A stretch of 58,326 nt of DNA, filler included, from Catajapyx aquilonaris (lineage: Eukaryota): the NCBI GenBank assembly GCA_000934665.2. It is 3 parts of 3 records of this genome, joined end to end, with 100 filler letters (N's around TTAATTAATTAA, not from the genome) between each part and the next. Parts side by side here need not be neighbours in the genome. Positions count along the whole stretch, not along the records: positions 38,984 to 58,326 come from JYFJ02006478.1; 2 more parts are not named here. One strand, given 5' to 3'. How positions within the stretch are numbered: the first letter of the stretch is position 1; each line of letters starts with the position of its first letter. Shown here piece after piece: positions 1 to 58,326 of the stretch. Under the pieces are notes generated by a model, which was not told the origin of the DNA, did not search any database, and saw only the letters and a list, made by a program, of their open reading frames with translations. Both the position numbers and the translations under genes were made by a program.

Positions 1-277
1 ACACTACTTTGTACAGTACCCTACCTGTGTAGCATGAGAGCGCCTTTTTCAGTGCAACCCGCAAGGCTAAAAAGCCGTTCAACCAGGTTCAACCCACGGC
101 ACTTGCCAGTCCGCGCAAGTCAATTCGGACAGAAAGGATGTGACGTCACAGAGTAATAAAATAATTGATTGCTGCCGTATTTCTAATTGTTTTATAAACC
201 CGACCAGGGGTTGTCGCCACCTACGATTTTTCCCCACCCCCTCGCACGCACTTGACCCGTGACTCTGAAACACCCTG
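1..277. mobile_element. Right end of a Tc1/mariner-type non-autonomous element (left end not identified)
   Basis: Ends in GAAACACCCTG|TA, the reverse complement of a TA|CAGGGTG terminus like those at 17151 and 28585. Confidence 0.5.
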
Positions 278-360
278 TATTGTTAGCAACAAGAGTATGT
301 TATTAAGTGTAGTAGACTATTCCAGAGCAGAAAGTGTCACAAGCACATGTGACTTTGCAG

Positions 361-463
361 GAGGAGAGTGAGGGTAATGACTATGAGGGCGATGAGGCTG
401 CAGGTGACGACGACGACGATGATGTACTAGAAGAGGATGGAGAGGATGAGGATGGAGAGGAAG
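361..463 (+). CDS. ANP32: ANP32/mapmodulin-family gene, penultimate exon (acidic tail EESEGNDYEGDEAAGDDDDDDVLEEDGEDEDGEE)
   Basis: ttgcAG acceptor at 359-360, GTaggc donor at 464; open acidic frame; phase-1 end joins in frame to the exon at 3080. Confidence 0.8.
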
Positions 464-682
464 GTAGGCTGCATCAATTAGCACTCTATTAGGAATAGCT
501 GATAACTGTCCCAACTTGATTAATATAAAGTCATATTGTGCCAGTTATAAAAGATGTAGGATGCTTGATAAGGGTTAACTATAAAGAACCCAGGAAAGGT
601 ATGCAATAGTGGATGTGTCTTTAAGTCGTCAATCATATTTTAATCCATTGTGCCTTGGGTGCTTTTACATTGCACATAGAAA

Positions 683-1540
683 GGAAGTGTATTAACTACA
701 TGATCCTGGCAAAATGCAATACCCATGCTTACATTACATGAAGTGGACATCATAGAAATAATGCTCACAAGTCAGTCTTGATAGGATTGAAACAGAAGTA
801 AGAAACTGGATCGTTACATAAGCATCTGGTATGGGTCAACTCCTTATCTCCTGAATATCACTTTTCACTGTAAACTGAACCTGCAGCTGGCATGAAATAG
901 GTCACAGTACCTGGGGACAGGGCAGTGGCGACACAGCCGTTGGCTTGAAAATGGCAGCGTATAAATGATCAAACTATGCATTAGAGATGTGCACCAGCAG
1001 TGTCAGTCAACCCTCTTGGTCCATGCACCTAGTTTCTTTCGGGCTGGGTAAGGAAACAAAATATACCTGGGGTAAATATTTCCTAATAGACTGATGATTT
1101 ATTGCAGGTATAGTTTTGTTTCTTCACCAAATTCAAATGAAATTATGTGCATGGCATGAGAGGGTTGACTGACGTTGCCAATGTACATTTCTATTGTATA
1201 GGTTTGAACATTTATACACTGCCATTTTCAGGCCAAAAGTTGCGTTTTGACTCCCCTGTCCCCAGATATTTTGCTGGATCCTCTGCTAGTACTGGATGGG
1301 CCTGTGACTTATTTCTCGTCAGCTGCAGGTTCAGTTTACAATGGTAAGTGATATGCAGAAGGAGATCAAGAGTAGACCCATAATGGATGCTTGTGTAGCT
1401 ATACCGGTTCTTACTACTCTATCAATCCTATTGTAGACTATGAGCAGGATTTCTGTGACGTCGTCATCACGTGATGTAAATAGGGTGGATTGCATCTTGC
1501 CAGGGTATTGCCAGAATAGCATGGTTTAGTGCCTCTTTAA
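683..1540. mobile_element. Old fold-back non-autonomous DNA transposon (Kolobok-like terminus) in the ANP32 intron
   Basis: Degenerate inverted arms ~700-910 and ~1300-1510 (TGTAAACTGAACCTGCAGCTG at 869 / CAGCTGCAGGTTCAGTTTACA ending 1340); right end GTGCCTCTTTAA. Confidence 0.7.
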
Positions 1541-1873
1541 CTTTTCACCCTCAAGTATTGATCACAAAATTTCATTAATTAGAAATAAATTTTCAAATAA
1601 TTTTCTTCACATTCTTCCTTGTGTAGAATTTCATACGTAATCCATTTTGTTGCATGAAGAAGTCATTTGAAATTTGAAATTGATTTTCTTTTTGCTTCCT
1701 CACTGACATCAGGATTTATTGATACCCTATTCGAGAGCTTGAATCTGGCTTCCTTATGATTCCGTATGGTATGGCATTTAAAAATACAACCACAATCGTG
1801 TAATTTTGGTGCCAATTAGGGGATTTTTGAAATGGACAGTAAGCATGCAACATCACCCATGTGACCCTTAGTA

Positions 1874-2885
1874 CAGTGAAACCTGCCCATTACGGACCCT
1901 GAGTATAGCAAAAACCTATTCATTGCGGAACGTTTTCTGGGAATGGGCGTATGCATAGTACATGCAATGTACTTTTTACGGATATTACGGAACCTGCCCA
2001 ACACGGAAACGGAAGGGATTTTTGTCTCACTTCAGAACAAATCTCTGTTCGTAACGGAAATCAAAAGGTTCACATTATCCCCTACGAGTCACAAAAATAG
2101 AAACTACATCGGCCCTCCCAGGAGACCTCTGAGTAACCCTTATTGGACTGTCCGACATCATGCTGTGTCTCCTAATTGCTGGAATTGCTATCGGCCCGTA
2201 GCCGTGAAGAAATTGGTGAGGAAAGGGGCCCATTTTTAGTTGGAAAACGGGGAGACGGTTACAGGGGGCCAAGAACTCAGAATGTGATTCATAGGTGTCC
2301 TACCTTCAAGTTCAGTTCACCATTCAGTCCAGTTTTAAAATGTCCGAGAAGAGGAAGGGGTTGACAGTTGACACAGGCTGAACGTATTGCCTGTGTCCGG
2401 GCTGATGCAATGGTCCAAAAGAGCAGGCAAAATTCATAGCCCAAAAACTTGGTGCTCAAAATTATTTAATGTTTCAAATGGGTGGCTGGAAAGATTTAGC
2501 AACTGGCACATAATTTCATGGGAAATTGTGCATGGTGATGCAAGTGTTGAAGTAGAAAATTGGAAGGAGAACCGTGGGAAGCGTTTGTTCGGGGTATTCC
2601 AAAGAAGACATTTTCAACTGCAACAAAACTGCCCCCTTTCTTCGATGTACTCTATGCCAGGCAAAACTGACTATTCCACAAAAATGGGTCTAGAATAGGT
2701 CTCCTGTGTGGACTGATTTTGCACCATATTGAGGTAATGTGCTTATTTTTGCTCTTCATATTATCCTCTCTTTCTAACCAGCAAAAAAATTTCAGTCGTG
2801 TCCTTGATCTGAATATAGCGGAAACCTATCCATTACAGAAAAATTGTAGGGTCCCGTGTGATTACGCAATACACAGGTTTCACTG
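1874..2885 (+). mobile_element. Internally deleted pogo/Tigger transposon
   Basis: TIRs CAGTGAAACCTG / CAGGTTTCACTG with TA TSD; CENP-B-type HTH remnant FNVSNGWLERFSNWHIISWEIVHGDASV at ~2465-2550. Confidence 0.9.
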
Positions 2886-3079
2886 TATGGGTTCTTGTTT
2901 GATCGTGATACAAATGTTCTCCATAGTTGCCTCTGGTTTTCCAATCAGCAGTCCATCCACTGCCATTCAAAGGAGGTTGCTCTTCATAATAGCACTTGTT
3001 CCTTATTTGTCATATGAATGTTATGTAGTTTGTCAGATGGTTAATGGTGTATCCTAAACACAAATTTTAAAAATTTCAG

Positions 3080-3123
3080 GCCTGCCCCGAGGTACGAAGA
3101 GGAAGCATGAAGGGGATGATTAA
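3080..3123 (+). CDS. ANP32: ANP32-family gene, last coding exon (G)LPRGTKRKHEGDD*
   Basis: tttcAG acceptor at 3078-3079; basic KRK(H/R) NLS followed by an acidic end, as in the ANP32 C-terminus (RGxKRKR); TAA at 3121-3123. Confidence 0.8.
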
Positions 3124-3684
3124 CTCCATGCTGGAAGAGTTTGCCAAGAGTGTACATACGTTGAGCATGCCCCATAAAGACTGAGCAGGGAACAAAAGCA
3201 AAGTTAAGGCCTTTTGCATCTGCGTCAGATATACAGAGTGCACTTGTGAGTCAGATTAGCCTGTGTAATTTGGCCCAATTTGGAATGGAAGGAAAGAACA
3301 TAATCCTGTGGCATGTGAGAAACTCTGGAGTGTGAGTGCGTGGCAGTGTTTACTGCAAGTGTGAGTATGTGTGAGAAAGGTGGTATGCTTGAAGAGAATC
3401 CACATGTTTACTTCCCTGTGTAAAAAAAACGCAGCTATTGGCAGGATCCAATGTAGGTCTGCCAGAAAGGACCGCTTCCCTTTCATCTCTCGCACCCCCG
3501 TTCTGTACAGAAAGCATTCTGCGGTTTTATTGTCAGATAATAGGCGTAGTCCTATGCCTTATGCTAGTATTAGGTATCAATTTATACATCTACCACCACA
3601 GTTTTTAAAATTAACTGAAAAGGAAATTTTTAATACATTACATGTGTAGCCTTGTGTTAGGTGTTCAACCATTTTTCTTTAGAA

Positions 3685-5281
3685 CAGGGGTGTAGGAAAA
3701 GAGAACTAGGGGGACTGGCAGTGTTCATATTATTTTAACCCAAAAAATTTTGCCCTAGGGATCTAGGCTGGGGTGAGGAAAAGGAGTTGTTCATAGTCAG
3801 TGACATTTGAGCAAGGGAAGAAATTAGTTGTGCATATCTTATCCATGTGTATGAGCATCTTATGAGATGTGCAGTGTGTTCCAACTCAAATGTCAGGAGT
3901 AAAATGCAGTCAATCCAAATTGAAAGGCAAAGAAATTGAAGTGCAATATGAATTTAGACAGCTGTTAGCAAAATCATTCAGCAAAATTTATTTTTCTTTC
4001 AATTTTCGAATACTAGTTACAGCATTAACAGTGTCCTGTACCCTTGCATAAGGGCACAATGATTGGCTAAATTGGAATGTAGTGGCAACATAAGAGAGAA
4101 AAATGTCAGCTGTTGCATTTTAGCTTGTGGGTCATGTCTTAGGCTCAAAATCTTGCATCCCAATATACATATGTATATAAAAATCTATGTGGCACTATTT
4201 TAGGTTCAAATATTTTATACATAATGCATTGTACTGAAAGCATAATTTTAGGTAGTTCATTGCATGGTCAAATGTGAGTGAAATTTCAAAGGGCTGTTAT
4301 ACCATGATGGCATATTATAAGAGAAGAAAGTTGCAGATGACCTTGTAATATAGTTTGGTGCCTCATGAGTGCAGTGTTAATCATGTCAGAACCACCACCT
4401 GCATAATAATGTGTTAATGTATCACATACGTAGGGCTGTCTGTATATCACATCATGAGCTGTTCCCTCTTCCCTCCATCATGTACACTTACCGTTAGTGA
4501 TCTGTGAACTATTTTAGCCGTTTTACCTAATTTACCTGATTTTTTGTGGAATGACTTCACTGTGGGCCCAAACGTATACAGAATGTTGCAATTCAAGTAT
4601 CTGTGGTGGCTTACGATCTTTTGGAATTAAGCATGCCCAAACTCTTTCAGTGGCTATCAAAATTATTAGTACTAATATTCGATCCAGCAATTCCATCCTT
4701 TCAGGCCCTGAATTGCAAATAATATCTGGGTTGAAGACATTGGGAATTACTCATTTAAACACATTTGTTTCTGATGTAAATGATTAAATGCCTGCAATAG
4801 TTAGGAGTGATGCAGCTGATGTGATCTAACTGTAGCACTTCCACAGGAGCTGTTTAAAAATGGCCTCATGCAAAATTAACTAACCACTACAGACACTTCC
4901 ATTGGAACATGCTGTATAAAGAGAAACAAGAAGAGTTACGCAATATGTAAGCTTTAAGCATGATACACCCTTTTCCTCCCCAATGATCATGATGTGTATA
5001 ACATGGGGTTAACCCCCCATGCCTTCCTAAAAGAATCGCTTAGGTTAAGTTTAACTCTGTCATAGTATTTATAGGGAGCTTATTTGTTTGTGAACTTATT
5101 CTCCCTCAGTGGTTTTGGGCTGCAAGATTTTGGCAAATGTAATCTGCCTCAAGCAGTGATGGAGACGGAAAAGTTAATGGCTTAGGTCGCATGTGAAATT
5201 GTTGACATCTGTTACTAGATAAGGATGTGTGGAGAGACGCTTACCCCAGCCTTCCCTTGCAAAATCTTTTCTACACCCCTG
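3685..5281 (-). mobile_element. Decayed hAT transposon
   Basis: TIRs CAGGGGTGTAGGAAAAGA / TCTTTTCTACACCCCTG; 8-bp TSD CTTTAGAA / CTTTAGAC; minus-strand remnant PERMELLDRILVLIILIATERVW at ~4560-4730 resembles the hAT C-terminal dimerisation motif. Confidence 0.8.
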
Positions 5282-5307
5282 CTTTAGACTTGGTTTTTGT
5301 GATTGTT

Positions 5308-5414
5308 GGGGAGCCTGACATGACCCAAATCTCATCAATCCACCACCATTGACAATAAGAGTACAAAACTTTGAGCATTATTTTGTTACATCACAGTGTT
5401 ATGTCAGGCTCCCC
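5308..5414. mobile_element. Small MITE
   Basis: TIRs GGGGAGCCTGACAT / ATGTCAGGCTCCCC. Confidence 0.55.
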
Positions 5415-6199
5415 TGTCTCCCTTGGACTGCTGTCCAGTCACAAGACTCGGGATGCGCAAGTCAACATTGTTATCATTCCATGTAATTGACTCCAGTCTA
5501 AATGATTGATACTGTTAATTACGAAATGGCACATGTTGGCCAATCATTGTCGCTCTCGAATCAAAACCCTGAAAGGCATTGAGCCTTTGACCTCTATGGA
5601 TGATTCTCACTTCTGGGCCCTAAATGTTCTGGTAATTTTGTAACATTCTCCTGCAATAAGAAGCACTGCTGTGCACTGTCAGCAAAACCAGTGGAGTCAC
5701 TTATGATTATAATGAAAGGTGTCCTTGAATAATGTAATATAATTTGAATTGACAAGTTGTGAAAAGAGCTGGTTACTCAGGTCCATGATATAAAAATCCT
5801 TTCTGTTACTACCTTCCATTCAATTGTGCAGATTTGGCTGCGGAAGGTTATAGGAAATGTGATCCTTATTCACTAGTCACGAGTAAACCGCCAGAGATGC
5901 CAACCAGAAAATTCCAATCATTTTGCATTCTTTTTGGGCATCCTATGCAATAATTGCTCTTCACATGTCAAATGGGAACGTCATGTGATAGGACTGAATG
6001 AACACATGGGATGGAAGGGAGTTGATGAAAGAGAGGGATGGCAGCAATCACAGAAAATTCTTGTCATTGATATATGGTGGTTCTACCTTTGGAAATCATA
6101 ACTTGTAAGATGCTATTGATATTGTAGCAGTGACTTAACTTTTTATGGACTTGTGATCACTAAAGGATCCCTTCCAGGATAGTTTTTTGGTGCTGCACT

Positions 6200-6745
6200 G
6201 CTAGTGGCAGTTGTTCATAATAACGTAAGATGAAAAAGTTCAACTCAGTTTTGCCCTATCTGTTTTGGGTCTTGCAAACATCCAAATTTGTAATTCCCAA
6301 TTTTGCAATTTTAAAGTCACCACTGGAAGCACTAGAAGCATTAGATTATTTTTATTTTTATTTTTCAAGCAATGGTAGACAACACTTGATTTTTCGAGTT
6401 GCATATTGTTCATAAAACAAATACTTAATGGAATTATTCTTTTACAACATTGAGTACTGAGGATCAATTATGGTAATAAAATGGGAGTCTTCAATTTTGA
6501 ACTCATTAATATCATATCTCAGTTTTAATGAACAATTGGCATCTCGAAAAATCAGTCTCAATCAATCATTGCTTGACAAATTAAAATAAAACTGATTTGG
6601 CAATTTCCATTTCTTCCTGTTGTGATTGGTAAGTGGGAAAATTAGCAAAATTGAGACATATGCAGAGTTTTGCAATACCCAAAAAGATGGGACATACCTG
6701 AGTTACACTTTTGCATTGCACATTATTAAGAATAATATCCACTGG
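6200..6745. repeat. Ancient degenerate inverted repeat (fold-back relic)
   Basis: ~6200-6420 aligns in reverse complement to ~6520-6745 (TGATTTTTCGAG / CTCGAAAAATCA, CAAGCAATG / CATTGCTTG). Confidence 0.7.
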
Positions 6746-7123
6746 AAATTGTCGTGTTCAGAGGGAAAAAAGTTATCCTGGTGGAAATACCTTTTAATTG
6801 CTTAATGAAACGACTTGCAAGAGTTTTTCTGGTTGACGCGTTTATGGAAAGTAATGTATTGTCTGCGAGTAATTGATTGCTCACCTTGACTCTGTGATGG
6901 GTTTTACTTCTTTATGACCATAAGCATGCACAAATGCGGAATTCATATGTGGGAGAATTACTACTACTTGTAGGAAAATAAGTACAAAGTGGCATATTGA
7001 TAACATTCTCAAGTTAAAAAATAAAAAAAATAAAAAAATAATGTTACAAGGAGTCAGGAAAATATTACAGTGCCCAGTTCATGAGAATCAGTCCCATTCA
7101 TCTGGTCTTTGGTGGTGTGAGAC

Positions 7124-7293
7124 GGTCAACTCTGGCCCTGCCTGTTTGGCTACCCAGGCTTAGTAGTTAGTTTAGGACTAGTGTGTCAGACTCATTGGCC
7201 CTGTGCTGTGGGCATTGCCAATGACAGGTTGAGAGACTAGTCTTGAACTAGTTTAGAGCAGCCAAATGGACAGGACCTAAATGTAGGTGACCA
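7124..7293. repeat. Degenerate palindromic MITE relic
   Basis: GTTTGGCT...TAGTTTAGGACTAGT versus ACTAGTCTTGAACTAG...AGCCAAAT. Confidence 0.5.
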
Positions 7294-7762
7294 TATTTTT
7301 GCCAATCATGATTGACACCTAGGTATACATTATAGTTTGTGTGCTAAGAAGCACTTGATGTTAGGTTTTCATCTGTGTACTTGATTCATGTCTTGGTAAA
7401 GTGTATGATGATGTTTTTGTTCATTTTGTTCATTCTCTTTATTTGGTACAGTTTTCCATTCTGTAAGGCAATATAGAATGTCTTATTCTTTGTATTCATT
7501 TTTTTCCCAAGGACATACAACCTTTGCCTGTACAGGTGTCTCATACCCAAACAGGGAGTGCTCTGGAATTGGCCTAGTGCGCCAATAAAGGTGGTTAGTC
7601 CAAAGTTGACATGACTTTATTATGTGTGTATATTTTACAATACATATCCTTCAGTACATATCCTTTTGCAGCATGTCGGCAATTTTGATCTTGGCAACAA
7701 CTGCTTGACTTTTCAGCATAAGGATTGAAGGTCTTGTGTACAGTACTGGTTTAATGGGGCCA

Positions 7763-7911
7763 TGTATCAACAGTGCAAAAAGAACTGTCCCAGTCATCCT
7801 GACGTGTGGGCTGGCCGCTCGACACACACCATGTAAGTTACATGGTGTGTGTCGAGCGGGCAGCACACACATCAGGATGACTGGGACAATTCTTTTTGAA
7901 CTGATGATACA
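7763..7911. repeat. Near-perfect ~150-bp palindrome (hairpin MITE)
   Basis: Arms centred on CATGTAAGTTACATG; TGTCCCAGTCATCCTGA / TCAGGATGACTGGGACA. Confidence 0.9.
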
Positions 7912-7949
7912 GAGTGATTCATATAAAGCTTGATATTTGGGAAGGAGTA

Positions 7950-8412
7950 GGGCTTGTAGACATGCGAAAGGCGGGAGGGTGAGTGGTGGCTGGGGGAAAT
8001 GGCTGTGTCGCAAACGCAAGGATGCAAGTATTTATTATTTGGATTTTGAAATGACAGACCGAATGTGGCAGGGGAAGGGGTATGCTGTACAGTGTTGGAC
8101 ATTAATTGAGGCATGCTGCTAGCGACATTTTCCGAAGCAGCAGAAGAAGGAATTGAAGAATTGGGCGAGCAAGATTCCTTCTTCTGCCGCTTTGGAAAAT
8201 GTCGCTAGCAGCATGCCTCGATTAATGTCCAACACTACCATCCCAAACCCAACCCAACGTCCCAACCCAACCCAACCCAACCTTCCTTCGTTGCGGATAC
8301 AGACCTATCTTCAGTGGATACATGCCTATCCTTCAGCCTGCCTGCTCCGTGTTTGAGACACAGCCATTGCCGCCACCACTCACCCTCCTACCTTCCATGT
8401 GTCTAAGAAGCC
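7950..8412. mobile_element. Fold-back element with inner and outer inverted repeats
   Basis: Inner IR ~8091-8153 / ~8173-8237 almost perfect; outer IR GAGGGTGAGTGGTGGC / GCCACCACTCACCCTC; internal (CCCAA)n. Confidence 0.8.
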
Positions 8413-8777
8413 AACTCGAACCGAAATTTTATGTATCCTAAAAGAGGGAGTTGAAAGTTTCAGTGGCTGTGGGAGAAACAGTGTAGGTGGTGCTGGATGT
8501 CCATGAAATTGCTGTAGGGAACATTAGTGCCATTTCTTTCAACATGATGGTGAGTGCTGAGGTTTACAATATTGCATCTTCATGGAATTTGTGGAACAGC
8601 TCGATGATAACGAATTTGTGAAAGGATTGTGTCCAGCAGCATGGTGCTGCTACCACACATCCAATATGTTTGTGTCTGGGGGTTCTGAATTTTGTTGGGG
8701 TTTTTTCTGGTCTTAACAGTAGCTAATAGGTCTTGGTCGAGTGACCCTTGAAACGCTAAAATTACTGCAGGCGCCAG

Positions 8778-8971
8778 CAGTGCTGGATTTGCCAATAGGC
8801 AGGAAAGGCAATTGCCTAGAGGTGGCCGTAAGCTGGAATATAAATTTTTAAAAATAAAATAAAATAAAGGAGAGAACACGAGGATAATGGAATTTTTAAG
8901 TGGCATGCAGGGGGAAGGGGGTGGCCGAATCGAAATTGCCTAAGGGCGGCCAATGGGTAAATCCGATGCTG
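8778..8971. mobile_element. hAT-like MITE
   Basis: TIRs CAGTGCTGGATTT / AAATCCGATGCTG, subterminal AATTGCCTA repeats, imperfect TSD GGCGCCAG / GGGCCAG. Confidence 0.6.
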
Positions 8972-9419
8972 GGGCCAGTACTGTACCCAACATTATAAAC
9001 ACTGTTGGCCAAGGCTTGTCTGAATACTGCCAATTCCCATATTTCTACACTTCTTTTCTCGTCATTAGTACTAGTCGTCATCTATGCAGCTGCAAAATGT
9101 CTTGGTGATCATTGTGCCACTTTGAAGCTCTCGTACCTGACCAATCAGTTGCCTTCAGAGTAACAATTTCAGTGTTCGATTTGCCTTGGATTGGTCCACT
9201 TGGGTGACAGCCACTACTGTATTGCTTCTCAATGATTTTCACCTGTATGATATAATTGACTTTATCTGTTTAGCTATCCTTGATTTGCCAACTTGATGGC
9301 TTTGGCCAATGTGTCGTGATTTTGATATGACAGCAGCATGTAATACTGTACAGAAACAGGAAGCTCACAGCAGTCACAGGACTCCTTTCACTTATATTAA
9401 AGTCGGGTACATGTAAGTA

Positions 9420-9560
9420 CAGGAAGACCCTGGGTTACGAATGACCCGACTTACGGCGATCCGTACTTACGAATGGGCTGCCAAGGCTCTCGAGAAGGAT
9501 CATTTATAATATTATCCCTCCACTTTCAATAACCTCTGCGTACGTTGACCGACTTCAACA
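9420..9560. mobile_element. Left end of a Tigger-like MITE truncated by a Helitron
   Basis: TA|CAGGAAGACCCTGGGTTACGA with repeated TTACG subterminal motifs. Confidence 0.6.
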
Positions 9561-9564
9561 TAAA

Positions 9565-10305
9565 CTAGCAGGTGACCCGGCGTTGCCCGGGTGTGTTTTG
9601 GTTGTAAAGGTAGGGGTATCTATATCCATATTAGGAAGTTTGTTCGTAAAATTTGCGTAAAATTTGCAAAATAGGGTTGTCAGCATGTTCTTAAGGGTCT
9701 TGGAAAGACCAGGAACATAAAACCAAAATTAGATAGAAAAGTAGAAAAAATAGGGCGAAGAATAACAATTTTGGGGGAATAATCAACTCAAATCTACATA
9801 AGCTGTGTAGGCTATGTGGTGGAATGTTTTGGTAATAAATTTTTGTGAAAAAACCGGGGAAGCAGAGTTCATACTGGTCGTCATGTCGAGGAAAGGTCTA
9901 AGGTGGCCAGTCATGCCTTGATTAGGGGAGTCAACCAATGTAATAATTCCGGTAAGATGTGTAAAAAATGAATGTGGATAGATTTTGCAGAGGAAAAGTC
10001 TGAATGGCCAGTTTTAGACTTTTTCGAAGAAAAAAGTCTTATAGCACGGCCTGTCCGTCTGTGGACAGATCAGACAGACAGCCAGAGCCGTTCTATAATA
10101 CTTTTTTCTACGAAAAAGTCTAAAACTGGCCATTCAGACTTTTCCTCTGCAAAATCTATCCACATTCATTTTTTACACATCTTACTGGAATTATTACATT
10201 TGTCGACTCCCCTAACCGAGGCATGACTGGCCATCTTAGACCTTTCCTCGACATGACGACCAGTATGAGTGTATGACCCCCACTATCCTGGTTTTTTCAC
10301 AAAAG
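9565..10305 (-). mobile_element. Non-autonomous Helitron-like element containing a long inverted repeat
   Basis: Minus-strand 3' end CTAG at 9565-9568 next to hairpin CCCGGCGTTGCCCGGG (same hairpin as ~29080); (CAGA)n at ~10065-10080; IR 9841-10050 / 10086-10304. Confidence 0.7.
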
Positions 10306-10815
10306 GCCCTCTCCCCCTGACCAAAAAGGCCACACCATCATGAGCATATTGCACCAGTATAATGATGGATTGTAAAGGTAGCAGGAGTTAAGACCAAATT
10401 TAAGTAGGCCTAACGAACTGTCAACAGGATGATGTGGTGCCCAAGGGAGAGAAGTCAGAAATTTAACCATATGCAACCTGAGTGTTTAAAAAAGTCAATC
10501 ACATGTGAATGTAACCCTGCTTATTGTTGTAAGAGCAGAAGACGTGGAAAAAATAGACGAGGAACTATCAAACTGTATCAGGCAAGTCCCTCACATTCTC
10601 AACATTCACAAAGTTGTTTGCAGCAGCAGAGTACATGCCGAGTTGCTTATGCAGGTGGCCAGAATTCTGCCACTGTTTTTTTCTGACAAGTTTGAGATTT
10701 TGAAATATTTTAAATTGTTTTCACTAATTTGCTAGACCAGAAACCTCTGCTAACCCAACTACCCAAGACTTACTGCTTCTCCAAAACAGAAACCAAAACA
10801 AGTAATCCTTTCTGG

Positions 10816-10942
10816 GGGCCGGTTTCACCAAGCCCGGTTTTCATAAAAATCTCTGTTCTTTCGGAAAATCCCTATTCTATTTGCAGGGATTTTCCGAAAG
10901 AACCGCGGTTTTTATGAAAACCGGGCTTGGTGAAACCGGCCC
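10816..10942. mobile_element. PIF/Harbinger-type palindromic MITE
   Basis: TIR GGGCCGGTTTCACC, 3-bp TSD TGG; related copy at 13638-13762. Confidence 0.9.
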
Positions 10943-11143
10943 TGGGTGGGATATATCTTCATACCAGTCATACCCTGGCGCCCGTCAGTTAGGAACGCAG
11001 TCAGGGAATCAGATGAAACACGATCGAATCAAATGCATTTTATCTTAAACAAATATAATGGTTCGTGCACATTAGTACGGTATAAAATTACATATTGGCT
11101 TCATAATGTAATTTGTTTAATTTGTATCGCAACATGCTATCAT

Positions 11144-11472
11144 GCGCCATCTAGCGGCTCTTAACCAAACTAGATGGACACACGTCCTTGGAATTATTGG
11201 CAGACACCTTTCACTCTTAACACTACGGGAGGTTTCCATGAATAAATAAGCGATTGACTAGAGTGAGCCAGAAAATTTTCCGCCAAATTTATAGGGTCAA
11301 TATTAAATTGAGGTCATGAAATATTAGCTAGGAGAGGAGATATATTTCCAAGCCCAAACACGCCATGTGGCGTTAGCGTCGTGGTTTGTCTCAGCCAGCG
11401 CCATCTTTAATCTTCCTGGATTCTTGCTGCTACCGCCCGCGCTTTCATAGCTGGAGACAATAGGCTCGAAAA
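11144..11472 (+). promoter_or_regulatory. PA2G4 promoter / 5' UTR region
   Basis: CpG-rich patch before the ATG; CTCF-like GCGCCATCTAGCGG (~11144); YY1-like CGCCATCTT (~11399) and CGCCATGT. Confidence 0.55.
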
Positions 11473-11563
11473 ATGGCAGAAAAAGAGGAGCGTGCGGCGG
11501 AGAAAACTATTGCAGATGACCATGTTGTATTGAAGTACAAGATGACCGGGGACATTGTCAACC
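11473..11563 (+). CDS. PA2G4: Proliferation-associated 2G4 / EBP1, exon 1 (MAEKEERAAEKTIADDHVVLKYKMTGDIVN)
   Basis: Matches the conserved TIAED.VV.KYKM.GDI.NR N-terminus; AAAATGG start context; GTATGT donor at 11564, phase 1. Confidence 0.95.
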
Positions 11564-12453
11564 GTATGTGAATATAATGCATGAGTTTTTGAGCATGCTG
11601 TTTGTTAATTCTTCCCCCCATTTTTGCAACGTGATTGCACCATATGGTTTCTTTGGGGTGTGCTGCTGTTGCCTGGTGGTCTGAAAATTAGTGTGCCATA
11701 GTTGTTTCACATGGGGGTGTTTGGAGAAGTCACCATGTCCTTAGTATTTGGGCAGAGTGCAATCACTTGATTTCACTGAGTGACAGTGCGCAATGTGGGT
11801 TTCTGGATGAACTGTTTTGGAGTGTTTGTGGGTATTTGTGAACTGCCATTGACCAATGAATACCGGAAATGGACATGTTTTACTAGGAAAACCAATAGTA
11901 CCACTCCAGACTATTAGGAGTAAACCATGACCGACTTTCAGGGTGAGAAAGCAACCCGAAGTGCAATACTAGGTGGTTTGATAAACTTTCAGATTCATGT
12001 GGCATAGCCGTTTTCAAAAATGAATGTGTGCTATGACCCTATGAGCAAGAACTTTTGCGTAATATGCTTACCCCTAATTGTAATGACGAAAACAGCCATT
12101 TACAGTGAAGAACATTGGAAATGGTATTTAAAGCAGGCTTTTATCACATGGGACAAATGAGCAATTTGCACTGGCTGATAAGAATAATAGTGGATCAGTA
12201 GTATCATTCAAACCTAGGATGGGGATAAGTTAGGGTGTCTTATCAGTGCGAAAATCGCTCCAAACCCTGACTTCACCTCGGCTCATCTACCCGATCCTCC
12301 TGAGACAAAAGAAGCCATTTGTGCAATTATTTAGTAATACTTGGAAAGAACACTGTATGGGAGGTGTAGAAGCCATTTTAAATAATTATATATATGTTTT
12401 TGTAATCACTTCTTGCAAAATTAGATGTCCAATATATTGGACATCAGGCCTCA

Positions 12454-12748
12454 GGCTATTTTCACACGGGGCCACCATGGCAGCGCTGCCAATGCAGCGT
12501 GGCCAGGTCTTTGCATTGCTGCAATTGGAGCCTTTCACACATGGTGGTTGGCAGCGTTGCCCACGTCCTGCCAGACATGCTGGTGGCAGGCAGGGCGAAT
12601 TTTGACGCTGCCTGCTGGCCGCGCAGCCACGTGTTTGCATTGAATAATAATTTTTGAAGCCTTTCACACGAGACACGACTTTTCTTGCTGCCACCATGGC
12701 GGCCTAATTTATGCGGTGGCACTGTGGCGGCCTCGTGTGAAAATAGCC
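12454..12748. mobile_element. PIF/Harbinger-type MITE
   Basis: TIRs GGCTATTTTCACACG / CGTGTGAAAATAGCC, flanks TCA/TTA. Confidence 0.85.
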
Positions 12749-13040
12749 TTAGATATAACTTTCCTTGTGTACATTTTGCAATGATTTTTTTTTTAAATTT
12801 GCATGGAGAAGAAAGTACAGTATCATGAAAGTTTTTATTCCATATGGTGATCATTTTTAAAAATTCGAAAGATTCCTTTCTGCATTAAAGACAAAGATAA
12901 ATACCACATTTTCTGCACTTCATTTTTGTCTTTTTTGATTGATCTGCCATTTTGTCATGGAAAGATGCTAAGTTTGCTCGCCAGAGTGACTTGTGCATTT
13001 TTTTGCTTTCGTACCATCTTTTGAGTACCACTCGAACTTA

Positions 13041-13403
13041 CAAGGGAATCACCAAGGTCGGTCGCCTCTGATTTGGTTGAAACTTGCTTGAGGGGTCACT
13101 CATGTGCAATAGACACAGTGGTGAAGGTCCTAGATGCCACTGTCCATCCATTTCTGAGATATGAGTGACAGAAACATCAAAATTTTTCTGAGCGTATAGG
13201 GGTAAGGGGGCCTTGCCGGGCCCTGCCCTTTCCCACCCAACACCTGTTTGCTCTCCCAAAATTGGGATTTTTTTGTCGCTCATATCTTGGAAACGGCTGG
13301 ACAGTGGCATCTATGACTCTCACCACTGTGTCTATTGCACATGAGTGACCCCTCAAGCGAGGTTCAACCAAATCAGAGGTGACCGACCTTGGTCATTCCC
13401 TTG
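13041..13403. mobile_element. MITE with ~125-bp TIRs
   Basis: CAAGGGAATCACCAAGGTCGGTC / GACCGACCTTGGTCATTCCCTTG; TTA TSD. Confidence 0.9.
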
Positions 13404-13504
13404 TTAGCGCTATTCCGATCTGTTCCATAGCAAGGCAGTAAATAATTAAATCCGGATGTCCAATATATTGGACATCGGGGCTCAGGAGGCTATACGTATA
13501 GTAT

Positions 13505-14124
13505 CAGGGGTCGAATCTTAAATATTTTCTCCACGTCCAAAGTTTGCACTCCAAACTTTTATGTGGAGTGCAAATTACTTACTTGGAGTGCGTAATTTTT
13601 AATTACTGGGTGTATCAATGTTTAAAAGCAAGACTAAGGGCCGGTTTCACCGAGCTTGGTATATGATAAAACCAGGTTTCTTTAGGGAAATCCATACAAA
13701 TAGATAGGGATTTTGAGAAATACCCTGGTTTTATCATATACTGAGCTCGGTGAAACCGGCCCTAACTGTGCACTCGAAGAAGTTTCGAGTATTTTTCCAC
13801 ACATTTTGAGTGAAAATCACTATCTCATGAGTGATTTTCATTCAGAATGAGTAATAATTTCAATCACAGAGGGAGTAGTCTGTCACTTATTTTCACTCTT
13901 CTTTTGAGTAATATTCCACCCTATTTGAGTTAAAGTAAATCTTTGCCAAGGGCAATTCACTCAAAAATAGCCTTTTTCAAAAGTGCTCATTTTTAGATTG
14001 AAATTTTCACTCGAAAATCTTTTAGAGTGGAGTGCAAATGTTGTACTCCTAGCCTCAGTTTGGAGTGCAGATAACAATTTTGGAGTGCAAATTGCACCTT
14101 TGCATCCGAATATTTCGACTCCTG
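13505..14124. mobile_element. hAT-like MITE with two nested elements (Harbinger MITE 13638-13762; CACTC-terminated element ~13771-14029)
   Basis: TIRs CAGGGGTCGAA / TTCGACTCCTG, direct flank TAGTAT on both sides, internal GGAGTGCA repeats. Confidence 0.75.
13638..13762. mobile_element. PIF/Harbinger-type palindromic MITE (same family as 10816)
   Basis: TIR GGGCCGGTTTCACC, TAA TSD. Confidence 0.9.
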
Positions 14125-16039
14125 TAGTATAACTGGATTAGGTTAGGATGAATCGCATAGATTCATTGAACTCTTATAGCGTGCCGCATGCACCCTCCAT
14201 CACACTATGACCCTAGAACGGCTTTCACCTAACTATCCTCAAGTACCACTTCTGATTTGTGTTTCCTCCCTGAACATGATACTATTTTGCTATTAGCAGT
14301 CAGAAATGCATGTCACACAAGACATTGTTCTTGCTTGCACTTGTAAGGCGTTCGTTTTTTTCAACAATTATGGAGTCGCCTCAGGAAACAAGAGCCTCAG
14401 CTATTCGCAAACACGGGTGCCTATAGTTGGCGCTGCAGTCGGCCAAGATGGCGGAGCAAACTGGTTCAAGTGGGAGCGGTTTCCTAGATCCAAGTACGGT
14501 GGCTTATTGAAAGTATTATGTACTTCGAGCCAAAAGCGATATAATTTTTTCCAGCGTTCCAGGCACCATATGTGTGCCCCGTATGTAGTGTTTTCAGGGT
14601 TGTAGCTGCCAATGAAAGTTTCGATGAATTTTTGTACAGCCGCACAAAGATTTTAAAAGGGCGTAATATAAAAAAATTGGGTGTTTTCGGCGTACCTGTT
14701 GAGTTGCGATGCCCGCTCTAGTGTCATTTCCTACGTTTTCAGGGTCGAGAAATTCAATTATGACATTTCCAAACCCCTCAACAATAAACATACATGGTCC
14801 GGACTCCGGAGTACTGTACATTATCACAGTTCCGATCGGAGCTGGCGGTCGTCTGTATACTGCCGCCCACCTCTTCTGCGATGTCGATGGTGGTTTATTT
14901 TTGAATTTATTGTGTATCTCTAAAATACGGAATATTAATATATGTTTCATAAAAGAGGATAATCAAGCGCATCATTTATAATTTTAAAATATCTAGGGTG
15001 AGACGTGGTAGGCCTATTTGCAACATGGGATGTAACTTTTTTCACACTGTCTCTAAAGTACAATATTGCACAATATGGAATCTAAAATCATCACTAAGGA
15101 GAAGCTCTTTTCTTTTCAATTTATTTATATGGGAAAAAATTGCGGATTAAATTCAAATGAACTTTTTCCCAACAAGTGTTGGAATTACCCCGTAGGGGAA
15201 TGCAATATCATAGGGAGGGGGTCAGGTAGAGTTTTATTTACTGCAGATGGGGTAAATGCAACACCTGAACTTATGATGCATTTTGGACATTTTATAGCAA
15301 TTTTAGCCAAATGAGTGAAGTCAATTCATTATAGTATTGGCTATATTAAAATTGTAAAGAACCGGTACATATTTTCTGGGTCAACATTATCAGCAGTCGG
15401 TATGCCAGAAATCTATAAAATAATAAAACCAACATGAAGTTCAAATACAGGTATTAAATTCATTGGAGTCTGAAATAGGTTAATTCCAACATGCAAAAGC
15501 AACACGAAAATTTATGTTTAAAAATCTCTCCTGGAGTAGGTCCAATTGTTTTCCCTTTTCACTATTTTGCAGCAGAGATAAGAGCATATTGGTTGTGACT
15601 ATGTATACAGATAAGGATGTACTGCAAATATTTTGACAAAGTTCATTTTCAGCATGTCCAGTGTCCTTTCAGTCATGTGCAAGTATAGGTGTTGGCACAT
15701 TTTCCCATGAGGTTCGATCTCCCATGCCCCCATCAGGCAAGTAAATACTTCGGGAATAAGTGCAGCGTATTTTTTTTGGCACGATCATAACGCGACATGC
15801 ACCCAAAGCCAAAGTTGCAGCAATTCTTCGCTTCGTCCCCATACTCGGCCTGCTTCCAGAACCACTTTCGGCTGCCATGACTGTAACTCCAGCGGTCGCC
15901 GCTAGGTGCCGCCCACTTCACCCGTGCTTGCGAATAAGCAACCCTCGGTTATTGCTCGCAAGGTTATAATTTGCAGGTCAGGTTCCAACATACTTCCATA
16001 ATATGGCTTGTGCATTTGGATATAAGAAACCTTGGTTAT

Positions 16040-16354
16040 AGGATACTGATTTATGTGCAAGACCCATCTGCTGATATTCTGTAGAGGGTGCAGGGTAGCG
16101 AGCAACGATAAAGTATACAAATATATGGAAAGGAGACAAGTTGATCTGGCTGCCGATTACAGGTATTTGGGGGTTAGCTTTTCATCATCTACAAAGTTTT
16201 TGAGGAACACAACTATAGCCCTATCTAAGGCTAAAGCACTCTCAAATGCTACATTGAGTATACTTCAACTATTGCGGGCAAGCTACCTCTCCGTTGCTAC
16301 GAAAATATTCGGTGCAAAAGTAGCCCCCCTGGTCCTATATAATGCACAAGGGTA
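16040..16354 (+). mobile_element. Non-LTR retrotransposon RT C-terminal remnant
   Basis: KTHLLIF...DYRYLGVSF...KIFGAKVAPLVLYNA matches the YKYLG and P.LLY motifs of LINE RT thumb regions. Confidence 0.8.
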
Positions 16355-16696
16355 GGCGGAGTGGTGCTGCGGTAACGTATGGGCCCACTGATGTTAAGGT
16401 CCCGCGTTCGATCCCAGCCCGGGGACACCTCCTTCATCTCGTGAAGAGTTGAGCGGCCGTCTCTGGCTTCGTCTTGGGTGGTATTTCCTTAGACTAAACC
16501 ACCCGGGGGAGTTCAAACGACCACGGATAAGACATTGCACTGCACTTTGCACATCCCCTCCTGTCATCCTGCCCATGGGCCTGGGCGCTTCAAAAATAGG
16601 ATTCCCAAAAATTGTACCATCGTCAAAAATGAAGGTCAAGGCAGAAAACCACTCAGGGCCTAATACCCAATTAATTATTATTATTATTATTATTAT
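16355..16696 (+). mobile_element. tRNA-derived SINE, family A variant with a different 3' tail
   Basis: A box and B box GTTCGATCCC; body shared with 16713; (TTA)n tail. Confidence 0.85.
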
Positions 16697-16712
16697 ATAA
16701 TGCGCATGTCTG

Positions 16713-17023
16713 AGAGGAGGTGAGGTGTCGCAGCGGTAACGCTCGCGCCCGCGGATATTAAGGTCCCGGGTTCAATCCCCACCCGGGGTTCCCACCCGTG
16801 CAGAGTTGGACCATCTCTGGCTTCATTTCGGGTGGCAATTTCCGACAGACTAAGCCACCTGGGGGAGTTCACAAAATGACCGTTAGAGACATTGCACTTG
16901 CACTTTGCACATCCCCTCCTACCTACCCTGGAGTAATTAAGATCTTCTTTAATGGCTCCAATTTCTAATGGTGGTAATCCACCCCCCTAAAGGATATGGT
17001 AAATCCCAATGGGGTCATGCAAC

Positions 17024-17093
<70 letters not shown>
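16713..17093 (+). mobile_element. tRNA-derived SINE, family A
   Basis: B box GGTTCAATCCC, (AAT)n tail, TSD ATAATG(C/T)GCATGTCTG. Confidence 0.9.
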
Positions 17094-17099
<6 letters not shown>

Positions 17100-17150
17100 T
17101 GCATGTCTGTGACCTGACCCTCTGGAATAAGTTGAACCAGGCTCAATTAT

Positions 17151-17670
17151 ACAGGGTGGTCGGTAAATGGCGCCTAAGCTTCAGGTAGAGCGATTCCTTG
17201 TGAAAAACCAGTATATGGATGTGAAGGTGCTATTGCTCTACGATGTGTGGTTAGAGCTCACGAGGTCTGCAAGTGTGAGCCAAATCATGACATCACATCC
17301 GCCCGCGAAATTCAAACACTACCATATCGCTACCGTATGTGGTGCGTTGCCATGTTGACAGGGGTCTGGTGTGGCCCCATCAGGACTTACAGTGCCAGTG
17401 TTAGTTCTACCAGAGGCTACCAGCTGGGCGGGATCTGGTTCTTGTTTCTGGTTGTTTCAAATTGACGCCAGCAAGTACGCCAAAGGATTCCTTGCAGGAT
17501 TGATTTTGTTATGTGTATTAATCACTTTCAGTAAACGTTCCTACTGATATTAGGTGAAAAAGTTAAACTCAGTTTTTCAATATCAGTTGCCTGAGTTGGG
17601 AATGCTTGAGCTTGAAACTCACGAATTTGCTGTTTTTTCATCCTTGAAATGACCACAAAGGAACCTTTCT
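17151..17670. mobile_element. Tc1/mariner non-autonomous relic
   Basis: TA|CAGGGTGGTC terminus; decayed internal IR ATTCCTTGTG / CACAAAGGAA. Confidence 0.5.
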
Positions 17671-17919
17671 AGGAACACAGTGACACAGTTGACACAGTGT
17701 GAATTAAGCTAGGCATAACCAACCGACTCGGAGGGCATACTGGCAGGATGGGATTGGGGTTGTTGTGGTAGCCTAGGAATTTGTGGTTTGTTCCTCTTAC
17801 AGGTCTGCATTCTTGCATGTGTGGTCAATTGGTCATGGGAGCAAGTTCCCTTGTGAATGCTAATGACCATCATTTGATTTATTGGTTGGCTCAAAGTGTG
17901 TGTATTTATTTCTCCACAG

Positions 17920-18039
17920 GTGTCTTAAAGGAAGTCATTGACAAGTGCGTTGCTGGTGCATCGGCACTGGAAATATGCGAGTTTGGGGACAAAAGTATCT
18001 TGGAAGAGACCGGGAAGGTGTTTAAGAAAGAAAAGAAGG
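17920..18039 (+). CDS. PA2G4: PA2G4 exon 2 ((R)VLKEVIDKCVAGASALEICEFGDKSILEETGKVFKKEKK)
   Basis: ccacAG acceptor, GTTAGT donor at 18040; conserved CE.GD...EETGK.FKKEK. Confidence 0.95.
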
Positions 18040-18106
18040 GTTAGTGATGAACATCTATTGTTGAACCAGCGCATGTATAACTAATGGGTTTATTTCTTCC
18101 ATACAG

Positions 18107-18212
18107 GCATTGCATTTCCAACTTGTGTCTCGGTAAACAACTGTGTGTGCCACTTTTCCCCTCTGCCAGATGAGGATGATATCACTCTCCAAGATGGTGA
18201 TATGGTGAAGAT
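18107..18212 (+). CDS. PA2G4: PA2G4 exon 3 ((G)[34 protein letters not shown]); rest of gene lost at the contig end
   Basis: 67-nt intron with CTAAT branch point; GIAFPT.+[12 protein letters not shown] signature; GTGAGT donor at 18213. Confidence 0.97.
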
Positions 18213-18743
18213 GTGAGTATGCCAGTTCCTGAATTTTATAGCCATGATAAAATGCATCAGCATTTGTGTGGGGTTGCAAGAATTTGTGTGGGGTTGCCAG
18301 GGAGACTGGGAAATTATCGAAGTCTGATGTTATTAATTTTCAACAGTAATGTATTCATATTGGATCTGATATAATATGTTAATAACACTGTAGAGGTGGC
18401 ATCCTATTGAATTTTACCAAAAATCCTTTTACCCGCAAGGTACTTAACATTTGAGCATGCCAGTTAACTGGGTTGGGTGTCATGTCATGTTTGCTTGAAA
18501 ATTTTGGGCGGGTTCAGTGGGAAAAAAAGAAAGCTGCACATGTCACCAGCATTGGGAGCAACCCAGAGATCTGTTTTTCCCCTTTGAAGAGCCTGCAATC
18601 CCAGCTGACCTGTAATGATCATTATGAGGACAGTTAAATGTAGCAACATGTTAAAATATGAAAGTGTTCTTGGGCATATAACATGCCACCACTTGATGAA
18701 GCTGTTCTCTTCCCTTGTGCGCATGCGTCATGAGTACTGCTTA

Positions 18744-18970
18744 GGGGTGGCATGGTGGTGTAGTGGCTAACATCAGAGCCTTCTGCCTCTGAGGTCCCCG
18801 GGCCGGACAGACAGCATTTTCTCATGCGGATAGAGCTTCTCTCTGTGTTCACTTGGGTTTTCCCTGGGTTCTTCTGTTTCCTCCCACAGTCCCAAAATTC
18901 TCTCTTCACCTCTCATTTTTCCTATGCCAGATTCTTAGGGTGAAATTGTGGTGGTTGTGTTAGCCCCACA
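18744..18970 (+). mobile_element. Decayed tRNA-derived SINE with V-domain-like core
   Basis: A box TGGTGTAGTGG; core TTCTCTCTGTGTTCACTTGGGTTTTCCCTGGGTTCTTCTGTTTCCTCCCACAGTCC. Confidence 0.75.
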
Positions 18971-19352
18971 TGCCGCATATATTATTCAAACTGAATTGAA
19001 AGGCCCCTCCCGCCACATCTACTGCCCAGCTCCCATAGTTTAGGCTGTGCGTAGCATAACAGCTATAACTATATCTATGCGGCTACTCGGGATCAGAAAA
19101 AAAACGAAGGGGTGAAGTTTATGGGTTCAAAGAACTATTCTATGCAAAATATTCCTTAGAAACCGTTATAATTAATTGCTAAATTCCCACAATTGAGCTA
19201 AGCTTCATACAATCTCTATCATTGCACATAGAACCTTTTCCAATATAGTGGAAGAGGTACAACAGGAAAAACGGTCATATGCTGCAAAATCTTGCAGAAA
19301 GCAAGCCACTTTGCACAGACGTTCTATAGACCAAGACGATCAATTTGACCCG

Positions 19353-19452
19353 NNNNNNNNNNNNNNNNNNNNNNNNNNNNNNNNNNNNNNNNNNNNTTAA
19401 TTAATTAANNNNNNNNNNNNNNNNNNNNNNNNNNNNNNNNNNNNNNNNNNNN
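19353..19452. other. Artificial contig-joining linker N44-TTAATTAATTAA-N44
   Basis: Exactly 100 nt, six-frame stop cassette; identical linker at 38884-38983. Confidence 0.97.
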
Positions 19453-19570
19453 GCACATATTGTGCACTTACCCCGGGTGTGCACTTCCCCCACTTCCCCC
19501 TACATTAAATTCATGAAATAAGTAAATAAATACATTAAATACATTCAATCAATACGGTACATTAAATACA

Positions 19571-19574
<4 letters not shown>

Positions 19575-19638
<64 letters not shown>

Positions 19639-19766
19639 ATACAAAGTTTGTTTGTCCCGTTCCCCCCATCGCCCGATGCACCATATCACCCGGGTGCCAT
19701 ATCACCCTGGTACCAAGGGAACCGTCACCCATTTTCCCCCGTGCGAAGAACGGGTATCGCAGCTAA
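19575..19766 (+). mobile_element. (TAAA)n microsatellite followed by a short Helitron-like element
   Basis: (TTTG)n near start; 3' hairpin CCCGTGCGAAGAACGGG followed by CTAA. Confidence 0.55.
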
Positions 19767-21109
19767 TAGCTAGATAATAAATAGAAAATATAAATGTAAA
19801 TTTAATTAATCAAAATATATAATTAATTAATCCAAAATAATAAAATTACTTCATTAAATATATAATATTATGAAAGTAAATAATAATAAAATAATCATAA
19901 TAAAATTCATTCCGAAATAAATATATTATAATAAAAATTAAATAATTAAATAAATAAAATGAATGAATGAAAGGACTACATTACTGTCATAGCTATTTGA
20001 ATACTATGAAATGCTAGTACTGTAATTTTCAAGATTAATAATTAATCTATATAGGCTGGGTGTGTTCCGGTTCCAGGCAACCGTCAGCGTAACCAGGGTA
20101 TGTCCCGGAGACAAAATCCGGGTCTGCCCATCCAGATGGAAGGGAAGAGGTTCCTTGGGGAGCTGGAGGGTGTCCGGGGAGTAGTGGAAGGAAGTGGGGG
20201 GTGGAGAGAAGTATTAGCCCACCCTCAAAAAAAGAACCTTGAGATCCTAAGGCATTGTACCGCCTTCTGTAATCCTAGTTACTGATCCGGTAACCCGCTC
20301 ACGTGCAAAGCCCTGAGCCTTGGCTACAGGATGCTCAGATTGTAATCAGATTTGCCAAAGATTTTCTTACTTCCGGGGGAGGGAGGGGGCGGGGGGGAGG
20401 GAAGAGTAAAAAAATGGCGGCCATTTTGGATGTCAGTCCTCAACAGTTCTGCTTATTTTCCGGTCCAGTTATGTTATCCATTCCCTGGTAGGATATGATT
20501 TTGGCAAGGCACGATGCCTTAGTTGCCTAAGCTCACCTTAGAAAGCATTGGCTCTATATTCAAATTGCGAAAAAAATACAATCATCGCCCACTATGAACA
20601 ATCCCCTATTTAAAATGTATGGTGTTCACCTAGTGCTAAACAAGATTTGCATGGCAATGTTTTCCAAGATGGAGGAGGACTAGATGATGCCACATTTATC
20701 AAGTGGGGAAGAGCAGGCAACGACGCAATTTCCGGGCGCCATTACTAAGGAGGGCTGCTTTTAAAGCTCGATGCATATGGAGGAGGTTAAGATTGGTAGG
20801 GTGTGAAGAGGGAGGGGGGATTCCATTTTCAATTAACGGGAGTCGGGAGATGAGGTGTCATCAGATTGTACACATCATTCCACCTGATGTCACCAGGGTT
20901 GCCAAATTTTTCCGAAAATTATGCGAATATTTGACGCCATATAGGCTATATCAGTTAAGTCTGTCATTTTCATTAGCCTACATGATATTCTTAAGTTTTA
21001 AGACGTTAATTTCCAGAATTTATTAATTTGTTAATTTTTGTAGTTTAAAAGGTAAGTTATTTATTATTGTTTGGAGTTTAGGAAGTTATTTATTGTTTGT
21101 ATTGTAAAA

Positions 21110-21660
21110 ATTGATTTATTTATTCATTGTACCAATTTATTTATTCATTGTAACAATTTATTTATTTATTGTAACAATTTATTTATTCATTGTAACAATT
21201 TATTTATTGCAACAATTTATTTATTCATTGTAACAATTTATTTATTGCAATGTAAAAAATAATTAATTAAATTAATTCATAGGTTGTAATGTAGTCTAAA
21301 TTTTTAGCCTAATTAAATTATTATATAGTTTGTAATATAAATTTTATTTATTGTAATGTAAAAATTAATTAATGCATAATTCATAATTAATATTCATAAT
21401 TCACAGGTTGTAATGTAAATTTTTACCCTAATTTAATTATTTAATTGTTTGTAATATAAAAAGTACTCGTACCATATTATTTTGAATATAAAAATGTATT
21501 AATTTTGAATATAAAAATGTATTAATTTTGAATATAAAAATGTATTAATTTTGAATATAAAAATGTATTAATTTTGAATATAAACATTGATTAATTTTGC
21601 AATGTACAAATTTATTAATTTTGCAATATACAAATTTATTAAATTTTCGCAATACACAAA
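21110..21660. repeat. AT-rich minisatellites
   Basis: ~21-bp TTTATTTATTCATTGTAACAA units (21110-21260) and 23-bp TTTTGAATATAAAAATGTATTAA units (~21480-21660). Confidence 0.9.
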
Positions 21661-22564
21661 ATAATTTATTTCATTCATAGATTAAAGTACTGTAACAAAA
21701 TCAGGTTGTGAACACGACACAACAACAGGTCTTGTTTTAATCATGGCATTTTTCACTGTTTTTTTTTGGTTTGAAAAATTAATTCGGCTTTTGAGCCTTT
21801 GTGCGGCTCTCTATATAACATTCACTGACAAAATTACCTGTACTCGAAAACAATCGCGTTTTTTTGTGCAAAAATAGCCACCTCATATTGTTGGCATTTG
21901 CATCAAATTGACTCATTTGAATGTATGTACAACTAGCCGCCTGTTGTCGGCGTTTATCAAGTACATCCTACAGTATAATATTAATTAGCCAATATCAATA
22001 ATTTTGTCGGGATGGAATTATTAGCGTCTATTTTTTTTAAACCACCCGTAGAGTCCAAATAGTGCATTCAACTTTGGCTGATAATAAGTTCCGCCCTAAT
22101 TAATTGGAAGCGTTTTAATATCGGAGACAAACAAATTTTGCCATTCCCGCTTTTCTATTCGCGAATTAAATACGTCGCTCATTAGTTTTTCAGCTAATAG
22201 ATGTGTGTAAACAAGCGCATATTAATTGCCCTTGCCGGTCGCGCTATTCAAACGTCTTCAAAGCAAAGTTTTATGGCGACAATCGACTATTGAAAGCAAA
22301 TGAAAGTAATTAGCAAAAGAACTAATGAAAATGATTAACAATTTTAGAAAATATATGAAAATTAAAACTCATAAAATGAGGACACATTAATAGAAATAAC
22401 TACAAAAATGCATATATACATTATATACCTGTACATTAATTAAATAAATAATATATACACAAATACTCGTAGCCTACACATAATTATAACAAAATAATTA
22501 AAATGAATAAATATAAATATAAATTAATTCGCAAATAAATAGCATTTTAATATATACATAATAA

Positions 22565-22782
22565 CCGAAGCAGTGGTAGCGGAGGGGATATGGTATCCGA
22601 CTGCTAATCGGGAGGTCCTGGGTTCGAATCCCCGTGGCCGCCGACCCTGACCGTGGTTTTCTGTGGTTTCTCATGGTCTCACCAGGAAAATTCCGGGGTC
22701 GTGTCCGTAATTATAGGCCACAGCCATCTCGACCTTTTTGTCGAAGAGTGTACCGTGCGTGAGCCCCTGTACACCCAAAATA
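22565..22782 (+). mobile_element. tRNA-derived SINE, family B
   Basis: Head ACCGAAGCA...CGACTGCTAATCGGGAGGTCCTGGGTTCGAATC; core GGTTTTCTGTGG...CCAGG...ATAGGCCACAGCC shared with 29118 and ~27380-27480. Confidence 0.85.
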
Positions 22783-23914
22783 TCACTTACTGGACCCTGT
22801 AATTGACCGGAGCATGCATGCAACTTGCGATGCACTTTGGAACCCTGATCGATTTACCCACCACTCGGGATTGCGAAACTTTAATCGCCTCTGCCTCTCC
22901 CTCTCACGTCGCCATTTTCGAGCCCGCCTGAAAACGCACGCGACCTCGTGCCTCTCTCCACGCAACGCTTGCTAGAGAGGGGCGTGAATGGTTGGAAGGG
23001 CGTTTGAAGTATGATGCACAGGAAATGCGTATCGGGTCGTGGCGTCAGGACAAAAGGCCCCCTTCCAATCGTTCATCTTCGTCTGTGAAGTGCCTTTGTA
23101 ACAATACCTCACCTCCCACCCTCTCCAGACCCCCTCCCACAATGGCAGCAGATTCATTGATTCAATACTTGTAGAGCTTCCAGAATGTTCTAATCTTGCA
23201 TAGATCAGATGTCGTCTGGAATTTTTGTGGATTCGTTTTGGAAAAGTTTGCCAAAGTTTTAATCTCGACTTACGGTACACTACATAGCAAATTATACGAC
23301 CGATGGATAACACTACTATAGTGTTTCGCTCAAGAAGATGGTGACTACTTTTTTTTCTTTTTCTTTCTTTTTGCTTCAATGCGAAATGCACTGAATTTCT
23401 TTTGAACGACTTAGTTCATCATATCACTTTCCTTCTAAATTAATATTTACAGTTTAAAATTTTTGTGTTATTTTATTTGTTCCATATTTTCTTTACGTGT
23501 AATCTATTATTTTATTATTATCAATCTTGTTTATTTCCATTATATATTATTTATTTTTGTGCATTATTTTAATTTTTAAATATTATTTTGTATATTATTT
23601 TTGTACATTATTGTTGTACCTTATTATAATTTTTAAATATTTTTTGTATATAATTTTTGTACATTATTTTAATTGTTAAATATTATCTTTGGATATTACT
23701 TTTGTACATTATTTTAATTTTTAAATATTATTTTTGTGTATTATTTTTGTAGGCCTATATTATTTTAATTTTTAAATGTAAATATTAAAATAATACACAA
23801 AAATAATATTTAAAAATTAAAATAATGTACAAAAATCTTGTATGGAATTTTTGTACCTTATTTATATTACAGAATATATTATTGTTAATTTCATCTCATT
23901 ATAATATAACATTT

Positions 23915-23915
23915 A

Positions 23916-23988
<73 letters not shown>

Positions 23989-24321
23989 CCCCGTGCTAGG
24001 CATCAAAGGCCTCTTTGGGGGGTGGCACACCACCATCAGTTTTCTCTGTGTATTACACTTTTCTTCATTCACCGGTGCAAGGAGTCAAGGATGTCGGGTA
24101 GGGGTAGGGATTTTTTGGGGAGGGAACATAGGTGCAAGTGCAATGTCTACAAATGGGTCATGTGCTGTCCCCCAGGAGGTCAGGTTGCCAGACACCTCCT
24201 CGGTGCAGGTCAAAGACCCTCCTGACGCAGGTGAAAGGAAAGTTCCCCAGGCGGGGATCGAACCTGGGGCCTTTCACTCAGCAAGCCGTGACGTTACCAT
24301 CACGGCCACCACACCTCCCCC
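23915..24321 (-). mobile_element. tRNA-derived SINE, family C, with long (AAT)n tail
   Basis: Minus-strand B box GGTTCGATCCC, CATTGCACTTGCAC module, shared 3' module, flanking ATAACATTT repeats. Confidence 0.85.
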
Positions 24322-24739
24322 TAATAACATTTTAATTAATCTTATTACATTTTTTGGCAGGTGTTTGAGTCATATACATCGTTTCTCAAAGTGTGAAAAA
24401 ACCGTGGTTTAATAATGATAAAACTCGTGTCGGTCTTTTTTGACGTTTGGTCTTATCTCTTCCAAGTCCTTTTTTTCCTTCACCTTCCGTCTCCCCCTTC
24501 TCATTCTCCTTAGGTACCCATTACCTAAGTGGCCCATTTCCCGGATGATGATTGGCTCCTTCTCAAACACCCCAGAATCCATTGGGTTCAAGAGAAAGAG
24601 ACTGAGAAAAAAGGGAGACGTCTAAGACACGAGTTTCAACCGGTTTCAACAGTCAGATACAGTGTTTGACAGATGAGGATCATCGTCTCATAAAGCAGAT
24701 CAGTTCGTGTGGATCATACAGGCAGAACGATCAATGTTA

Positions 24740-25012
24740 CACTCTTAACCATTTACCTTCTCTAGAGAGGGTAAGAAAGTGGCCATTTTTTACCTTACAT
24801 TGTAGGGTAAATATTCTTGGGTAAATTGATTCTAAGGTAAATTTTGCATGTATTACCTTAGAAAATCGAGGGTAAAAAGGGGCCTCTTTTTTACCCTCTA
24901 TTTTCTAAGGTAATACATGCATAATTTACCTTAGAATCAATTTACCCTACAATGTAAGGTAAAAAATTGCCACTTTCTTACCCTCTCTAGAGAAGGTAAA
25001 TGGTTAAGAGTG
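24740..25012. mobile_element. Palindromic MITE with CACTC termini (CMC/EnSpm-like)
   Basis: TA|CACTCTTAACCATTTACC ... GGTAAATGGTTAAGAGTG|TA; near-perfect fold-back. Confidence 0.9.
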
Positions 25013-26227
25013 TAGGACCAAATTAAGATCCTGATCAAAGTTGGAATCACAATGAGATTAAATTAAACCAAAGCAGGAGAAAAATTCCGTTCAATTAAGA
25101 TGAAAATTAGGATCAAAATGGAACATAAGTCGGGTCAAAATTGAAGTCAAATTTAGATCAAAATTTGAAACCCCCCTTCAAATATATACTCAAAATGTCT
25201 GCCATACTCAGCTAATCCTCACCTTTTTTCACATAACATGGAAGTAGTGAAGTGGCAGAATCAAGAGTCTCAAACCATTTGAAGCGCGTCATGTCGCACC
25301 CTAGTTGATCCAATCGGCTGTGGCATAATGTAGTGCCCCTCGCCCCTCCCATACCCAGCTGATCCACTCACAGTCGACTGCTTGGGAACGCGCTTGGATG
25401 AGGAGAGCTCAAGCTGAGCATAGGCCTCAGTGTTACCAATCCCAATCTCCTTTTTCTCTCAAAACACAAAAGTGCACTTACCCATCTTATCGGGTCAACA
25501 AAAATGTGACCTTTGACACCTGGACGAATCCGGTGAGTGACCTGAGGCCATGACAATGTCTTCCAGAGTTACTCAATTAAGGAATGGCAGATTGAGTCAC
25601 TTAAGTCCTGTCGCTTCTCTCCTGTCGGGAAGGAAGGGGAAGAGCAGGATCAGACAGGAAGAGAGGGAGAAGATGGGTAATGAATTTAGTCTCATTTCCG
25701 CCTGTCAGGTGGAGCCATTTCCTACTCCAGGACAAATGAGGATCACTCTGATTCAGTGGAATTAGCTCCAGAAGAGGTCAGCTGAAGAATCAGGAAGTCA
25801 AGGTAAAATCATGTTTGAAGGTCATGAGCACTATGAGCTGTATGATCCAGATCAAAATAACGGATCAAAATGACCCTTATCATACTGATCCTGATTAAGT
25901 ATAGGATTATACTGATTCGGATCAAACAGGTTCATACTGATCCGGTTCAAACGGATTATCTGGATCAAACACGCGATCAAATGGACGGTGTTAAGCAATA
26001 ATGTGTCAACCCACAAAAATGGAAAAGTTGAGCTAAGCCCAGGCACCTACTACCTTCAGTTAAAATCACGCTGGCGAAATCTGCATAAATGACCATAAAT
26101 AAGAGTCACAGGTATGATCTTCAAAGCCCCTTTTCTCAAAACTGTTCTCAATGTGGGTTGACTCATTATTCCACAACGCCGTCCAAATATCACTGGTATT
26201 CTGATATTAATGTGAAAGTAATGAGTT

Positions 26228-26563
26228 TTTTTTTAAATATATTTACCCCGTGATTGACCTGTTGGGTCTTTAGGGGGTGGTGGATTACCACCATTAGTAT
26301 TTTTGGAGCGAGTTTAAGAAGATCTTAATTAGTGTACTCCAAGGGTTGGTAGGAGGGGATGTGCAAAGTGCATGTGCGCTGTCGTTAATTGGTCATTTTG
26401 TGAACTCCCCCGGGTGGATTAGTCTTTAGGAAATTTCCACCCGAAATGAAGCCAGAGATGGCCCAACTCTGCACGGATAAAGGTGGGAACCCCGGGTGGG
26501 GATTGAACCCGGGACCTTCATATCCGTGGGCGCACGCGTTACCGCGACGCCACTTCATCTCCC
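26228..26563 (-). mobile_element. tRNA-derived SINE, family A
   Basis: Reverse-complement homology to 16713-17020; perfect 15-bp TSD TGAAAGTAATGAGTT. Confidence 0.92.
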
Positions 26564-26633
26564 TGAAAGTAATGAGTTGAATGAATTGAATTCGACTGAT
26601 CTGGATCAAACACGGATCATGCTGATCTGCCTT

Positions 26634-26772
26634 CCCAAGGAGAAACACCCTATCTACAAAACTAGTAAGGGTGAAACTCGCATGCATACCCTCCACTAAT
26701 CTCCCCTAACTCATGAAGGATTAGTGCAGGTCATCCCTTACTGGTTTTGCTGATAGGGCATTTCTCCTTGGG
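26634..26772. mobile_element. Palindromic MITE with CCCAAGGAGAAA termini (copy A)
   Basis: TIR CCCAAGGAGAAA / TTTCTCCTTGGG; core ACTAGTAAGGGTGAAA. Confidence 0.8.
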
Positions 26773-26816
26773 ACGGCCGTGATTTGGATCAAACACAGAT
26801 CATGATGATCTACCTT

Positions 26817-27714
26817 CCCAATGAGAAACACCCTATCTTTTTTTAAACTAGATATACCCCGTGCTAGAGCCATGGACTCTCTTAGGGGAGTGGAATACCA
26901 CTGAACTTAACTTTGTGGGGCTTAACGTCGGCCTATTTCTGCCTCTAAGGCTCAACACCGACGCCAGGGGGTGGTCCTCCTCCTGGAAATTTGGCCACTC
27001 TGGGGATCTTTAACGTGCACTCGCGCAATGACACAAGCACACGGGACCGACGGCTTTACTTCCCCTCCGCGGGAAGGCGCACTCTCACTTTCTACCACCA
27101 GGAGAAAAGTCACCGACCTTGGCCGGGTTCGAACCCACAACCTTGGGACCAGAGGCGAGCGCGCTAAACGCTAGTCCACCAAGGCCGGCTAGTGGAATAC
27201 CACTATGTGCAGGGACAGGGTAGGGATAGGAGGGGGACACACTGGTGCATGTGCAATGTCATCAAGTTGGAGGTCGTGTGTAGTCCCTCAACCAAGATGA
27301 CCCCCTAGATGCGAGTCAGAACCCCTCCACTGACCTGCACCTCCTCCAGGGCAGGGAAAGGAAGGATGCGGCTGTGTCCTATTTTACGGTACGATCCCGG
27401 AAATTTTTCCTGGAGTGACCATGGAAAACCAAGGTCAGGACCGCCGGCCTCCGGGACTCGAACCCAGGACCTCCCGATTAGCAGAAACACCCTATCTACA
27501 AAACTAGTAAGGGTGAAAGTCGCATGCATACCCTACACTAATTTCCTCTAACTCAGAGGGGATTAGTGTAGGGTATGCATGCGACTTTCACCCTTACTAG
27601 TTAGCAAAATAGGCCACAGCCGAATCCTTCCTTTCCCTGCCCTGGAGGAGGTGCGGGTCAGTGGGGAGTTTCTGACTCGCATCTAGGGAGGCATCTAGGG
27701 TGTTTCTCCTTGGG
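26817..27714. mobile_element. Same MITE (copy B) interrupted by a family-B SINE (26839-27482), which carries a nested SINE (26903-27190)
   Basis: TSD AGAAACACCCTATCT (26824, 27483) and TSD AGTGGAATACCACT (26889, 27191). Confidence 0.9.
26903..27190 (-). mobile_element. tRNA-derived SINE with Nin/Deu-like core
   Basis: Minus-strand B box GGTTCGAACCC; core GGGGAAGTAAAGCCGTCGGTCCC...GTGCACGTTAAAGATCCCC; tail GACGTTAAGCCCCAC; 14-bp TSD. Confidence 0.85.
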
Positions 27715-28578
27715 ACAGCAGCGGATCAAACACGGATCATGCTGCTCCGAATCAAACATAGGATCATACTCTGAACTAGGTTGAACTTCACCCCAACTTC
27801 CGAATATCCACTCTTTGTATATATCCTCCCAGAAAGGACGCCGCATAACTACATCACAAACCAGATCAAGCCCTTGATCCACATTCTCTCAAAACTGATT
27901 CAGCTCTTCTCCCTTAGACTCTTCCCCCCCCCCCCNCCCCCCAAAAAAAATCCCATTTCACACGTGGCCAAAATATCTACTTCACATTTCTTCTGTTCCA
28001 TTTCCTCTGTCTTCCATCTCCTTTTCCCATTGGCTCTACTCCCTCTTCTCCCTTTTGCCCTCTTCTCCCTCTTCTCCAACCCATATCTCCATCAAGGAGG
28101 ATGGATCTAGGGAATGACTTAATCCATGTCGAAATATTCAGTCCTTCGCCCGCTAGAGGGAAGCAGTTGAATCCGATAAACTGGGAGTAAATTGCATCAA
28201 CTTTTGGTGCGATTACCATTCCAGAGGACAACGAAGCTAATCCTTCCGCATGGACTGAAAACCAGGCCGATGATTGGGACTGGAGTGAGCGAATAGAGAA
28301 TCCCGGTTTTTATTGGAGGAATAAAGAGCGTTTAGTCTCTGTCGAAGTTTAAATAATTAATCTGAGATTAAAATCTAGTCCTATGTTGGTATCAATTAAG
28401 TTGTTAGGAGCAGGACATCCGGGGAATTTGCCAATTATATTATTGCATAGCTACTAGTGAACACCTTGCCTTAACTTGGCAAAGCCGCTTGTCCATGTAG
28501 TACCATACATCTTACATAGATGGCGCTTCTTGAGCACCAGGTTAGGAGGGTTCTATTACATCTTAGGAAGCAGTATTA

Positions 28579-29106
28579 TCTATACAGGGTGGTCCAAGTT
28601 CAAGTGTCGCTTTATAACGGCGATTAATAGCAGTGATTTTGCGATGACGTAGCAGCGACGCGTAAAATGTCCCACTTCGGCGCATCTTCGGCGCCATCGA
28701 AGTGGGCAATTTTAAACGTCGCTGCTGTCATCGTTAAGCGCTTCTATTAATCGCCGTCATAAAACGACACTTGAACTTGGACCACCCTGTATAAATAAAG
28801 CCTTTTGTGAGTCTGTCTGTCTGCCTCTCTGTCTGTCTGTCTGTCCGCCTGCCAACCGTCATTTGCCTGCCGTCTGTGCTCCACCCCCAGGCCGGGAGAG
28901 GATGGAGGTGTTGGGGGTTGACTACAGATAGCAGGCAAATAACGGTTGCCGTTATACAGGCGGGAGATGTTCAAGGTTTTGGAGTAGCAGGACCACAGAT
29001 GGTATTGGTGGCCGGACACACAGAAAGACAGACAGTGGACGGGGGTACTGGCAGGTGTTTTCCCTTCATTCATTTCTTCCCGGGCAACGCCGGGTGCCGC
29101 AGCTAG
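28579..29106 (+). mobile_element. Non-autonomous Helitron with a MITE inserted at its 5' end
   Basis: A|TCTATA start, (TGTC)n, 3' hairpin CCCGGGCAACGCCGGG and CTAG|T end. Confidence 0.85.
28585..28789. mobile_element. Tc1/mariner hairpin MITE (~205 bp)
   Basis: TIR CAGGGTGGTCCAAGTTCAAGTGTCG, TA TSD; near-identical copy at 35137-35343. Confidence 0.95.
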
Positions 29107-29117
29107 TATTATATATA

Positions 29118-29370
29118 ACCGAAGCAACTTGGTGTGGTGGTTAAGGAGCCCGACTGCTAATCGGGAGGTCCTGGGTTCGAATCTCGGGGCCGGGAACCCT
29201 GGCGGTGGTTTTCTGTGGGCTTCTATGGTCCCCCCAGGATAATTCCGGGGTGGTTTCTGTATAATAGGCCACAGCCGCTTCCTTCCCTATCCTTGGCCCC
29301 ATCCAATGGTGGTACTCCACCCCCCTAATGGAGCGCCGATTCTCCCAATGGGATATAAATAAATAAAAAT
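29118..29370 (+). mobile_element. tRNA-derived SINE, family B with the shared 3' module
   Basis: Head and core as 22565; tail TGGTGGTACTCCACCCCCTAA...ATATAAATAAA. Confidence 0.85.
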
Positions 29371-29788
29371 ATTATATTACATTATAGTGCAGTGTCTTAC
29401 GATACTAATCTCATTTTGATCCTCTCTCCAAAATCATTAACAATAAATGTGATATTTTTATTAATAATATTAGAGAGAGGATCAAGATGGGATTTGGATC
29501 CTCTCTACAATATTAATAGTTTAAAAAATGTCATATTTATTAATATTAATTTTGGAGAGACGATCAAAGATGAAGATCATTATTTGGATCAAGGTTATGA
29601 TGGCTAATATTGAACGAGTATCAGATATATTGATAGTAAAGTAGTTTATGCAGTTATTTATGTTTCGAAAGGGATTTGAGCTCAGTAAAACTGGTTTTAA
29701 GTATCACTGTTAAGGGGATCAGTAAACTGATCATGATCACCAGTAATAAAAAAAACTAATTTTAATTCTCTTCGAAGCGAGATCAGTG

Positions 29789-29955
29789 CTGCCGTCAGAT
29801 GTAAGAAGACCGTAACTCAAAAACTAGTAAGGGTGAAAGTCGCATGCATGCCCTGCACTAATCCCCCCTGACTCAGAGGGGATTTGTGCAGGGCGTGCAT
29901 GCGACTTTCCCCCTTACTAGTTTTTGAGTTACGGTCTTCTTACATCTGACGGCAG
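29789..29955. mobile_element. Palindromic MITE with CTGCCGTCAGATGTAAG termini
   Basis: Near-perfect fold-back; 4-bp TSD AGTG. Confidence 0.9.
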
Positions 29956-32944
29956 AGTGACCCTCAGGATCATGAGGATCAATGTACACAAATCAGAATT
30001 AATTGTCGTAATCAAAGGTAAGTCGTTCCTGATCCTTTGAGATCCCTTGATCCAGATCAGCAAGACGGGTGCGTTTGGGTGGCAGCCATGTGTCGTCTTC
30101 CATTATCATATCAAATTGATTCATTTGACGAATCGAACCCCGGCTCCTTATACACTTAAGGCGATGAGACAGCGGTGCAGACGACAGAAGGAGGAGGGGG
30201 AGGAGGGAAGATGGGGGGGAAGGAGCAAAAAGGGGAGTAGCTCATATTTCATGCAAATGTGAAAAACGGCTCTGAATTTGAATGCGACAGGTCGTGTTTG
30301 ATGTCAGCAGAAGGCCAGGCTGTATTTCCAGCTAGGAGTAGAGGGGAGAGGAGGGAGAAGAGGGGGAGGGATAGAGGGGAGGATGATGCTGCTTCTGTGG
30401 TGGAGTCAAATTGATTTTTTGGGTTCATCTTGAAACTAGTTTTTGAGCCAAATTTTACAAGGTTGTCCAACTACGACAGAATTGTCCACCAAACTGGCAA
30501 CCCCTATCCGTACGACACGGGGGACTCCATAAGGCTGGGATAGGAGTATCAAATATCTTGTTTAATTAATTATAATTATATTTGCAGGTGGACAGGGTGG
30601 TCACTATATGACCTGACCTCAACTGACAGCCAATGTCAGATTTTCTACTAGTTACAGCACAAGGATTATTGCGCGAGTACATGTGGCATATGCATTTGTG
30701 ACAGTTAACACACACTGAGGCCTGTTTATGACCTCAATTATTTTGGGATTACAAGTTATGGTCGAATAATCACCAGTGTTTTTGTTGCGTGCTCTTTGGA
30801 AGCCCTGACCTGGACAAGTTTATTAGGAGAATGATAATGCGAATCTTACTCATTAAAATTTTGGCTTATAACGAGACAACAATTTTCAGTTGTTAAAGAC
30901 GGTCGTAATTAGTCAAGTTTACTCTCTACGAGCCTTCATTAGCAGTAATTAATCACGGTGCAGGTACAGGGGGTGGAAATGGCAGGAAAGTTGAGGCACT
31001 CATTGTTTAAGAAGCGACAACAATATATATTACGGAAATTATTGTGCAAATTTTTGTAAATAATTTGGTCAGTTGTAGCGTTCAAATTATGTGAATAATT
31101 AACTACAATTTTTTTGTGTTCTTTAGCAAAATAGGGTAGAACTTATTTTCAAATGTATTTATAGTGCCTACTGTTTGTCCAACAATGGTGCATGATAGAA
31201 TTTTACATTTTTTCTCCAAAGTGTTCATTTATCGTGCTCATTGTTGACCAACGATCTTCTTAATTTTCACTATATTTTTATTTAAAAAATTCTGTGCTCA
31301 TTTAAAAAATCGACAACAATACATATTTGCAAAATTTTCACAACAATATATTATCCAAGCTATTTTTCCAACAATGCTGTGCCAAAATATTTGCCATTTT
31401 CGCTATTTTCTCCCACCAAAAATCATAAAGTACTGGTCCTAGTTCCTGACCAACAATGGTATGATTATTATCTGAAAATTTTTCAACGGTATTAATGGCT
31501 TTTATTATTTTAAAAAAATCAACAATATTTTCACAAAAAATTTATCCATGCTTTGTTTTCATCTCCTTTTTCAACAATGCTATTAATATGCCCAAAATGT
31601 TTACATTTTTTGCCGTTATCTCCTAACAAAAAATTATAAAATGCATTGTTCTTTACCAATTTTTTTAAAAAAAATTTCAAAAAAAGACCAAATTGCTTTT
31701 ATCGTTTAAAAAATCAACAATGATATATTTCACAAAAATTCATTCAATCTTTATTTTAATCTCCTTTTTCAACAATGCTATGCCCCCCCCCCCCNNNNNN
31801 NNNNNNNNNNNNNNNNNNNNNNNNNNNNNNNNNNNNNNNNNNNNNNNNNNNNNNNNNNNNNNNNNNNNNNNNNNNCCCCCCCCCCCCAAACGTGCCAAGT
31901 CGGTGAAGTTTATTACCTGTGCTGTAATGATATTGGTTTGCATTATAATGGTATTGGTTAGCATAATAATGTCAGTGGGTTTTCTGCACAAAGTTGTTGT
32001 CCAAGGCAATAATTATCAGCAGTGGTGCAAAAAAAAAAAGAAAGAGAGAGAGAGAGGGGGGATTATTTGCATATATAAATGCCCCGACCGCTGATTATAA
32101 TTGGGCTAAAATTTTAACAATTGAGTTAATGCCATGGATGTATAATAACAAACAATTATGCAGGGGGGGAGGAATTGTTTACATATAAATTTTAATTCAA
32201 TAACTTGCATAAACGAGGCCAGGTTTAGCACAACAAAGCTGAGTGCATGAGCGAGCCACTTTTTTTAACCTCATTGTTAATGAACTTTAAAATGTTGATG
32301 AAATTATTGTGTTAAGTATGATTCGCCACACTTTTATGCTCGATTGTTGCACATGATTCAATTTTATAAAAGCAATAATTTCGGAAATTTATTGTTGATT
32401 TCACAGTCGTGTTTACGTCACGAGCAGTATTATTTAATTAAGTCATTAAAATATATTTATTTCATAATTTTATGATTTTGTCAATGTCGTTTAAAATGGC
32501 TCTACATTTAAGAAATTAATAGAGAAAATAAAAATACGTAAATAAAATAATGAATAATAATATAGTAAAATATAATATGTAATAATTAAAACATGGAAAA
32601 TAAATTATTAATCAGTAAAATAAATAAGAAATAAAATGTGTATTGTAAACTGCACAAACACAATGAGTTAAATAAATAAATAAATATCTAAAGTGTAATA
32701 GGTGAAATATGTAAAACAAATTAGTAGAATAGACAAATTAATATGTATAAATGTGTAAAATAAAAAACTATACGGATAAATATAAATAAACAAAATCATA
32801 AATAAATTGCCAAAATACCACAATGCATAATAAGCAAAATTAAATAGTACATCAGAAAAATGAAGCAAAACATAAAATACCATCAATTTAAATGCATTTA
32901 AAATTTTAAAAGAATTAACGAGATTTATCTGCTATACATGCTCA

Positions 32945-33060
32945 TGACGTCACAATTATTTTTTTCCCTCCATAATTTTCCAACGGCAGCCAAACTGGCT
33001 GTGACGTCACTGAGTAATTCCGACCCGTATAAAACTTCAGGGCTCTTCATCTCGTCGTAG
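32945..33060 (+). promoter_or_regulatory. Candidate CRE + TATA core promoter
   Basis: TGACGTCA at 32945 and 33002, TGAGTAA at 33011, TATAAAA at 33028. Confidence 0.4.
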
Positions 33061-33639
33061 AGGGACCTTCACCCAAGCATTTAAAGTCACACCCACTCAA
33101 GTGGAAATAGAATCGGGATGGCCCCTCCCACTTTTTTCCAAAAAAAAACGAAAGAAAGAAAAAAGAAGTGGGCCAAAGAAATTTATCTGGTCGCGATCGC
33201 AGAACCCGGAGTGCAACGGCCCGGATGCAAGATTTACGGGCCAGGGATCCTCCAGCTACCGTGTAAGAAACGTCCTCCGATGCATGGTGAAGACCCTCAC
33301 ACCACCCTCCTTTCGGATATAAAAAAACGAAGAAAAAACGAAAAATCGTTTCTGATGCAAATCCGATGAAATTTATCATCAAAAGCAGGGGGAAAAATCA
33401 TTGAAAATGAATATTTTAATTCGTTCTGTCCGGTTGAGAAGTGAGGTTTATCAACTTTATTTTTGGGAAGGAATTTGTTCACACTTAATCCTATTCAAGA
33501 AGCTGGTAAAACATTAGGTTAAACAGAACAAACGAGAAATCGTTTTTGGAGCAAATGATAAAGCGGGAAAAACTACAGCGTGAATTCCCCATACCTACTA
33601 TAAAAAGACGACTGTCCCATCAGACCTTTTACCCACAAA

Positions 33640-34380
33640 AATTATGATAGTGACAAACAAACTATCAGAACCCATACAAACGACCAGAAAAATGACAAGA
33701 ACATATGAACAAACGACGAAAACTCGCGATGGCATTCATAAAGCGACCAATAGTAACTCGCGAAAACTGTAAAACAAACGATCAACATCTCTAAAAGCGG
33801 CGAAACAAAAGATGGCAATGATAACACTAACTAAATGCAAGAAAGCGTCAAAATAAACGGCAGTGGAAACGACAAACCAAACAATTGAAACACATAATAA
33901 CGACTAAGTAAACTCAAGGAAAGCAGCAAAATCCTAGAAAATACATGAAAACGACCAAAGAAGCGACACAAATTACAAACAAACCAAATTAATCCGCATA
34001 AACGACAAACGAAACTTTAAAACTACACAGGACAAACAGCAAACGACAAAACAAATCACATGAAAACCGCCAAATAAACGATAAAAACGACAAACCAAAC
34101 CAAATTAATTCACAAAAACGACAAAAAAACGATAAAACTATATAGGAGAAAGGAAAACGACAAGGAAAACGCCAAAAAGCCTACAAAACGACCAAACAAA
34201 CAAAACAACGAAACAAAGCGACCAAATAAACGATACAAACGACCAAATAAACGATAAGGAGACAAGGTAAACGGACAAAATCCCTAGAAAATTACAAAAC
34301 AAAGCACATGAAAACAACCAAATAAACGGCAAAACAACCGAAAATGCTCCCAAAAAAAAGACAATAAAACGAGCAATGCG
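33640..34380. repeat. A/C-rich low-complexity degenerate repeat (AAACGAC motif)
   Basis: Strongly strand-biased recurrent AAACGAC / AAATAAACG motifs. Confidence 0.8.
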
Positions 34381-34867
34381 TAGTTTGACCCAAACCCACT
34401 TAACACGTCACCAAAGGCGATAAAAAATCATCGCTTCTAAATATTTTAATCGCTCCCTTCTCCATACAGACAAGAAAACTGGGTTTGAAATATGAGCCCA
34501 TGTCTTTTCTCGAGAGGTTTTTTAGTCGTTGGTTGTCGATACGTGTGTCGCGTAGAATCGACAGGCGTGTCACCTCAGCACGTCGACGGGAGGCTACTTG
34601 CTAGGGTAAGGTTGGAGACTCATATTTCAAGGCGTGTTAAGGCAAGTTGTCCGATAGCCAGATGAGATAGAACCGGCTTCGCTTTTATGGCGGCACCAGG
34701 GAAAGACTGGGTCTCGCTTTACAAGGAAGAAAAGCAGGTGTAGTTGCCGCGTCTGGGTTATTGGCACGTATTTCATCTGGTCGATAAGTGGAGGCTATCA
34801 AGGTGCTTCAGGGTAGAGGGTAAACGGCCGGAGTTACCCGGATAAAAACAAGCGGTCTCTGAAAATG

Positions 34868-36790
34868 GGAAATACCCGAACTAGTAGGGTACTGCACGGA
34901 ATTACCCGAACTAGTACAGGTGCTTTGAGAGAGCAACAAGCTGACCCGGCCAATAAGGCCCTACAGCAAAAACCACTAGTCTACTGCACGGAATTACCCG
35001 AACTAGGACTGCACGGAATTACCCGAAGTACCGGAATAACGGTACGAAATTACCCGAAGTGTATCTGAAATTACAGTAATTACTCGAACTAGTGCGGAAA
35101 TATCTGAAGTAAGTTATAACTGTGCTACCACGTATACAGGGTGGTCCAAGTTCAAGTGTCGTTTTATACCGGCGATTAATAGCAGTGATTTTGCGATGAC
35201 GTAGCAGCGACGCGTAAAATGTCCCACTTCGGCGCATCTTCGGCGCCATCGAAGTGGGCAATTTTACACGTCGCTGCTACGTCATCGTTAAGCGCTTCTA
35301 TTAATCGCCGTTATAAAACGACACTTGAACTTGGACCACCCAGTATAGCTGTATGCTACGGGATTACCGGAAAGAATAATGTGCGAAAATACCCGACGTA
35401 TTACTGTATATAACCGTCCGGAATTACCCGAACTTTTAGTACACGGAAATACCCGAACTAGTATTGTACGTAAAAACCCGAATTACAGTAGTAAGGTTAC
35501 TGTACGGAATTACCCGAACTAATACTGAACGGCATTACCCGAACTAGTACTGTACGGAAATACGGAAATCTGTACTTTGAGGGAGCTACAAGCTGACCAG
35601 GTCAATGAGGTCCTACAGCAAAAACTAGTACTGCACGGAAATACCCGAACTAACACGCTCTACGGAAATACCCACAGTTTAATTGTACGGAATTACCCGA
35701 ACTAGTACTTTTAGAGATCAACAAGCTGACCCGGCCAATGAGGACCATATAGTAAAAGATACTAGTCTACTGTGCGGAATTGCCCGAGCTAGTGCTGTAC
35801 GGAAATACACGAACTAGTGCTGTACGGAAATACACGAACTAGTGCTGTACGGAAATACACGAACTAGTGCTGTACGGAAATACACGAACTATAGGACTGT
35901 ACGGAAATACCAGAACTATAGGACTGTACGGAATTACCCGAACGTATGAAATTTGAAGCTCCGCTCATAGTGTTTTTTGGGCCAATCAACTGATACTAAA
36001 AAATTTAAAAGCTAATTAAGGAACCTAAAAGACTAATGGGTTTCTCCTGAGTGGCCCTGAGGGCAGAGAATCCGATCCGAACAGGGTAACACGAAACGGT
36101 ACGACGGTACGGCTCTCTGGGCTTTTTCCCCCTGGAGCCTATTCTTCACCGGAAGTGGGAGGGGCATTCCGTATCCCTCTTGACAATCCAATCCTAGAGG
36201 AGGACACAAAACCCGGGTACAGACAACAAGGCCAATTTGTTCTCTTCCTTGTGGCTTAATTAGGCATGTCCTAATGCGACGGGGGTGTGTTTTCGAGGGT
36301 ATCGTGTGACCTCTGGGACTCGCGGTAAGAGTAAGGAAAGCAAAGGAAGCTAATGGTTCGGTCGAAACATATTCGACCGATTGTATATTTCCGTACATTT
36401 TTTACTTCGAGTAATTTGGTATACTTTTACTTCGGGTAGCTTCGGACATTGTTAGGGTAATTCCGCACATTTTTACTTAGGGTAATTCCTCACATTTTTA
36501 CTCCAAGTAATTCCACAGTTTTACCCAGGGTAAGTCCGTACTTGTTACGGCGGGTAATTCCGCATATTTTTAAAAAATCAGGTAGCTTCTGACATTGTTC
36601 GGGTAATTCTGTCCATTTTTTACTTCGGACAATTCCGTACATTTTAAAGTCGGGTATATCTTCTGATATTTTTCATGTAATTCACATTTTTACCGAGAAA
36701 AATTATGCAGTTTCATTATTTTAAGATAAGTCCGTTTACTTTTACTCCGGATAATTCAGATATTTCTTCCAGCTCAACAAAACTTCGGAT
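34868..36790. repeat. Fold-back structure built of opposed minisatellite arrays
   Basis: GGAATTACCCGAA motif array 34868-35942 and inverse TTCGGGTAATTCC array ~36385-36790. Confidence 0.8.
35137..35343. mobile_element. Tc1/mariner hairpin MITE, second copy
   Basis: Near-identical to 28585-28789; TA TSD. Confidence 0.95.
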
Positions 36791-36834
36791 GCAACCAACC
36801 GAATGCTGAACAAGGCTTTTGATGAGCAAGCAAT

Positions 36835-37165
36835 AACATATGAGTGGGTTAACAGCTTCGAAGGTGGCGCGTCAAGTTTGCAGCAAAATCAACTCAATGC
36901 TGATCCTTTTCTTTGACATTTTAGGAATTGTGCATATGGAGTTTCTCTCTCCTGGTAAAACTGTCAACGGCAAGTATCAGGGCCTACTGGGATGGTTTGA
37001 GACGATTTAGGCTCAAATGGCCGGAGATGTGGAAGAACATATAGACTGGTTGCTGCACCATATGGCAATGCCGCCTGCACACACCTCACGCGTAGTCAGG
37101 GACTTCCTGATAAAAAATAACATGACCACTGTTCCCCACCCTGCATATTCGTTTGTCCTGGCCAA
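36835..37165 (+). mobile_element. Mariner transposase fragment (frameshifted)
   Basis: SKINSMLILFFDILGIVHMEFLSPGKTVNGKY and WLLHH...PAHTSRVVRDFL..NNMTTVPHPAYS. Confidence 0.9.
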
Positions 37166-37340
37166 GGGGGTACTCACTTCGGTACTCCGGTGTACACCTG
37201 CAGTGGTACTCTTTGGTACTCTTTGGTACTCCTTGGTACTCCCTGGTGCTCCCTGGTGCTCCCAGACAATAAACAAATATGCCTCTAACTTCGGGAGCTT
37301 TTCCCGCTCGTGTCGTGCTTCCAATCCCAAGGGGCTTAAA

Positions 37341-37412
37341 AAATGGTGCCGGGGATCGAACCCGGGACCTTTCACATGCAAAGCGAACGCTCTACCACTG
37401 AGATACACCCCC
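37341..37412 (-). pseudogene. tRNA-Ala(TGC) pseudogene
   Basis: GGGGGTGTATCTCAGTGGTAGAGCGTTCGCTTTGCATGTGAAAGGTCCCGGGTTCGATCCCCGGCACC; intact anticodon and T arms, D-stem mismatch, broken acceptor stem (ends CACCATTT). Confidence 0.85.
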
Positions 37413-38685
37413 ACTTTAAGGAAACCTATATGAACATGTTCATAACACATAATATTGAACATAATTTCATGTAGGGTGACACCATGTCCAAATCTCCAAA
37501 AGAAAGGCATAGATGCTCTGTATAGGCTGTGTACAATACACACTATTATACTAATAAATACGCCTTTTTTACTTCAGCATAACCGAATCTACGATTTCAA
37601 ACGTCCTATTTAATGTCTCTGTCTCTATAAAGCGAGTGATGACCAATAGTTTCACAACTATCATTCTGTTCTCTTCCTCAGATGCAGGACAGAGCTCCTG
37701 TTCACATAAACCCCCTGGAGGAGGAGGAGCAAGAAATGCAGAGAGGAACGCTCGAAGGAATATTGAAGCACCGTCATCACCGTCATACCTAGCAGAATCT
37801 ACATCTATACGTATGTGCGATTAAACAGATTAACTTTTTTCATATAATGCGTGTTGTGCCCGTATCTGTGGATCGGAAAAAAACAAAAACAAGCTTGCTA
37901 ATAAAGAACCTTAATTCAGTATCCCTCCATCAATTCTTCCTCGTTGAGATTCCAGGTCAATTATAGATAATGTGCGTCATACCTGATTTTCAGACAACCC
38001 AGTTCACAACTGCATCAGGTACTATCAATCTCGTTGGACCATTCGCAATGCTTAATATTGTAACCAGGAACCTCCCATTAAATGTGCATAATAAATGTTT
38101 CAAACAGTCGGCATTATTCAGTTATTATGTTTTCTTTTAACTGATCCACGTTCATATTTTTAGATATTTTTTTTGACAATTTTTAATCCTTCATTTTGTA
38201 CTCGTCAAGACTACAGGATTGTAGGTGAGCGCTTCCTGCACATATACGGTACTCGAGCAGAGTTAGTTATCTTTTCTTCATATTAATTTCTTCATATCAA
38301 TTTATTATTGGCTCTCGCAGCGATCCACAAGTATTTTTTCAATAGAGCAGGATTTTATTTATGACAAGTTTTAAGCGCCCTAAACACAATGTGTATGCAT
38401 GGTATACACAGCAAATTGTGTACTGCATTGTACTAACTAATGTACATAATGCAGTACACAATGTGCATTTTTAAAACTGGAAAAGCCGCGAAAATAATGG
38501 TTTCTGATAACACACTGTATAATGAATATACATTTTTTACTTGATATAACTGAAACACAATTTTTTTACTTATTAGCACACTAATAAAAATGTAACCTAA
38601 ATCAAACATTTTATTGTGATTGTTGAATTTTGTGGCGCCCTTTCTTTACAATAAGTACATGCTGGAGAGAGTGCCAGTATCGAAG

Positions 38686-38750
38686 TAGCGCAGTGGTCTA
38701 GTGATTAAGACTCTCTCTTCGTAACCTGAAGGTTGAAGGATCGAATCCAG
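38686..38750 (+). pseudogene. Highly decayed tRNA-like sequence
   Basis: A box TGGTCTAGTG and B-box-like GGATCGAATCC at tRNA spacing; stems do not pair. Confidence 0.5.
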
Positions 38751-38883
38751 AAAGGAAGACGTCGTTTCTTTTTATCGCTATGGACCTTTCTCGCTGTTAC
38801 TTCATCACTCATTTCACATTTATTTCTCTTTGAAGTGCATCTGGTAAATAGGCTAGACCCTTCCAACACTCACACTCACGTTG

Positions 38884-38983
38884 NNNNNNNNNNNNNNNNN
38901 NNNNNNNNNNNNNNNNNNNNNNNNNNNTTAATTAATTAANNNNNNNNNNNNNNNNNNNNNNNNNNNNNNNNNNNNNNNNNNNN
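38884..38983. other. Artificial contig-joining linker N44-TTAATTAATTAA-N44
   Basis: Identical to 19353-19452. Confidence 0.97.
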
Positions 38984-41044
38984 ATTTTTCTTTGCGCCAT
39001 TGATAAGAGGACACAAAACTGCGTAACATATGTTTTTTTCATAAAATTCTCATTGAGTGACTCTAGCTTCATTTCCACCTCAAGCCATTTCAGGACAATA
39101 TAATAGTCATCATATACGCACGTATTTGGACAGATCACATGTGAATTCCTCTGCCTGGTTTTACATTTTCTCAATCAGAATTTGGTTGGTACCTCAGGTA
39201 GGGCATTCCATTGAACCTCTCCTGCGACTCATATGAGGGCATCATCCCACATAATGGTGTCAGAATCATAACTAAGAGGTCTGACATGTCATGATTGAAC
39301 TCTGGTATTACTTACATTGCCCGCAATTTTGCAAGCTCGAAATATTTGAACCTAAACGTACATTGTGTTAGTTTATCAAGTCAACTATAATAATGTTGTT
39401 ACAAAGTTAATGTATGTCAGATAGTGTATCAAATAAACATAGAAAAATATCAATTCTTCGGCCTGTAATTTCTTTGCAGGGCTCCTTTTTGTCCAGCAGT
39501 CCAGTGAAATAATCATGACTGGAATGTCGTCAACCTTGATCAGGCATCTTCGTACGTGGCTTCCTGAGCAGGAGGAAATGCATTCTCCTCACTCCGCCAC
39601 CGTCGGGATCTTCGCTCCACTGTTGTGCTGTCTTGCCTGGAGAGACTGTTCTTGTAGTCGCTGGGATTCATAATTGCGTGGGATGTAACACTGGATGTCG
39701 TTCGTCTGCGTTGATTAATGTGCATTCTCTATGATCAAAGAAAAGAGGATGAATATCAGTGGTCCAACTGCAATTCTGACTTTCCTGAGTCACAATTTTT
39801 CACAATTATTTACGAAGAAGCAAGTACTGAAAAATATGGTTTCTTCCAACCTTCTGTGCCACATGGTATGAAGTGTAGCACACCAGTTCACAAGTCCCCT
39901 TCTGTAATTAACATCCAACTCGAAACACCTTGGTCACAATGATCTTGACAGACAATTTGGTCCGATTATGCGAAGATGCTCAAAAAGAGTTACTGGAAGG
40001 TGCTCGATGATATTCAGGAAAATGCATCATTTTAATGAACGACGTAAATCCGGTGCAATAGTTAATATATACAGACCCGAGAAGTTGAGTAGGTCCTATT
40101 TACAATATAGGTGTGTTCAAATTGCAGTTATCAGATCGTGTTACATTTTTTGCGATTGGCCGAAGGATGGATTAAGTAGTGTGCACTGTTGAAGTTGTGT
40201 ATTGCCCGACTGCAAATGAACGTAGTCGGCCCAGATATATATTCCGGGATGATCATTCGCTCAGGTATGTCAGGTATGTCAAATTCATCATGACTCCCGG
40301 TTTCCTGATACTCAAATGTCTGAATAAGAATTCGTGGCTCATAAATATGATGTATTTAATGCTCATGATTAGATGTGAAAAGTTTACAGCAAAATCTGCG
40401 TTTCAAGTCGATTTAAGAAATAGCTGGTTCCCAGTCAGGTCCTTGCATTTTCAACAAGTTCTTCATGGTGTTGCGTAGATGGATAACCACTGTTGTTGTG
40501 ACCTGTTTTAATGATCTTCGTAAACATTGCCTTTTGATTTCGTAGCAGTTCAAGATTTCAGCATGTACAATTGCATTGTCTTCTCTGCCAGTTTCGGCGG
40601 TTTATATCTTCATTTACATCGAGCTGCCTGTTGATGTGTCTGATGCAAGCCAGAACCTGCCTGAAGATAATGCTCTGAAAAAACGGCGTCAGGGTCAGGA
40701 CTGAGCTCTCAGGACAGTGGTCCTCATATCACCGTCAGACATTATGACCTGATTTCTTGCCAGTGTGAACAAATTTCAAATGAAAATTCACGGTATCCTT
40801 CCGACCAAATTTCTTAGTGCAATGCATATTTACATAACATATGCAGCGTAACAATTAAAGAACATTACGTGGTGGATGACCATGAACGGTCATATTTAAA
40901 TATTTCAGATTGAGGAAAGAATAATAATTCAGAATAAAACTTGATGATGATTATAAAACTTCCTCTTGACCTGTCTTCGCGTCTTCGTCATCGCCTTGGG
41001 CATTTTATTGTGGGACACCTCGAAAAGTAGCTATGGTCGGATTC

Positions 41045-41370
41045 AAATGGTACTAAAAAGAGGACAACTGCATCCCTCATGTGGTTTTCCATTTCCGGTT
41101 CAATATTGACGGTCTGGTCGTTTACGTGCAGCCATTCATTTCCCTCTCGTACCATGACGGTGTAGAGTCCACGTATCAAGCAGTTTCCATAGTGAAAAAG
41201 TATTGCTGTGCAGACAAACCTCCTCGATCGTCAGGATCGAATCCAGAGATATCAGTATACAACTTTCGTAAGTTTTGTAGGCAGCTTAAAGTCCGCTTAC
41301 GCGAATCGACACACATGGCGTTGGCATAGCAAGACACATTATTCGGGCCAGGCGAAGCCACTAATCTTCG
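41045..41370 (-). pseudogene. Ubiquitin-specific protease (USP/C19) domain remnant
   Basis: Cys box ISGFA / PNNVSCYANA (frameshifted) and His box AILFHYGNCLIRGLYTVMVREGNEWLHVNDQTV...AVVLFL. Confidence 0.75.
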
Positions 41371-43436
41371 TGTCATTGCTAATAGAAGGTGAAATGAGAC
41401 GCTTCCAGGCCGGTACAGGCAGGGGAGGTATGGAGCTAGAGAAGCTTGCGGATTGTGACTCCGCCCTTGAGTGTTCCGTCCCTTTTAGCCTGGGATACAC
41501 GACTTGGAATACGTCGCCTCTGGGTAGATGTTGCATAATGCTGTTGCCACGTAGTGGTTTGCTTCACAAGAGGCTGGACGCTCATGGTACTTGTCGTTAT
41601 AGTCCAGCAGCATCATACTCGTTATTGTCACGTTGCTTGGCAAGTGTACCTCCTTCATGTAGCTTTCTTCTTATTATGATACAGAAGTACTGTACAAGAT
41701 GTCCGTCTAAATGGAGGTTGAGTTGTCCCTCTTTCGTCCCCTTTTGTTGTGACCACTACTACAAGAAGAAAAGTTGCATATATGATCTTGTCATTTCGAA
41801 AGTGAAATTCTCACTGGCCAATGGTCGTCACTTTATGATCCATTGCTCGTGAAGTCGCAGTTCAACCAAACATTACTTAGCCATAAGTTAACAGTTAATG
41901 TAGAGCTAGACACATTTATTGCCTTAGGATAATATATACTTGCTTGATTCAAATTAGATGGTTAGATTTTTCAAGTAAGGAACTGTATCGTTAAACCAAT
42001 ATTGTTTCAAATGCTAAAAGCACAAATCTGTTCTGCGTCTATGCATGAATTGTCAGTGTATTTATTTCCTCTCTTGAGATATCTCATTGCAGAATGAAGT
42101 AGACCCTACCGGTTTATAATCCAGAAAAAGTATTGTTGGGTGAAGATCTTTCTGTCTGGTATAAATTTCATGATGTACGTCTGTGCCAATTGTACGTTTT
42201 CCAAAAGTGACACTCGTCGTAACTCGTTTTTTGTTCAGGGTGATGCACTTTAAAGGGGTGTTAAGGGCTGACCAGCCAGTGCGGCTCGAGAGCCTCTCGT
42301 ACCCGGTTTATTAACCAAGATACCAAGATACAAGCAAGGTACAAAATCACAAACAAAATACAATATTACAAACAAGATACAGTATTACAAAATATTATCT
42401 TCACTCCAACGTCCCCGTCACATCCTCACAGTTGCCCTACTCCAGTTAGCTGTTCATCTCAGCCAGGACTGAGATCACATGCAGACAGAAGATGTTGAAA
42501 GCCTCCCACATCTCTTGCACCTTAGAGTATTCAAAGTGCAGGGCCAACCAAATCCTCTTGCGACCACGGCTGGACGGAGACACGTATATCAACTTATAAC
42601 TGTGCTTTTATAACTGTGCTAGGACGTTCGGGGAGATTTGTGAGCCCAGTCAAAGAAGGCCAGTTATGATCATCATCTTCAGTGCTGCTCTTGTAGGATT
42701 TGGATTTTGAACCACCTCGGTGAACAGATATGTTTTGATTGTCTTCATGTGCAGTTCCTTCTGGTAATGAAAGATGTTCGCCGACATGAAAGTATGTCCT
42801 CGCTAGAAGTGTCGGGAGTTCGATTTTCTCACCCGACAATTCACAGGAGTTCACGATGTGAACGAGATTTTTGCTTTGTCCGCTGCAGTCGTCTGCCCAC
42901 TCTTTATTACTCCTTTATGGGCAGAAAAAAACGAATGGAAATCACTTACGATATCTCATTTCTTCCTGCCAGAAAGTCCTTCATGCCATAATCTGGATTC
43001 CCATAGGCTGCAGTCACAACAGGAACAGCGGTGCTGTCCGACTGGGTACACGTAGCTAAAGTTGCTACGTCTGGATTCCCATAGGCTGCGGTACGACTGG
43101 GTAGTCGTCAGAAGGTCCGGACTGGATACTCGTACCCACTATGTGAAGAGGCATCTATAATTGTTTTGTCCGCTGCAATGGTCCACTTAGATAGTTAATA
43201 ACTTTTTTTCATGGCCAGGGAAAACGTATGGAAGACATGTATGTCTTTTTTTCCTGCCATACGACAGCGTAAGGCTGTTACCACCTTGTGGTTTGCATTT
43301 CCAGTGTCATACTCGTTATTGTCACGTTGCTTTGCAGGTGTACCTCCTTCACGGGGCGTTCTCTAGTCTTCAATACGATACACAGGTACTGGACAAAATG
43401 TCCGTCTTCGTTGTTCGAGTTGTCCCTGGTGTATCT

Positions 43437-43760
43437 CAGGCTGAAATATCTGTTTCGCGGCATGACCCCAGAGTCAATTGGAACTCTGGTTTTGTTTGCC
43501 CAGTACCAATGCATTATTAAATATGTTCCCAAATAAAACATTTATTATGGGAATAAAAATTTCTCCCCAGGCAGGACATCGTGACATTGATCCCAACAAA
43601 CCTATTCTTAATCTCCTCAGGGGCGGTGTTAATGGATTTCCCGGTGTCGCTTGTCGTCATCACAGTTGTCATTTCCGCAATAAGGGCAAACATTGGGTCG
43701 GGCACATATCTCATGAAATATTCAATTGGCCTATGATTCCCAAGTTTGGGAGAATGATCC
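43437..43760 (-). mobile_element. piggyBac transposase N-terminal fragment
   Basis: PIEYFMRYVPDPMFALIAEMT..SINTAPEEIK.FVGINVTMSCLG and YWANKTRVPIDSGVMPRNRYFSLR. Confidence 0.9.
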
Positions 43761-44149
43761 GAATGCACTTTAGCCTTCTCCCTTCCTGTCATGTCGCCGT
43801 CTTCAGCATCATAGAAGAAATGAAACTTACACACTAAAGCAATGCCTCCTGCTCCATAACTTCTGATGGGGATCGCCTTTTGTCGCCCTGATTCTCGATC
43901 ACTTTTTGTATCTTCAATTTTATTCGTTGTCACAGGATGGTGTGAATTAGGATAGGTCAAGGACTTTCTCAGGTTTAGGAAAGTACAACGTGGTTAGGAG
44001 ATTAATGCAGAGGAAGCAATATATTTAAAGTTCATCTAGTTCAACATCTTCAGTGTATTGATCGTACTGTACATTCTTTCCATGCCCAATATCAAAGTAC
44101 ATTAAATCCCGCATAAACATGTGTCTTGACTGTCTTCTTAACTTATTAT

Positions 44150-44212
44150 CAGTCCATGCTTTGTAACAAAATTATTGGCAAACAAATGGTTTCTCTCCTG
44201 TGTGCGTGTTGT
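44150..44212 (-). pseudogene. C2H2 zinc-finger linker remnant
   Basis: Minus strand reads THTGEKPFVCQ*FC. Confidence 0.55.
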
Positions 44213-44559
44213 TTATTTTTGTTTTGTTTTTTTGGTTCTCCTCTGGATGTCCACCATCTGACCACCTGAAAGACGTGTGCTGGATATGTGAGCATTGTGC
44301 ATGGTGTAACCTTAATCTATAAGACTCATTTGCCATTCAGGAAATGTATAGAAGTACCTCATTCACTTAGCAAATTATGGCTTTATTGGCATATAGGGGG
44401 ACAGGAGGGAAAAATCAAGGCAACACATTCCATGTAAATGGGCACCCCAAAAGTCAGTAGCTGTAATATTATCTTACACAGGATGAGTGAAAAAGTAGTC
44501 AATATGGACATGTTTTGGCACCCTCTAACATCGGGCCTCAGACAAGCTCTGCAGGGGCC

Positions 44560-44928
44560 TGAGTTGCTGCCGTTGCCTCTCTTTTTCCTTCCCCCTTCCC
44601 TGTCGATTGCTCCTGCCAGGAACTTTCCCACATGCCGTCGTATGCCTTTTATGGTCACCTCATTTTTCAGCTAGACTGCAGCTGAAATTTCCAAAAATAA
44701 ATCACATTCACATTCTGGTAATTGTATAAACTGTGCCAGATTAAGAAATACATTACCTATATGATGACTTTTGACAATTAGAGGCCGTCAAAAGATCTCT
44801 TTTTCTTCGGCCCAAAACAGCTGAATTTTGTCGCCATCTCGTTTGATGTACTGTTTTGCATCAGGATGCCGTGAATCTGGCGTTGCAGCGAATCGCCTTT
44901 GGATGTCATTTCCCCCAAATGCTTTGCC
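44560..44928 (-). pseudogene. Spliced DUF4806-like gene remnant (probable transposon accessory gene)
   Basis: Exon ~44928-44757 (SNEMATKFSCFGPKKKRSFDGL*LSKVII) with AG/GT sites, next exon IRRHVGKFLAGAIDREGGRKKR. Confidence 0.7.
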
Positions 44929-45082
44929 TGGAATAAAAGAACCTTTCAGTATGATACAGTACCGGTATATTATACAACTTACAGGCTGTAATTATACTGT
45001 ATAAAAGTGGAAGTTTGTGTTCATGTGGGGAGGAAGGTGTCATAGGAGCTATGTCACACAGCAAATGGGCATGAATAAGTTA

Positions 45083-45250
45083 CAGTAGAACCCCGATTAT
45101 CTGTCACTGGGACATGGTCGGAACACAAAAAAGATCAGCATAATAAGAGGAGAAAAAACGTTAATGAAACACACCGACATATAAAAACATTAAATACCAT
45201 ATTATGATTTTCTAACAGAATGAAGTGTTTTGCATACACAGTCTACTGTA
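45083..45250. mobile_element. pogo/Tigger-type terminal fragment
   Basis: TA|CAGTAGAACCCCGATTATC terminus. Confidence 0.55.
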
Positions 45251-45529
45251 CTGTATTAAATTTTACAATCTAACTTAAGGCAACACAAAACAAAAATAAT
45301 GTCCATATTTAAGGTACGATAATTATACTGCAGAATTAATGTTTTTATCAAAAGAAAGACATTTACAATTTTATTTGCGGTTCCAGTGTCCGCCAAGCAA
45401 CTTTCCGTATCTTTCAATTCTTCATCAGTTGACACTGGAAGTTTCCAGTCTTCCTCCAGACTGGGGAATGCTCTCTTGTGGCTGTTATGCCACCATCATT
45501 CCTTGGCGCTTCAATTTAGCTACTTCATT

Positions 45530-45800
45530 CTGTGTCCTCTCGGCTGTGCGCGCCCTCGCGAGTATCCGCATAACAAATGAGCCGGGTAACAGCAGCAGGA
45601 AGGTCCTTCACGTAATGAAGAAGGCAAAATGCAATCTCCCGTGAACCTCTGCTGGCAACTGCCTCATTCCTGAAATACATATTGGCTCTGTCACTACCCA
45701 TATCATGCACTCCAAAATGGTAACAACTCACTTGTCGGCAATAGTAGACCTCATTAGTGCTGAGCTTCGGAATAGTTATCTCTTCCTTCCCCGTGCACGT
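45530..45800 (-). mobile_element. Sola1-type transposase fragment
   Basis: IPKLSTNEVYYCRQVSCYHFGVHDM...NEAVASRGSREIAFCL...LICYAD. Confidence 0.85.
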
Positions 45801-46009
45801 TGCTGCACCTCTGCCACAGCCATATTTCCATCCAAGCACCCATGGTGGTTACTTGTGTCTTCTTCTGCTGGCACTGGGCAAACCTCCTCCACTTGACGGT
45901 CTTGTCGCTTGCGAGGATTTGCCTTTCGTCTTGTATGCTAGGAAATAGTACAGTCATTATGCAGTTATAATATTATTATTCAGCCGAACTGGTCAGACCG
46001 ACATTGAAT

Positions 46010-46153
46010 GGGGTCATGCAGACGGGCCAAGCTTGGCCGCCGCCCTGGCCAACTTCCAGGAAGTTGGGCCGTGGCGTTGCCTGGGGGCCCCTAGGTGTGA
46101 ACTGTCGCGGCCGCGGCCAGCCGCGGCTAAGCTTGGCCCGTCTGCATGGCCCC
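46010..46153. mobile_element. PIF/Harbinger-type MITE
   Basis: TIRs GGGGTCATGCAGACGGGCCAAGCTT / AAGCTTGGCCCGTCTGCATGGCCCC; AAT TSD. Confidence 0.9.
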
Positions 46154-46309
46154 AATTGGGTGGAACTTTTGAGTACCTGGAATTGCCACAATCTGACAGA
46201 ACTGATGTGCTAGCTGTTGTTCATTTTCCATGTACTCTCCTTGTGTAAAGTATGTAAAGTGCATGGTCCTGGAAAGGTCCGGCTTTCCCCACATTCATAG
46301 AGTTGAAAA

Positions 46310-46550
46310 GGCGGGTACCATGATCTGATTTTGGTATGGCATTTGTAGACTTGTCTTTGCTGCCTCCAGTTCCCCATACCCCCCATCACATGGGCTTTTA
46401 ATGTGAGCTTTAGCTGCAAAATGCCATTCTGCTTCACTTCCAAAATAAATTTTGTGCCTGCAAGGTTCAGAAAGTTCTTTGTATTTCCTATATTGGGTAG
46501 CTGAGCCATCCGAAAAAAATAATAATAATTTTGAAATCTTCAGTTCATAG
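46310..46550 (-). mobile_element. Sola2-type transposase fragment
   Basis: FFSDGSATQY...EAEWHFAAKAHIKSPCDG...SLQMPYQNQI. Confidence 0.85.
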
Positions 46551-48249
46551 TTAAAAGAAATGGAGATGAAAATGAAGTGAAAGAGAGTGGACACATCTTC
46601 ACCCATCACAACCTTCATCTTCTTTACACCCTTCACAATCTGATGTGATCAGGATTCCTTCTACTGATGTATAATGAGCAGTGAATCCCTACAAGCCAAC
46701 TGGTCGGGTTTATACTTTATCAGAAGGAGAAAAGAAGGAGATTGCAGAGGTCACTATAAACACTTCCACGACTGCAAAAAAATCCATAGTGCTGAGTTTG
46801 CATCACTCCAGCATATAATAATCAAATACTAGGCAAGTTAATTTTTGGGGTAAGTTAATGAAGCAAGTGGTTTTTTTTTCTTGCAAATTGTATTGAATTT
46901 TTTTAGTTGCCATATATTATGAATTAAATATTTCTTAGGAGACTACTGGTAATGACTCAGTTAGATTCGGCTAATAAGCCAGAGTTTTGTGCTAAGCTAT
47001 ATAGATCTGGTATGTTGGCTATTTCTCCACATATTTGAAACCTGTACCCTCTGATCACATTAAAATCCCAAAATGAAACTCGGGGATGTGCAACAGGACA
47101 GTGCAAAATAATTTTGTGAAAAAAAAAAAAAAACTCTGACTGTTTTCAAAATACCTTTAAAATGAGACATTTTCCAGGGCTGTATCTCATCTGGTTTCCG
47201 AGAAAATGGTACTTGACTATTTCAGGAAACAGCAAATTGTAATGAAAATTTGAGTCATTAATATTTAATAACTTTTGATTCAGTTGAGCAGATGCCTTAC
47301 CTGCAGCTGTCTGGCCATTTTCGCAGGATTTTCGCCGGCAAGATCATGGGGTTGAGTCATCATACGCATATCCTACAATACCTTTCTCGATTTCCCAGAA
47401 GTTTCTTCATGTAACAATGAATCTGAGACCTCGTGTCTACTGGGAACATATTCCGACCCAATACTTGAAGACACGTCCTCTTCTGACTCAACTTGCTCAG
47501 AGGAATCCCCCATATGTCCACTCTTACCAGGAACTGTGTCACATCCCGACGTCATTGACGTCCCTGGATGTCGGGCTACAAGCCCTCCTGACCTGGAGTA
47601 CTCACCTACGGCCTGCAATGCAAAGGGGGAGAGCCCCCCAAACCACAAGTGACCAGAACAAGGTTCCAACTCCAAGTGTCTTTATTCCTCTTCCCCTCAC
47701 CACCCCCAGCCCATGCGGGCTGGAGGACAATACAGTGTTGCCATGTCACGGCCTGTGACAACTGCACTGTCCGAGGCGGCCATTGTGGCTTACACCACTT
47801 TGGCTGTAAGAGCCACGGTGTTATGCAGCAAGGATCCAACCAACAGAAGTGTGATTGTCCAGAAAGTACAGTTAAGTTTATGGTTCATATTATTCATAAA
47901 GGCCTCAGCGTAGAACATAGGTATCATTACAACTTAAATGAAGGTGTTTGAGAAATATAGGACCATTCTAGTTGGTAACGGTAAACCCCTGAAATGTGGG
48001 TTGGTTCTCTTTTGCTTAATGCGTAAACCCCTATTTGAGGGTTGGTTCTCATTTGTTTAATGTTACATGTCTGGGAGTCATATTACTAACCATGTCAATA
48101 GTATTGCAGACACCATACAGTATTCCTTTAAATGTGCTTCAGTACTCTTAGTAACACTGTACGGTTAAACATCATTATAATCATTATCGTCCTCGTCGTT
48201 GCAGCCAGCAAAATCCTGTAGTAGATCCTCAGCATCCGCTGCGGGTCTG

Positions 48250-48910
48250 GTACGTAATACCTACGGTCATAATACAGACGGCCCTTAATGTCGACAGCCT
48301 TCTTTCCTAAAACCTAAAATCATGACACCTCCAAATTACGACACACTTAAATATCTAATGCACCTACACACCTCTACAACCTTAAGTTTATTACCACTTC
48401 TCAAATACACCTTTTGCCCTTATTAACTATCCTTCAGCAATATCTCCTTCTCCTGTTTTCGACACCACCAGAATACCTTATTATCCCTTCCCTTCTTTAT
48501 TACCTACTATGACATTTTGCCTTTCCTTATTCACTTCCCTTTACTCTTTTTCCCCCCATTTTTAACCTCACATATGCATATTGTATGCCATCGCTTTCGA
48601 CACGTTCGACGGGTTTCCTTTCTGTCCTTCGATGCGTCTTCGTCTGTCTCGTAATTCCGGCCGCGTCGATATTATTTTCATTTGTTATTTCTACTTTGTC
48701 GGATACATTGTTTGCAGGTATTTCTGCTGTGTCGTTCGTATTTTTTTCCATTTTTCTGCTTCATCTGTATTATTTTTGTTCGGTATTTCTACATTGTCGG
48801 TTATTCCCATTTGGGATTTTTTCTGGTGTCGTTATTCTGTCCCTTCGTTATTTATCCTATCAGTATTTATGACCGTCTGTATTCCTTCCGTACAGGCATT
48901 ACGCCTGGAC
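48250..48910 (-). mobile_element. 3' end of a Gypsy-like LTR retrotransposon (pol tail, PPT, partial LTR)
   Basis: Minus-strand RRTERKPVER tail, purine tract AAAATGGGGGGAAAAAGAG, then TGTCATAG at ~48514. Confidence 0.55.
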
Positions 48911-49029
48911 CGCATTTATTGTTTGTGTGTGTACTGCAAATATTATATATTTTTTTGCCTGCCATTAGAGCCATGCAATTAAATCTTACCAGTACTTTGG
49001 TCCACAAATCTGGTAGTACTTATAGTTAC

Positions 49030-49823
49030 CTTCAATGTCTTGAATGAAATCGTAGCAGAAACTTAATGTTTCTGACTCGAGTTGATACCGCGTACTGCCC
49101 TCCTCTGCTCTGCACACGAGAAAAAGATTATTCATTACTTGTGCTGTTAGCTTCTGCTTCTCTCCACAGAACATAGGTTTCCATGCAGATAGATATGTTT
49201 TCATGCTGTCCATTAATCCAAAGGCAGCAAGGCCATCTGAAGACCTGCACAACATTTGTGAGTTCCAGGAAATATTAGTCATTCTATTGTAGTGCTAGAG
49301 CATACCGGTATCACATTAAATCACCATACTGTTTTTTTGCATCTTGCAATCTTGTCACACTAAAAAAACTTCACAATATCATGAATCAAAACCACCCTGG
49401 ACTCCATTGTGGCTGGTCGGAGGCATCCTGCCACTTCCAGCAAGGTCTCATTCATCGACATGACATCCAACAGTTCTTGTTGGGAGGATGCTTCCTCTAT
49501 CTGTAAATATGAGCGCAAGACATTCAAGCCTATACTATCTCTGCGTGTGTTGGTGTACGGTATTAATTAATTTTAATGTAGTCAACTGAATTGGAAATTT
49601 AATTACGCAATGTAGGAACAAGCCTAGTAGGGAAACCAAAGAGATGTACACACCTGTGAGATGAACTCAATGACTCCCTCAGATTGGATGGCTTCCTTAC
49701 ATGCAGTGTACTCCCTTGCAATGAGCCAATGGTACAAGTGTGGTGAAAGAAAATGTGGTGATGGTCCACCATGGACTATGGACATGGCTAAACCAGCAGC
49801 ATAATATTCCTTGCTCCCAATTG
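49030..49823 (-). pseudogene. G2E3-like HECT E3 ligase fragment, three exons (49823-49654, 49500-49330, 49244-49030)
   Basis: YYAAGLAMSIVHGGPSPHFLSPHLY; DGLAAFGLMD...PMFC...LTAQVMNNLF...EEGSTRYQLESETLSFCYDFIQDIE; canonical AG/GT sites; in-frame stop in the middle exon. Confidence 0.85.
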
Positions 49824-50499
49824 CTGATGAAAGACGAGTAACGTCAGTCATTGGGAAACTGTGAAATTCCCATAAAGAGTCTTTAATTACATCGTTTCCT
49901 AACCTCGACCGTTTCGTGCAAGGGTCACGTGACCTCCCTTGCCCTTGTGACCTTGCGGTGATACGAAGAGTACAACTTGAGCTGCTTAAGAGTGGTGCTT
50001 TATTCAGTCGTAGTTCAGAGGTACCAAGGCGAAAGGAGTAAAGGATATCAGGGGAAGGTGAAGGGTATGTTCAGCCCCGGGATATTGTCCCAGAAGACTG
50101 GCCTCGTTTACAAAAGTCAGCTGGCTTATATAGGGGTAGACGGCAAAGGATCATGTGGGATTGGATACATCGGTTTGCTGAGGATCACGGGTAGTGATGA
50201 CATGCGTTATCACCACAAAGTTGGCGGTCCGCCACAAAAGTGCACTCGTGTCCAAAAGACAATGCTGTCACACATCCCACCGATCAGATCCTGGCCTGAC
50301 AGGAAGACAATGAGTATAGGTAACACCATGATAGCACCATTTCACCTAAACTCAAAATGTGTGGCATAGGTTGAATGGGTTGATATTCAACTTACGACGC
50401 TCTGGGTTCCCTCCTCTTCCCACCAGGACATCTATCCTGGCCTGACAGGAAGACAATGAGTATCGGTAACACCATGATAGCACCATTTCACCTAAACTC

Positions 50500-50810
50500 A
50501 AAATAATAAACATATTCTTTCCCAGTTACCATGCTACAAACATGTAATGGAGGATGGTCATGAACTGTGTAGCACGGTATCCACACCCAGTTAGTGCCAC
50601 TTTTATACGACATGCGACACACTTCATAACCTTGAACATGATCACTAAATCCTACTGTTTTCAACTTACATACTAAAACAGAAAGCTCCCTTAATTTAGT
50701 CACATAAAGAATATGCACAATTCCAAATACGGGCATCACCACATCTTCGATCATTGTAACAACTACACCTGGTTTAAATATACTACCATAAAGTTCCACC
50801 TTGTTTGGGA
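50500..50810 (-). mobile_element. C-terminal fragment of an animal EnSpm/CMC-type transposase
   Basis: YGSIFKPGVVV...MPVFGIV..LYV...TVGFSDHVQGYEV...HPPLH...YV pattern. Confidence 0.7.
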
Positions 50811-51986
50811 AAAAATGAGACCCCCATCCTCCTCGAGGAGATCAAGAGAATCTTTCCCAGTCGGGCGGTTCCTTATTCGCTGGAAGGGAACAAAAATGGT
50901 TGTGATGACTCAAGATAGGGTAAAACAGCTTTAAATACTTCTGCATGACCGGCAATTTGTCAAAATAATGGGATGTAATGACGTCACAGATTGTATGTTA
51001 CTTCATTGTTGTTCATAAATTTGGGGGGAGGGGGAAATTCTGAAGCTTTTCATTTGAATATCCTGCAGTGTTGCTACCATTGCATCATCTACTGGCGTTT
51101 GCAGGGAAGACAATCTGTGGAACAGAAGTTTGTGATGCAGACTTGGCAGTCCCTTCCTTTATCTTCCTTTCGGTAAGCTCAGGCCATGTTGTGACGCTAG
51201 GTTCTGCTTCCCAACGACCACAATAGGTAACAAGAGTAGGAACGTAAGGTGTTGTGTGAACGAACCTACTCTGCCCTAGTCCGGGCTTCCGGCGACTCAA
51301 TAAGTCGTGAGGGGGAAGCTCTTCTGTAATGATCGAGTCCGATAATCCGGGCGGCGCGAGCCTGCTGGCCCAGACATCATTCTCTTACCTTATTGTGTAT
51401 GTTCAGGCGGCGCAGCCTGCTGGCCCAACCATGACACTCGTGAGTATTATTAACAGAAGTTAAGTGGGAATTGCCTAATCAGTGTAATTAGTCGGATTGG
51501 ATACGCCGCCGGGTAACCTGCGAGTATCTAATAAGCCAGAAATTGTTATTTAAAAACTCACAGGTCCTGCTCCCTGCTGATTCTCTGATTCCGTGACATC
51601 GAGTTTCTGGCTTCGGTATGTGATTGTACCCTGTTGATGCGAAGGGAAACAAGAAGAAATCCTGTAATCATGAAATATTGGAAACTCATCCAAATACGCG
51701 TATGCCATCCACCGCGTCGGATTGAAAACGGCGGACAAACCCGCCTTGGGCCGAAAATAACGGGTACATAGCTTCTTAAATAACAGCTACATTCCAGACC
51801 AATAACAGTTATCCCAATATGCACACCGATCTCGGTTACATCTACCTCAACCATTAAGACGTGCACCAGCGGTAATAATATGACAGCTTTTCGAGCATGA
51901 TCACAAGTTGTGGTCACTCTTAACCTTTTGTTCACAGCCACTTTTTTATTTTATTTTTTCTAGTGCCCGTGCCTTTCCCTCTCCAC

Positions 51987-54680
51987 CATAACACAGATGG
52001 ACCGGCAGGGGGTGGCAAAGTCTAGATTAAGTCTACCAGGTCAGCCACTGAGCGGGACGAAAACGCATCTCTCCCGCGCACGTACGTCACTCGGTGCATG
52101 GCGCGCTCTCCCTCTCGTAACGTGTGATTTGGCACGGCTCGCATGCTTTTCATCATTTTTCGAGACGGTAAATGTCGCAATGATTAATATCATGTAATTC
52201 CCAAACAGTTTATTGTATACAGTACATTAGTACATAACATAGTCTACAAATCAAGGCATAAGCCCACATCATTTAGCGACCTTACGCATCTTGCGCCACT
52301 TCTTCCGGGTCTTCAAGTACCTCATGCAGACATTGAGATGCCTCAGTGGAAAAAAAAAGTTCTGCATTTCACAAAGTACATGATCACAGGTTCAGGGACA
52401 TATCATATGGGACATGCTTTTTCATCACTAGACATAAACCATTAAAGCAGTTGACACCAGTGCGCAATGTCTTTCCGTGATACACCAAAAATAAATCGTT
52501 CGTTGCTCGCAAATGACACAAAAACTCATCGCTTGGCTTCCGCAGACCGCCCTTGCTCGCATACGATGTCCACGATGTCTTGTCTCCAGCCTCGCAAACA
52601 AAACCTAATTCAGGAAACCTTTTTTAACATTTCCTTGCTATTGCACCACCCAAATAAGCCAACCCTTCTGCTCTGTTCATTTTCTTTGACACTTTCAGAA
52701 GCCAAAACTGGCCAGTAATTCACCAGATAAGCAGTTGTAGCCCTGCTGGCCTTCCTCAACATTAATTTGTTGGACATCCAACACCTAGACAATCGTGTGT
52801 AACATGAAAAGTTGTAATTTTTTTCTGACACAAGCTCCGGTGTGTTTTGCCAAAAAAAAAAAAATCCTTAGCCTGTTTTTGAATTCTACTGGATTTGGAT
52901 GTTCATGTGTTCTTCCCATCTGCCGCACACATGCAAATAAATGCTCTAGGGCGTCTTGGTTTAAATTGTGAGTCGTGATGTACCGTACTTCAGGCCATAC
53001 TTCTCCCTTAACATGGTAAATAAACCCATTTAAGTGACCTACAAGTGACTATAAAGCCTTTCTGAAAAGGATACACTTTACCATCGACACGCATGCTATT
53101 CATTAGAGATATAATGTCCTGCAGAACTACCAGTTGGTATTCATCTGCAGTGTAACGGTTTCTGTATCGCTTACGTGTATCCCAGCGTACACGGGAATTT
53201 AATATGTCAAACCATTTGTCTTGAAGTTCAACGACAGTGGCAGTTTCGTCCCGGTTCGTGCATTCCAGTAATTTGTTATTTCCAAAGAATTTAATTGCTT
53301 TGGCGACAGTCTCAGACAGTAACTTCACAGCCCACTTTACCCTCTGCCTTTCATATTATGTATGTGCAAGTAAGCTCAGCCACCTTTTGGCGATTTATGG
53401 ACACAATTATTATGTATGTGCAAGTAAGCTCAGCCACCACAAGGTTATGCAATCACCCCCTCCCCCCCTGCCTTTCATATCCTTTCACAGTAAGTAAATG
53501 ATGAGTAAGTCTAAAGGCAATAGCCAGGTCGTTATCTGTACTTTTCTCCAAGATTTCTTGCATGGCATCACTGTTTACAAGCTCTTTGTTGGACAATCGA
53601 TAACCGTAATCCAGAAAGTTGTTTCTGGCTAATTTTAGTAAGTGTGGGGCATCAGCAAACACATATATGTCTCTGTCAGAACAAACTGGGTTTTGAAAAT
53701 AATGCTTGTTAATACTGATTCCAAGGGAGTTCCAAAACGATAGGTTTTGCCCGCCCATGTCAGAAACCATAGCTACGCACGGAAAGTCGATGGACTCTTA
53801 GACTCTGAATGATATTGAAGATAATTTATTTTTCCATTTTGAAGTCATACGAGAAAAATACCGGCTGCTTCCAACTCCCACACAAACCCCTTGCCATAAC
53901 TACTTGCACATATTTGTGGGGTGGGTACACGCAACAGGTTTTTTTGTCAAATGACCAAGCTTCTTCTACCTTCATTTCATCAAAAGAAGGACAGTAAAAC
54001 GACTATTTGGAGGCATATCCTTCCCCTTCGCTTGCATGAAATGCAAAATAGAATGCAAAATCCCTGGTTCGCAATTAACTTTGGCAACCCAAGCTTTAAG
54101 TGTAGAGAGGCACGGAAGGGGGAAGTTCATTTTGCTTCTCAAATATCTGTAGGCTTTGACACTTATACTTCGTAGAGCAAGTGCAACGCCTAGATCCTCC
54201 TCTGTCCATTTTCGGGGTCTGCGCTTTGTAACCAGGACATCTATTTGTGTCTCAGTAAAGTATGGTCGAAGAATTTTCCTAACTTCCTTGGCCACTTGTA
54301 CTTTAGATGGACATCGCTTCAGTAATTTAATTTCTGACGTTAAGTTTGAGTTGAGGCTCCTAAGGTCTGCATTTGATACCAAAAGCTCATCTTTTTCTCG
54401 ATTGAGAGTCTCCACCTGCCTCTGCAACTCGCGAATTTTTTCTTCGTAATCCACCGTGTCCATTTGCGGTGGCATATATTCACATTCTTCTGATGGGCAG
54501 GTCGTCGATTCTTCCTTGGATTCTTCATCCCTCAGTATTTCAGAGGCGATATTTTTATATTCCCTTTTGTGACGTCTCGCGACTCTCGCCTCTCTTTTCC
54601 TACTGGGTTCTTTCTCGTCTGCAAAATATGAATTTTGTATAATAATAATTTTAGGTACTTGTACAGCTATCAAGGAACTA
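51987..54680 (-). mobile_element. P-element-family transposon, frameshifted transposase
   Basis: KWTEEDLGVALALRSISVKAYRYLR..FPLPCLSTL, FDEMK, WKQPVF, VSDMGGQN, FADAPHLLKLARNNFLD, DKWFDILNSR, PFQKG, LNQDALEHLFACVR; putative CAT terminus at 51987; splice acceptor at ~54620. Confidence 0.95.
53357..53467 (-). mobile_element. Short retroposed insertion inside the P transposase
   Basis: 13-bp TSD CTGCCTTTCATAT; internal ~30-bp duplication. Confidence 0.8.
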
Positions 54681-54959
54681 TTTTGCTATTTTACAAACTT
54701 TGATACCATTGCACAGCCTACCTAATGACTGAGGAAGTTTCAAGTAAGTGAAATCAACATAATAATATTGAAATGTGAATAGGGCCCCACATCCCTATTT
54801 ACATTTCAATGTTTGGACCAACCCCCGCCGACAGCAAACACCGCAGCTAGTGTACGAGGCATGCTGTCGACGAGGGTTTGGAGGTAGTCCCTGCCCCCTT
54901 GGAGCCTGGTCCACTCTTCCTGGGTGGGTTCCCACAGTTGGCCCCCGATTTGCTAACCT

Positions 54960-55350
54960 CCCCCGTCGTCTTGAGAGCCGATACTTCAGTTGACTCCAGA
55001 GATGCTCGATGTGGTTCAGATCAGCACCATTCGGAGGCCACTCTAGGAACATCATAGCAGGGTTTCTTTCCACCGTCCAATTTTGGTAACTTTCTACTCG
55101 ACGAGAACAAAATCATGAATGTTATGCCGTTGCGTGATAATTATGATAAGCACGTTGTAAAATTGTGCAATTGTTTATAAAAGTACTGCATTGCAAGTGA
55201 AGCTCAGTGTTCAATAACAAGGTTTGTTTCTCAACAGAAAATTTGCCGCAGCATGCAAGGCGGGCACGCTTGTGTGCCTCTGTCAATTCAGCCGTCCGGC
55301 TGGGCAGGCGGGCCTCAACTAACCTTCTCCTGACGGTGTGCACCGACACC
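54960..55350 (-). mobile_element. Tc1 transposase fragments
   Basis: VSVHTVRRRLVEA...LTEAHKRARL and LEWPPNGADLNHIEHLWSQLK. Confidence 0.9.
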
Positions 55351-55376
55351 CTCTTAGGGGGTTGGGATACCACCTT

Positions 55377-55384
55377 TATTATTA

Positions 55385-55461
<77 letters not shown>
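55377..55461. repeat. (TTA)n microsatellite
   Basis: Direct observation. Confidence 0.95.
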
Positions 55462-55464
<3 letters not shown>

Positions 55465-56179
55465 CTTCCTCTGAAACCAACGTCTGTGTCTATTCATTAC
55501 AATTTTCACTGGTTTCGGCTTAGGGCCTAATTATAATAATGCCTCATCGCAGAGTCTGGCAATGAATCGCCTGAAAACTGAGTTAATAAGTGAACCCAGA
55601 TCACTTCAGGAGACATGCATCTGCATCGCCTCACCTCACATCTATAAAGAAGAAAAGCTGTCTAGTGTCCGAAATTAAGCTTCATTGCTATAATTAAAAC
55701 TCATATTGTTCTACCATAATTAGATGGATATCTGGGGAGTGCCGTGGTTCACTTTATAAAACCTGTGCCATGAAAAAATCACAACGTCGAAGCAGCCAAA
55801 TTCTATCCTTTATTTTAGGTAATGCAGTTCCACTAAATCCGCACACACATTTTGTTACCACATATTCTGTGAATGAAAATCGGGGCTCGAGGATCAAGAG
55901 TGCATAACGAGGTAAATAAAAATGGATTCGGAGATACCTTGGCTTTGCCGATTGATTGTAAGAGACTAAGAGTGCCAGCAATAAGTAGGTAGGGAAAAAT
56001 AAGTAATAATGACACTTTCTATAAACAGGAACATTATACAGCAACGCAAAGCACAAGCGAAATACATATTGTCAATGGGACACACGGTAAAGACGGGAAC
56101 AACGACGCTGTGACACTTTTGAACCAAACCCGTCATTGCAGAGAAGTCCGCCGGGTTCTGGATCATCTCCGAGAGGGTT

Positions 56180-56720
56180 ATCTGATGTGGTACCTGTCTA
56201 TCGACAAGGCAACTGCTGCGAAGATCATGGGCTTCTTAGTCAGGGAAAACTCAGTGAGGTCCAATTCCTTCCTGATTTCAGGAGCCATTAGTCTAGGCAC
56301 TTCTGCTCCCATCTGGCTGATTTCAGCGATTTGTTGGTCCTCCAGTGGTGTAGTCAGTCTCGGTCGACCACATCTGAAATTCATGCACATTGTTACTTAT
56401 TACAATGTTCAATCATAAGCCATTAAACATAATATCCTCTCAATGCTACTTTTTATTTAGACCTATATCCCTGCCAATCTATTGCGTTATTATTTGTTAT
56501 TAATGACAGCAACTTTTTATTTACATTAGCTACTGCTATAAAAATCCGTCTCACCTTCCTTTATAATTTGGCGTGACAGCTGCTTTCGTGGCCTCATCTT
56601 CATCCCCTACATCATCGGGCATAGCAAAATATATCTGGCTAATTTTGCCCACCGCAGCCTTACTTACCATGAGACACTTAGCAACTTTAGCCAAAGATAA
56701 TCCTTCCTTCCTCAATTCTA
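56180..56720 (-). mobile_element. Tc1 transposase N-terminal HTH fragments
   Basis: LRKEGLSLAKVAKCLMVSKAAVGKI and GRPRLTTPLEDQQI. Confidence 0.8.
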
Positions 56721-56834
56721 GACGTCATGAACAGGAATATAAGACTCATTAAACTGATTAAAGCAAATAACATTAGACATCACTAGAGAACGGATTTCTA
56801 GATTTTAACCTACTTATTATGTAGACAGAACACC

Positions 56835-57350
56835 GGAACCAACACGTTGGCCAGTTGCAGATTAAGGGCCGTAGCCCAGGTCAAGACCGCCGAGCCGCGG
56901 TCCGAGTCTCTGTAGTCCCCCCAGAGGGTCAACCGTGCATTAAAGTCGCCGAGTACATGCGCCCTGCGGGAGGACCCCCGCCAGTACCTCATCAAGTCGA
57001 CGCAACCCGTCCGCTATCCTGCGGCCAGGATTAAGGTAGACATTGACCAGAGTCAACTCCATCTCGCCACTGCCTATGGAATGAGTCTGAGAGGGAGGTT
57101 AGGTTAACCACCCTCGTAGCCCTGTCATAAACCACGATGGCCACCTTATCCCCCTCGACCCCATCGATTTAGCATGTGCCTGAGGCTTAAGATGTGCGGC
57201 TCCTGTAGACACAAGACGTCGAGTTTCTGTGCAGCGCCCCACTCTATGGCTTGGTTAATGGCCACTGATCCCTTCCCCGCGTTGAAATGGGCCACCCTTA
57301 ATCCGGAACCCGCCCAGTGAACTCCGGGGACGTGATCACTGCGAGCCATA
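56835..57350 (-). mobile_element. Non-LTR retrotransposon AP-endonuclease fragment (R1 group)
   Basis: LRVAHFNAGK...DVLCLQEP and VLGDFNARLTLWG...DRG. Confidence 0.9.
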
Positions 57351-57419
57351 ATCGATCCGTTTAACCAGCTGACCCCTCCGTCGCAGCCACTGGGGACATG
57401 ACCCCGGGATCTACTTTGA

Positions 57420-58326
57420 TCCCCAGTTGTCCTGGAAGTCACATGTCCTGAGAGCAGCGGCTAAGGTCCGGAGGGTGGGGTCTGGTTTGTGGCGGGTGGC
57501 GGGCAAGGCTTGGTGTTTGTCCCCACGAAGTAGACGCGTCATCATACTCCGTGCGATTCTGCCAATGTTGTACTTTGGGGCTGAGGTGTGGGGTGGATGC
57601 AGTCGGCTTACAAAGGTTGCCCCGCAGTTGCGGGCGGCGCTTCGGCCCTTCCTTTTGTCCCTTACGAGGGCACATCGAACGACGTCCTATGAATGTCTGT
57701 TCGTCCTGGGGGGCATTGTTCCCCCGGACATTCGGGCCTTTTCCATGTGGGAGGCGCGGAGGGATCTGCTGGTGTCGCCGGAGGTGGCCCCGCCTGCTTA
57801 TCGGCAGTTGGGATAAAAAATAAAAAAATAAAAAAACACACATTTTGTTCAGTTAACGTTGGGGGTGGGGTGGCCTTGCCTGCCCTCCCCTACAACGTCA
57901 CAGGTGCTTGGCGCAGTATAGCCATTGCTGCTGTTGCGCCATTAAACCATTAATCAATCAATCAATCAATCGGCAGTTGGGAAGCGTTCCTCCCTGGGGA
58001 TGGGTCCGGGTGGAGCTGGAGACGTGGATGGGGATGCCCGTAGGGGTGGATCTCCTATTGTACACGGATGGGTCCCTGACTCGGGGAGTGAACGCGGGGG
58101 GAGCTGTGGTTGGCATGAACAGCGACGATCGGGTGCTGTTGTGTGAGAGGCATGCCTTCGATGGCTCGGTGGAGATTTATGATGTTGAGCTCCGCATGAT
58201 CGTTCGGGCTATGGAGATTGTGGGCGAGCGTGCCTCTGAAGGCGAGGTCACGTGGGTCGTATCCGATTCGTTGTCTGCTCTGCAGGCCATCAGCAATCCC
58301 CGCGCTTATGACGACACAGTACGATA
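57420..58326 (+). mobile_element. Non-LTR retrotransposon RT C-terminus plus RNase H (R1/LOA/Tad1 group); runs off the window
   Basis: LSWKSHV...ILPMLYFGAEVW...RAHRTTSYECLFVLGGIVPPDI; RNase H YTDGS...YDVEL...SDSLSALQAI. Confidence 0.92.
57814..57968 (+). mobile_element. 5'-truncated LINE 3' tail (I/Nimb-like) inserted in the R1-group element
   Basis: 14-bp TSD ATCGGCAGTTGGGA; hairpin GGCGCA...TGCGCC, ATTAAA, (AATC)n tail. Confidence 0.8.

Follow-up and report, generated by a model that had tools for sequence, protein, structure and literature searches.

Does a stretch of DNA in which nearly all recognisable transposon remnants point the same way serve as a source of piRNAs, or does it hold transposable element (TE) debris that is co-oriented for other reasons? 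The question is raised by a contig of Catajapyx aquilonaris (JYFJ02006478.1), the last of three that are joined by N44-TTAATTAATTAA-N44 spacers in the 58,326-nucleotide stretch of DNA that was analysed (the window). This contig, contig 3, occupies positions 38984-58326 (19,343 bases) and is open at both ends. A preliminary description had placed all 13 of its coding remnants, apart from those at the right end, on the minus strand and had proposed a flamenco-like piRNA cluster. The reading preferred here, to which we would give about an even chance, is that contig 3 is ordinary repeat-rich DNA with co-oriented TE debris and no demonstrated function.

Composition of contig 3

All stop-to-stop ORFs of at least 35 aa in contig 3 (n=321; 164 plus, 157 minus) were compared with Pfam, both strands being treated alike, at cut-offs of E<=0.01 for the first 300 ORFs and E<=0.001 for the last 21. 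A relaxed Pfam scan (E<=2) covered 97 of the 118 ORFs of at least 62 aa; the other 21 lie between 52.8 and 57.0 kb and are all included in the E<=0.01 scan. Targeted searches, made for the HECT remnant and for the ORF previously called 'Sola', were confined to the minus strand and are hence not strand-symmetric. The features are as follows.

40991-41230, minus: C-terminal (His-box) remnant of a USP/UCH domain (Pfam UCH, E=1.5e-4, profile 201-253/254)
41608-41668 and 43302-43362, unstranded: 61-nt repeat unit, two copies, 87% alike, same orientation (repeat search)
43520-43993, minus: probably a piggyBac-type transposase, N-terminal piece (Pfam DDE_Tnp_1_7, E=0.071, profile 2-53/349)
44187-44201, minus: C2H2 zinc-finger linker THTGEKPF, then a broken finger (six-frame regex)
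46009-46154, unstranded: hairpin, 35-nt arms 91% complementary and 76 nt apart, foldback or MITE-like (repeat search)
46298-46648, minus: transposase-like ORF, formerly 'Sola' (ESM Atlas lead only)
48262-48892, unstranded: MITE-like unit, 28-nt inverted ends, 75% complementary (repeat search)
49031-50070, minus: HECT domain of G2E3 type, surviving as a decayed remnant (phmmer relatives and tblastn)
50288-50504, unstranded: 71-nt stretch duplicated locally, the copies 99% alike and 146 nt apart (repeat search)
50491-50841, minus: 117-aa ORF, probably the EnSpm/CMC piece of the preliminary description (translation read)
52387-54685, minus: P-element (THAP9-like) transposase (Pfam domains at 52788-54685 and tblastn; C-terminal part, 52387-52623, by eye only)
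54798-55388, minus: Tc1-type transposase remnant (Pfam DDE_3 at 54798-55112, HTH_Tnp_Tc3_2 at 55125-55388)
55376-55461, unstranded: (TTA)28 microsatellite separating the Tc1 pieces (Tandem Repeats Finder)
56181-56396, minus: putative Tc1 N-terminal piece, CGRPRLTTPLEDQQIAEIS (regex and translation)
56813-57460, minus: AP-type endonuclease of a non-LTR retrotransposon, N-terminal part (Pfam Exo_endo_phos_2, 6e-6, at 56813-57013)
57373-58324, plus: C-terminal region of a non-LTR reverse transcriptase (RT) with RNase H (Pfam RNase_H, E=0.065, and RVT_3, E=0.12, at 57857-58324)

For the P element, four collinear domains on the minus strand (Tnp_P_element, 5.6e-7; RNaseH_N, 2.1e-5; GBD, 2.9e-10; RNaseH_C, 3.4e-7) and a tblastn alignment with a relative, P0002 (54544-53071, E=1e-92, 39-45% identity), carry 4 stops in 458 aligned codons, and the P pieces read as one nearly full-length transposase copy. 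The copy is probably truncated; the repeat search found no inverted pair bracketing 52.4-54.7 kb that could serve as its terminal inverted repeats. The Tc1 remnant lies immediately beyond it. Both of its Pfam matches (DDE_3, 4.1e-5, profile 98-136/146; HTH_Tnp_Tc3_2, 3.7e-4) score under the curated cut-offs, at 23.9 bits against 28.6 and 21.1 bits against 31.5 respectively, and since the HTH directly adjoins the end of the DDE domain, of which only DDE_3 98-136 is present, an internal deletion appears to have removed the catalytic core. The motif CGRPRLTTPLEDQQIAEIS, which we take to be the N-terminal motif of Tc1, lies at 56181-56396; this piece had no Pfam match in either scan and, judged by eye, it and the remnant at 54798-55388 are probably one Tc1 copy split by ~0.7 kb.

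Two remnants are of host gene type. The USP remnant can be followed by eye upstream to ~41500, and the longest ORF of contig 3 (41196-41849, plus, 218 aa), which has no match in Pfam or the PDB, lies antisense to it. The HECT remnant keeps to a single frame, and 14 of the 361 codons in its read-through translation are in-frame stops, so it is not a working gene. Its own ORF gave no direct Pfam HECT match in the scans at E<=0.01 and E<=2; a phmmer search of 1.84 billion representatives found 14 relatives at E<=1e-3, the best at 1.8e-6. Pfam HECT is present in 6 of these 14 and the combination of PHD and HECT in one, and those that are named are fish G2E3-like proteins. The relatives' matches were placed by tblastn at 49845-49031 on the minus strand.

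The minus-strand LINE endonuclease includes the motif 'LCLQEP' at 57197-57214 (by eye and regex). The plus-strand LINE piece, the only plus remnant, runs off the contig end, and the thumb of its RT was read by eye. An RNase H identity is suggested for this piece by the Pfam matches in the list, although its ORF at 57857-58324 retrieved neither homologous proteins nor a PDB match. The clade names R1 and I, previously given to the LINE pieces, found no Pfam match, and the R1 endonuclease was not returned when the PDB was searched by phmmer.

The remaining pieces are identified more tentatively. The stretch at 43520-43993 is a probable piggyBac piece on the strength of a faint relaxed-scan match, with no match at E<=0.01 and nothing relevant from PDB phmmer. 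No TGE[KR]P match other than the linker THTGEKPF occurs in any of the six frames across the window, and this linker has no Pfam zf-C2H2 match. For the ORF at 46298-46648, which had no Pfam match at E<=2 and retrieved no homologous proteins, 23 of 30 ESM Atlas feature matches fall on clusters where PF25273 (DUF7869) is present in 10-12% of the members, with a score of 0.92 and 189-197 shared features; this is a lead only. In the relaxed scan (E<=2) the ORF at 50491-50841 gave only the noise matches NeuB and ChaC and none to a TE family. Four further names, DUF4806, a second Sola, a Gypsy tail and EnSpm/CMC, were confirmed by no tool and had no match in either Pfam scan, although to our knowledge Pfam holds no Sola model and its silence is weak evidence on Sola. 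No Gypsy/ERV domain (RVT_1, rve, gag, protease or env) was found in the 321 ORFs.

Orientation of the remnants

All 11 Pfam-positive ORFs of contig 3 lie on the minus strand. Eight of these are TE- or gene-type matches at E<1e-3, while the other three (DUF2087, zn-ribbon_14 and DUF4668; E 0.004-0.009) look like noise. The 11 reduce to four units, namely the USP, one P element, one Tc1 and the LINE endonuclease. To these the relaxed scan added the piggyBac match (minus), a further P piece and the RNase_H/RVT_3 match (plus). Of the minus-strand remnants previously claimed, the four units are thus upheld by Pfam and the HECT by its relatives, while the piggyBac, the C2H2 linker and the DUF7869-like piece are less secure.

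The preliminary description gave a binomial p of about 0.007 for 13 against 2, and recomputation returns a two-sided value of 0.0074. Counted as independent units the ratio of minus to plus is 4:0 for the firm units (two-sided p=0.125), 5:0 once the HECT is included (p=0.06), 8:1 if the tentative pieces are counted too (p=0.04) and 12:1 if every piece claimed is granted (p=0.003). All of these values are nominal and stand before multiple testing, the contig having been picked among many scanned contigs. The statistical support rests on four to five firmly established independent units, and the orientation bias of this short, unplaced contig is real but statistically modest.

Origin of the co-orientation

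On the preferred reading contig 3 would be an old accumulation zone of truncated, mainly cut-and-paste copies (P, Tc1, probably piggyBac, and an unassigned transposase-like piece), which would also hold two fragments of multi-copy genes of host type, both decayed (the USP and the G2E3-type HECT), and a LINE at its right end. Co-orientation might then have three sources: the fact that few of the insertions are truly independent (four to five firm, twelve at most), the orientation preferences of transposons inserting into transposons or into long transcription units, and the choice of this contig from very many scanned. The second of these has a precedent in human intergenic DNA, where several family pairs nest in the same sense ~2-2.6 times more often (PMC2836564, Table 3). 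A 50:50 null is consequently too strict for TE nests, and when the probability of same-sense nesting is set at 0.7 even 12 of 13 co-oriented pieces has p=0.064. The pairs for which this bias is documented there are human Alu, L1, ERVL and MuDR pairs, as opposed to arthropod P, Tc1 and piggyBac (PMC2836564).

The condition of the fragments is in keeping with debris. They are truncated and lack terminal inverted repeats in the repeat search, the HECT is heavily decayed, and Gypsy/ERV domains are absent from the ORFs. Strand-based cluster calls are, moreover, reported from FlaHMM to yield more false positives on fragmented contigs (PMC11400887). Against this reading, the bias is consistent across all strand-symmetric evidence, with every Pfam-positive ORF on the minus strand even though 164 of the 321 ORFs are plus. 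In 17 of 19 1-kb windows of contig 3 the plus strand is poor in purines, compared with 10 of 19 in each of the neighbouring contigs; the ~0.6 kb inside the MITE-like unit at 48262-48892 is strongly purine-rich on the minus strand (purine skew -0.27 in that 1-kb window). A ratio of 12:1 would also be hard to reach by chance if the unconfirmed pieces were real and independent, and a content of at least seven superfamilies within 18 kb, nearly free of SINEs, is classic for a piRNA cluster. No tRNA-like match was found in contig 3 and two were found in contig 2. Taken with the truncation and decay that are observed, the remnants and their strand would not need a dedicated piRNA function to explain them.

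Comparison with piRNA clusters

The strongest competitor of co-oriented debris is a unistrand, flamenco-like cluster, which we consider unlikely. A plus-strand precursor would here give rise to piRNAs antisense to the embedded transposons, and selection would keep antisense insertions. The more specific proposal, that such a cluster in a large-genome arthropod archives mainly DNA transposons (P, Tc1, piggyBac and DUF7869-like) together with USP and G2E3-type HECT fragments rather than Gypsy endogenous retroviruses, is likewise unlikely. piRNA clusters are defined by small RNAs, which are dense, 24-31 nt long, 1U-biased and uniquely mapping, and piRNA action needs complementarity to live copies. 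The HECT remnant, which by a rough estimate has diverged by ~0.3 substitutions per site, would be too diverged to yield piRNAs complementary to live copies, and so heavy a decay suggests that complementarity to active elements may be poor.

In layout contig 3 resembles flamenco and the flamenco-like clusters of Drosophila, as both consist of dense truncated fragments of several families in nearly one orientation with an opposite piece at one end (PMC10643416, PMC11400887). Every firmly identified remnant of contig 3 is truncated and co-oriented, and the co-orientation holds for the firm and the more inclusive unit counts alike. If plus is the transcribed strand, the position of the sole opposite piece at one end (57.4-58.3 kb) fits the account that clusters tolerate sense insertions towards their 3' end (PMC10643416), and strand-based prediction is reported to work in Drosophila (TPR 0.80, FPR 0.011 per bin; PMC11400887). 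However, the strand bias of the Drosophila clusters is described as driven exclusively by Gypsy (PMC10643416), and the Gypsy/ERV enrichment described for them was not found in the 321 ORFs of contig 3, which holds mostly DNA transposons and pseudogene-like pieces of USP and HECT. The Drosophila clusters, as described, have a discrete promoter, a long, spliced precursor from one strand and one-strand piRNAs, and they span 227-1085 kb (PMC10643416) as against the 19 kb visible here. Contig 3, open at both ends, is thus about a tenth as long as the known flamenco-like clusters. With only four to five firm independent units the case is further weakened. A flamenco-like unidirectional cluster described in Aedes aegypti indicates that one-strand clusters exist beyond Drosophila in a repeat-rich arthropod genome, although that cluster was defined by transcription derived from EVEs and by small RNAs (PMC7161354), and no viral remnant is seen in contig 3.

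Introns and composite elements

A giant intron, or another long plus-strand host transcription unit, would have lost its sense TEs to selection against the terminators and splice sites that they bring, leaving the antisense copies, and would make a piRNA function unnecessary. This we regard as unlikely. Intronic TEs usually show a modest orientation bias, which is most marked in LINEs and LTR elements, whereas the co-oriented pieces here are mainly DNA transposons, and with an antisense probability of 0.6 the value for 12 of 13 is p=0.013. The Pfam scans revealed neither an exon nor a protein domain on the plus strand of contig 3, although 19 kb without an intact gene is compatible with an intron. 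An antisense bias opposite to long transcripts is established in mammals, where it concerns mainly retroelements (PMC3517506, PMC1794541, PMC3088655); contig 3, by comparison, has no visible host exon.

It is very improbable that the pieces are parts of one or two large units copied as a block, such as an element with gene and transposase fragments captured in one orientation or a decayed USP-HECT tandem array, for although P0011, a 513-aa protein related to the HECT remnant, and P0019, from the cluster of P0011, combine a UCH domain with a HECT-like region, so that USP and HECT may belong to one gene family unit, the HECT (50.07-49.03 kb) lies upstream of the USP (41.5-41.0 kb) on the minus strand, the reverse of the UCH-then-HECT order of P0011, with the piggyBac, C2H2 and other pieces between them, the UCH part of P0011 does not match the USP piece (BLASTP E=0.25; tblastn none at E<1), no terminal repeats bracket the region, and no look-alike stretch was found among the other scanned windows.

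Implications

Contig 3 is mainly useful as a candidate locus in a genome-wide test, given small-RNA data and a contiguous assembly. If small RNAs were to prove a cluster here, it would be a one-strand, DNA-transposon-based piRNA cluster in a non-model arthropod. Such a cluster would carry the flamenco principle over to another target class, possibly including selfish gene families, and would bear on whether the flamenco design is general or is bound to retrovirus-like elements.

Distribution of coding remnants

The three contigs of the window (contig 1, 1-19352; contig 2, 19453-38883; contig 3, 38984-58326) are separated by spacers of the form N44-TTAATTAATTAA-N44, and the orientation of contig 3, which has 19,343 bases, is arbitrary. 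Both strands of contig 3 together hold 321 stop-to-stop open reading frames (ORFs) with 35 aa or more, and every one was scanned against Pfam, with a cut-off of E<=0.01 for the first 300 and E<=0.001 for the last 21. The plus strand carries 164 of these ORFs (10,313 aa) and the minus strand 157 (9,766 aa), and all 11 that were Pfam-positive lie on the minus strand. Eight of the 11 were judged meaningful; matches to DUF2087, zn-ribbon_14 and DUF4668 (E 0.004-0.009) look like noise. Of the 118 ORFs with 62 aa or more, 97 went through a relaxed scan (E<=2), the other 21, at 52.8-57.0 kb, having already been scanned at E<=0.01. The sole plus-strand addition of the relaxed scan, amid chance-level rows on both strands, was an RNase_H/RVT_3 match. 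When 38984-45583 was searched as six whole frames with X at stops, no Pfam family was found and the UCH match was also lost. The preliminary description had placed 13 remnants on the minus strand and two on the plus; the nearly exclusive minus orientation is borne out by the Pfam-positive ORFs, with support for fewer pieces than had been stated.

Coding features of contig 3 and the evidence for each
40991-41230, minus, UCH (Pfam 1.5e-4)
43520-43993, minus, DDE_Tnp_1_7 (piggyBac), profile 2-53 (relaxed scan, E=0.071)
44187-44201, minus, C2H2 linker (by eye and regex)
52788-53048, minus, TNP-like RNaseH_C (Pfam 3.4e-7)
53011-53355, minus, TNP-like GBD (Pfam 2.9e-10)
53456-53797, minus, further P piece (relaxed scan, E=0.19)
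53829-54002, minus, TNP-like RNaseH_N (Pfam 2.1e-5)
53975-54685, minus, Tnp_P_element (Pfam 5.6e-7)
54798-55112, minus, DDE_3 (Pfam 4.1e-5)
55125-55388, minus, HTH_Tnp_Tc3_2 (Pfam 3.7e-4)
~56358, minus, Tc1 N-terminus (by eye and regex)
56813-57013, minus, Exo_endo_phos_2 (Pfam 6e-6)
57197-57214, minus, endonuclease N-terminus 'LCLQEP' (by eye and regex)
57373-57813, plus, RT thumb (by eye and regex)
57857-58324, plus, RNase_H and RVT_3 (relaxed scan, E=0.065 and 0.12)

The eight meaningful matches of contig 3 compare with none at E<=1e-3 in contig 1 and one in contig 2, a mariner Transposase_1 (36837-37007, plus), among 259 ORFs of at least 54 aa (in two sets of 129 and 130; in the second set one ORF was shortened and one dropped for an N at 27936). 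Contig 3 is much richer in identifiable coding remnants than contigs 1 and 2, so that it was rightly called a graveyard of fragments from autonomous elements, DNA transposons for the most part. With 0 and 1 Pfam matches, contigs 1 and 2 were unusable as a control for strand bias. Two tRNA-like sequences are present in contig 2, a weak Ser-GCT (22570-22642, plus) and an Ala-TGC (37341-37412, minus), compared with none in contig 3. In contig 2, A also outweighs T very strongly on the plus strand over 4 kb (32001-36000; skew +0.24 to +0.26).

Coding sense strands tend to be purine-rich. Along contig 3, 17 of the 19 1-kb windows are purine-poor on the plus strand (mean skew -0.054); in contigs 1 and 2 the figure is 10 of 19 each. 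The pattern is consistent with minus-sense coding debris over the full length of contig 3, also where no domain can be recognised. As a proxy the skew is imperfect: the final windows of contig 3 are negative too, though the LINE there is on the plus strand, and the most extreme value (-0.27 in a 1-kb window) belongs to a non-coding, purine-rich, MITE-like unit at 48262-48892. This unit, of ~630 bp, has 28-nt inverted ends and an interior that is extremely purine-rich on the minus strand.

Identity and decay of the remnants

A targeted follow-up took minus-strand ORFs only and is therefore not strand-symmetric. The HECT remnant (frame 50070-48986, minus) is coherent over 361 codons with 14 in-frame stops. 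A phmmer search with X read-through against 1.84 billion representatives found 14 relatives at E<=1e-3 (best 1.8e-6), six of them with Pfam HECT, and tblastn placed all the relatives' matches at 49845-49031 on the minus strand, so that the HECT assignment was upheld. One of the 14 combines PHD-like fingers with HECT, which is the G2E3 architecture, and in another, P0011, a UCH domain precedes a HECT-like region. Eight relatives were looked up and six were named, all six from ray-finned fishes and mostly as 'G2/M phase-specific E3 ubiquitin-protein ligase-like'. The ESM Atlas gave no support for HECT, its best score for the ORF (0.82) being to unrelated families. The USP assignment on the minus strand was likewise confirmed, by Pfam UCH. 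P0011 and its cluster mate P0019 sit on short fish contigs. Because these proteins join UCH to a HECT-like region, USP and the G2E3-type HECT may together be a single gene unit that is present in multiple copies and perhaps mobile. This hints at a single gene family; against it, the order of the two on the minus strand is the reverse of that in P0011, and the USP piece has no match to P0011. Both are host-type rather than transposon sequences.

The P element on the minus strand was corroborated by four Pfam P domains and by tblastn with P0002 (439 aa, 41% identity), the single relative of the P ORF in a homologous-protein search of longer proteins. The P0002 match runs from 54544 to 53071, with 458 aligned codons and four stops. 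It joins the four Pfam pieces into one copy, which by eye extends to 52387. In the same search of longer proteins neither the 'Sola' ORF (46298-46648, minus) nor the RNase H ORF found a match. The ESM Atlas lead for the 'Sola' ORF (score 0.92) was to clusters with DUF7869 in 10-12% of members. A phmmer search of the PDB with the HECT, piggyBac, longest plus, endonuclease and RNase H ORFs gave chance-level rows or none. The C2H2 linker, Tc1 N-terminus, endonuclease N-terminus and RT thumb were named by motifs that we take to be characteristic of them. For the LINE pieces that had been assigned to R1 and I, the endonuclease stands and RNase H is weak, with the clade names unsupported; DUF4806, a second Sola, a Gypsy tail and EnSpm/CMC found support from no tool.

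A repeat search found no inverted-repeat pairs bracketing any large element of contig 3, and the large elements are therefore truncated fragments. Stop codons make up ~0.9% of the P copy and ~3.9% of the HECT remnant, from which we infer roughly 0.07 and 0.3 substitutions per site, respectively. Within otherwise old debris, two 71-nt copies (50288-50504), 99% identical and 146 nt apart, are a very recent local duplication. A near-perfect hairpin (46009-46154; 35-nt arms, 91% complementary, 76-nt loop) lies in a GC-rich patch with frames open on both strands. A 61-nt repeat, probably a short interspersed repeat, occurs twice in the same orientation (41608-41668 and 43302-43362, 87% alike), and both copies translate on the minus strand to include 'AKQRDNNEYD'.

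Number of independent events

The P pieces represent one insertion. The two Tc1 pieces, which carry neighbouring segments of a single HTH domain and lie ~0.7 kb apart with a (TTA)28 microsatellite in between, are probably one copy. At 57.37-57.46 kb (57373-57460) the LINE endonuclease (minus) and RT/RNase H (plus) abut head to head, their ORFs overlapping by ~90 bases. They stem either from one event, an inversion inside a single insertion, or from two, a LINE having inserted into a second LINE. Under twin priming the inverted piece should reach the RT region adjoining the direct piece; here the inverted endonuclease piece (57.4 kb) is only ~0.65 kb and falls short of the RT region, and this origin was not favoured.

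Two-sided binomial tests of unit counts, minus:plus (nominal p-values, contig 3 having been picked from many scanned contigs)
Symmetric scan only, 4:0, p=0.125
Adding HECT, 5:0, p=0.06
Adding piggyBac, C2H2, the DUF7869-like piece and the plus-strand LINE, 8:1, p=0.04
Every piece of the preliminary description granted, 12:1, p=0.003

The original calculation for 13:2 is arithmetically correct (p=0.0074 on recomputation). The direction of the bias is real, and the number of independent units behind it is smaller than that count.

Explanations for the co-orientation

We regard it as evenly balanced whether contig 3 is ordinary co-oriented transposon debris. Same-sense nesting and intronic antisense bias are both known routes to co-orientation that do not involve piRNAs. 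For several family pairs tabulated in one study, transposons nested in transposons lie in the same sense about twice as often (PMC2836564, Table 3). If the chance of a same-sense insertion is set at 0.7, p is 0.20 for 8 of 9 and 0.064 for 12 of 13.

Small RNAs are the defining feature of a piRNA cluster. That contig 3 is a unistrand cluster of the flamenco type, as was proposed, is in our estimation unlikely. Flam and flam-like clusters of Drosophila are described as spanning 227-1085 kb, with discrete promoters and piRNAs from one strand, and Gypsy elements as the exclusive driver of their strand bias (PMC10643416). Contig 3 shares the co-orientation, and its sole opposite-strand piece lies at one end, as at the 3' ends described for flam-like clusters (PMC10643416), but the Gypsy content that marks those clusters was not found among the 321 ORFs scanned. 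Strand-based prediction by FlaHMM is likewise described as dependent on Gypsy coverage, with false positives commoner on fragmented contigs (PMC11400887).

Slightly less likely again is that contig 3 lies within a giant intron, or within some other long unit transcribed from the plus strand, an explanation that draws on the antisense bias described for intronic transposons (PMC3517506, PMC1794541, PMC3088655). A single composite unit is very improbable, as neither bracketing repeats in contig 3 nor a look-alike stretch in the other scanned windows was found. Were contig 3 a true piRNA cluster, DNA transposons would be an unusual diet for such a cluster.
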